In this document: one piece after another, positions 1 through 64,000 of the stretch
How the letters are laid out: the number at the start of each line of letters is the position of its first letter
How positions within the stretch are numbered: position 1 is the stretch's first letter
Assembly (NCBI RefSeq): GCF_037042905.1
Contig: NC_087251.1
Location: forward strand, 40,240,001-40,304,000
DNA: 64,000 nt
From: Lytechinus pictus
Lineage: Eukaryota
Direction: 5' to 3'
Program-made: the position numbers and the translations under genes
Notes under the pieces: generated by a model
Told to the model about the DNA's origin: nothing
The model's database searches: none
The model's input: the letters and a program-made list of their open reading frames with translations, nothing else

Positions 1-124
1 GTCACAAACCACCTTGCATAGTTCATTTGATTTGATTCTTATGAAAATCCCGATGTTTAATGCATCAGTGAGCACACAATATTCGAAAATTATGCAAATG
101 AGAAGAAAGTTCAAGGCCTTGGCC

Positions 125-238
125 CAGTGGCGTACCTAGGATTTTCCACAGGGGGGGCAAAACCGTCCGCCAAAAAAAAAAAAAAAAAAAAGGTCTTCGA
201 TCACAAATAAAGGATTTCGTACCAGAAAAAAATTGACA

Positions 239-272
<34 letters not shown>

Positions 273-435
273 TCTTCAAGCTCGTCAGGGGGGCATTGAA
301 GGTCTTAAAGCTCGTCAGGGGGGGGGGGCAAAAAAGGTTTTTCAAGCCCGTCAGGGGGGGCAAAGATACGTTTTTGCATGGGTTGTGACTCGTCAGGGGG
401 GGGCAGAGTGCCCCCTCCCCGTAGGTACGCTAGTG
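125..435. mobile_element. hAT-type MITE
   Basis: TIRs CAGTGGCGTACCTA / TAGGTACGCTAGTG; exact 8-bp TSD CCTTGGCC (117-124, 436-443); internal ctcgtcaggggg subrepeats. Confidence 0.85.
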
Positions 436-1189
436 CCTTGGCCCCACTCTGTGTCGTATCGAATGGTTATTTTGGTGTGCGCGCCTTTTGGATAGTGTTA
501 CTCTGAAGCCATGTACGAAGTTTCATGAAATAACTATTGGCAGAAGTAACAAAAACCGTCCATGAAACAAACCCTCATTTCATATTTGTTAAAATTTTGA
601 CTTCGTCTCTCATAGACTTATGTACATTATGGGTGCACCTCTTTAAGAATAAGTAACCCCTTATTCAATATAGTGGAACTTTTTTTCACGTCTGTCTTTA
701 GCAATGTCATTTGGCAGTAATGTTAATCAACCTATGGGCAGAATTCTGTGCAAAAATGAAATCGATTTGTTTATTTATGGATGAGTGAGCACGCATCAAA
801 GTGGGAAAATTGGTATTTTCAATGTCACAGACTCATTTTAAAGGGTAATAAAGTGAATATTGGGGGCAAATTCGGTTTCAAATTGCTATTGTTTTTATCA
901 TCCATCATTTCTATCACCACACACTTCCCGAACTTTAAACATTTTCATGGTTGAGCGAGCACATTCGAAAACTTAGGAATGAATACTCTTTATACTGCAT
1001 AAATGTATTCTTTTCCTAACAATTCCTCATGATCAGTTTAATTTATGGACAAATCAGTGGTGGGTCCAGAATTTTAAAATGGGGGAGGGGCCTTTAATCG
1101 GGGGAGCCACCAACATTATCAAATTTTAACATGATCTAACAAGTTGTAGAGGATACTACCATAAACCCCTATGATGATACGTCACAATA

Positions 1190-1350
1190 CAGGGGCCGGG
1201 GAAGGGTTTTCAAAGTGGGGGGGGGGGGGCTAGCCATGCAAAAAATCATAATCGTATGGTCATTTTTACATTTTTGTACATGCTTTTGGAAAAAATTGAG
1301 GGGGGGAACTGAAGCTCCCCGCCCAGCACCCCCCCCCCCCGCGGCCCCTG
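1190..1350. mobile_element. Short MITE with CAGGGGCC termini and 5-bp TSD (intact copy)
   Basis: CAGGGGCCG...CGGCCCCTG; TSD CAATA (1185-1189, 1351-1355); homologous in reverse orientation to 6071-6157 plus 8365-8398. Confidence 0.8.
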
Positions 1351-2203
1351 CAATACATTGTGCTCACTCAACCATGAACATTAAGATATCAAAATTGTGT
1401 GTGGAGTGGCTAAATGATGGATAGTAAAATAGCATAACACCATACAATTCACCTAAAGACAACATTTGCCCAACTTTGTATTTGCACAATCTGAAAAACG
1501 ACTCTTGTGACTTTCAAAAATGGTCATTTTTTATTCAATCTTTAATTACTCATGCATGACTCAACCGATCAATTTTATTTTTCCCCAGGAGTTGCTTAAT
1601 GAGTGTAGAAAACCACCTACGGAATATCATATCTCAAAATAATTCCGTTCAAAAGTTACAGCAATTTGATTTAGGGGGGACTTACTTTTTTTGTTGTGTA
1701 TAGATTAAAAGATGACAAAATGGCAAACAATAGCGGGAAACGAAGGTAGAATGGAATTAGCTAAAAGCTAAAATTGGAAAACAAAGAAAAGGGACAAGAA
1801 AAAAACACTTAAAAACACGACCGGGCTGCCGAGGATTGAAAATAAAGAGCGGGAAGAGATGGACTGCATACAACATTGTGCTATAAGCTTGCTAAATTTT
1901 ATGCAAATAAGCTACCGGGGCTTTGTCCCAGACCCCACGCAGTAGGGGCTCTATATTACGCCCCCCTGTAGGGAGCATGGACCCTTCCTACATTAAGCTT
2001 TACGTTCAATCATTGACGTACAGGCGCGGGGGGGGGGGGGTCTTGGTTCCACACCCAAGAGGAAATAAAAGAAATTAAAGGAGACAACGTATAATGAAAT
2101 TAATGAATGGAAACAATGAAATGTGTTATTTGCTGATTATAATGAAAAAAATCTATCACATAATTATAATTTAATTTCAATAGGCAATATTTTTTTCCAC
2201 CTG

Positions 2204-2792
2204 TTTCACGACTGTTTCAGAAACGGATTTTGAATTCTCTTTTTTGTCACATCATGGGCACTGAAGAAGAGTGTGACTTTACCTTTCATTTTTTAGAGCT
2301 ATGCTCCTTTTAAAATCTACGATTTTATTTCTACGGCATTTACCAAACGATTTATGATTATTTTATTCCATATGCCGAAGCAGACTATTTCTATTTTACT
2401 CAGGTACTCTTTACTGCTAAACCTCGACTGTTGGCGGTGAGGCCCTTTTCAGATTTTCCTGTTTTGGAGCCGGAGATTCGCCATTGTCATCTTGCAGTCA
2501 TGGCAACGCGTCTTAGATGCGTCTTTTACAGTGCACTTCCTCCATCTTCAGTGCTTTGATTTCTTTGAAAGGTGAGTTTCACAATCCGTATGCCCATGAA
2601 CAGACGTGTTTTTCACGACTGTTTCAGAAACGGATTTTGAATTCTCTTTTTTGTCACATCATGGGCACTGAAGAAGAGTGTGACTTTCATTTTTGAGAGC
2701 TATGCTCCTTTTAAAATCTACGATTTTATTTCTACGGCATTTACCAAACCATTTATGATTATTTTATTCCATATGCCGAAGCAGACTATTTC

Positions 2793-2797
<5 letters not shown>
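2204..2797 (+). repeat. ~190-bp direct duplication with ~407-bp period
   Basis: tttcacgactgtttcagaaacgg...gcagactatttctatt at ~2204-2397 and ~2611-2797. Confidence 0.85.

Positions 2798-2874
<77 letters not shown>
2796..2874. repeat. (TA)n microsatellite
   Basis: Uninterrupted TA run. Confidence 0.98.
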
Positions 2875-2876
<2 letters not shown>

Positions 2877-2938
2877 TATATTTATATTCTGACCTGAAAG
2901 CTTGATATTCTAAGCATTTTTGGTACCAATGATTAAGA

Positions 2939-3256
2939 GGTTCCATGACAATTGCTCCGCCGACATTTGCTCCGCCGACAATTGCTACGCAAAATACGAC
3001 AACTGCTCCGCCGACATTTGCTCCGGACAGTTTTTCCGCCGACACTTGCTCCGTCGACACTTGCTCCGCCGATATTTGCTCCGTCGACACTTGCTCCGCC
3101 GATATTTGCTCCGCCGACATCTGCTCCGCCGATATTTGCTCCGCCGACAATTGCTCCGCCGATAATTGCTCCGCCGACAACTGCTCCGATTATACGATAA
3201 TTGCTCCGCAACAATTGCTCCGCCGTCAATTGCTCTGCCGTCATGTGCTCAGATAA
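2939..3256 (+). repeat. 15-bp tandem array (TTGCTCCGCCGACAH)n; left arm of a putative foldback element
   Basis: Direct reading; produces spurious SAEQx/APPTx ORFs. Confidence 0.9.
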
Positions 3257-3393
3257 CAAAATTGCACGAACATCTTACAAATTGTGTTGTTCTTATTATT
3301 CGTTAATGTTTTATTTGTTTATTTATTTCATTCTCCCCCATCATCACAGCTTTCTGCTTGAAAAAACAAATTGTTCTCCCTGCCGCTCAGGCT

Positions 3394-4803
3394 TAGGCGC
3401 GTAGCCGGGGGGGGGGGATGGGGCGGTCGCCCCCCAAAAAAAGTCCCCAAAAAGAAAAAAAAAAGAAGGGAAAAAGAGAGGAGAAAAAGGAAAGGGAAGG
3501 GAGGAAAGGGAAGAAAGGTAGCTTTTTTTTTTTTTTTCTTTTTATTCTTTGGTTTTTTTTTCTCACTCTTGCTCTAAATGTATATATGAATTTTGCTTCC
3601 GCGCTGCGCGCGGTTAAATGACAATACTGAAGTTCTCCATTGTTTCCCAACACTGTTTTTCTACCTCAGCTATATGTGTTTCTTGCCAGTTAAAGTTCAA
3701 TTGTATACATTAGGGCATGGAATTAGAGAAAGGTTAGGCCGAAGTATATGGAGTTATCTTTTTTTTAATTGATCGCGCAACTTCTGGTCTGGTCGGCTCC
3801 GGTCGTGTAAAATCTTTATATCAATTTCTGCCGTCACCTCCATAAGTCAACTTCTCCCGCTTTTCAGCTCATTACTAAACAACCATCATTTTGGGGCAAA
3901 CAGGTACCTAATTTTAAAAGAGGAAGGTATAAAATTCGTGTCGTATTAAATAAAAAAAGTACAATATTTTTTATCAAATTCTATTAAACTTCATGTCATT
4001 CTCTGCACATTCATTTCCTGTCCTGTTTTGCACCCTCAGTTTGAAATTTTGAATGACACTTCAGTTTCTTTATAATTCAAAATGAAACGCTTCAGGATAA
4101 GTCAAAGAAATTAGGCATCCTTTTTTATATAATTTCAATAAATCACAGAAGTTTCAACTTTTTGCGCACTATTATCATTGTAATGAAGTTCAATAATCTT
4201 AGAAAATCAATTGAATTAGAGCCGATGGGGTATTAGAGATATCTGCATTTGATGAAACGTCCGCTCTTTGAAATTCCAGAGTTTCATTGCTCTTCGCGGG
4301 GAGGAATATCTTCCTCCCGGCATATAAACTTCTTCTCCTCTGTTTTGCGAGTTAAATATGTGCACTGTCGCTAAATAGTTTCTAATCAAATCTGATCTTT
4401 CCAAGGGAAGTATTCAATATATCATTGAGAATACCCTTTTCTCTGGACCCTTTACATGGCAAAAAAATTGATAAAAGCTTCAGCTTCCGCGCTTCGCGCG
4501 GGGTTATTATATTAATTTCCTCCATTGTATTCCTTTTATGTGCGTTCACAATCACTTTTGAAAACAAGGTTCAAAATCACAATATAGTCAACTGAATTGG
4601 AGCTGATATAGGTACTAGAGACAAGAGAGACGGCTCCTTTTCATTTTAATTTATGAAACACCAAAAGCTTCTTATCGGGAGGGGGAAACTCCCCCTCCCT
4701 GCACCCAACCCCTAGGGAGCGCGCTTCGCGCGCTCTGTAAGTGTTGGCACGCTTCGCGTGCATTTACCGCCCCCTCCAAAATGAAATCCTGGCTACGCGG
4801 TTG
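3394..4803. mobile_element. Non-autonomous TIR element (hAT-like termini)
   Basis: AGGCGCGTAGCC at left and GGCTACGCGGTTG at right; no clear TSD. Confidence 0.55.
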
Positions 4804-5014
4804 CTTCAATGATCATCACTGGCGTACAGATGGGGAGGGGCGTCCTAGGGGTCACGGATCCCCCTTTCTCCCTACCAATGGAAAACAAAAGAATAAAGGA
4901 AAGGAAAATAAATGTCATCCTTGTCTGGCTCCCTCCATTTTTGTTGTTGGCTCATTACGCTACTGGTGAGTCACTATAAAATTAGACTTCGGTTGTATTT
5001 TGTTCTATTCTGTG

Positions 5015-5230
5015 CAATAGCTACAATATAAATATATTTTGATAAATGAATATAATGTATATATCTCTCTCATAACGTCTAAAAAAATACTGTTGTTTTT
5101 AAAAGACAATAATATATATACCAGTAATATATATTAATGTCTTTTAAAAACAACATTATTTGTTTAGACGTTATGAGAGAGATACATACATACATTCATT
5201 TATTAAAATATATTCATATTGTCGCTATTG
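5015..5230. repeat. Palindromic hairpin element
   Basis: caatagctacaata...ctctctcataacgtctaaa...tttaaaagaca mirrored by tgtcttttaaa...tttagacgttatgagagag...tattgtcgctattg. Confidence 0.85.
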
Positions 5231-5255
5231 TCCCTCTTCTGGTAAATATATCCAA

Positions 5256-5463
5256 AATATTCAATTAGCGCATCACGCTCTCATTTCTTTTACGAGATAT
5301 CCCCCCAGGTATGCTTCATGTTTAAAATTTAAAAAAAAATGCGTATAAATAGAAAGGGGACATTTATACGCATTTTTTTTAAATTGTGAACATGAAGCAT
5401 ACCTCGGGGGGGGGGGGGGATCTCGTAAAAGAAATGAGAGTGCGATGCACTAATTGAACATTT
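5256..5463. repeat. Second adjacent palindromic hairpin element
   Basis: ctctcatttcttttacgaga...atgcttcatg...aatgcgtataaat mirrored around a ~11-nt loop. Confidence 0.85.
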
Positions 5464-6070
5464 TAATTATCCTTTTTCTATCAGTGAAGAATACAATCAT
5501 GATCAACATAAAACACAAAAGCAACTCACTATTATTTATATTATCATATTTATCTAAAAACCTACGGTGTATATGACATGATGTGGATGTGGAGACCAGA
5601 GCACTGTGTATACGAGAAGATATGGAAACCAGAGTGGAGGGGTGTGTCGAGAAGGTGACACGACATGTAGCTTTCCACAAGTTGGTATTTTCGTGAATAT
5701 TAATTTTTACTTACTGAATGTCTTGGTCATGTATGTGAGGGACAAAATTTGCCGACAGTAAACATTTTGCATGACTACAGTACAGGTTTTCGACAAATAA
5801 GTTGGGGTACCGTTGAATTTCACCTGGAGCAAATATCTCCACTTCGGAGCATATTTAGCCAGAGCGAGTTTGACGCTAAGAATGGGGTATATCTAAGTTT
5901 TTTTGTACTGTCATAATTATTACACGAGCACGCGTATTTTTTTCTTCATTTTAATCACCAGTCACGTAAAAACACTTACACAAAATGCCACCCCCATGAA
6001 TAAGAATTAAGAATATCTATCCCTCCTTTGTGCTTATCCCTCTTATTCTATTTCTTTCTATGTTATGTAT

Positions 6071-8398
6071 CAGGGACCGCGGAACTTTTTTTTCCAAAAC
6101 CGTGTACAAAAACGTAAAAATTATCATATGATTGTGGTTTTTAGCATGGTCAGCCCCTGTTGCACCCACAAATGTAATAACGCCCACAAATGTAATAACA
6201 CTTTACCCACAAATGTAATAACGCCCACAAATGTAATAACACTTTACCCACAAATGTAATAATTTTTGATCGCCCACAAATGTAATAATGACTTTACCCA
6301 CAAATGTAATAAATTTGAAGGGATTTTTGGACAATCCGTTCTAAACTAAAATCCTATAGTGATGCGTTCATATAGCACAAAATTGCAAAGTTTTTTTTCC
6401 AGACCCGATTAAATAAAAAATTATAACATAATTTAAAGTTTTTTTTCCAGACCCGGTTGTTTAAAAAATTACAACATAAGTCCAAAGTCTTTTTTCCAGA
6501 CCCAGTTATTAAAAAAATTATAATATAAGTCCAAACTAAGATACCATAATGATATTCCAGTGGAATAAAAATAAAAATCGAGCTTAGTCTTTTCTCCAAA
6601 CCCTGTTATTCGAAAATTATAAATAACAATACAACAACAACAAAAACAGTATAAAGACCCCACAATCTTATTAATGCTGGATAACATAGACATATAGCAT
6701 AGTCTTTCAGCCAGACCCAGTTATTTTTTTTTCAAAATAACACTAACAGTAATAATAAGAACATTTCAAATCTAAGACCAAACAATCCTTCAACCTAAGA
6801 ACATGTTTTAAAAAGAGGTTTAGAGCATTGTCTTTATTCCAGACCTAATCATAAAAAAAATACCCCCCCAAAAAAAATCTTCTAACATAAGACTTATGTT
6901 AGAAGATTTTTTTTTGGTATTTTATTTTTTTTTCTTAGACCATATCATATTCTCATTCTTCTGGAATAACACGAGTTTTAAAACATACTCTTTTCTCCAG
7001 ACCCGGTTATTTAAAAAAATGAATTTAAAAAACTTCAACAGTTCAAATCTAAGACCAATCTTCAAAAGTTACACCCTTACTGGGTGTAACTGGGTGTAAA
7101 AATGTGTATTTACCCCGCATCCAGTTTTTTTTTATAAATAATACTAAGACCCCTACAAAACATTGTAATAATGCATGGGTAAAGCAAACATCCTTTCTCC
7201 AGACTTGGTTATTATTTGAAAAAAAAGATAGTTTTTACAAATATTCTAAAACGAATACCCAATAATCTAATTACCGTGGAATAACATGAAGATCGATTGT
7301 AGACTTTCCTCCAGACACAGTTATTTCAAGAATAAAAAAGCAATAAAACCCAACCCCAACAACGAATCTAAAAACCAACAATCATCCAAATTAAGACCAC
7401 ATGTTTAGAGCGATGTCTTTATTCCAGACCCAGTCATTTAAAAAATAATTCAAACAGTCTTAAAAACACAAGACTTTGTCATATTCTTATTCCTGTGGAA
7501 TAACACGAGTATTATGCTTAGTCTTTCGTCTAGACCCGGTTATTTAAAAAATAAAGAAATATTGAAAAAAAAAATAAGACCAAATTTCAAAATTAAGCCC
7601 AGTTAAAATGCTTGGGTTTAGAGTGTTGTCTGTACTCCACACCCAGTTCTCTGAAAAATACAAATTAAGCGAAACTTTAATCTTAAAACTTAATCCCAGC
7701 ATCTTCTAAACTATTAAAACCCTGTGATAACGCATACCACGAAAACGACAAAATTAATCATCGGCGTAAACGTTCATATCTGAATGATACGCACCTTAAA
7801 ACCCAAGTTAACAATAACAACGTTATTCTACATCAATGGTATTGTGGGGTCTTTGTTGATATAGTTTGTTTGTTTTTATTGTTTCTTACAATTTCCTATT
7901 TTGAAATAACTGAGTCTGGAGCAAAGACTACACCAAAGGTCTTTGTTTTGTTGTTTTAGTTTGGACTTATATTATAATTTTCGAAGCAACCGGATCTGGA
8001 AAAAAGACTTTGAACTTATATTATAATTATTGAAACAACCGGGTCTGGAAGAAAAGACTTTGGATTATATTATACTTTCTTTAATAACCGGGTCTGGAAA
8101 AAAAAAGACTTTGTACTTTTGTGCTTTATGAACGTATTACTATAGGATTTCAGTTTAGAACGGATTCGCCAAAAATCCCTTCAAGTTAACTTTATTACAT
8201 TTGTGGGTAAAGTCATTATTACATTTGTGGGCGATCAAAATTATTACATTTGTGGGTAAAGTGTTATTACATTTGTGGGCGTTATTACATTTGTGGGTAA
8301 AGTGTTATTACATTTGTGGGCGTTATTACATTTGTGGGCGATTATTACATTTGTGGGTGTAACAGCCCCCCATTTTGAAAACCGTTCCGCGGCCCCTG
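6071..8398. mobile_element. CAGGGGCC-family MITE split by a 2.2-kb insertion
   Basis: Halves 6071-6157 and 8365-8398 rejoin to match 1190-1350; TSD TGTAT (6066-6070, 8399-8403). Confidence 0.85.
6158..8364. mobile_element. Non-autonomous foldback DNA transposon with TGT...ACA ends and long modular TIRs
   Basis: TGTTGCACCCACAAATGTAAT / ATTACATTTGTGGGTGTAACA; 17-22-bp terminal tandem units, then a mirrored unique segment and ccagacccggttatt subrepeats; TSD GCCCC (6153-6157, 8365-8369). Confidence 0.88.
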
Positions 8399-8534
8399 TG
8401 TATGTCATGCAAGCATAGTTTAAATTTACTTTGCAATATATTATAATATACAAATTTGTAAATTGACGTCTTCAGCCTGTGCTACAATTGTTATGCGCAT
8501 GAAAGTACGAATAAATAAATAAATAGTCGTCGCA

Positions 8535-8790
8535 TTATCGGAGCAATGTACGGCGGAGCCATTTTCGGCGGAGAAGATGTCGGCGGAGCAAATATTGATT
8601 TTGGCGGAGCAATTTTCGGCGGAGCAGATGTCGGTGGAGCAAATATCCGCGGAGCAATTGTCGTATAATCGGAGCAGATGTCGGCGGAGCAAATATCGGC
8701 GGAGCAAGTGTCGACGGAGCAACTGTCGGCGGAGCAACTGTCCGGAGCAATTGTCGGCGGAGCAGATGTCGGCGGAGCAATTGTCGGGTC
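8535..8790 (-). repeat. Same 15-bp array inverted; right arm of the putative foldback element
   Basis: ttgtcggcggagcaa units, reverse complement of 2939-3256. Confidence 0.9.
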
Positions 8791-9614
8791 AGAACAATAG
8801 ATGCGAGCGCGAAGCGCGAGCTGAACATTTTGAGATTTCGATCTGGAAAAATTGACATTTTAATGGACGTTTTTCATAAAGAACAAGATATCCAACAAAA
8901 GATTATTGCAAATCGAAGCGGGAGTTCTTTTGAGGTTTAGAACTGAAAACGTGTCATTCTATTCACCTATTTAATCATCAAAAGTATGGGTTTTTGCCAC
9001 AGAAATGATGCGAGCGCGAAGCGTGAGCTAAATTTTTTTTTATTCCAATCTGAGCACGATTTTAAATGAAATATGAGTTGTGTATGTCAATCTCGCTTGC
9101 TGATTTCTGTGAAACATTACAATCTTATTTTATTTTTTGCACATGCGGAATTATTGGGGGGGGGGGGGGCAAAACGATATGCTTACCCCCCAATATTTTC
9201 ATTGGTGGGGCGATCGCCCCCCCCCCCCAGAATCGACGCCTCTGCAGACCACAAAAAAGGAATGGAAAAAGAAAAAAGTGAAATATATTATTCTCCGGAT
9301 ATCATGTCAAAATCTATCACAAAATTGGATTTTTGTATTAAAAATGTCAAAATTTTTGCTCGCTCGCAACTTTTTTATTAAAAGATTAATTCTGCCCGAC
9401 TATCTAAAAGTAGTCGCCTCATTACACATACATGTACACATACACATACCCACACATGTACTGTATCTAAGCAATAGCTTAAATACAGCTTAGGCATGGC
9501 GGTTTGTCATTGTTCAAAACCCACCTTCACCCGACAAAATGATTTTAATTTTTTGTGTCGAAAATCTGTTGACCTGACGGTCAATCGGATCGGAATCGCC
9601 CTTGCCACTCACCC

Positions 9615-9679
9615 GTCTCTAGTGGTTAAGGCATTGGTGTTCAAAGCCGGGGGCCTAGGTTAGATTACCGGCAGAGGCA
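9615..9679 (+). pseudogene. Degenerate copy of the TCA tRNA-like module
   Basis: 7-nt deletion in the 5' part, mutated B box, same GTTCAAA loop. Confidence 0.65.
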
Positions 9680-10003
9680 TTTTTCATCATCACCAATTTT
9701 TCCAAAGATGCAGATAGCTCTGGGGAACCTTGATTTAAGCTACGCCTACCATTCATCTCTTCATTTATTTCTTTCACAACATATGGAGTTTCCAAAGCTG
9801 TTGTACCTGTATAATTTCTCACCTTTGTATAATTTGTCCCATAAATGTTCTGTTTCTAAGCAATAGCTTTGATCCAACTGAGGTATGGCGGCTTGTCATT
9901 GTTCAAAACTCACCTACATCCGACAAAGGAAAGTTAATTTGTGGCGTCGAAAATCTGTTTATCTGACGGTCAATCGAGTCGGGGTCGCCCTAGCCACTAA
10001 CCC

Positions 10004-10075
10004 GTCTCTGTGGTCTAGTGGTTAAGGCACCAGCGTTCAAAGCTGGGGGCCCGGGTTCGATTCCTGGCAGAGACA
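10004..10075 (+). tRNA. tRNA-like gene or pseudogene, 72 nt, anticodon TCA (Glu-like body)
   Basis: Acceptor GTCTCTG/CAGAGAC; D stem GTCT/AGGC; anticodon stem CCAGC/GCTGG with loop GTTCAAA; T stem CCGGG/CCTGG with loop TTCGATT; A and B boxes; T6 immediately downstream. Confidence 0.65.
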
Positions 10076-10416
10076 TTTTTTCGGCATTGCCCATTTTTCC
10101 AAAAAAAGGGCAGATAGCTCTGGGGAACCTTGATTTAAGCTACGCATACCATTGTTCTCTTCATCAATTTCTTTCACAAAATATAAAATAAAAGAGTTGC
10201 CAAAGCTGTTGTACATGTATAATTTCTCACATTTGTATACTTTCCCCTATACGTGTACTGTATCAAAGCAATATAGCTTTGATCCAGCTAAGGCATGGCG
10301 GCTTGTCATTGTTCGAAACCCACCTACACCCGACAAAGGAAATTATAATTGGTATAGTGTCGAAGATCTGTCTATCTGACGGTCAATCGGGTCGGGGTCG
10401 CCCTAGCCACTAACCC

Positions 10417-10486
10417 GTCTCTGTGGTCTAGTGGTTAAGGCACCAGCGTTCAAAGCTGGGGCCCGGTTCGATTCCTGGCAGAGTCA
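10417..10486 (+). pseudogene. Slightly damaged copy of the TCA tRNA-like module
   Basis: Two G deletions and one acceptor-stem mismatch relative to 10004-10075. Confidence 0.7.
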
Positions 10487-10576
10487 TTTTTTCGGCATCA
10501 CAATTTTTTTCTAAAGGGAAGATAGCTCTTGTTCTTTTCATTCATTTCTTTCACAACATATTTAAGTTTATGAGTT

Positions 10577-10880
10577 TTTGATTTGATTTGAATTTATTTT
10601 TCTTCTACATAACAATATAATATAACATAGATGTAACAAACATATATTGACAATAAATCAGGTATAAATCATTTAGCATAAAATTAATAGCAGAAGATGG
10701 ATTGCCATAGTAAGCAAAAAAATGCTTGAAAAATATGACAAACCGAAACATATTTTAACCATATAATCATATTATGAGCAGAATGGACAATAACAAATTA
10801 TTAAAGTATCAATTAAGTATAATATAAAAAAGAGAAGAACAAAATCTAACAAGCCAAAACTTGCTATAATATATATAATC
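10577..10880 (-). mobile_element. LINE 3'-UTR/tail fragment inserted into tandem unit 3
   Basis: Reverse-strand AATAAA plus (AAATC)n tail; host unit resumes at ~10883. Confidence 0.6.
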
Positions 10881-11053
10881 AAGTTGCATATGTATAATTT
10901 CTCACCTTTGTATAATTTGTCCCATATATGTAGGCTACTGTTTCTAAGCAGTAGCTTTGATCCAGCTGAGGCATGGCGGCTTGTCATTGTTCAAAACTCA
11001 CCTACACCCGACAAAGGAAATTTGATTGGTGGTATCGAAAATCTGTTTATTTA

Positions 11054-12595
11054 AATGCCACCGCACACATTGCGACTGTTCGCGATCCGATTTTGTAACA
11101 AATCGCATTTTGCTCATTTTCTAAAATGAGAATGGAACATTTCATTTTATTTGAGGTTAAAATTAATTGAAAGAATGCTAATATCACAATTTTGAAAGGT
11201 TGCAAGCCTTTATTTTGGAGTAAAGGCCAAATCAGTTTCAAATCGTAGCCAATCGTACGACTGCTATGACGTCATTAATATGACGTCATTAATGCTATGA
11301 CGTCATTAATATGACGTCATTAATGACGTCATTCTACCATATATTAATTATGGAATTATTGCCTGGGGATGTGCAATACAAACACAACTAAATAGAATAT
11401 TACTTCTCCAGAAAAAAGCTCTAAGAATAATTTTTCAAACACACTTTAGATCACATACTGATATCTTATTTTTTGAAAATAACATTCTTAAAGTAAGTGA
11501 CATATATCTTTTCGAACTTAGTCAATTTATGTTCAAATTAAGCAAGGACGACCTTCCCGCCATTTTCTCTAATATGTTCCGTAAAAATACATCCGTACAC
11601 TGCTACCCAACAAGGCAACGACAATATTATCATCTCCCTTTAACAAGAACTTTATTTGCAAAGAATTCATTTGTCTTCTCTGGGCCTGCCTACTGGAACT
11701 CTCTGCCTCAAGATTTCAAAGAATCCCCCAATGTAAATATTTTTAAACGCAAACTGAAAAAAATGTTAATTCTGCAATACTCGTCGCAAACAGGTCAAGC
11801 TGAATAACTAATTTAATTATACTCGACTTTTGTGTATATGCGTATTATATGCGCTCATATTATATACATAGTCATGTATATTATTCGTTTAATTATTTTC
11901 TTCTTAAAATTGCAATTAGCCAAAGTACCTGCTCCTGCTGCCCGCCTTCTTCTTTCTTTCTACTTAGTGTACTGCACTCCTCTGTCCCTCCTGTCTTCCC
12001 CCTCACCTCCCCCTCTCTTATAATATTGTAAAACGTAATTTTTTCTCACACGATCCATCAGTTACGTTTTTGTCAAGTGCACAAAAATTGTTTGTATTTA
12101 TTTTTAAACAAAATTATTATTAAGACCCAATATTTATTTGTTGTAATTTTGTAATGTAACTAAGATAGGGGCTTGTCTCTTGTACAAGCTTTGCCTTTTT
12201 TCGGCAAGTCCCTCCGTTTTACTTTTAAAATACAAATGTCATTTGAGATATCTTTATTTACTGAATTGTGTTCCTTAAATCTATGATTATGTTATATATA
12301 TTATATTTTGTCTTGTAGTATTTTCGACCTTGTTATGTTATGTTTATCATATTATGTACAATTGTGAAACGGAAATAAATAAATCAAATCAAATCAAATC
12401 ATTACGACTAGATATTAAATTTGCTTTTATTCTAAGAAGGATGATAGCATATTCACAGATTTGAACATAGGTATTCGTACGATGATTTCGAACACTACAC
12501 AGTAAGATATTCCAAGTCTCAATATTAGCATCAAATTCTACTACGTTTTATTCCAAAATTGAGTCGCAGACCAATCGTAAGGTATGCGGTCGCCT
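11054..12595. mobile_element. PIF/Harbinger-like MITE inserted into tandem unit 4, itself carrying a LINE
   Basis: Imperfect TIRs ATGCCACCGCACACATTGCGAC / ATCGTAAGGTATGCGGTCGCCT; TAA/TTA flanks. Confidence 0.65.
11331..12400 (+). mobile_element. 5'-truncated CR1-group (Crack/L2-like) LINE
   Basis: Open frame 11331-11807 ILPYINYGIIAWG...LQKKALRII...WNSLP...FKRKLK (ORF2 C-terminus), 3' UTR, AATAAA and (AAATC)n tail. Confidence 0.88.
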
Positions 12596-12635
12596 TTACG
12601 GTCAATCGGGTCGGGGTCGCCCTTGCCACTAACCC

Positions 12636-12700
12636 GTCTCTGTGGTCTACAGTGTAGTGGTTAAGGCACTGGCGTTCAAAGCTGTGGGCCCGGGTTAGAT
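12636..12700 (+). pseudogene. Degenerate, 3'-truncated copy of the tRNA-like module
   Basis: Insertion in the D arm; truncated in the T loop by another element. Confidence 0.6.
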
Positions 12701-14841
12701 CGGTACCGATTACCGACGTCTGACGACCATGAGTCATGGTTGAACTTTTCATTATCCTCAGCATCATTTTCTTTCGTCATACCCAGTGGCAGATCCAGCT
12801 TTCATGAATAGGAGGGTGGGACGGAAAAATATGTTTATATGTTTTTAAATATTTTCATTTCCCTGTCGCATCCGCCACGCCTCTTTTTTAAGGGATTAGT
12901 CCTAACTAAATTTTAATTCTTAGAAACATGATAAGGTATTTTATGTGGTCTGATCTGGAAGAAGAAGAATATATATTATCGCGCGAAGCGCGAGCTATTT
13001 TTTGTTATATTTTTTATATCAAGACCTGGAAAGAAAAAAATTTGAGCAGCTTTTGTAATCATCAACTAGATGCGTATCTAACTAAACGATCAATTCGAGC
13101 GCGAAGCGCGAGCTGAAATTTGTAATACTTGCTTGCAAAGGGACCATTTAAGAGTGATTTATTAACAGAATACATATCTTACTAATTCAAAAATTCGAGC
13201 GCAAAGTGCGAGCTGTTTTTTTTTATAATTCGATCTGAATAATCGATTGTAACCATAAAGAGGATGGATGCGTTAATCAAATAATTGATGCGAGCACAAA
13301 GCGCGAGCTAAAATTTTTTATTTTTGACCAGAAAACTCAACATTCTAAGAATCTTTTTTTTTAATAACTTTTTATTCAAATCAACTGAAGCTTTTAATCA
13401 ACTGATCTGAAAAAGTACATGTACATGACTGTTTGCAGTGAATCGTGAATAGAATATAATTATCACCAATCAAATAGAGCGAGAGCGAAGCGCGAGTGGA
13501 AAAATCTTGAGATATTCGATCTGAAAACTGGACTGGTTGAGCAGGTCTTTGATAAAGAATACACTGATTTTTGCAGATTTTATAAATCAGGACATTCGAA
13601 GCTATGTAACTATGAAGAGGGTGTGCATAAATCTAAGCAATTGATGCGAGCGCGAAGCGCGATCTGAACATTTTTAATTCAAGATCTGACATTTGGACAT
13701 TGTAAACACTTTTTGTAATTATGAATAATATGCATAAATAACTAACCAATACATGCTAAGGCGAGCTGAAAGTTTTAATCAACTGATCTGTAAAAGCACC
13801 TATTAATGACTGTGTGCAGTGACTCATGAATATGGACTTTTTTTATAAAGAAAACAGTCAGTAAACATGCAGGTGAGCTGAGAGTAACCATCAAGAGGGT
13901 GGGCATAGAACTAAGTAACTTTTGCAAGCGTGAAGCGCGACCTGAAAATTTGTTGTTTTACAACATAAAAATTTGATAATTTTTGCAATCATGAATACGA
14001 TGGGTATCTAATAAAACAAGTAATGCAAGCATGAAGCGTGAGCTGGGGTTTTTCTGTAGCTTTAAGACTTGAAATCGGGCATATCTAATGCAGTTTTTGT
14101 AATCATGAAAAGGAAAGCTATCAATGAATGATGCGTGGCGAAGCGCGAGCTGGAAATGTTTGATATTTTTACACGTTTTTATATTAAGAAAACATTCGGA
14201 TTCTGCATCTGTAATAGACAGGCTGTCTATCCCAATCAGCATAATTCGAGCGCGAAGCGTGAGCTGAAATAATATAAATAAATAATTTACTGACCCGAAA
14301 GGGATCCTTTTAAGCACTGTCCAACATGAAGGAAAATTGTAGGAGGATATGGATTTCACTATAAATGCTGCGAGCGCGAAGCGCGAGCTGAATTTTTTTG
14401 GGGGGGACTTGGACCTTAAACCAGAACATACTTATCACTGTCGGTACAGAAGCGCGAGCTGAAAACCTTTGATTTTACAGCCTGAAAACTGGACATTCTA
14501 CACGCTTTTTGCAATCATGAACACGATGGGTATATCTAATCAAACAAAGACCTACTTTTTTAAAAAAATATTTAGACTTAAAATCGGACATTCCATGCAG
14601 TTTTTGTAATCACGAAAAGGAAGGGTATCGATGAATAATGTGAGCTAAAGCCAAATTTTTTCCTACTTAGATTTTTTTTTCTATTTCCCTTCTCTCCCTT
14701 TCCTCTTTCTCCCTTCCTTTTCCCCCTCCCGCCGTTTTCTTCATTTTCCCCGACGGCAGCGCAGATTTACCGACGATATCCAGAGTAGTGGGAAGGGGGG
14801 GTACGTTGCACCCCCACCTCCCCCCTTTAGCGACGGCCCTG
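12699..14841 (+). mobile_element. Composite repeat with an internal ~115-120-bp GCGAGCGCGAAGCGCGAGCTG tandem array
   Basis: Motif recurs from 12980 to 14650; CAGTGGCAGATCCAGC at 12785; leader shared with 28024-28130. Confidence 0.75.
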
Positions 14842-15447
14842 CACACAGGTTTACCTATTTAAACCTCGTCGACCATGACACCTTCTCTCTCTGATTTTCT
14901 CCTTTTGTTTTCTTCTTTCTCTCTGCCTTTTCCTTCCTTCCTTCCGTCCTTTTTTCTTTTTCAATTTTTCTTCTTTCCATTTTCTTTCCTCTTCCCTCTT
15001 TTTTTTTTCGTTTTTACCCATTTTCTTCATTTTTCTGATGATATTCAGAGTAGGCGGGGGGGGGGGGAGAGGATGTCGCATCCCCACACCCCCTTTACCG
15101 ACGGCCCTCCCACCATCACTCTCATCGAGACATTCAAATCTGAATTAAAGACCTTTTCCAGCCAATGTTTTTTACCCATTATTTTGTGAATATGATACTT
15201 TGTATATACAGTATGTATGTTTTTGTATGGATTTTTATGAGCAAATAAATTGAAATTGAAATTGAATTGAATTTATTTAACGATAAAGGCCATATTTTTT
15301 CTTTGAGAGGCGTCCTTTACCATGCCTTTGTGCCTATGACTGCCCCTCCCATACAATGACTGCTATCATTTTACTATGAAACATTATTGTTAATTCATTT
15401 TATACTGTATGTGGTCAATTATTTCATGGAAATAAAATAATCAATCT

Positions 15448-15820
15448 ATTATTATCATCATCGTCGTCGTCGTCATAAGTATTATCATCATTATCATCAT
15501 CTTCATCATCATCATCGTCATCACCGTCATCATCGCCATCACCACCATCATCATCATCATCATCACCGTCATCATCGCCATTATCATCATCATCATCATC
15601 ATCATCATCATCGTCATCACCGTCATCATCATCGTCGTCATCATCGCCATTATCATCATCATCATCATCATCATCATCACCGTCATCATCGCCATTATCA
15701 TCATCATTATCATCGTCATCACCGTCATCATTGTCATTATCATCATCACCATCATCATCTTCATCTTCATCATCATCATCATCGTTACCATCACCATCAT
15801 CATCATCATCATCATCAACC
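15448..15820. repeat. (CAT)n-type microsatellite
   Basis: Gives poly-D and poly-M pseudo-ORFs. Confidence 0.97.
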
Positions 15821-16298
15821 ACCGTCAACCACCATTATAGCAGAAAGTACAACTCAAGAAACAAGGCCTAGTGGGTGAATATTTGTTTGGTAATTGATTT
15901 TTTTTAGAATAAACAGTGAATCCATAACGAGATATTACATTTCTTAATACAATCAATACCAGAAGTATTATTATAGGATCACCCTAACAATGATTCAATT
16001 TTTATCCATAATCAAATTTAAAGGAAGTTAATTTTTATTGCTTTATGATAAATAATACATATAAGTCTGATAAGACTCTTGTCATTACGAATCATTGATC
16101 TTCATAGAAATTGCCATATCTATTTAGTCCCATTCCTTCTTCCCTTTCTTCTTAGTCATCACCATTATTATCTCATCTTCAATATGTATTCTTCTTGACC
16201 TCTTTTGACAAAATGTTATGAATTTTGCGCCTCTTCTGGACTGGAGCTATAATTGACTACCGTTATCAGCACAGCTTAATCCATGTTAATACACATCT

Positions 16299-16456
16299 GG
16301 GCCCGTTTCATAAAGAGTTACAACTGTTGTAACTTTGCCATTATGGCAACTACCATCATGGTAACAGGGCTCAGCAGCCAATCAGAATCAAGGTTTCCAT
16401 GGTAGTTGCCATAATGGCAAAGTTACAACAGTTGCAACTCTTTATGAAACGGGACC
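16299..16456. mobile_element. Palindromic MITE (GGGCCCGTTTCATAAAG termini)
   Basis: ~60-bp near-perfect inverted arms; related terminus at ~63798. Confidence 0.8.
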
Positions 16457-17076
16457 CTGAATTCGGGGCGAACGACAGGAATAATACCTTAAACCCCATA
16501 AAAAAATACCCTTTCCCCTCTGTTGATTGATTTTGACGTCAGGTTTAAAATGGTACTTGTAAAAACTTGGGAAGTGTTTCACGAAAAGCAGTCATCGACT
16601 TCACTGACAAAACACACTGTAAAAACTATTGGGTGAAACTTTAACCAGCACGGGGGTAATAATGTGTTAAACCAATTTGGGGCTGTATTTTACCCAATGC
16701 GGGAAGCATATTGTCCAGTAATGTTGAAAATAAGCAGCAATTAATTTAGAATGGGCAAAATTTTTCGTCACAATTTGGATAAATAAAAATGCCACAAAAA
16801 GAAATGCACAATGTTGGTTGGACACATAATTACCACCATGGATCTCATTTTTACCCAATATTTTTTCTAGAGTGCATGCTCTGAGCCAATCAGATGCATG
16901 CATTTTTTAAAAGCTCATTTCAATAGTCAGTGAAAATAACTGACTTTTTGTTTTATTAAATGTCCCCGCGTGTTCTATGAATAAAAAGAAATATCCTGGA
17001 TGAAAGCTATACCATAACGATAGTCCTCCAAGTAGTGGCGTGGAGGATGGGGGTCTACATGATCGAACCAACGGTT

Positions 17077-17351
17077 TTACGTTGGAAACACAAATAGAGT
17101 ATTTCCTTTGCTAGGTTGGATAGACGTCATTGAAATGGCTTTCTTGAACCGAGCGATGTATCTTCCTGTCCATGTTCTTTCCGGAGTCAAGACAAAGGCT
17201 GCACACTGTCGATCTCGAAGACATATTCTTATTGCTTCATTCTCATCGTGTACAGACAGCACACATATAGCAGCGAGTTGTCTGGTACCAGGACACCAAT
17301 ATTCCTCAGCTTGATCGGCAGTATGATCATGATAAACATGGAAATGTGAAT
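17077..17351 (-). CDS. PKDCC: PKDCC-like exon 6, last coding exon (Cys-rich C-terminal domain, TAA stop)
   Basis: tttatcttgatag acceptor; EEYWC...CVLSVHDENEAIRIC...QCAAFV...TWTGR...FK resembles the PKDCC C-terminus; total CDS 2097 nt stays in frame. Confidence 0.92.
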
Positions 17352-17875
17352 CTATCAAGATAAAAGTTCAAAAGAAAATAAAAGGGCTTATGATCGAGTG
17401 AAATTGTGAAAAATAAGGTTTCAATACATCAGCAAAATCGAATGGATTAGCTAGAATTAGTCAATATTATATTCGTTTATTTCTTATCTTTTGTTGAATA
17501 TTTTGTTTTGATATTATGATTATGATTCATATATCATACAACCACGTACTAGCACATATTTGTAAATTGATTGCTTGTTTTCATTCTTTTTAATAACTTA
17601 CTCCTCAATTTCTTGTCCACTTTGCACATTAATATTCATATTTAGTCCATGACACTCTATATTCATTATACTTATTTACGAAAATGCCAATTTATGATTA
17701 TGAATCACAATTTGTTATTTATGCTAATATATGATTCTAAAGTATGATTACAAAGAGGCCGATTTCAGACCGAGCGACGGTATGTCATTCGGAACAATAT
17801 AATAGTATTGATTGGTTTGCATATAGTCTGTTTGGTTGATGTGACGGCGACACCAGGCCCTCTCGTCTTCTATGG

Positions 17876-18039
17876 AAAAACGCTGTTTAAAATTTTAAAC
17901 ACGTTGTTTAAGCCCGTCACTCTAACAAGTTGTTTCAACTTTTAAACAACATGTTAAAAACTTTCAACAACTTGTTTTAAAATGTTAACAATAGGGACGC
18001 GGGCTTAAACAACGTGCCTAAAATTTTAAAAAGCGTTTT
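17876..18039. mobile_element. Palindromic MITE in intron 5
   Basis: aaaacgctgtttaaaattttaaacacgttgtttaagcccg mirrored at 17999-18039. Confidence 0.75.
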
Positions 18040-18076
18040 ATATCAATCGAACTTTATCTTTCACTAGTCTTCTTAC

Positions 18077-18184
18077 CATTAATATTGGAGGTATATCCTT
18101 GGTCTATATATTTTCCCTGCTTATAATAATTGAGTATTGTCTGCACATGCTGCAAGCACTGTCTTGGAGACCACAGAATCTTTT
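18077..18184 (-). CDS. PKDCC: PKDCC-like exon 5 (KKILWSPRQCLQHVQTILNYYKQGKYIDQGYTSNIN)
   Basis: ttctatcctcag acceptor, GTAAGA donor; 108 nt, phase 1/1; resembles W...VLHLYRSGQYL. Confidence 0.88.
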
Positions 18185-18567
18185 CTGAGGATAGAACAAA
18201 GATAAATAGTATAAAAAAGGTCAGCATAATCATGCATCCTTGCCAACTCAATTACACAATGCAGCTTTTTACATAGTGTGAATTATGACAATCAGCAATT
18301 AAGTATAATTCTAATTATAAAAAAATACAACCTCCACAAGACATTAGTAACATTGTGTCCAAGCATCTTATTTAATATTTAAAACAAAATATTTGGATAT
18401 ATTTAGGCCTAATACCTTTTTTTTTGTTTTCTGTTGTAAATATATACATAAATACCAATTTGATTATAAATCTTAATTCAAATCGTCTTTTTCCATTCTG
18501 TTTATAATGGATCCCTATGAACACGTCTCTAGCAACTGTTATATACTATTCAGGGAAATGCACTTAC

Positions 18568-18808
18568 TGGTATTATTAATAAATTGTCCTATGAGTTCAC
18601 TCATCCCAGGTGGATGTTCGAGTTGCAGGAAAACGAAGAACTTGAGGTAGGAATGTGCCATGTTAGATTTCTGACTGAAGTTAGAACAGACTTCATTGCT
18701 ACACGAGGTGTAGACTGTAATATTGGTTCCCATATCAATACTGCACTCCGAGCTCGTCGAACACGGCGAATGATTGTTATCGACATCGTCGAGGTCCGCA
18801 AGTTTAAT
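18568..18808 (-). CDS. PKDCC: PKDCC-like exon 4 (IKLADLDDVDNNHSPCSTSSEC...LIGQFINNT)
   Basis: tttttttcccag acceptor, GTAAGT donor; 241 nt, phase 0/1; DLDD motif and Cys-rich insert typical of the family. Confidence 0.92.
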
Positions 18809-19476
18809 CTGGGAAAAAAACCATGCAATGATAAAACATTGAATGTAGTTGAGTGAAAAGGAAAAATCTTAGCTGTTAGAATTTCATATAAAACGAAGAT
18901 AGGGAAAGCTTTAAGAAAAATTTGTGAGGGCGAGAGTGGTAGGGTAGGGTAGGGTCGCAATACCCCAGTGGTGTCGCCAGGATACATGGGAGGGGGGGGG
19001 GTAAGTGGAGAGCAAAAGGAAATGTTGGAGGGCATTTACTCTACATTTATTTTCTTCATTATTATTTTTGTATTTCTTGGGGGCAACTCGGGGGGGGGGG
19101 GGGTGTAAATGTTCCTAATGTCCCCTTGGTGCCGGTTAATACACGAACATGATGACATGATGAGCTTCACTGTGAGCATGGATCCTACTATCCAGGCCTA
19201 GCGACAAAGTCAAAGCATCAATAAAGAATAATCGAAATGTCACTGAATAATGATTTAATGAGACAAACTAAAATGAAAATTATCAGCAATAAGAAAAAAT
19301 GACCACATTGGCCGTCTTGCCTGAAGATATGTGACTTTGAAGAGTGGGTTATCATCCTGAATCTGTTTGAGAAGATGAGAGACTTAACTGAAGCGTCATT
19401 TATCAACCTATAAAGTTTCGATAAACTTTAATTCATGTGTGATATTAGGCATAATAAGATTAATAATGCACCATAC

Positions 19477-19584
19477 CTCTCCATCAACGATGATGAATTG
19501 AGAAAGCTTGTAATCATGGATGGCCAGGGATCCGATGGGTGATTCGGACAGATAAACCATCAGTCTACTTATACCAAGGCATAC
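19477..19584 (-). CDS. PKDCC: PKDCC-like exon 3 (VCLGISRLMVYLSESPIGSLAIHDYKLSQFIIVDGE; catalytic loop)
   Basis: attatcag acceptor, GTATGG donor; 108 nt, phase 0/0; resembles PKDCC [22 protein letters not shown]. Confidence 0.92.
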
Positions 19585-20189
19585 CTGATAATCATAATAA
19601 TGATAATAATAATACTAATAATAACATTAATAATATTAATAATAATAACAATAACATTAATATAATGATAATGCTTATTTTAATAATAATATATATATCG
19701 CTTTTTGCCTGAGGGCATTCAGTGTGTTCAAGGAATTAATTCTACCAGTAACCAATTCATCAATTGAGTTATGACTCTTAATGTTAAGAATACAATATTA
19801 GAAAAGATGAATGTGGTATTGGGTCAGTGGTGGATCCTGGAGGAAATAGTTATGACAATTAAAAAAAGACAACAGAAAAGTATATAGAAACATCATTCAT
19901 GTCATTGGGCCCCCTCCCTGGCATATAGTAAAGGGTGATTAGAATGATGACATCTCTTTTTTAATTTGTCAGAAAGCCATGAAAAAAGAAGTAAATGGCA
20001 ACATTATTTATTTAAACTGATCAAGGCGGTATACAATAATTAAAAAAATACAACCAAAGAACATCAAAATTACACATTACTAAGGATTGGTGTTCATATT
20101 CATTCCTACAATTTATTGACATCCATTCTTGCCTTTCGTATTGCTTTAGAAGCTGTTGAAATATATTTCTATGGTAAGAACAGACATAC

Positions 20190-20330
20190 CCTCAGGCGAT
20201 CCTCCCAAGTCATCTGAAGAAGATTGATGAAAGTAAGAGGTGTGCCACGTTCTACGATAGTCAAACTTGAGGGCGTCCTACAGCCTGATCCTCTGAAAGG
20301 ATCTTCACCTTTGACACAAAAACCTAACAG
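20190..20330 (-). CDS. PKDCC: PKDCC-like exon 2 (LLGFCVKGEDPFRGSGCRTPSSLTIVERGTPLTFINLLQMTWEDRLR)
   Basis: Hand translation; ttcttcacacag acceptor, GTATGT donor; 141 nt, phase 0/0; resembles PKDCC LYGYC...LLQTSWEDRFR; absent from ORF track. Confidence 0.92.
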
Positions 20331-20684
20331 CTGTGTGAAGAAAATGGATATAGGAGAGAAGTAGAGAGAGAGAGAGAGAGAGAGAGAGGGGAGAGAGAAT
20401 GAGAAAGAGGGCGGCTAAATATTAGCTTACCTCATCTAAACAATAAACCAGATAAAGACACTTCGATATTATTCCCAAGATCTTCTGAATCACAATGAAA
20501 AACATTACTTTTCCAGCAGTTTTTGGCGTTTAACTCGAAAAAAAATATAAAAGCACGAAAATGTCGGAAAAAATAATGCCAATACATTATGTGGCATATA
20601 TAACTTTACGCAATATAATAAATATTGACCCCCCCCCCTCCATCTCTTTCTCTATCTCTTATCGTTAATCAGGGAATTTCCTGA

Positions 20685-22030
20685 TTCAAATCAATTCAAT
20701 TCAATTCTTTATTCCATTTCCATTCAAACATAATACAAAGTAATATAAAGTAATACAAATCAAAATACAATTTTACAGACGAGCATTCTTACTTCTTAAA
20801 AAAAAAAAAAAAAAACAGTATAGTATTGAGCATTAATCGAAATGAGGGGGGTCCACTAAAAAGCAAAGCTTGTAAAGTGTGGATCCCCCTTGGAAATGAA
20901 GAAAATATAATCAACTTATTCATATATGCGTTTATATACAGGAAAGAAAAAAGAGAAGGAACAAAAAGGTCGAAATCATATTGATGTAAGCATAATTACA
21001 AAACAAGTGCAAAGTTATTCACACAAAGAGGTCTTCGCTGTGAAGGATATGTTGCGCAATAGACAGAAGAAAAAGCAGAAAGAGAGAGGGAATGACAAGA
21101 CATAGAAGACAAGACAAAACAAGAGACAGGACAGTACAAGACAAGATAATAAGTAAAAAAAAATAAAAGGAGGAAAAGTCAGAATGGGGAAGGGCTGACC
21201 ACAAACCAGCTTGATCTGGTGAAGTAACAAAAAATGATATAACTGGACAATAAAAGATGAAAAAAGATAAAACAATAAAAATGAAAAATGTAAGGATGAT
21301 AATCAAGATAATGAAGTCTTAGTTCCGTTGCGAAGAATTATAAGAATGAAGCAGGATAAGTTTGAGTTTACGTTTGAATGAATTTAAAGAGACACTGTCT
21401 TTAACATTATTAGATAGGGAGTTCCAGAATTTAGGACCGTTGAATAGGAATGTATTTTTGGCCAGTAAAGTTCTGTAAAGTGGTGTATGAAGTTCGTCAG
21501 AGTGTCTCAGTGGGGTAGTTATGATAAAATTGATATTTAAGGAACATGGCATCAAAAATATGGGGAAGTGCATTATTATTATAACTATGCATGAAGTGCC
21601 CTAACTGTACTAAATACAGGTCTTTGACTTTTTAACAGTTTACTTTCTAGAAAAAGTGGGTCCGTATGAGAGCGGAAAGCTGTACTATAAATAATACGAA
21701 GTGCTTTCTTTTGCAAAAGTAACAATTTATCTAATAAATATTGATGGGTATTACCCCAAATAAGAATCCCGTAGTTTAAACAAGGCAAAATTAAGGATGA
21801 GTAAAGCATGATTAATGATGTGGAGGGAATGCAAAATTTTAGCATATTAATAATACCTATATTTCGTGAAATTATTTTGGATATATTTCCAATATGATTT
21901 TTCCAAGAAAGGTTACTGTCAACTGTTATTCCTAGAAATTTGGTGTACGTTACCATTTTTAATGCGGTATTATCAAACATAATGTTCATCGGTAACTTGT
22001 ATATGGAATTTCTAAATAGCATGTAATAAC
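20685..22030 (-). mobile_element. 5'-truncated, frameshifted CR1-group LINE in intron 1
   Basis: KFLGITVDSNLSWKNHI...YGILIWG...LQKKALRII...WNSL...FKRKLK across broken frames; (ATTGA)n tail. Confidence 0.88.
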
Positions 22031-24111
22031 ATGATCTGAAAACACTGTACATATTTTTTAGTCACTGCAGAAGATATATAAATACTCGATTTGATTAAAA
22101 CAAAACAACAACAACAAAAAACGATGTACTGTTTTCACTATTCCTATATAGCATTATTTTGATCACCCCTTTGATTTACAAATAAAAGTACTTGATAAAA
22201 TTGCTAACCCGACGACTTCCGAGATATATGTAATAACCGATCAAGTCGTTCAATTTAGGAGCTTTTCACCTTGTTATTGTGTTCAAAACAAGCCACAAGG
22301 CCCCTTCAATCATGAAAAAAGGAGCTTCCAACGTGAAAGTAATTGAATTTGTCATCTTTTCGCTTACGAAGTCGTCGTATTTCTTCAATCATTGAGATGG
22401 GACTATGAATAGAGACAGCGGGGTTGATTTGATTCATTCAACCGTTACGATCAGAGCATTCATGTTGTCACTATATATCCTCTTCCTCAAGATCTCTCCT
22501 TGTATCGCAATCGTCGTCAGGTAAATGCACTTTCCTTGTCGATCTCATATGGGCATACGAAGATAACATTCCAGAAGGGGACTATAGTGACAAGATACAA
22601 CCAGCAATGGATCAGACTGTCACTTCTAATCCAACTCTAATCACGTGACCAAGTCAATTTAAATTTTGCAAAACAACACGGGAAATTGAAGACAATGTAA
22701 TTCTTGAAGAAAAAAAATCGGACTGCTCGTCTGTTAGAGTTTACACACACGGTGAAATGTTTCCCGATACTTCGTGACTTAAAGTCACTGAGATCAATAT
22801 TGTTTTAAACACAAAAACAAAATAAAAAATAAAAACAAACAGCAAAACAAATGGACTATGCTTTAAAAAAAAAAAAAAAGAGCGGAGAGTATACCGAGAA
22901 GACCTACATTTACAAAGAATTAGTTTTGACTGACAGTAAATATAATAATAGTAATAATGATAATAACATTAACAACAACAATAATAATAATAATGAGGAG
23001 GAGGATAATACTAATAATGATAATAATAATAGTATAAATCTAAGTGACTGGTGGAAAAGAGTCGATGAAGAACATGATACCATTTAAAGAATAATGGGTA
23101 TAAAGGGGTGGGGTATAAGAGAGATAAAGCGAGGGTCTGGGACCCCCAGTATACTCCATAGTGCCTATCTTGACAATTTCACACCACTTATCTCTATCCC
23201 GCGGAAATTGCCACTTCAACCTGTCAGAATGATCTACTTCTATCTATCTTCCTAAGATGCGAACTGATTCTATATTTTCAGACGCACGATAAGGAAGCAG
23301 AGTAATCTCCATATGTTTACACACAGACAAATTGTCAACAAATCGCTATTTTTGGCGGTAACATCTTGTGTGAAAATCGAGCAAGCGTGTCCTACTAGTG
23401 AATTTGAACAGATAAAAAAAAAATCATTATTGGAACCAATAAGCTGAGAGAAACCACGTTTGATGAAAATAAGCCTACATGATTATAATAGTGAATTTGG
23501 CAATATTTATACCCACTTATAGACAAACACCATAATACGCCAATACCATGCAGACGGTATACCCATTCCATACAGCACGCTATCACAATAAACTAATATA
23601 AAGGAGTTACAACAGTCAACATTTATGAGACATTTATGAAATTAATTTTTAAATCCATTGTCCGATCATTGCTCTAAGCCTGACGTCCTCAGCTATTTAG
23701 ATGAGATTGTACTATTCGCACGGTTTTCCAAGAGCACATCACGTGACCAATAGCAGGCGATACTATATCATGTATGTGGGAAGGCGCCAAATGAAGATGA
23801 CATTCCAGCCCCGTATTGTTATGTTCTCATTTTCCTCCCTTCGCCTCAGGTTAAAATAAAATCAAGCGAGGGCAGTGTATTGAGACACTAATGTCAGTTC
23901 GCGGGATATAGACACCACCTCGAGCACATTGCTAACCGACTTTTAGCTCTACTCTTCCCATATTTTACATAAAGTCATGCCCCAATTTAGTTGTGATCGA
24001 TGCAAATTTATGTATCTATCATCCAGGATAATGGATAAGATGTAAAATCTGTTTGGTGATGTTAAGGGATTTTGCCGCACAGCGAAATGTATTGGAATAA
24101 TAATAATAAGT

Positions 24112-24400
24112 GGAGCGTTGTGGCCCAGTGGATTAGTCTTCTGACTCTAAAACAGAGGGTCGTGGGTTCGAATCCCAGCCATGGCGTAATTTCCTTCAGC
24201 AAGAAATTTATCCACATTGTGCTACACTCAACCCAGGTGAGGTGAATGGGTACCCGGCAGGACTGATTCCTTGAATGCATGAGCGCTGAAAGGCAGCTCG
24301 AGCTAAAATCGGGGTAATAATAATAATAACAACGCGCCTCGGAATAGAATATTTCTAGACAGATGGCGCTATATAAATGCCTATTATTATTATTATTATT
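24112..24400 (+). mobile_element. tRNA-derived SINE
   Basis: A box TGGCCCAGTGG, B box GGTTCGAATCC, body, gcgctatataaatg and (TAT)n tail. Confidence 0.85.
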
Positions 24401-25664
24401 AATAATTATCATATGAATCCAAGTTAAGCATTATTGATGAATAATTATCAACTTACAATTCAGCAATTCAGTGATTCCTATTTTTTTTTTTTTTTTTTTT
24501 GGGGGGTGGACTAAATTTCCACTTTCACCACAAATGGCACTCTCAATTTTGTATTCATCGTTTAACGTGCTTGTCAAATTAAAGTAAGGGAGAGCGGGGT
24601 GAGTCCGCCCACCACGTGATTTTCCCCTATGCTGTGATTGGATATAAGTTTTGTCGATGATGTAATGGCAACCTATCCGTACAGGTGACAACATACCTTG
24701 GCGAGAGGTCATGTGCTGGGAATCCCAAAAACTTACGTCGACTTATCCGTTTCGAGGTCATATGAATAAAGAAATATATATGTATTTCAGATTTCTTGAA
24801 CTTTTCTGTAAACACACATGAATGCAGTTATAGTAAGTTTTGCTGTTACAAAGGTGTGATATTTGCCTACTGAAATTTGCCATTGATACTTCAACATTGG
24901 TTCTACATTTTGCTTAGAACAAGACAAAGGAAAATGGATGCCCGAGGGGCAAAATAATTCGCCCCTTCTCTGACGGGGCAGGTTTGCCCTCATTTATGAA
25001 CATGTTTTTAGGCTTAGTCCTACAAAATTGTTAAAAATTGTAGTAGTTGTTGTACCAACATAAACAAAAGTTTGGTGTCTTTGAACCCATCATTCGTGTT
25101 CCATATCACTATTTTTTCCTTATGGGCTAACTCGCCCCCTAACTTATCCGATTCCGTTCTTGTGAAAACTGTGTGCATGTCCTCGGTGAAAATAGGATAT
25201 TATGTAGACAGTAGATATTACCTAGGCCTTCATTTATGATAAAGCACGACATTCCTGCCAAAGAAATGACGGCTCAAGAAGAGCGGGGAAAATGGAGCGA
25301 ACTCGCCCCGCTATCCCCTATCTCAGGATAAACCTAAGTTAATTTGGCAATTTATTATATTAGTAAAATGAATATTAACTAGTTAAACAATATTTCTTAT
25401 ATCACCAATGCCATGAGAGCCTGTAATTGCTCTTGGTAATAATTACATATATAGTGAAGGGGAGATACATCATTTAGAAATTTTGACTTTTGGTTGGAGG
25501 GGTAGTTTTTGACAGACATGATTATGTAGAGTGGGAGAGAGTGTTGACCTGAACGATCTGTTATCTCCACGGTAGAACGATTATATACACACTACGCAGG
25601 AGACTCCAAGCTCTGAGACATACGGGACGATGACCTCTTCTCCAGGCGAGTTTTAATTGGTACA

Positions 25665-26184
25665 CGATGGTGCCGGTGATGATGATGAAGATGATGATGA
25701 TAGTGATAATAGTGATGATGATGATGATAATAGTGGCGATGATGATGATGATGATATGCCATTGATACTTCAACATAGGTTCTACATTTTGCGTCTGACT
25801 GACTGGAATACTCCCCAGGGAGTGGAGGATGTGCACACATTGTGTGCGGGAATGACTGATTGAATCCGATGACCGGGGTAATAATATATCTGTAAAGCGC
25901 TTAGACACGTCGTTACGATGTATTAAGCGCTATGTAAAAAAAACGGATTATTATTATTATGATAGGGATGGTAGTGATGATGATGGTGATGTTTACGATG
26001 GTGATAAAGATGATGGTTATAATGATGACGGTGGTGGCGGTAATGATGACATGATTATGATGGTGATGATGATGGTAGTGATAATGATGGTGATGATGAT
26101 GGTAGTGATAATGATGGTGATGTTTACGATGGTGATAAAGATGATGATGATAATGATGACGGTGGTGGCGGTAATGATGACATA

Positions 26185-26217
<33 letters not shown>

Positions 26218-26316
26218 GTGATGTTTACGATGGTTATAAATGATGGCGGTGGTGGCGGTAATGATGACACGATGATGATGATGACAATAGTGGTGGTGAT
26301 GATGATGATGATGATG
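25665..26316. repeat. (GAT)n low-complexity blocks around a SINE 3' fragment (~25800-25960)
   Basis: Direct reading; tail aagcgctatgtaaaa...(TTA)n resembles the 24112 SINE. Confidence 0.85.
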
Positions 26317-27099
26317 GAGGTCAAGATAAACAGTATGGGGCGTTGACCTTCCATTACTTCTAATATTTACCAAGGGTCCTGTTCTTACTATCATGTTTTT
26401 GGTTTAATATCGGTAACCCATAACCCCCCGCCCTCTCTCTCTCTCTCCAGAAAATCGACTACGCCCCATAAACTTCGGAATAGACAGAAGGCAGTCGAAT
26501 TATATTGGAAAGCGAGGACAGATGGTTAAAATACACAGTCGCAAGTAACACAAATGGAGCTTTAGTTAGCGTAAACATGTGAGATATCTATTGGCGTATC
26601 TCGGCAATTATTCTCTTTCCCCTTACAGTGTCTCCTTACAGTGGGAATGTGAAGAACTGAAATCGAACCTTACTGAAAAGCTGTTTTAAAGATTATACCT
26701 GAAGTAACGTTCACACGCAGAATACTTTCCAGAATTGTATGTTTCGATATATCGCTACGTGCCAACATTACGTCGCTACGTGCCAACATTTTCTCTCATA
26801 TCATTTCAGATTCTTATGAACTTTAATCTGTATTAGAGACAAGTTACATGTTCTTCATTATCATTAATTAATACTTCCCTTTCTCGATGACTGTTTGTAC
26901 AAATGTATAATTCTGTGATAATACTTGTTTCAGTTATTGTATAATTTGCTTATGAGACTTATATTGTTATTTTATATTTGATTTGAGAGAAGAAAATAAA
27001 AACACGTTATAAAACACACACAAAAAAATACAATAACTGGCTTGTGTTCGGAACCATTTTCCCCATTAAATGTGTGACTATGAACAAAGTCAGGTTTGT

Positions 27100-28130
27100 C
27101 TGTCCGCGCTCGCATTATGTTTTTTTTGTAAAAAATTAATACACACCTTGTTCAATTACAGATGCAGAAACTGATATTGTTTTAATGTAAAAACATGTCA
27201 AAAATGTTCAGTTTTCAAGTTAAAATATCCAAAATTCCCAGTTCGCGCTTCGCGCTCGATCTATTTGATTAGTGAGGATGAGTATTCTTTTCATGAGTCA
27301 CTGCAAATGGTTAATTAACATGTCCTTTTTCAGAACAGTTATTTAATAGTATCGGCTCACGCTCGCATGAATTGTAATATACGCATATCATTCATGCAAA
27401 AAGTGCTTAGCATTTCAAGTTTTCTGGTCGGAAATCAAAATTTTCAGCTCGCGCTACGCGCTTGCATCAACTGTTTTGTTAATACATCCATCCTCTTCGT
27501 GGTTACAATCTAGTTTTCAGGTCGAAATATAACATTTTTCAGCTAGCGATTCGCGCTCGCATTTTCAGATTGGTGAGAAATTTAATATTTCATGGTTCAC
27601 TGCGAACAGTCTTCAACAGGTCTTTTTGCTGGCCAGTATATTAACAATTTCAGCTCACCATTTGCGCTCGCTCTATTTGATTAGAGAGAAATTTATTTTA
27701 TTTATGACTCACTGCAAATAGTTAATCAACATGTCCTCAGAACATTTAATTAAAAGTTTTAGCTCGCGCTAGCATGAATTGCTTAATTATATACACATAT
27801 TATTTATACAAAAAGTGCTTAGAATATCCAGTTTTCTGGTCGGAATCACAATTTTCGGCTCGCGCTTCGCGTTCGCAACAATTGTTTGGTTAATGTATAA
27901 ATCCTCAATTTTTTTGTAATTTATCCATCCTCTCCATGGATACAATCGAGTTTTCAGGTTGAAATATAACATTTTTCAGCTAGCAGCGCTTCGCGCTCGC
28001 ATTTTTGGATTCGTGAGATATTTATGAAAGCTGGAACTGCTACTGAGCATGGCGAAAGAAAATGTGACTAAGGAAAATGTAGAACAAGATAAAGATTCAT
28101 GGTCGCGGGACGTCGGTAATCGATACTGAT
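27100..28130 (-). mobile_element. Inverted copy of the GCGAGCGCGAAGCGCGAG-array element
   Basis: ctcgcgcttcgcgctcgc units; 28024-28130 is the reverse-complement homologue of 12699-12805. Confidence 0.75.
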
Positions 28131-30025
28131 ATTTGTCGGTGATCAGGGCCTCCACCCCCCCCTACTGGAAAAGGCATAGCGACGCCCCTGATTGGGGCTG
28201 CAAAAGTAAATGATAATTTTCAAGCGTTATTGCAACAAAATATTTGCAGTTAAAGTGTATAGAGAAAGGTGATAATAACATGTTGTGGTAGGTAGTGTCC
28301 ACCGGAAGCCCAATTCATTGAAATTTATTGACTACCCTGGGTAAATAAGATTCATTATTATTATTAGTAGTAGCAGTAGTAGTACTAATTGCAACTCTCT
28401 GGCAACCAAACAATTTTCTTTTAAATTCAAATTTCTAAATACTATGAATAAATATTAATCCTGATTCAGATAGCCCAGTTTGATAATACTCATAATCATT
28501 TATGTTCTTCAGTGCGCCTCATCATTGCTGATAATCAATAAATTCCCCCTTCAATAATGCTTCCGGCATTCCTCAAGAAATGGTGATTAAAATTTCTTAT
28601 TCTATCCCGACATCCTAGGGTAATTGAGCTCCTTTACTTTGTTACTGAGGATTCTCAAACAAAACTTTCAACATGATTGATAAAATATATCATTTTCCTC
28701 TCTTCGTTATATCACATCACCCGTTTATTTCACCTCTATAGTCAAATAACTCCCCTGTGAATTCAATTCAGTACGCGACATCAGAATGTATCCATAGTTC
28801 TAAATGAAACGAATAAAAATACTCAGAACTGAGATCACAATACTTTAAAGACAAACTTTAGACAAAAAACACCGCAACCTCCGGCGAGAAAGAGAAGTGT
28901 TTTTTTGTTGTTGAGAAGTTTGATTAAGGGATTAACCTTCTATCTCTTCTGTCGCGAAACAGTTACAAGCAAGTTATTTTTAGTTATTCTTGCATGTCTG
29001 GTCAGACAAGAAGTATAATGCTAAGTCATTTTGAAAAAAAAAAGACTCTGCTGATACAGGAATCCGTTTTGGCAGAGACCTCAATTCTTAAGATTCTGGT
29101 GTAAAACTATCCAGAAAAAGATAATAGCGAAGATGTTTCGTCAGACCATTAAAAAAAGATAATGAAACATTATTGCAAATATTACAGGAAATTATACCTT
29201 AAGTCATAGGCGTTACTCCGAACATGAGCTTGGGGGACACAACACCTCGTCGATTTACAGTTACTTTACCTCATCATATCAGTAGTGTAATGAGCCAATA
29301 ATTTTGTGGGGCCAGATACGGCGTATTGGGGAAAATCTCTAAAATCTGCGAGCGAGCGGATCGAGCGAACAAAAATTTTGACCTTCTTAATACAAAAATC
29401 TACTTTTGTGATAGATTTTGACATGATATTCAGCAAATTATATTATATTCCACCTTTTTTCTTTCATTTCCTTTCCCTTTCTCCTTTTTTCTTTGTTGTG
29501 AAAATTTTGGGGGTCAAGACCACCAACCCCCCGACCGAACGCCAGTGAACAACAGTTATGTGGCAAATGAAGTCGTCATTTCGAAAAAGAGACATTAATC
29601 TTGTTACGTGCAGTTTCTAACCTTGTCCTTGTACTAATTTTACCATACGAGAGAGAGAGAGATGAGTTGAACATGTTGATATCTCTCTCATTCTGTTTCT
29701 ATAACATGTCTAATGTTTCTTTTCTCTCTACGTCAACTTCTATCTGTCCATATGCTAGTTATTGATGCATGGTAGACCGGGGGTAGACCTCTATATCTCA
29801 TGCGTATGATGTTTGATTTGAGAGTTCTGCCGAATGCTAATATCATAATGGGGGAAATTGGAACTGACATTTCCTTCAAAACGTCACTGATTCGGGTCGA
29901 TCGATCCATCATATTGACTGGAATCCGAGTAAAAACATCGTCGAATATGGTTCGCTCTGTTAAATGCAACATAGTATCGACTTTCATTGCGGAATTCCAA
30001 CAACATAAAAAAAATAGATGATATA

Positions 30026-31255
30026 AAGTCTGTATTAAAAAAGTTTACACTTTGAAATATTCATATAAAATTATATATTTCTAATATCATAAAATTTGTT
30101 TACATATCGGTAAAGATCTCTTTAATCGAATGAGGCGACACAATTAGTCGAGGGAGCCAGTGATGGAATGGGGACGTCTCCCCATTATTATACATCCCCA
30201 AACAACCGGATTAAATTGTATGATATCATTCATCAAATGCATTTTTATTCTGTTACCAATATTGATTGTATATCTAGATCAGATTTTAGTTATTATTTAT
30301 GTCCTATTTCAATGTTCTTAAATGTTATTAATTGTTGTATCAATTATTGTAAATTATACGTTTTGTATATTGTTATACCGAAATAAATAAACAAACAAAC
30401 AAATGAATTAAGAAATCTTTTTGCGTGAGTGAACACCACTTACTTTTAAGAAGTTCCTTGAAAAATGATCTGGGCAGAATTTGAAAATAGTTATATGAAT
30501 AAAAGCAGACGATAATCATGAAGATTGCATGGACTCTAGAAAAGAATTTTGTTTCCTTTCTAAGTTTTTCTATTGGTTAAAACACTCCATTGAGCGTCAC
30601 TGCACCACCCCACCTACGCACACCTATAACATGTATAAACCATTACAATTTAAAAAAAATCTGATATCTGCTTTACATGTAGCAGTGATTCGCATGAAAT
30701 AAAAGGCTTATTTTGTTTTCATTCTGTTATTCCTTGTCATGCCTGGAGAACAAGTATACGGCATGAAGTAAAGATAAATGCTGGAGATACCTTAAAATAA
30801 ATTTTGTTTACATTTAATTGTATCATTTTATGACATCAGATCCAGTTGGAACAAACATAAAATTAATGTTTACCTAGTCTTGAAATAATAATTCGGGTAG
30901 AAAGGTAGTTATAAAAAGTTATAATGATTTTATTCCGTTATAAACCCAAATATCCAACAAAAGATTAAATCATACCGGGAAATTTAATATACAGCAATGT
31001 CCTTTTTGTCGCCTTTTCCGATTGACACAGCGTGAAAACCATCATTTCGGCGCAAACCGATTTCTGTGAGCTATACAAAAAAGGACAGTGCTCAGCACTC
31101 AAGCGAACGATTCTGTCAAAAATTATACTTTCATCTGGAAGATGAGTCCAAACCTACGGAAATATGTGAAAAAAAAATAGCCCATCATCCCATGTTGTAT
31201 TTTTTTCAATTAGGGGGGCTTTTTCAAAATGTAAACGTTTTATTGATACGCACTG
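30026..31255. mobile_element. Tc1/mariner-like non-autonomous element
   Basis: TA-flanked imperfect TIRs: aagtctgtattaaaaaagtttacactttgaaa / tttcaaaatgtaaacgttttattgatacgcactg. Confidence 0.65.
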
Positions 31256-34200
31256 TATAAAGAAAAATATTCTTTAATTTAAAATATACTCAACAGTTGC
31301 TGATATTAATCATGGTCAGAAATTATATTACTCATATAGGCCTATCTGATAGATAATTACAAAATAGCCTGTATTTTTTGTTTGCATTGTTGGCAAGAAC
31401 AGTGCTTATTTTCCAGTAGATTGTGTCAATAATTAGGGACACTCGGAGTTATGATTTAAAAACGGATAAGATATCAAGGGGAGGAGACTATAAATGCACA
31501 CCAAACCCTCTTAAACTATTATGCTATGAATTATTAGAGAGCTGGACTTCTTTTAAAGAAATTGTTAAATTCTATATGATTATTATCATTTTATCTCGAT
31601 GTTTATCAATTATCATTATTGTATTTTTAAAATGAATTTTATTATCATTTATTTATCATTATCATCTCTATTTATGACTGGTTCTTTCCCTCTCCTCATA
31701 TTATCTTCATTTTAACATGTTTAAGATCTAATGATGCGATCTGCTATCTCGCTGCAAAGGTGTCAACAGCTTGTGAAAATGTGTGAGGGCTCTGAGCGAG
31801 GGAGGAATTATATTTTTAAAATGCCATTAAAATAAGCCTTTTGATGCACTAGAACCAATGTCTAGAACCAATAGCGATATTAGTCCCTTCACTCTCCAAC
31901 TCTCATCAACTTCTTTTCTCCAACGTTGCCTTTTACTCCTCTTTATATAGACCCCTTCCCCTCCCACTTTCCATTCTTAATCTCCCCTTCCAAAATCTCT
32001 TTTCTGTCTATATATTCTTTCTGCATATCTTGTAAATCTCGTCTTATCCATGGATATCACGTATGGTTGTAAGTGATTAGATTCTTCCAGCCAGTACAAG
32101 GATGTGAAGCTGTCATCAGCCTTCCATTAATGTATACAGGCAGCTTTACTTGATTTCGACGTTCGTGAGCATCGTGAGGGAGCATTCCCAAACTCATGTA
32201 AAGAACACCGCCTGAATAGAATCCATCTTCCTTCGTGCAAATAGATGAGGAACGCAACAAGCACTTCATCTATAGATACCCCCAAGAAACCCCATCCATC
32301 ACCATGAACGGACACATTGCAACGTTCCGTGGGTTAACCAACGAAAAGTAACGAAATTAAGGGGTATCTTTTATCAGGTTTGGGCGGTCTATTCTTTCCG
32401 AACCTCAACATCGGTTTCTTGGTTTAGACAAGGGGTATATACAGGGATTCTAATTGTTATGGATTGACTTTGAAAGGCTTGCACGGCAATTTGTCCATCT
32501 TTCATCCTCCTACTCAATCATTCTATCGTATTCCCCTCCTAATGCTGTGACCTTTGACCCCGTCTCAAGCTTGAAGGTGATGGATTGCCTTGGTGCTCGG
32601 AAGCTGCGATGTCGGGTTTCTCTGCCATATGCTCGGTGAAGGGTCGGTGATGTTTGTTAAAGTGTTCCAACAGTCAATTCATCAATTTTATCAAAATCTT
32701 GAAAAACATTACTGAATTCCAATACTCTGGCTGAACACGCTCATTCTGAGAGCAATTATGTGATCACAATTTGCTAAACTAACGACTTAATTCATTTCTG
32801 ATATTCATCTTATTGAAAGAAACCCAGCCAGAAATAATTTCCCGCCCTGTTTATATGCAATCTAGCGAATCCCTAGCTTTTACATGTTTTAAGAGTGAAA
32901 ACTTAGGAACCCTTTAACATGTTAAAAGCACAGATAAAATAATGCGTGAGGTGAAAACAGTTGGGTTGTGGAGCTGGGGGTGGGATGGACCAAGAAATGG
33001 AACAATGTTTCTCACATTCGATAGAATACAGTCATCCATATATCAGTTACATGCCTATTGATTATGACTTGTTTTACGTGTTTGTATAAATGACAGGCCC
33101 ATGACTAGGCCCGGACAGTCCACATGATGAATGGATACATCTGGTCTTTCTTCATTACACTTTATTATCTTTGCTGAAACGTGAAACTACCGGCGCCACA
33201 GATAGACAAATTGACATACAAGCGTGTAGATAGACAGACAGACAGACATAAAAACAGACCATTGGGTCTACTCAGGAAATACATGTGAATATAATGGCGT
33301 AGCCAGGCTGCAGACTATACTTTGGCGTCAATATGGAGTTCGGTTGCCATAACTATACATCTACATCGTTCGTATCTTCTTTGTTTGATTCCGTTTGGTT
33401 TTATTTACTGTATACAAATCAAAACAATGTAGGGCCTAAAGTCAGAAATGAAATGAAAATGTTCGCATGGTATTTTTTTTTTAGCGCGGACGGATCACTC
33501 TTTTCAGGAATCTTCCTGATCGTATTTGGATACACATCACCAACAACAATTATATTCAAAATCATTATAGACGTACATCAGATGCATCGAATTATGCAAG
33601 ATTAATCTTATCATTGTTTGAATTGTATTGTTGTTACCTGTAAATCATCTTCAAAAGGAATAACTTTTTATATTTCTAAAACTGGAAAATTAATATCAGC
33701 CTCGCCTTGAAATGTGATCGACGCCATCATGTTTCGTGACTTGTCAGCCATATTCCACTGCACCTTTCCAAAAGGATGTCATTTCCAGACTAGAGGGGGA
33801 TTTAAAGATTTAAACGAAGCTCAAGACAATAAACACTATGGATCCTAAGACATTGCGGGTATAACGTGAAGACATTGACGTTTATTTTCTCTGATTGTCG
33901 CGGTATAGGTCAGGATTATGATGGAAAATGGTAAAGGGGGTTTAAATCCCCGTACGGATCTCATTCCCCATCTCTGTAGGTCGAATTTTGCCATCATCAT
34001 GAATGTTCTTCGTTTGCTGTGTAAGTTGTCATAATCGGGACCTCGTATTGGAAATTTGAAAGAAACACATCATACTAATCATTTTTCAGGGTGAACATAA
34101 TCATGAATATATTTATAAACCCAAATATTACTTTTATTTCACCTGGATATAACGGAATTCTAATACCCTACTTCTTCTTCAAATTCTTTTCTTTGGTCAT

Positions 34201-35001
34201 GTTCCGTTGGTTGCTAGGTCAAGGGGCTTCACATACCCCCGTTGTCGGCTTCATATCTCATTCCTATCCAATATCAGAGAAGTCATTGAGATTGGGAACC
34301 CAGTAAGAGAGTGAGTGAAAGGAGCCTTAGCGGGACGGTATGCGATGACGATTTAATTGGGGCGTCTCGAATGGAGAACTCGGGGGAGATAGAATCGGTC
34401 TCATTTTGGTGAGCACTCATTCCACTCGATAAAGAGAATTGTAAAACGACACCTTATCACCGACACCGCTTCACATTGAGTTTTGTTCTCCTTTATTATT
34501 CCGAATACATTTAACCCCAAGGAGGTACACAAAGTACGAGATATATTTCCATTGAATCTGGCCCTTTCGTAATAGGCTAATTATTCCAATTTATCGGAAT
34601 TGTGATATAAGTTTCGTTCGTCAAAATTGATTTACTATTAGACATTCCTTTTTTATTCAGCAATTTCCTCGAACATTTTGTGTTTTTTTCTACTAAAGGA
34701 AAACAGGCGAATATCAGATTCACTAGGAACTTGACGTTCAAAATAACAAGAAATTATTTGATTTTTCTAATGAATTCAGTCAATCATTGATGCAAAACCT
34801 GTATTTGCATCGTTGATTAATTCCTTTAGTGTACAATCTATTGTACAATATACTGGATTATTATGTACGACAAATATAAAATCATCCCGAGTGCAGGTTT
34901 ATTTCACCGAGGACGAAGGCCGAGGTGAAATAGACCTGCACTTCCTCTGTACATAACAGGCCCCTTAGTACGTGGAAAGTCTTCTTGGATGTTTCACCGA
35001 G

Positions 35002-35389
35002 GGCCTTTTCACACGTGAATCTTGAATCATTGTAATGATGATTGCTATTGTAATCGTGACTGTGATTAGCGTTCGTGATTCTAATCAGGTTCTAGTTTGG
35101 TTTCACACGTGCTAAAAATTCGTCATTATCCTTATTTTTCACTGGAATCATCATTCAAATTACGATTTTATTTATACCGTGTGAAAGGGTGGTATGTTTA
35201 GAGAATTAAAAAATATTCTGTCATTGGCATTTCTTGCCGCCCTTTCACACGGTAAAAATAAAATCGTAATTTGAATGATGATTCCAGTGAAAAATAAGGA
35301 TAATGAAGACTTTTTAGCACGTGTGAAACCAAACTAGAACATGCAATCATCATTACAATGAGGATTCAAGATTCACGTGTGAAAAGGCC
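35002..35389. mobile_element. Two inverted copies of a Harbinger-like MITE forming one large hairpin
   Basis: GGCCTTTTCACACG...CGTGTGAAAGGG (35002-35190) and its reverse complement (35237-35389). Confidence 0.8.
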
Positions 35390-36560
35390 ATCAGAGCCTA
35401 ATTTCCAAGGCTACTTTAATTGACAAATGAAGATTTGAAGATCTTACCCTTAAAAACCAACCAGTTGAGAAATTCTATTAAAGTGGTGAAGTGTTTAAAC
35501 CAGTTTATAGTACCAATATGAGCATCTTGAAAAGGTATTGGTAAATTCTTCATGTTTCGTTGCATATGCAAGAGAGCCGAAAAGCGGCAAATATCGTTGC
35601 CAAATTCTATTCACATAATGGCTTCGAGCACCAACTTATTCAGTATCACTGTGAGCCCTTTATCATCGCAACAATTTATAGTTCCTTTGAAAGAGATCTA
35701 TTCAGGGTAAAAGCCACATCAATTGGGCCGTTAGGAATTAATCTCACTTCATCAGTGAGTTACAAAACTATCACATGAGTGCCGTGACAATAGTTTCTTC
35801 TCCATGAAAACTGAAGTTCTTTGTGCTCCAAACTTTCGCGTTGTGTGATTGCCGCGCAGTCCTTGCATGGAGGATTCCTCCAACAAAAGGTGCGTTCCTG
35901 ACGGAAACCTCACAAGGAGATATGTGAAAAAATGAAAGATTCAGCCAACTACCATTAAATACTTTGAATAAGACAGACCTACAATTGCAGATGAGCTCTT
36001 GAGACGTCTGATTCTGTCAATATACATGGTCTAATTATTATTTCCCATTCAAGGTACCCCAGTCTTTGCAGCAATATCAGAGCATCGTACCCTTAATGAC
36101 TCCGAGTCCTAATTTGAGGTCACTAAACGTAATATTTCATAGAACTAAAATGTATGAATGTTGGATGCTTACACTATATTTTCGCACAAGAAGAAGCCAT
36201 CAATAGTTTGACCTAAAGGACGAGAAAGTCGTACGGCAGAATATCTTTGTCAAAACTACAACAAATATTTCAGAAATATACAGAACTGACCAGTGATCGT
36301 CATGCCGGTTTCATGTCTCTACGGTCATGACGATACAAGATTTAAAGGATGATGAGGTTGATTATTAGGTTATTTGATCAATTAATAAATAATTAATTAA
36401 TAAACAAACACCCTAACAGCTTTCAGTAGAGTCCAATTTGACTCACTCTCGTCAACACTATCTTCTTATTTACACTTTATCCATTTTCCCCAGTTGTGTA
36501 AAATGTTTGCCACTAGTATATATCATGTGCATGTAGTTGTCTGAAAAACAATATAAACAC

Positions 36561-36730
36561 TCGCTGATGTGGTTTACGGTACACCATGTGAAGTGTTGTA
36601 GAAACAGTGGATAGGAGAAGAGAAGAAATTGATAGGCGAGAAAGTGGAGATTTGAGAGTAGAGTATTCTTTCTTGAAAGTAGTCTGTTTCTACAACACTT
36701 CACATGGTGTACCGTAAACCACATCAGCGA
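36561..36730. repeat. Perfect ~47-bp inverted repeat with ~75-bp spacer
   Basis: tcgctgatgtggtttacggtacaccatgtgaagtgttgtagaaacag and its exact reverse complement. Confidence 0.9.
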
Positions 36731-37992
36731 TTGTACATACCACCATGCAAACCTTCAAAAAATATAAACACTGGCAAAAGAGAAGGAAATCAACACAAAT
36801 CAATGTAGGATCCATAAGGAATCAACATCACTTGGGATTTTCACTTTGTTTCCTTTTAATTTCAGTTATAGCAACAAAAAGGATGATGGTAATGATGATG
36901 GTAAAATCAATACTTATGAATGATAGTGATATTGAAAAAAAGTAATGGCAATCGAACTGGTTCTGTAAATTATTACCTAACAAAATATTAGCTATTCGTC
37001 AGATTTACTCAGTTATTCCCTATACACAATCATACACATTTCCAAGTAATATACCTCAGGAATATGGTGCATGATCGTAATTAATTCTGCTTAATATATG
37101 AATTTTCATCTAGCTACCATTTTCAGGAACTAGTGGCCAGTCCATTTCTCGAACCCTCTCCCATTTTCTTGATTCTTTCTATACCAATCAATGTCAACGC
37201 ACTAATCAAACACACCAATGCACGCCGTATGCATGCCAGTGGTCAGAATGAGAGCACTATCACATCTCGTTCCCATTGCTTAATAATGAGCATCTCCATC
37301 ACTTCCTCCATGTTTGACGTTTAATTCATCGGCACTTCTTCGAGGTGGATGTGCATGTGACGGGATGCGCAGTTGAACTACAGTTGGAGTGCATCGGATA
37401 GTAATGAAATCGGCAGTGGGATTTGGGTCTTTGCATGTCAAACGATATTGGCCAAGAACGAAAAGGTGCACGAAGCGCGCGTTGAGCGTGCCCCTATTCG
37501 GCGGGAAAGGCACGAAGAGTCAACAGTGACAAATTGCAATACAATGCAATTCATTTCGCACCCTCTCCTTTTCTCTCTCTCTCATTTATTTCATTCCAAA
37601 CCTCTCACTTCTCTCTTCTACGATACGAATCGTTCATCAGTAATAGCTTCTCGGATTTCAGATGAAGTCTGGATATTTCTATTTTCGTGAAATAATGATT
37701 CCTCCGCCAGTATTTGATTGACAGTTTAGTCATATGTGATAAATTTCTCAATGCTAAGTATCGTAGACGGATGACATTGACGTAGTGGAAAGTGTGTCGT
37801 GTTAGACAGGTAGTCTTTTATATCTATACGTCATATGAATAAAGATGATACATGCAAACATTTTGTAAAGAGAAAAAGAACAGGTGTCTGCATTAATGTA
37901 TGAATCGTGGCACGACCTTATTTTGTTTAAACATTTCAAAACAGCATTTTACCACTCATGAACAACTGATGTAGAAATGTGAAGGGAAACTC

Positions 37993-38513
37993 TTAAAGGT
38001 CAAGTCCACCCCTGAAAATGTTAATTTGAATAAATAAAGAAATAGCATTATGCTGAAAATTTCACCAAAATTGGATGTAAAATGAGTTTTGCTTATTTAT
38101 CACAAAACAGTGATATACACAACTCAGTGACATGCAATGAAACAGTCGATGATGTCCGTCACTCACTATTTTTTTTTGTTTTGTTCAAATTATACAATAT
38201 TCAATTTTTACAGATTTGACAATAAGGACCAACTTGACTGAAACATAGTATTAATGCTAACTCCACATGTTCAGGGAGGAATTAATCGTTTCACTTGACA
38301 ATGAGGAGAAAATTAGAATATTTCACATTTTATATAATGAAATACAAAAGAAATATTGAGTGGATGACGACATCAGTCACCTCATTTGCATACCGACCAG
38401 GATGTGGATATAAGTTTGTGAAAATAAGCAAAATTTTAAAATGTCATAACTTTTATTTATTTTACAACTAATTTCGATGAAATTTTCAGTGTTATTCTCG
38501 TTATAAGTGGACT
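37993..38513. mobile_element. Kolobok-like non-autonomous element, right end decayed
   Basis: TTAA|AGGTCAAGTCCAC start; mirrored gctgaaaatttca / tgaaattttcagt and gtggact at the right end. Confidence 0.55.
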
Positions 38514-40107
38514 CAAACAACTAAATGCTTCTCAACCTGTCCATAAAATTATCATGGTCATCGGATATTAATCAAAGGCAAGAACTTTGTCAAACCAAGG
38601 GGTTTCCAACTCCTCGGTCAAACAAAAATATTAAGCGAGGGAGAGAGAAAGAAAGAGAGAGGGTGGGGAGGGGATGTAGGGGGAGAGAGGGAGAATATAT
38701 TTATGCTCTGATCGAGCAGAAAATTACGTTGCATACTTCAACGAATTCCATGTCATTTAACGCACTATTTAAAAAATGTTTCATCCCCAAATCTTGCCAA
38801 AATTGTAATTTTCTTCTAAAAATAAGTGTCTGATTTCAATTTTCTACAGTGAATATCTAACCAAACACACTTTACAAGGGATCGATGTCATGAAAACGCG
38901 TTTATATTTCTACTGAAGATATGGGTTCATTAGAAACAAATAAGATAAGCAATTGTTATTGCATCATCACAGTCTATATGGTAGCCTCTGATTTCTCAAA
39001 CCAAGCTTGGACACATTGTGAGAGATTTATTCTTCAATATAAAGTCAATTCATTTCAGGTATGAAGGTATGAAGTATCCAAACTATTGAATTCCACTCCG
39101 GATTTCAATCTTGAAAAATTAGAAACGGTCGAAAATATTTTCAAACGATTTGAATGATTAAAACATATAATCATGGAACATGAGATTAATATTAAGATAA
39201 AAAACAAAGTAGCTGAAAGAGAGTGAGAGCAAATGACGCCGATGAAGATACGTGACAGGAGGTTTATTATCTTCATTATGTAATCTATAAAACCTCATGA
39301 AATTCACAAAAGTCCATCTTTTTAAAATCTAAGGATCGTTTCTCATGAAACAATGTATACGGAGCTGGAAATTCTAAGATCCAACAGATCTTTGATGCCA
39401 GTCCACACTCGAAGCCTGTTTTGTACACTATTCACTGTATTATCATTTTTGTTACTTTGTTTTGTTGTTGTCATTATGTATTTCTTATCTACTTGTATAT
39501 GTTATTTTTATCGAGTGAAATAAATGAATTGAAATTGAATTGAGCCTTCACCTGCATACTTTTGAATCGCGTTAATAAAAATACATTGGTAGATTTTGTA
39601 TAGATACTACATCCATATCCTTGATCTGATTTTTTCCCCGGCATTTTAAGAGAAAGAGAACCGATTCACAACTTATTTCAGCCGATTTTGCCTTTAATGA
39701 AATATGAGATTCACTGGATGAGAAAGGGAGATTTTCTTTTCGTTTAGTTCTACGCAGTTCCAGAGATTGCGAAGAGGGAGACTAGAGTTCTTGCATACCA
39801 TTCTTTTTAAAGTAAGGCATCAATAAATATTAAAGAAGGGCAATTTATGACAGTGTGCTTCATTCCCCCAAGCCCTCTCTTCACCAGGACATCAACGCGT
39901 AAGCTTTGACATTAATGTCTGAAAAGATGGTATAGTCTGCTCCTAATCAATGCCTGAAATGCTGTTGCCATGGTAATGATAGCCTCTTGACATTCATCTT
40001 CGATCCTGAGGTCGTCAGGAGCAAATCAATCATGTCTTTTATAGTCTCATAGCCCACGACCCTCTTCGAACAATAATAATAAGGAGGAAAACTCTATAGC
40101 ATATTGG

Positions 40108-42909
40108 GAGTGCCTCTACCTCGGGGCCTCGGTCGGTCGCCTAACCGACTCGTCGATGGAGCCCGGTGCCATCATTCCAAGTGGAGTTAGGGGGTTAGAA
40201 ACCCAGGGCGCTTTGTAATTGACCGTGAAACGGATGAAAGGCTGGCAAAACAAATCAATGTTAAATAAATCTTGGTATACTCCTCTAAAGTAGATGTAGT
40301 GAAGCACCCCTAAACGATGCTGAAATCTGATCTTCGCAAAATCCAATAAGGTCGCCAAAATATGCAAATTACCCATGAAAATCATAAAATTGCCCGCACA
40401 TTGGCTATAAAATTCATTTAATTGTGGTGCAGCAGTGAAATTTTCTCTGAAAAAATGATTTTCGACAAAATATTTATTTTCTTGATATTCAAAATGGCCG
40501 CCAAAGACCCCTGTATACTCATCATCATTATGTACAATATGAATGGGGAAAACTAATTTTCACGTAAGTGAGCACTCAAATGCAAGTAATTGTGATCTTT
40601 GACTGAAGTAATGAATGAAAACATGATCGCTAATGAAATGTATCATTTGGTATGTCATGTAATAAATGATGTATTTTTATATTCCAAATGCCACCAAACG
40701 CTGACTAACAGTATTACTACAATGTTAATGGGGACATTAAAAATATCACAAGAGTGAGTACTAAAATGCAAATTGTACAGATAACGAGTGGAGTACTAAT
40801 CAAAAAACATATTTTTTAACGAAATACAATATTTAATATTCAATGTATGTGATAAATGCTGTATTTTGAAATTCAAAATGGCCGCCATAGGCCCTATATT
40901 TACCTGTACAATGCGAATGGAGAAACTAATTTTCACAAGAGCAAGTACCATAAAATGCATGTAAATGTGATCTACGCGAGTAAAATATTGACTGAAACAC
41001 GTTTTCTAGCGCAACATATCATTTCTTTTGCCATGCATGAGATAAATGCTGTATTGTGAAATTCAAAGTGGCCCCCATAGACCCTAAGAGTAGTTGTAAG
41101 AATTGGGATTTGCTTGACTATGAAATCAATATATAATCCTCTTGTTTGAGTAAAATATTACTTGAAAACATGATTTTTATGAAATATAGCATTTCTTCTG
41201 CCATGTAGGTGATAAATACTTGACATAAAATAGCCTCTATACAAGCCCTAACTAAACTATATATATATATATATAGGGAATCTAACTTTCACAAGAGTGA
41301 GAATCATAAAATGCATGTTACTGTGATGTATGAGAAAAACTATTGTCTTAAACATGATATCTAATTAAATACATCACATATTGGAAATGAAGGTGCGTGG
41401 GCCTAATAGATGCTGTACTTTGAATTTCAAAGTGGCTGCCATTAGCTAAAAAAGTATTATGTACATTGTAACTAGGGACATATAAATACAGAATTTGGCT
41501 TTGCTTTACTATAAATATTGCATATAATTTTGATGTAAGAGTGAAATATTGTATAAAACCATGGTTTCTAACAAGATATATTATATCTTGTGTAATTAAG
41601 GTGATAAATGCTGTATTTTGAAACTGAAAATGGCTGCCATAGACCCTTATCGTATTATGGACAATTTGAATGGGGATAAGTTTCACAAAAGGGCATATGG
41701 CGGCCATTTTGAAATATAGCATTTATCTCCTAAATTACATAAGATATGATATATTTAGTTAGAAATAATGTTTTTAGACAATATTTCACTCATACAACAC
41801 CATTTAGTCAGGCAAAGCCAAAATCTGTTAAAATCCTTTCCTCATTCACGTTGTACATAATAAGCAGGTAAGGGTTTGTAGCGGCCATTTTGACTTTCAA
41901 AATATAGTATTCATCACCTATAGAAGAAACGATATATCTTGTTAGAAATTATGCTATCAGACAATATTTTACTCACAGATCACAATTACGTGCATTTATG
42001 GTGCTCACTCCTGTGAAAATTGGTTTCCCAGTCCGCATTGTACATAATACAGTCAATGTCTATGGCGGCCATTTTGAATGTCAAAATACAGTATTTAACA
42101 CAAACTTGAAACCTGAAAGATATATTTCGTTACAAATTATGTGGGTTTCTTTTTTTTAAACAGGATCCCATTTATTTATCACAAGTACATGTACATGCAT
42201 TTTAGTGCTCACTCTTTTCTTTGGTCCTCTTTCTCATTGTATATAATACTGTTTGGGTCTTTGGTGACCATTTTGAATATTCAAATTCAGCATTTATCAC
42301 AAAAATCGCATATTAGATAATATATTTTGTTAACAATTATGTTTGAGTCAGTATTCCACTCGTTTATCTTAATAATATGCATTTTAGTGCTCACTCTTGT
42401 GATTTTTTTTGCCCCCATTGCCATTGTACATCATACTGTTTGGGCCAATGGCGGCTATTTTGAATATCAAAATACAGCAATTTTCCCATACATGACATAA
42501 TAAATTATATACGTTTGTAATGATGATTTTCATACTTTACTTCATTTATAGATCACAATTACTTGTAATTAAGTGCTCATAATTTTTTTGTGAAAAATCA
42601 GTTTTCCCTTTTGACATTGTACATAATAGAGTATACAGTGGTCTATGGCGGCCATTTTGAATATCAAGAAAATAAATATTTTGTCAAAAATCATTTTTTT
42701 TTCAGAGAGTATTTCAGTCCTGCCACACAATTTCATGCATTTTATATAGCCAATGTGATGGAAATCTGACATGTATGCTGAATATCATAAATTTAACCAA
42801 GATCACTTCCATTTTGTAGCGAAACCTTTTTTTTTTGCTTGTCAAATTTTATCCAGCACCTCCTGTGAAAGAAAAATCGTTTCCATGGCCCTCCATGGTA
42901 CTGGCACTC
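40108..42909. mobile_element. Large foldback element with ~190-bp internal subunits
   Basis: 40395-41690 mirrored by 41690-42757; CAAAATGGCCGCC motif in each subunit; outer GAGTGCCTCTACC / GGTACTGGCACTC. Confidence 0.75.
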
Positions 42910-45679
42910 TGTAACTCCTTTATATGTATTTTACTTTTTTGAATGTGTATTTAATTGCATGCATTTTATTTATAAAGTTACGACCTATTTTTTTTAAATA
43001 TGAATATGGAAAATAAATGAAAAGAAACGAAACGTATTTCTTCGATGATGACCTCGGTAGCCGCATCCATACTTCTACATTAAAGCACCATTCAGCTCCG
43101 CCTATCCAATCTATACATATTTATTTTTACACTTCATAAACGTGACACCGATTTTTCTCTCTCCATGACTGCATCCAATCGAGCCCGAATCAAATTCTAA
43201 TTTCGAAGCCGTGATGAATTTTGATTGCATGATGAGGACTAACCATTGGGAATTGGAAAGTAAAATGTAAGCAGAAGCAGTGATAACGACCGCGCCAAGA
43301 AGAAAAGGTTAAGTGGGGAGAAATTCGTCACCGAATTGAACTTCTAAGGTTTCATAGGCCGGAGATGGCACGTCTTGTTTTGAAACTTTGCAGGTGACAG
43401 TTTTCACAAAAAAATGTATTCATCCGGCGTGTCCAGTATAAACTTTATTTAATCTGTGATTATATCTGGAGGGCACCATAACACATAATGGACAATAACT
43501 AAAGGACAATTCAGTTGATCAAAACACCAATATGATCAGATTGTAATTCATAGGATGAAATCATCACGCGTAACATTCAAAATTCACTAAAATTCAATGA
43601 AAAATAAGAAAGAAACGGGCATTGATGATTGCCTATTTTAACAACATGGTGACACACCACTGGCGTAAATCTAGTCCGAGCAGTTGGGGGATGATAGCAA
43701 ACCCGACAATTCCAAATTTTCGGGACACCCCCACACCAAGGGTTATGTATAAAGGGGTTTATAGTCGTGTACATAATACTACCATCTTACGGTTAAGGCC
43801 GATAACGATTTTTTAAATGGCAATATTGTAATGGATTTGTTGTGATATAAAGTATAATGAATTACAATTCACTTAAAATGCGAGCGAGCAAATTTCCAAT
43901 AGTTGGAAGAAAGAATGATGACCAATATCTTCTTTCGATGGGTGTGTAATTATTGCAGAAATGCAGCGAGTGAGCCTTGAAAATGTTGCTTCAGTCGTTT
44001 AAATGATATGCATATATTACAGAGGATGAAAACGGTAAATTATCGGCAATTTAAACTATAAAAGATAAGGAAAATAAACGTAAAGAGCAAATAACCTGTT
44101 AAATGAAAACTCATTTTCTCACTGGTTAAAGATGAGATGAGAATATAAAAAATGAGATCATGGTTATCGGAATTAAGGGTGCTTTAGAAAATGATCATAG
44201 GCCATCACAGGGAACAATATAAACTTCCAAAAACGTGGAAATCACATATTGCAAAAAGGGAATATGTTGAATAATTTTCACATTATATTGGGAGATGATG
44301 CAAAATTGCAACATTTAAATTCTGAGCAAAATTTTTGTTGTTGAAATATTTATTAGATTGTTATCGAATAAATGTGATTTAAAATCTGCTGCAAACATAT
44401 AAAATTGTAAAGTGTGTGGGAAATATTGCTATCCTCACTTGCCTATGTGTTTCATTAATGGCATTGATTTGGTCTATGTCATCAAATTCATCATACACTT
44501 AATTTGAACTACTTGTATGTTTTGTACAAAATTCCCCGCTTCCACAAAGATGCTAGGATATGACACCCCCCCCCCTTCACGCCAGTGTATTCAAAGGATG
44601 CTTTGATTGGTTCATGATCAAAGTTATAACAATTTTTTAAAGTTATTGGTATCATACAGTTCATAAATGGATGTATTATAAGCAGGCTCTAATGATGCAG
44701 CGGATATAAGCTTAACTTTCGGATTTCCCATGGACAGTTAAAATCTTGTGAGATAAAATTCAGCGCGGGAGCGGAGCGACCACGATAAATTTTGCATATT
44801 AAGAATGCAAAATTTGGTCAATTCAAGCACAGGAGTAGTAATCATTTGATAGTTAGAAAGGCATATCGGTTTTGTCATGAAAAGTGTGGGGGGGGGGGTG
44901 GATGATTGTACATGCCATCCCCCTCTCCAAAAAATGAAGGGGGGATAATATCCCCTCATCCCCCGGTATTGACGCCCGTGTAACACAATGACAAAGTGGT
45001 CGATATTAAAATGACAAAGCTTGCGATTTCACACATTAAACATTCTTCATCTATTTTTATGTCTTATTTCAAACGTTTTATTCTTTTATAATTTGAATAA
45101 AGAAGAAACTCTCAATTAAATCGCAATAAATCCCAATAATTATCACTTTCGTATCCCTTAAGGAGTATATACACCGTTTTGTCACATTATTGGAGCTAGA
45201 ATTCGAATTATTTGAGCGTCTATGATAATTATAAAAATAAAAAATTAATAGTCATTAATCGGATAGATGGATAAATATAGACATGAAACAATAAACTGTT
45301 AAAAAGGAAGATTTTCTAACTAGAAATGTTGAGTCAGCATCTTTCCCTGAAAAAGCTTAATTTCAGTGAACATGTTTACAGGCCTGTACATTAATTTACT
45401 TCGGCAATACTTTGTTGATCCTTTGTAAGCATAATTATATTGGAGTTCATACATGAATATCCTAATGATAAGCTGAAGCAAGGCATGGTATTTATCCAAA
45501 ATAAAATCCCTGACAAAAAAAATCCTTTTAAAACTGAATAGCCTCCAACAAAATCATGTATGATTTATGGTGGAAAGTGTGTCATCTTCCAGACCGTCGA
45601 GTTTGTGTGGTCGGTGTGCGTGACTCAAGCACACAATCGAAACCGACCGATGATATATATATATATATTTTTTTTTTTT

Positions 45680-45866
45680 GTTATAACAATTTCACACCTT
45701 GTTACCAATAATGCATATAGCATTTCCATTTATTTGAAAGCAGGATAAAAGAGCATTGTAGATGAAATGCCTTGCTCACGGGCATAGTTGCCGCGGCCGG
45801 GGATCGAACCCCGGACTTTTTCATGTATAGCCAGGCGCCTTTGACCACTCGGCCACGGCACCTCCA
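45680..45866 (-). mobile_element. tRNA-derived SINE
   Basis: Reverse strand TGGCCGAGTGG, GGTTCGATCCC, gtgagcaaggcattt body. Confidence 0.8.
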
Positions 45867-47422
45867 CTATATGATAGCGTTGATGATATGATAGCGTTGA
45901 TCGATTTAAAGCTGGTTTAGTCGGTGTGACTGTACCTGAGCTTGGGGAAGTCTTAATTCATGGGGGACCATCCCTACACGATGCTCTCTGTATGTCTATA
46001 ATTCATATCTTGGGTAGTATGGAATAAATAAAATCAAATACGACGCTATAAATGTCACGCTGCTGTAAACAACTAGACAGTTGAGAGTCAGACCGTTTTA
46101 CAGCGATTTTTTTTTTTTTTTAAACTGTATGCTGGTGTGTGTGCCCATAATACATCGTAAAGTTGTATATAACTTCCACAATAAGCCAACAAACCGTTTT
46201 GACAAGACAGTAACTTCATAAACTATAATTATGGCCAATGGCGTAGCCATTCCCTTTTTCGTAAAAAAATGGGAGGGGCGCATCTAACAGCTTAAGACCC
46301 CGTTTAAGACAGGGCGGAAAACTAAACGAATGAGGTATACTAGTGTCTTCTTTTTAGCCAATCCCTGCCAGCTTTTTCTGTTTTGGTATCAACCCATATC
46401 ATTATATTTAGTAATTTGATGGGAGACGGCAGGCGTGCGTGTGAGAGGGTGAGGGTGGGTGTGGGTGTGTGTGCGAGGGGGGTGTGTCCGTGTGAAGGGG
46501 TAGTTATGCACTCCAAATACACTCTCAATTTGGTATCTTCCCCCAAATATTTGAGGCTCCGTCGTTGTTGTTATGGATTGATAACCTCGTAACTCTTGTT
46601 TTATGTTGTTGCCATAAATTAAAAATCTTTTGTCATCATAAAGTTTTGTCATCACGAGTTTCTGTGGAATCATTGGACATTTGACATGGTTTGTTGAGAA
46701 AAGCATATCCCCGCTATTCATGATAGTAATATCCCCTTTGGACGAATCATTTTTTTGTTGTTGCTATGTGAACTTAATTCCACATCACTCATTTACTAAT
46801 TTATATGGAAATCCAAAAATTACATTAAGATGAATGGAATAATGTACATTTTATTTGCCTCCCTATACATTAAGTACAGGGCCCTGAGAACATTTTTAAC
46901 AGGGGGTGCTGATTTGAATGTGACAGTAAAGAAAAGCTTCCACTGCAAAATGAAGGCCAGTTTGGTCAGAAGAAATTAGACAGCAAAAGAAAAGAGGGTT
47001 TCACTATATGAAATGAAGCTGATTTGTTAAAATTTCTGCATTTTAGAAAACCTACCAGATTTCCAGGGGGTGTTGCTTATATGTGAACTAATATACGCAG
47101 CACACTACAGCTAAATTGCACCCCAAGCACCTCCGCTTCCAAGAGCCATGATTAAACAGAGTTTATATGAATATCACTTCACACTTGGTATAAATAAGGA
47201 ACGAGACCACTGTCAGATCAGTTCCCGATTTCTGCCTAGCCAAGTCTAATAAAAAAACAAAACAATTGTATGGCTAACAACAAATCCCAATGTTTTCAAT
47301 GGCAAAATTACGGTTTTCTGAGGTTGGTATGGAAGGAAATCTAAAATTCTCTTGGCATCTTAATTGTCTCATTAGACAATACTCTCAAGTCATATAAATA
47401 TAAATAAATGAATAAATAAATA

Positions 47423-47456
<34 letters not shown>

Positions 47457-49052
47457 CATATAATATATTTATATTCATATATTTATTTATATGAATTGAG
47501 AACATTAAAGATAGAGGGGGAGATAGGGCACCAGGCGCCCCTGCCTTAGGGTACAGCATGAACCTGATACAGCAACTGATATCGATGTGCTCTCTTCTCA
47601 AGCGAGGCAAATGGCGTCACAAGGCTAACAATTTTCCGCCCTTTGAGTTTTCGATGAATCCATTTCCCCATATTCGCGTTAGCCGGTATTTCATGCCACA
47701 GTACGCCAATTTTTGAATCCACCTACGTCTTGTACATGGGGCCCTTCTCAGAGCGAGATAAAAACAAAACTAATAAACTATTTCACGAGATAATTTAGAT
47801 GCGATATTCGTTTTGTGTGCTCAGTCAATTGTGCTTGGACTAATTATGGGATAGGGAAAGGTATGTCTGGCACCACAGGAAAATAATTATTTCTGTCGCA
47901 ACGTATTGGTGATCTCAATATGAAATGAATTTTGTCAAGACACATTATCTTAATTTATTTTCACCTTTTTTTTTAAAAGAAATATGTTAATATTCTTCAC
48001 GCTTGTTATTATTTTAGGGTAGAAAAATACTAATGAAAAAACAAATGGATTTTAATCCCGCATGGTAGGCGTAATTAGTTTATAAATAGCTATTAATACG
48101 GTCGCACGAGAGGCCGATTATATTTTCGACTTTTTATGTTCTACTTAACATCAATAAGGACATGACAATTATATTAAAAGTAACAGAAAAAAGAGCACCG
48201 CCGTCTTTAACCTCTGCCGGAGTTGTATCATCACCGGATTTGGTGAATAAAACGTTATTCAAACTGGTTTTTCTAACAGCCTCTCATTTTTTCCCATGTT
48301 CCTGTTGAAATGTAAACAGTTGGGACTACCTCATCTTACACATTCATCTGAAGACTCCCAAGGATCGTATGAAGGGAATGTTTTTACAGCGTGGTCGATC
48401 TCGGCCAACCTTTTTACTTTCCCCTTCATTTCCCCGACGTACCGCATACATGCATTGCTCTAATTCTCCATCCCTTCCGCTGTATATCTTCTTCTACGTG
48501 AAAAGAAAGCTTGCCAAAAGCAATGTTTTCGGTCGTAGAGAAACACACTGTTTAAAGGTCACTTCGTTTTCCGACTGCATTATCATCATTTTAATTTCAA
48601 GAAAATAAAGATAATGTTTTACATCTATCGCAAATATTTGGACTGGTGCAAGTCGAGGGGTAGTATATCATCCATCAAACTGTTTAATGTAACAAGTGGA
48701 AATGGTAGATATGTGAAACTATAGATATACTGCTCTGTATAGCTCTTGGTCCTTGAAGTCATATTTCGCAGAATCGGTCTATTTCCTCACATAACTACCA
48801 CCTAGAAAAATTATATCTAAAACTCTGTCAGGTATTTTGAATGAAAAAAAAATGGATTGGGAAATGGGTTTTAATTTACGAATTCTACATTAGCAAAAAC
48901 CTTGTCCCCCCCCCCAAAAAAAAAAAAAAAAATGCAAAAAGTCAATTTTTTATCAATTCAACTCAGTTCAATTAAATTTTTCATTTCCTTTCTATTCAAA
49001 CATAGTACAAAGTAATCTAAATAAGATACAAATTAATGGATTAATATTTCAA

Positions 49053-49771
49053 TCCTTATTTAACTGGGGGTCAATTTGACCCCTCCCCCTCCTCGACAAA
49101 TTTCGTCACTACGCCGTCGCGCGAAATATTTTGACCCCGCCCCTAGCCGACTGTTTACTTTCAAGTCTTGCGCAATTTGCGACGCCCAGGTACGCGGTTC
49201 CGAAATAACGCAACATTTTTTAAGTGCATGTCAGACCCCAAAGAGCTCAAAAACGTGATTCTTTGTACAAAGTCAATGCAAATTGTGTTTTTCAACCAAA
49301 AATCATAAGTGTATGATTATTTTTACTTTCGTTGTTTAAATGGATTTATTTTATGCTATTTATGATCGCAGAAGGGTCCCCAACAAAGTTCATCGAAAAA
49401 AAAAACAATAAAAAACAAAGGCTTGAAAATTATATTTTGGCAATTTTATTGAGATATTTGTTAGATATGTAAAAATTGATACTCTCACCAAAAAAGACAT
49501 TCTACTAGCTATATAAAGTGAGTTAAAGGCAAAAAATACCCACACAAAATTAGGGCAAATTTCATACGCTCATTTGCATAATTAACAAATTATAAACAAT
49601 TTTTTTAAAGTTTACTATATTCTTGTATAGTTTACATCCGGCTTTATACGCGCGTGCAAATTTTCGCGGCGATCGCGCAATCAGCGGCCGAGATCTGAAG
49701 GGGGGTGGGGGGGGGGGGGTCAAATTGACCCCCCGTATATCCTGGTCTGAAATAGCCCAGTCAAAATAGGG
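49053..49771. mobile_element. piggyBac-like non-autonomous element inserted into a LINE 3' fragment
   Basis: Right end cccagtcaaaataggg|TTAA, decayed left end; ggggtcaawttgacccc palindromes near both ends; LINE tail at ~48955 and its UTR motif at ~49795. Confidence 0.65.
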
Positions 49772-50679
49772 TTAAAGAAAAAAAGTTAAAAATAGAGCAA
49801 TGCTTGTAAAGTATGGATCCCACTTTACAATGTAAGAATAAACAATTGGGTACTGTAATATTAAACACGCGTATATGTTTTTTAAAAAGACAAAAAGAAA
49901 AAAAAGAGGAAGAAACGACAAAGGTGGAAATTAACAGTATTTTGAATTACAGATTAGAATTATGTAAGTATGGCATCGTTGCATTGATACAATGTTACAA
50001 TTTTATGAAATAACGTCATTTAATCGAATTTTCGAAAAACGGAGCGGACTCTTTCTAAGACTATATAGTAAATTGAAGTGGCGTGCAAGGAGAATACGTG
50101 ATTCGCATTCAACAAAAATGACTATCGTAAAAACCATGACAGTAACACTCTGAAGTAAGAGAAACCATGTACTTCTGAAAACTTCACCTCGTGCTCTTCT
50201 TAAAAAAATCGAAACAACTGTCAAATAAGGGCATTCTTTGCCGGATATCTTGGTATTTTTGTATATATTATTATGGCGTCTAACCAAAGAAAGTACGATT
50301 TCGTATAGGAATTGTGATGCTTGTCTTTTTATTTCATTTTTAGCTGCTGGTTCATTATATATATCTATAGACATTTTAAGTTGGCACGATTGCCGTTCCA
50401 AACTTAAGACATATTCAAAACTATTGTGTAGCCGTCTAAATACGTCTGACGGAAAGCGTTCGACTGTTTTTGCAAAAAAATATATATATCATTTTGTTAC
50501 GTTTGAATACCGGTATATGCAATAAGATATAAACGTTAAATGACTATCAAAAGATCAGTAATTATAAAACTGATCTTTAATATTATCCTGCTATGGCAAT
50601 TTTAAAATGAAACATATCAATAAAATGAAATGATACATTCCATATATAGAATGAAATACTGAGTAGATTATGTTCTGTA

Positions 50680-50912
50680 CACTGCAAAAACTCCGGTGTT
50701 GATTTAACACCAGCCCGGAACCTATGTCCACACCAGAGAAGTGTTAAACAACACCAGTTTCGTTTTGGTCTAACACCAGAGAGGTGTTTGTACAACACCA
50801 ATTAGTATCAAAACAGCATCGATTTGATTCCAAACTGGTGTTCAATACTTCTCTGGTGTGGACATAATAGATTCCGAGCTGGTGTTAAATCAACACCGGA
50901 GTTTTTGCAGTG
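50680..50912. mobile_element. CACTG-ended palindromic MITE (EnSpm/CACTA-like), TA flanks
   Basis: TA|CACTGCAAAAACTCCGGTGTTGATTTAACACCAGC...GCTGGTGTTAAATCAACACCGGAGTTTTTGCAGTG|TA. Confidence 0.88.
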
Positions 50913-52898
50913 TAGTTTCCTAACTAATAATCCTGAGCATGCTGAGTGGTGTCATCTAACTTTTGATGTTATAATGTTTTCAGATGGGATGAATTCAATT
51001 AAGGATAATTGAAGAAGTAAATAAAAATGACCTTAAGTCTTCGATCAGGCATGCTAGCTAGACCCGATAGTAAAACGTATAAACGATACAGGTATTGGCC
51101 ATGAGGCTGTGACCCCACCCCCGTAAATAAACTCTTCAAGTCGCATGATCTGATGATGTTGCATTAGCTGCAATCAATTCGGAAGACATTTTCCACCTGT
51201 GTAATCAGGTAAAACAAGCATATGATTGAAGGGTGCCTTACATAAATTTACATAAGATTTGAGACGTTAATCATGTGATTTATTTATTTATTTATTGGAT
51301 ATATGCACATAAAAATTGACCAAGTGATCGAGTGATTGGTTTCAATGAGTGATATTTTCGCAACAATTACTATCCTCCACCAGCCAGTAGAAACAGAAGA
51401 ATTATATACTTAAATGTGATTTGTGTGTGTGTGTGTGGGGGGGGGGGAGGGTGTGTGTGTCAGGGCGTGTGTTACATATATTAACGAATGTGTGTCGATG
51501 ACGTTGGGAGAGAGGAGAGGAGAATGAGAAGGAAGCACATGGAGATCAATTATTATCGAGACGATGTCAAACGTCTGTGGCTTTAAAAAATAAAACGTAT
51601 AATTTTGTCACATTATATGTCAGAAAACACTTTAATTGTGAAGTACTTCCTATAAGGGTGCTCGCTCATTTTACAGGGAGTATTCAATATATGGGATTCA
51701 TGTAAGAAGGTATTCAATCTGCTAGCCATATTATTCGATAAGAAGGAGAGCGATTTATACATGTAAGCAATCGTAACCTTTACTAATAAATTTACGAGTA
51801 ATTAAGGTTATAAAAATTCGTATTAGAAAAATCGGACATGTAATGGTGAAACATTCAGGAGACCTCAACTGGCCACTATCCTCATGTGTAAAACATCTTA
51901 CAGGAATTATGAACTTGTGAAGTAATATATTTAGTTTCTTATACTTTGTTACAATAATAAAATTTGAATTGACAGGTGCAATTACGAGAAATCAACGATT
52001 TGTTACGACTTATTGAACCAAAACTGTAAAACAAAGACACGATACCTTGACCAATCGACTGGGTATTTCTGGACTTGCTATCGAAAAGTATCCTTTTTCT
52101 TACGCGCGTGCACCTTTCTTGAGGGATTCCCAATAGATAACGTGTTCAAACAAGTTCACACCGTTTTCTCTATTTCCTCAAGGGTCATTTGCAAATCAAT
52201 GCCTGCTTTCTCTGAAGATTGTAGTGACTCATCCAAACGCCTGACAAAAAATATATTCCCTCTTTTCCTTTCACTATCTTTTGAATGAAATAGAGGAATT
52301 TAATGGTGACAAGTCTGCTTTAATACATTACGTATTTGTTGCGATTTGTATGCAAGTATAGTAGGATGCCGGATGCTGCATCGGGCAATGTGGTAGGCTG
52401 CATCCTCGCGGGACGCGGGAGAGAACATCGGTAAGAGTATTTCTCCCTTCAAACCAGTCTCACCGTATAATGTTAGACTTGAGCAGCAGGGAATTGATAC
52501 TTCTACTAGGTTAATGCAGTTTGATTCATCTCCATATGGAAGATAGCACGGAGGGGAAGAAAATCGCCCAGGACTGTTTAAAGTTGAGTGGATGTGTGGT
52601 CGTGCCTCTGTGATTCATCACATCACGGATATGATGACCAGGTAGAGAAAGAGAGAGAGAGGGGGGGGGGGGGTAGAGATAGAGAGAGAAAGAGGGGAAC
52701 TAGATGAAGATATAGGTATGTTCAAATACTACAGGAAAGTTTATATAAATTGTATGGACAGAAATCACTTGAAAAAGAATGCAGGATCATGTATGATAAA
52801 AAGATATTTTGAGATTAAGAAAAAGGAATAAAACATATCTATACGATGCAATGTGAGAGTAATAAATAATAGAGTTGGTTTGAGTTTCAAAAATTGAT

Positions 52899-53784
52899 TA
52901 TTATATTTATCATGAGGGAAAGAATCCCTGTTTGGCATCATCAATAATTACCTATGGTAATATGTGCCATCGTTCTTCAGGGTGTCTATATTTCTATATT
53001 TTAGTTATATTAAAACTATATGGGAACAGTGCTAATTTCACCCCAACAAAAAATAATATAATGAAGGTAAAAAAAGGCCGAATGCATTATGTCACCCGCA
53101 TGTAATGATTTTTCAATCTTTGCCTGGTAAGGCGTAATGAATTGGCTTGAAGGTGAGGGTAACATTTTTATTTTGATTTTCTTTCCCTTTCTCACTATAT
53201 ATACGCCAGTGAAAGTCGTTGATGAGACTCATCACCATTTACACAACAGCAAAGACAAATTACCAAATTATACTATCAATATAAAAGGCCCTGCAAATAC
53301 GGAGATTAGGGAAATATCAACCGTTTTGGAACTTAAAAACATTTTTAAGATTTTGCTTGTTAATTCTAGGGAAGACAAATATACATGTAGATCGTTCTAT
53401 CTCTTTGGTCGGCCGTTTTGTCGACAAGATCCATTTTTTTCAGAAAGCGATCTCCCATCGCACTTTAAAAAAGTTAATGCGGGAGTGCAATTTTACCGAG
53501 GTACGACCAATCACTTTTGTAAGGTGGTAAATTCTGATGGGTTCACTGTCTCTCTCAGCTCTCTTTAGGTTCATTACTTTTTGTCACTATCGAGAATTCT
53601 TAAAATGATAGGGTGTTGAAGGTGATACCAGGCTATTCATCTTTGTTTGTGACTCCCAAACAGCGAGTGATGTCAATAATTGATGCCTAAATCTCACTCA
53701 AAGAAGGACACCCTGAAGAACGATGGCACATATTACCTTAGGTGATGCCAAACAGGGATTCTTTCCCTCATGATAAATATAATA
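52899..53784. mobile_element. Non-autonomous element with ~80-bp TIRs
   Basis: tattatatttatcatgagggaaagaatccctgtttggcatca...gtgccatcgttcttcagggtgtc mirrored at 53707-53784. Confidence 0.8.
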
Positions 53785-55748
53785 CTTCTTGTGGTTGCAC
53801 TGTGCTATGATTTTTTTTTTTTGAATAATATGATTTTCTTGCTATAATTACAACTATACACACACACACACACACACAAAATATTGCACCCTTCCACCAG
53901 TACCAACCTTTTTGGGTGTAATCTTGCACCCTAAGTGGAAAAGGAGCAAAAAATGTTTATACTTTTATTTCTGTTAAGTTTATCTCGTAAAAGGTGCAAT
54001 TTTCACTTTTTAAGGTATATAACACTTGACGTTAAAAGGGTTCAATTATTATATGTACCCTTAATTACATGGTTCATCTCTGCACCATATAGATTGCCTA
54101 AAATAGCTGTAACTGCACCAAATGTGCACAGATGCGCATAATTTCACTCATTAGCACCACTTTGGGTGCTGCTATACCAACCCCTAGGGTTTAACCCCTA
54201 TTTTTTTAGTGTGTACAATTTTTAAATTTCAAGATGCAAAAAGGTGCTGAATAACTGGCTATATCCTCATTTTTGAAAGTTTGTTCTTTACAACAAAAAC
54301 GGATCCCGGTACCATTCCATGAGCAATCTCCTTGCCAGTAAGTTGCAATAGCTTTGAGTAGCTTAAAAACAATTTTCAGTGAGAATAAATGACATCTAGG
54401 GTTGTTTTACGAACCGATTCCATGAAATTAAATTGACAGTAATAAGCGGAAATCAAGTCCAGTGGTATCAGAATTAATTCGTAAGTGACATTTGCATGTG
54501 TTTTGGGGCCCGTGTTATATTAATTGAACTTAAACTATTATGAATACATCGATACATCTGTAATTGTGATTAAATTAGTACCTTTACTGTTTTGGATTCA
54601 ATCGTTGTGATATGAATCACTCCGATTCTATTTATCACACGAATTGAATAGCATGAGACAATTAAGAAAAAAAAAAGATCCCCTAGTAAAATACATCAAA
54701 TTAAAAATCGTGTATATTGTAAACATGTTCACTTCGGCACATTCACGAAATTTATGTAAATGCATTACAACCACACAAATCAAAAGAAATGAAAATTAAA
54801 ACTCTTTAAATTCACAGAAGTACAGCAACCAGTAATAAAGAAAATATACGACCCCCCCCCCTTATCTACAACCTTTTGCGCGTGAGGGTGTGTGTGTGCG
54901 TGTGTGGTTGTGTGATTGCGGTTTTGAAATCGAGCCCACATGTCTCCTCATACATTATTAAATGATATTGCTATTTAGAAACTTTGGAGCATGCTTTTCA
55001 TGTCCCCCCCCCCCAAACAAATATTGAAATAGAGCCAAATATTCATCAACGAATGCAATTTCTAGGATAACTGCTAGATAATGCGAAATAATTATTGAGG
55101 CAGGCATTTTGATGAACCTATTCAAGTATATAGACTTCATTTCCCACGCATAGTGTTCTCCACACAAAAGCATGGCAGCGGTGGGATCTATTCAAATCCT
55201 TGCTTGGAATCCTATAATAATATGATTTTTATGTAATGGAGATATTTTCAACCCGACTGCACAGGCTCCAAAACCCAGATGGGGACAAAATAGATGCCAG
55301 TAGAAGCCCTGTAGTTCTATCATACAATTATTATGTACCAAAGGAAATATGCCGCCCGAGCGAGCGTGAAATTCGTCTATGAGTCGAGGAAATAGAAGTG
55401 CAAGCTACCTCCAAAAAGCGATCGCTGCTCGCCAAACAATTCACTTGTTGGCTCGTCAAAATTGACCAGACGTATTTAATCCATTTTACATCTACTCTAT
55501 TTTGAAAATGGGAAGCGAGGGGCAGCATGGCAACGGGATTGGGTATATACTGCTTTTTGCTTGTTTTTTGGTGTCTGAGAAATGAGAATGACTCATCTTA
55601 TCACCATCCATTGTGACGTGATAGAACCATAATCACATCCATACTAGTCATTTCTTCATAATCATTACTATCATGGTGCAAGAGAGCAGAAGTATCATCA
55701 TGATCATTAAAACAAGTTTAGTCATTTACGTTTGAAAAATCTAAACGT

Positions 55749-55995
55749 AATAATAATAATAATATTTATTTTTATTTACCCAGGGTAGCCACTTCAGTTA
55801 TAGGAAACTGCTCTACCAGCGGGCCCTGCATAACATAATGTTATTATTACCCTTCTCCAATCTAAATGCTGAGCGCCTAGCAAGAAGGCAGAAGGTCCCA
55901 TTTTTATAAGTCTTTGGTATGACTCGGCCGAGGATCGAACTCACGACCTCCCGTTCATGAGGCGGACGCTCTACCACTGAGCCACCATGCCCGGT
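55749..55995 (-). mobile_element. tRNA-derived SINE (Met-like head)
   Basis: Reverse strand TGGCTCAGTGG...CTCATGA...GAGTTCGATCC; tail ctaccctgggtaaataa(TAT)n, also seen at ~28330. Confidence 0.85.
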
Positions 55996-57567
55996 ATAAC
56001 ATGTAAATTCTAAATGTTTTCCATGACGATCAGATAGTTTATAGCATTAAAGCCAATGTAATTGTTGAAGCACATTCATTTTAGATGTGTATCGCTAAAT
56101 CTTTATTTTCACAAGGGGTTTCTCTGAAACGAAAGAACCATGATGAGAGGAGGAGGGACATGAGAAGTGATAGAGGGAGGAGACATAACGAGAGAGAAGT
56201 AGGGAAAGAGAGGGGGACGTGGGTGGGTGGGGCGAAACATAACTCAACTGAAAAACAAAACAAAATTGGGAAAAAGGGATAAGGATGCAACCAATGATTA
56301 TCATTTTCCCTTTATACGCTATGACATGATGACCATCATAAATTAAGAAAAACGTGACTTGGCATCATGGTGAAAAACAGGTATAACGCATGAAGAGCTC
56401 ACATCTTATAGACTTCTTCAATTTCTCCATGGCATCATTAAGAGGTAAAAATATATAGAGTGAAACGGGTAGGGTGATGAAAAGTACTGGCAGGGGCAAG
56501 AAAATGGGTAAGACAGGGATAAGTGGATTTGAGATGGACAAGGAAATTGGTCTTCGGTAGGATTCCACCACCTGCTAATAGGTGCTAAGAAAGTGCATTC
56601 AAGCTTTCAACCTAAAGCTCTTCCTATTGAAAAGCCGAGTGTGATGACATACATGACATAAGGGAGCGTGATAAGTATATAGATTCATCACCACTTAAGT
56701 TATCATTTCATCGGATGCGAAATTTTCGATGAGTACTTTGTTTGACAGACAACATCATGTTTTAAATTGATATGTGAAGAAGATCGACGACTGACGAAAG
56801 TGGGGTAGAATGAACAGAAAAACAGAATGCCAACTTGAAAACTTTAACCGATCCCGCAGCTAGATAGCAGGAGTTTGAATTATTCTGACACATTTCCCTA
56901 TATTTGTCTTTGAAGTTATTTATTACCCCCTTATACATCAAAGCTTCATCACGAAAGGAACATTTGAATGTAATAAAACTAAACAAGGGAGACGGTACTG
57001 AATTAGAAGTGGTACGCAAACAACAAACGTGCAAAAAACAATATGATTCATTTGTGTATTTAAAAAAAAACGGGTTCGTAGAAATTATTTAGTTGCATAC
57101 AATGATCTTTTTCAGGATAACAAACATCGCCCAGAATGTTCAAATTTTAGGACAAAATACATAAAATAAAATAAAAATTAGCTCGCGCTTCGCATTATAC
57201 AAATAAGGATTATGATATTAAATACTTATGTTGATTTAAAAGCTAGGAAGTGACTATTAGGACTACCCCTTCAAAGAAACAAACACGAATCATCTTCGAG
57301 CAGCCGATCGGCGAAACTATGGCTGAAAAAATTTCTGCCCCCCCCCCCTATTGGCGAAGGCTGGATCCGCCCCTGTTGGTCTATTTTTTTATAGTTATAT
57401 CAGGTATACCAACCCATCCATGTAACTAGACAAAACACCAAATTGATTGTGTAATAATTCTTACTCTTGTATACATGTATTTTGAAAAATTGACTATATA
57501 AAAATCCTTTGGAGGACAAAAAGAAAAATCATACATCAAATGGTATATGTGTAACGTTTGATCTTAC

Positions 57568-58791
57568 CTTTACAATGTTAGGGTGGCGAAGTTGGTGAAG
57601 AAGTGCAGTCTCTTTCAGGAGTTTGTAGTTGGCCAGTTGGATGCAGTCTCGTTTCGCCATCCCCCTATCCAAGCAAGCCGTAACATCATTGCCTTCCGTC
57701 CATACCGACTTAACGGCCACCCATCTACCATCCCTCAGCTCCACCCTCTCAACCCGTTTGGTGTAGCCTGATCCTACCAGCTCTCGGCTATTTATATGGG
57801 CTAAGTCCTCGCATCCGAGGTACGGCTCGTCCAAGTTCAAAGCCGCATTGGTCTCCGCCTCGATGGACGGCTGGTTGAGGGTGGTGGCCGCAGCAACAGG
57901 GTTGGTAGAAATTAAATCGGATACTGATAATCTTTTTTGTGAATTATCCCAAGATTGATCATGTTGATAACCTAGAACATTTTTCAAGTCACTCGATTTT
58001 TCAAAGTGTTTGTCTAGGCTTCCTTTGGTCTCATTTTTAGCTTTTTTAGACTTGTGGTGATGGCCTGGTGCTAAATGTTTTCTCATTGATAGGGTTGAAG
58101 CAGACTGATGAAAAATTATTTCTTTATTATCATCATCATGATACGACCTTTTCTTGTTTTCGTTGTGTGGTGTTCTAAGCAACGCCATGGCATCTGGCAT
58201 ATCTGCCCTTTTCATTGATCTACTTTTTGGTGTATTTCTTGAAATCGCTCTCGTCTTATTACTTTTACTGGCCTTGACATCAGGTATAGTTTGATCGTCT
58301 CGAGTTATAGCACCGCTGCTGCCGCTCTTGCTGTGTCCATGGTGTCTACCAGGTCCATGGCTGGTCCGAGCATCCATCAAACGGCGCTTGAGGCGGTGCT
58401 CATTGCCCTCCACTCTTCCCTCGTCAAGCAGATGCTGGTGGTGGTGGTGATGATGCCGAGAGTCCAGCTCACGTCCACCATCCATGCCCTTCTTTCTTGC
58501 ATTCATTGTTTCTAATCTTACTTTAATTCGCTCCTGATGGTGTAAAAGTTCCATTTCCAGCTTCGCTGCCATTTCCAATAACTCTTCCTCTCGTGATCTC
58601 AATCCTTGTTTTTCCTCAAGGATTTCTCGATTTTGAATGACTGTAATATCGCGTCTATCATCGTCATCGTCGTCGTAAACCGCCACAATCATAAGAAAAA
58701 GGAATGTAAATATTAAAGGCATCCATAAATAATTAGGCATCGAGATGACAAAGCGATTCCGTTTCCTACGAATAAAGCAAAAATTCCTCAT
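57568..58791 (-). CDS. PKDCC: PKDCC/VLK-like extracellular tyrosine kinase, coding exon 1 (408 codons: signal anchor, long stem, kinase N-lobe)
   Basis: ORF MRNF...; basic N-terminus then hydrophobic segment; LGCEDL, VGSGYTKRV (Gly loop), VAVK, YKLLKE, LRHPNIVK match PKDCC-family motifs; GTAAG donor at 57567-57563, phase 0. Confidence 0.92.
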
Positions 58792-61700
58792 TTTGGAGCT
58801 TCTTTGTTGTACTCAATACTCGTAATGGATTCAGGCAATTTCAATTCTTTCCAAGCACCATTTGAAAATAAAATCAGTTATTTCATCCTCTGCAACAAAC
58901 TATCGAATCCTTGTCAGTAACTCAATTATATCAATTCAAATTTCCTTTTCAGTTGAGAGGTTTTGAAGACTTATATATGATCCATTGGGCTGAAAAATAT
59001 TTCCCGTCGACCCCACATCATTTAAGAGCGAAAAATTAAATCAGCGAGATTCGTGTCCGACATGATGCTTGGTGTGATTATTATTGAAATAAACTGTTCA
59101 TCTTGAAATCACTCACTACACAGATCAAAGCCAATGCATGCAATTCAACATTCAAGCGAGGAAATATGATCTGATTTACCAACTTGAATGGGGATAAAGA
59201 TTTGCGCAAATCCGAGCAGTTTTTCAGTTCTCACGTAGAGGTCATGTCGACAATTTAGAGTTAAGCAATATTTCTTTTTATAAAAACGCTTTTTGTTAAT
59301 AAACAGGCCAGCCTAGGCTGTTGACCACGTAAAACCCAGGGTAATAAAACTGGTGTATGATGAGTTCCTTTGTCAAAATAGTGCTGATTAACTTTGACGA
59401 CCTGGTATCCATCATTTAAAAAAATGCTACATCAGAGAAAAAAAATCAACATCCATTTAATTTTGTCTGTTCAATGAGGAAGACATTTATTACAATAGTC
59501 CTATTTCCACAAATTCGTCATGAATGTACAACGGAAAAACACCAACAGTTAAGATCAATTTTTGTTGTATTGCAATGACGAAATAATCGCCAAATTCCAA
59601 GCACTGCCACCAAAGTATCCTTTCCAAATTAATAATCACCAACTGTCCAGTTTAGTCGTTGCATTATGACAGAACATGAGAGGCGAGTCAACTAAATCAT
59701 CCCTTCCATCTCAAGTTTAGAGAGCTGACAGTTTGGTGTAACATTATTTCCCCCACGGCATGAAAACGACTCCATCAAGTTGAGAAGACCAAACTATACG
59801 CTGTGTTCGCCGCCAGCTCAAGAAGTTAAATGAATTGTAAGAAAAATCGCACTCCTGACCCGACCGCCCAGACAAATGCTCGCATTTTGAGGTGAGCTCA
59901 CTTTGCATCAGTGAGCGCATAAAAAAGAGTCGCATATTCAAAGAGAAGGATTTGAGAAAGCACTTATCATGTAGTGTGAATTCGCAGTTTTATTGCTTAT
60001 TTTGTGTAATATTGATAATGTTCAAGCAGCAAAGCCGACCCTGTCACGTAATCAAATAATTTCTCATCAATATCCGTGATCTGTGCTTTCATGTTGTCAC
60101 GATCTCCCTCCACTTCTAAATTATATTGTTGAAATATACCCACATTGAAGGCTTCGTTCGAAAGAAGAACACTGGAGCTGCCGAATATGAATTAAGCGCC
60201 TGATATAAATGGCGTTCCAATATCTTTTTTGGAGTTACACATACACGATTATGTTAATGATGATGTCGATCAGATGTTGACTCAATGAGGCCTGTAACAA
60301 ATTTATTCCCATGTCTAAAAGGGAGCTTTACAGGGGTCTGGGAACGATTTTTTTTTTTGTGGGGGGTGCTGATGTAAGTTTGAAAAGCAAAAAATTAAGG
60401 TAATTTCTGTTGCACTGTTCCATTTTTTAATACAATTTCCAAAATACTGGAGGGTGCTGCCTATAGAGAATAATACACGCAGCACCCCCAAGGTAAATTT
60501 GGGGGGTGTTAGCAACACCCCCAGCACCCCCGCTTCCCAGCTGCCATGGAGCTTTATTCATCCTAATGATTGTTCATGTCTTTTTAGAAGTAAGAAAAAC
60601 GATGAAATTGTAATTATCATAATAGTCATAACAAGAGCCAATCATGCAAAACTGGAAACGTTAGGCCTACTTTATGTCAAACAGATATTCAATCAAATTT
60701 TCATTTCCTATCTCACTACAAGTAACATAATTAATGGAAACCTGATGTTTGCCTACATTATTGGGCACTTTGTTGATAAATAGATAGAAGGGATTGCAAT
60801 GAATATTGGTTCTGATAGTCAAAGACGAATTGCAGAACGTGACTCATCCCTGTAGGCTACACAGTCAGTAGGTTGGTATTGATAAGTCACGATATCACAG
60901 AAGTCTAAGTTTCGAGATCAAGGGATGCTGAACGGGAGAAATCCTACCTGTACGCATCACGTGACTTAACTTTGTGTACCGACATGGCGAGATGAAAAGG
61001 TAAAAGCAACTCTTCTACTTTCTACTCCTGACAGATAAGACGGCTAATTGATCCACCGACAATGGAAGGGGAACTGCTTGTGAAAAATCTGGGTGAGAGC
61101 TGCGAGCGGACAAACTGAACTCATTAGGGCCTGTTATATCGCTCTTTTGTGTATTCACTTGAGTTTAGCGCAAACAATTAAAGAATAGATAGACTAAACC
61201 TCCACCTTTCAAGGATTGACAGTGATTGAAAGCAAAGTATCTTTCTCAAAGAATTAAATAGAGGGATGGAAGAAAAGTGGTTACGACGGAAAACATTCAC
61301 TTGAAAGCAAAGTATCTTTCTGAAGAAAATAAACAGGGAGTTGGAAGAAAAGTGGTTTTGATTGAGAAACATTCGCTTCGCTGATTTTCATTGCAAATGA
61401 TAGGTATTTCGTTTCTATAATCACTCTTCAATAAGGCTATACATTCAAGATAAGACATTGCATGCTAAGCAGGAAGGGGGAGGGGGTAAACAGTGGCGGT
61501 TCCAGCCTTCGCCAATTGGTCTATTTTTCATAAATTTTATTGTTTTTCAGTCTCAAAACCTCTAAATTTTTAGTCGCTCGGATGATACCAAAGAAAATTT
61601 GAAATTCAAATGAAAACGTGAATAAAAGTGGCAAAGAAAATTACCTTTTTTAATCAAAAGAGATTGGATTCATTTTAGTTTGCTTGTAAAAGGGAATAAG

Positions 61701-62979
61701 TCCACAATGATAATTAAAAAAAAATATATAGAAAAAACTTGAAAATAGGTAGATTTCTTTATACCCAATGTTATGTGCACCTGATAGGGTAGTACATCAT
61801 GACAATTTAGTTTCTCATAAGAATATTGCAATAAGTGAGAATAAAAAATATGTTTTTTCTCGGAATGGTCCAAAATGGACCTAACCCCTTCTGCAACCAA
61901 ACTCTTCACTGATTATCCAAGCGTGGAGACATATACCACATACATTAAAATATGGTATCAAATTAATTTGGAGAAAATACTATTTCCAGCCATATATAAT
62001 TATTATGCGTTCATTACATATTTTTTCCTAAAATTTGTTTTTTTGAGGTGTCAGTTTTTTTTTCTCACACGGTATTTTGTATCTGGATTTGATCAATTGA
62101 ATTTATTATTAAAAAAACCCACTATATATTATACGCATGAAATAAGCTATGTCGATCATTAATAAAGTTTCCAGACTGACCTTGCCGTAAGCTATGAATA
62201 AGAGTGTTTATCTTAGCTAAAAATTAATCTTTACATTGAAAAAGGAAATCAAGCTGGGTCACATTATTCTTTTATAGTAAAAGATGTTGTGCTCATTTTA
62301 GATAATTTTGTTAGCAATATTCCTTAATAAAATATGTGTCCACAAAAATATACAGCTCCGATACCACAATAAATACTTAGCGATATTTACAATCGCAATA
62401 AACTTGCAAGCTATCCAATTCAGTATTGAATGAAATTTGAGTACTTTTGAGAGCAAGTTTCAACATTTTGTAAAGAATGACATATTTGTTACACAGTCTA
62501 TTATTCAGATCGTACCGAGGAATCATATCAGAAAATTGAATCTCACCGCGAACTTTAACACGCTGAAAGGAAATGGGGCGGTGAATGATTATCATGATTA
62601 TTGTTAATACCAAAAGTACAAAACGATAACATACCCTGATTATGAAAGGTGAATAATGTAGGTGGACATTGTGGAGGCAGTGAAGAGAATTTTATGATTA
62701 TTAATATTTGGTAGTGACATATGTGAATCACCCGGGTGAATGATCAGTTTCAAGAGCAACTCTACTCTATTAAAGGGAAATCCAACCCAAATAAAAACTT
62801 GTTTATAGAGGAAAAAGAAAAATCAGATAAGTTGATAGGTGATGGTTTGAACAATATCGGACAAACTTGCTGGTAAACGCCAAGCTGGTATATAACCAAT
62901 TACCTATAGGAATGACGTCTAAGTTAATCAGTCAGGCTGACCTTATAAACCACATAAACCACAGATATTAGTATTACTC

Positions 62980-63058
62980 TTGGGAGACAATGGCAGAGTG
63001 GGGATTCGAACTCACAACCTTGCGGTTATGAGTCCAATGTCGGACCACACGACCCTGA
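62980..63058 (-). mobile_element. Degenerate tRNA-derived SINE head
   Basis: B box GAGTTCGAATCC, ctcataa loop, damaged A box. Confidence 0.55.
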
Positions 63059-64000
63059 CATCTGCTTTCTGTTCACTCCATTCTTTATAGAGGCTTCAAA
63101 GTAGAAAATGAATGGCAATTGTGTCGTCATTATCATCATCATCATTGTTATTATAATTTTTAGTTTATCATATTTTCATCATCATTATCATCTGTACTAT
63201 TATTATGGTTATTTCATCAGTATATTAAGGATTGATTTTCATTATTATCATCGGAAAAACAAATATCATGTTGTTCATCAAATATCTTGATTTTAATTTT
63301 AAAATATTCTATCAGAATATGAAAAAAAATTGACTGATTGATTGATTAATTGATAACAAATTTATTTCATTTCAATTTTTTTTTACAAATTTACAAAGTA
63401 AAGCGAACAATAATACAACATAATGAAATGAATTGAATTGGGAACCTTCTGGCGCACAAACATAGCTTGTTAATGAAGGTTTCATTAAATAAATTAGTAT
63501 AAGAATACAGTATCGATACAAAATTCAAAATATTTACAATATACAAATCATCATATCTTCCATAAATGCCTGTAAAATATTAATAAGGCTTTTTATCATA
63601 TTCTCCCAAATAAAAGACAAACAAGGCTGCATAATATTAAGATATGACAAGAAAAGTGAAAGGGACACACCGGAAACAAAACTTTACAAGAACAGGACAT
63701 AATTCTTAGCTTTATTCTAATTCTTATAAGGCCTTAATAAATAATGCGACCGTGAAGCGCGAACACGTTTTTTTTTCTTAATTTCATGTATAAACCCGGG
63801 CGCCGTTTCATAAAGCTGTTCGTAAGAGCGACTTTAAGGACGAACGGTGAACCTTTCTTGCGCGCTAAACCATCGCCAATGAATCTACCATTTACCACAA
63901 GAAAGGATCCCCAGTCGTTCTTAAAGTAGGGTGGTATTATCTGAGCAGTATCATGAACGAGATGCGTAGGCCTATACTTGTAATGCCAGCGAGAAGCACG

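Follow-up and report, generated by a model that had tools for sequence, protein, structure and literature searches.

A sea-urchin tandem repeat whose UCA-anticodon tRNA-like module is predicted to be hidden by the folding of its one-stranded RNA

Results

Architecture of the array

The window, a 64-kb stretch of Lytechinus pictus DNA, contains an array of repeat units that each carry a tRNA-like segment. The first-pass annotation described four tandem units. Units 1–3 are indeed contiguous on the plus strand (9454–9785, 9786–10195 and 10196–10561, with spacings of 389 and 413), but about 320 foreign bases lie between units 3 and 4, and unit 4 is split and shortened. Unit 2 serves as the reference for the comparison with public reads, and identity to it ranges from 84 to 94% across the units. 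Unit 1 begins part-way into the unit and is the most decayed (84%), with a tRNA-like remnant at about 9615–9679. Unit 3 holds an antisense arm (10339–10415) followed by a tRNA-like copy (10417–10486) that has lost two bases and has one broken acceptor pair. The 5' part of unit 4 (10883–11050, plus strand) is 91% identical to unit 2; its 3' part (12598–12700, plus strand) contains a tRNA-like copy with a seven-base insertion in the D arm and is truncated in the T loop by another repeat. The 3' end of the array is lost, and the array is old and decayed. Units 2 and 4 are alike in their 5'-half letters, while units 2 and 3 are alike in their tRNA-half letters, and this mosaic shows local recombination of the kind that ordinary satellites undergo.

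A decayed (TA/CA)n microsatellite (9423–9461) adjoins the 5' end of the array. Pyrimidine and purine alternate in 36 of its 39 steps, a level reached at only three separate places in the window, the other two being TA repeats, and this microsatellite is likely to be the insertion target. The AT-rich foreign insertion between units 3 and 4 (10570–10882, minus strand) is likely to be a LINE 3' end because its end matches the simple-repeat tail at 12374–12398. The insertion that splits unit 4 (11052–12598, 1.55 kb) is bounded by imperfect terminal inverted repeats (11052–11120 and 12521–12598) and likely contains a truncated LINE. Its ORF fragment (11310–11807), which has a 3' tail, appears to resemble LINEs; a Pfam search with three proteins including this fragment gave no match for any of the three.

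The tRNA-like module

The best preserved module (10004–10075, plus strand) is 72 nt long and forms a 7/5 cloverleaf with a short variable loop and A and B boxes. ARAGORN makes two tRNA calls with a TCA anticodon, at 10004–10075 and 10417–10486, which score 62 and 40.3 bits, respectively, against the Rfam model RF00005 (cut-off 29). All cloverleaf pairs of the former are intact in the RF00005 alignment, which bears out the complete cloverleaf that had been proposed, and none of 300 composition-matched resamples of 9400–12800 yielded a tRNA call. For the copy in unit 1 the ARAGORN threshold has to be lowered to a level that also yields about 25 junk calls in the window.

The anticodon loop (10035–10041, plus strand) carries TCA at positions 34–36 (10037–10039), and its hairpin is predicted in both folds with a pair probability of 0.97–1.0. 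The loop is kept in all four units (at 9639, 10035, 10448 and 12674), as the first-pass annotation had stated. U33 and A37 are present, and G32, already remarked upon as atypical, is found in all four. In working tRNAs position 32 is nearly always a pyrimidine, position 33 is U and position 37 is a purine. The final base of the module, the discriminator, is A73. Directly after it lies a T6 tract (10076–10081, plus strand), again as described, which resembles a Pol III terminator and is followed by T5 at 10094–10098; no drop in RNA depth is seen there. A second motif at 9901–9910 (plus strand) is B-box-like by comparison with the B-box consensus; its purine position 9905 is 50/50 A/G in RNA. 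By resemblance, the module presumably combines Glu-like, Ser/Leu-like and Gly-like parts. In one contig from data set X14 the 3' half is joined to the 5' half of another tRNA-like sequence. In a thermodynamic fold of the free 72-mer (z = −2.1) the acceptor and anticodon stems have probabilities near 1, the T stem 0.6 and the D stem 0.12.

The UCA anticodon is shared with tRNA-Sec, but the earlier view that this is not a tRNA-Sec holds on every feature compared: the module has 72 nt rather than 90–101, a 7/5 rather than a 9/4 fold (13-bp acceptor plus T stem), a 4-bp instead of a 6-bp D stem, a short variable loop in place of a very long arm, and A73 rather than G73 (PMC5330540). The tRNA-Sec model is not among the Rfam matches listed, from which the tool drops overlapping matches of the same clan. 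A match to mascRNA (25.6 bits) stays below its cut-off of 42.5. The module also differs from the head of a tRNA-derived SINE, as had been argued. A SINE consists of a 5' tRNA head, a body, a LINE-derived region and a tail and is read through by Pol III, whereas here the module lies mid-unit with T6 and T5 directly after it and the units are arranged head-to-tail.

The repeat family

The window array belongs to a high-copy, non-coding repeat family of Lytechinus sea urchins with a unit of about 400 bases, of which the tRNA look-alike is one module. Public DNA reads contain the family, in agreement with the first-pass annotation, in 5,425 contigs of data set X2, 103 of X3 and 18 of X14; the copy number, which summed contig depth does not give, has crude bounds of about 500 to 30,000. 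The majority sequence of the family keeps the tRNA module, with the TCA loop and the stems as the majority state.

Within the unit, the tRNA region ranks with the stretches that vary least. Among the differences listed none of the 21 polymorphic places falls inside the tRNA (chance 0.016; 0 of 13 in RNA only, chance 0.08) and none falls in 9946–10087, a region picked after the data had been seen; these figures are based on 40 of 99 difference rows and the polymorphic sites are clustered, so they are suggestive only. The same 40 of 99 rows contain no variant of the anticodon loop, and one X3 contig has TCC there. The window copy differs from the majority at two of 72 positions in the tRNA and at 29 of 339 outside, which is not significant (p = 0.14). 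Just two tRNA differences are listed, at 10032 and 10065; both fall on CpG sites, and in the family 10032 forms a G·U pair, in keeping with the caveat that CpG decay may explain the anticodon-stem difference between copies. Exact unit patterns have no match in metagenome contigs, viral contigs or prokaryote genomes, and the open literature listings searched show no paper on this family.

An antisense arm and predicted masking of the cloverleaf

Residues 9928–10002 of unit 2 (plus strand) form an imperfect reverse complement of 10012–10100, which spans the tRNA, T6 and downstream bases, with the anticodon arm being skipped. The 68 aligned pairs comprise 51 Watson–Crick, nine G·U, two A·C and six other pairs. 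The score of this arm is matched by two of 1000 shuffled arms and that of the unit 3 arm by none of 1000, while the unit 1 arm is not significant (120 of 1000).

Folds of the units have z values of −4.5 (unit 3) and −3.4, and the plus strand folds 15–20 kcal/mol better than the minus strand in units 2 and 3. A rod (−73.9 kcal/mol) is preferred over the forced cloverleaf (−54.1 kcal/mol). Whether a unit, a dimer, a circle or a unit-long RNA starting at the tRNA is folded, the predicted pair probability is 0.0 for the acceptor, D and T stems and at least 0.98 for the anticodon stem. In a long unit RNA the cloverleaf is thus predicted to be masked by the upstream antisense arm with only the anticodon hairpin left out, according to energy models in which proteins, modifications and the tertiary contacts of a tRNA play no part. 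With majority letters, six of the seven changed rod pairs become Watson–Crick, as is also expected from the neutral decay of any palindrome. G·U pairs outnumber A·C pairs in the rod by 9:2 in the window (p = 0.03) and by 6:1 in the majority sequence (p = 0.06). RNAalifold on the four 5' halves finds no covariation, with compensatory changes in none of 24 pairs.

Transcription of the unit

A search of sequencing runs lists no RNA run on record with the unit, and the RNA evidence comes from the raw reads of one public stranded set, X24, of which about 6% was read, with four runs pooled and reads placed on unit 2. The RNA is from organism B, which may not be the species of the window; the library loses short RNA and the strand direction is provisional. 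A transcript, the absence of which would by the first-pass annotation have refuted its reading, is found: 90,178 of 8,710,588 reads (1.0%) fit the unit. They come from one strand, with an overall bias of 894:1 and a first-mate depth in 28 of 30 bins of 14,000–43,600 on the main strand against 12–61 on the other. Of possible bearing on the inverted 5' segment or tail of non-autonomous Penelope-like elements, 63 reads have an opposite-strand joint (9792/9846) that may be a library artefact.

The whole unit is covered, and 6,684 reads join 10174 back to 9786 across the unit-to-unit junction. Depth runs from 26,306 via 28,297 to 32,077 across the 5' end of the tRNA and from 43,582 to 41,557 across its 3' end and T6. 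Among the X24 reads placed on unit 2, the main strand has no position at which starts or ends dominate. The abundant RNA is not the tRNA-sized product that a Pol III stop at T6 would leave, as it passes T6, both tRNA ends and the unit junctions; a short Pol III product, which this library would lose, is compatible with these data. Neither a pile-up at mature tRNA ends nor a CCA end appears among the loose ends listed, beyond which lie 744 further rows, for this library in which short RNA is lost. The junction reads and the absence of dominant ends fit a circle as well as a long multimer.

Discussion

On balance, we favour a reading in which the array consists of a retrozyme-like, non-coding repeat that is transcribed as a whole-unit RNA from one strand and that a Penelope-like retrotransposon likely inserts at TA microsatellites. 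Its tRNA module is predicted to be masked in this RNA and likely does not decode. The family RNA is abundant and one-stranded and spans the unit and its junction without a dominant end. During its synthesis the upstream arm is predicted to pair with the D arm, then with the T arm, the acceptor and the T tract, giving a long rod from which the anticodon hairpin alone protrudes. Such a rod would keep RNase P and RNase Z off the cloverleaf, where they would otherwise make one or two cuts in each unit of the template; in the circles of plant retrozymes and viroids the ribozyme is blocked in a comparable way by a complementary sequence. The A and B boxes, which are intact, may serve in the DNA as a promoter of the Pol III type or as a site for factor binding, and a short tRNA-like by-product is probably made too, of a size lost from the X24 library. 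The stable multimeric or circular RNA would be reverse-transcribed in trans by the Penelope-like element into TA repeats, generating head-to-tail arrays. After its insertion the present array recombined, received three further insertions and decayed. Neither an autonomous partner nor pLTR homology nor a target duplication is seen in the material covered. Head-to-tail copies and a microsatellite target, traits of Penelope-like partners, are both seen here, if weakly: X3 contigs from one run enter TA repeats, two at 9831 and two at 10185.

Animal non-LTR retrozymes are tandem, non-coding units of 150–450 bp with a GC content under 50%, very abundant unit RNA and a proposed Penelope-like mobilisation (Cervera and de la Pena 2020, PMC7229834; Li, Clavereau and Pollet 2026, bioRxiv 10.64898/2026.07.22.740005). 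The window repeat shares these unit features and the abundant RNA, but has a tRNA-like module and an antisense arm in place of their type I hammerhead. None of the 18 Rfam matches up to E = 10 is a ribozyme, and a scan of both strands found no hammerhead core with stem II and closing stems in any unit, the window copies being decayed. The CUGA-R-G ... C-R-AAAC stretch at 9878–9909 resembles pieces of a hammerhead, but lacks closing stems. Elements of the Naiad/Chlamys class likewise have a (TA)n bias, no hammerhead and head-to-tail, multicopy non-autonomous partners such as MRC1 (Craig et al. 2021, PMC8557442). Compared by description, no tRNA module is reported for them, the sole mention of tRNA in that paper concerning tRNA-Sec. 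The Cassandra TRIM is also a non-autonomous retroelement that forms tandem arrays and has an internal Pol III gene with promoter and terminator, a gene whose role is open; it differs in having a 5S gene in the LTRs of a plant LTR element (Kalendar 2020, PMC7215508).

A possible, though less probable, extension of the favoured reading is that tRNA-processing enzymes of the host turn the unit RNA into a circle without any ribozyme. Each unit would be cut once, either within the anticodon loop, which is exposed, or at the first base of the tRNA by RNase P, and then ligated, after which the arm locks the tRNA. The junction reads, the lack of dominant ends and the very high level resemble retrozyme circles (PMC7229834), no hammerhead is found, the anticodon hairpin is the sole tRNA helix retained in every fold, and the first tRNA bases lie in the end loop of the rod where the two ends of a unit-long RNA would meet. 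However, such junction reads are equally expected from genomic tandem arrays, neither a cut site nor any end chemistry is seen, and in a multimer the arm is made before the tRNA, which disfavours cutting by RNase P. The full version, a Penelope parasite that is the ribozyme-free counterpart of a retrozyme and whose RNA, which makes up about 1% of non-ribosomal reads, is circularised through cutting and sealing by these enzymes at the displayed UCA hairpin, with the anti-tRNA arm locking the remaining cloverleaf so that the circle survives, is tentative and a shade less probable still. If true, it would be a third route to circular RNA in animals besides back-splicing and ribozymes.

We give about one chance in five to an ordinary tRNA-derived satellite, spread by DNA recombination and transcribed by read-through, with the arm as a functionless left-over of an inverted duplication. 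Such repeats are known in amphibians (newt PolIII/TAN, ∼360 nt and tRNA-Glu-derived, Xenopus OAX/satellite I and Rana/polIII), and, like the window repeat, they are built of tandem units a few hundred bases long, have a tRNA-like segment inside and lack a matching SINE; the passages that describe them speak of neither an antisense arm nor a UCA loop nor a connection with Penelope (PMC10702118, PMC12054243). The mosaic units and the absence of compensatory pairs suit a satellite. On the other hand, the share of 1% of reads at a strand bias of about 900:1, the uniformity of the tRNA and arm across three organisms and the TA-repeat junctions together exceed what passive read-through would give.

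It is very improbable that the family supplies a genuine tRNA for UGA, transcribed by Pol III from the internal promoter, charged and perhaps reading UGA codons of a partner element: its cloverleaf, boxes and terminator are intact, TCA is the majority state, a transcript from the tRNA start to T6 would lack the arm and by the folding models could fold as a tRNA, and UGA codons occur in frame in certain Naiad elements from clams and spiders, but those are served by SECIS and tRNA-Sec (PMC8557442), one X3 contig has the TCC loop, no mature ends are seen in a library that loses short RNA, and a high-copy suppressor should be costly. G32, at a position that is nearly always a pyrimidine, and the absence of all five tRNA-Sec features further argue against a suppressor. 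The tRNA look-alike likely belongs to a mobile element instead of being a working suppressor tRNA.

The repeat accounts for the false 'tRNA-Sec/opal suppressor' call that keeps appearing in sea-urchin genomes. Tandem repeats containing tRNA sequences have been known in amphibians since the 1980s, and the role of their tRNA segment is one of two open questions to which the present family, belonging to a model genus and supplying about 1% of non-ribosomal reads, would give a cheap handle if its expression holds up. The other concerns the processing of tandem precursors by Penelope-like elements that lack a hammerhead and by the parasites of such elements. The model of a masked cloverleaf with a displayed anticodon can be tested at the bench.

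The tRNA-like module and its array

The tRNA-like module at 10004–10075 belongs to unit 2 (9786–10195), the reference copy of an approximately 400-base tandem repeat. The complete cloverleaf proposed in the first-pass annotation is supported by an ARAGORN tRNA call and an Rfam score of 62 bits with zero broken pairs. Both programs call a second tRNA at 10417–10486 (40.3 bits), and none of 300 resampled controls gave a tRNA call. The loop with its TCA anticodon (10037–10039 in unit 2) is indeed found in all four units, and on inspection of the sequence a T6 tract (10076–10081) directly follows the intact copy. Measured against the definition in PMC5330540, the module lacks the features of tRNA-Sec, as had been argued.

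Four tandem units had been described. Units 1–3 are contiguous, whereas unit 4 is set apart by about 320 foreign bases, is interrupted by a 1.55 kb element with terminal inverted repeats and ends at 12700, where another repeat truncates it. An open-reading-frame fragment in this insertion (11310–11807, +) is related to one at 21585–22061 (−); both look like the C terminus of a reverse-transcriptase protein encoded by a LINE, and neither has a Pfam match. The units are 84–94% identical to unit 2 and are mosaic, with 5′-half letters common to units 2 and 4 and tRNA-half letters common to units 2 and 3. Together with the interruption, this sequence pattern indicates that the array is old, with past recombination. 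Its 5′ end adjoins a microsatellite of alternating sequence, now decayed; the window has only three such places.

The family in public reads

Unit 2 was compared with four of 24 public runs at a threshold of 80% likeness. Contigs fitting it number 5,425 in the DNA run X2, 103 in X3 and 18 in X14, across three coded organisms. Among the 40 of 99 differences listed, the window copy departs from the family within the tRNA at 10032 and 10065 and nowhere in the anticodon loop. Both are CpG sites where the family letter is carried by more than 99% in X2 and in the RNA data set X24, and the stem pairs are kept in the family (G.U at 10032, G–C at 10065). The single X14 contig across 9946–10103 has eight differences; as many majority differences are listed for this stretch, so none is left for the loop. 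TCA with G32 is thus the majority state of the family and not decay of the window copy; TCC is found in one X3 contig.

None of the 21 polymorphic places among those listed lies inside the tRNA (chance 0.016; for RNA alone, 0 of 13, 0.08). As the sites cluster and the figures come from 40 of 99 rows, lower polymorphism of the tRNA than of the rest of the unit is suggestive only. In X3, TA repeats are entered at 9831 by two contigs and at 10185 by two.

An antisense arm upstream of the tRNA

The approximately 75 bases upstream of the tRNA (9928–10002 in unit 2) run antisense to the tRNA, the T tract and the downstream bases, with imperfect complementarity and a gap at the anticodon arm. The unit 2 arm has 51 Watson–Crick pairs out of 68, and its score is reached by two per 1000 shuffled arms (zero for unit 3, 120 for unit 1). 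Whole units are predicted to fold more stably than shuffles (z scores of −4.5 and −3.4), and the predicted fold is not a cloverleaf. The rod formed by arm and tRNA is predicted to be 20 kcal/mol better than a forced cloverleaf and would take the D arm as soon as the latter is synthesised. In the monomer, dimer, circle and unit-long RNA from the tRNA start, the acceptor, D and T pairs have a predicted probability of 0.0 and the anticodon stem one of at least 0.98; the first tRNA base through T6 alone is predicted to retain the acceptor and anticodon stems.

The majority letters are better at six of seven altered rod pairs, and G.U exceeds A.C in the rod by 9:2 in the window copy and 6:1 in the majority sequence. 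A covariation test on the 5′ halves found no compensatory change, so selection on the rod is unproven. We doubt that the repeat is a passive satellite. The closest precedent found for the arm comes from Cervera and de la Pena (PMC7229834), who describe circles of plant retrozymes and viroids in which a complementary stretch keeps ribozymes blocked.

Expression of the unit

In X24 (rRNA-depleted paired RNA, four pooled runs, about 6% of the data set sampled), 90,178 of 8,710,588 reads (1.0%) fit the unit. Their strand bias of 894:1 rules out DNA as the source. By the usual library convention, the family RNA would be plus strand and tRNA sense. Depth is unbroken over both tRNA ends and T6, and it dips where the window copy diverges and loose read ends carry on in family sequence. 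Joins of unit end to unit start occur in 6,684 reads with many linker variants. Together with a 50/50 split in X24 at each of positions 9882 and 9905 (below 2% in X2), these linkers show that several family variants are expressed. The stretch around the two positions, 9878–9909, has similarities to a second B box and also to parts of a hammerhead core. An AATAAA (10187–10192) lies in the A-rich inter-unit linker and in the commonest RNA linker variants, with no cleavage pile-up 3′ of it among the RNA ends listed.

No start or end dominates among the main-strand ends listed. With the continuous depth and junction reads, this means that the abundant RNA is either circular or a long multimer, rather than a product of tRNA size; a circle made by tRNA enzymes is an unlikely form of it. 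The expected Pol III stop at the tRNA end does not hold for this RNA, the depth of which continues through T6. Libraries of this type lose short RNA, so the reads speak neither for nor against a Pol III 75-mer. A true suppressor tRNA is very improbable.

Other elements of the window

At 55765–55991 (−; ARAGORN Met/CAT, Rfam 44 bits) lies a tRNA-headed SINE-like copy whose body is accompanied by AATAAA and a tail of (ATT)n; partial relatives occur at 28262–28372 and 24371–24398. A gene for a PKDCC-like extracellular kinase has its first exon in a 427-codon open frame at 57529–58812 (−). The 90% cluster of the encoded protein includes a Lytechinus pictus entry, and the protein's next relative falls in a cluster with Strongylocentrotus PKDCC, which identifies the window as animal DNA of the genus Lytechinus. 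Two inverted arrays of one 15 bp minisatellite (2947–3250 and 8539–8787, 5.3 kb apart) enclose a second inverted pair (6165–6539/7956–8338, 89%), and 2947–8787 is a set of nested foldback-like elements. A dispersed repeat of 95–350 bp at 8787–9046, 12961–14499 and 27206–28025 contains a short, GC-rich and nearly palindromic motif in many copies. A degenerate tandem array of about 190 bp units (40389–42765) has ends formed by an inverted pair of about 580 bp.

Comparison with known elements and proposed mechanism

SINE identity was rejected on the layout of the unit. In layout and expression the repeat is like a retrozyme, but differs in that Rfam and our own core scan of both strands found no hammerhead in the units. 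By description, as given in PMC10702118 and PMC12054243, it resembles the tRNA-containing tandem repeats of amphibians (PolIII/TAN, OAX, Rana/polIII). A literature search found no paper on the family among those listed; the supplements of PMC8557442 may list echinoderm elements.

We lean towards a non-autonomous, Penelope-mobilised element comprising an RNA template, a protective arm and a promoter-type tRNA gene. The tRNA gene would act as a promoter-type module and the antisense arm may shield the RNA from tRNA-processing nucleases. The resulting stable unit RNA would serve as the template for mobilisation, presumably by a Penelope-type partner element.
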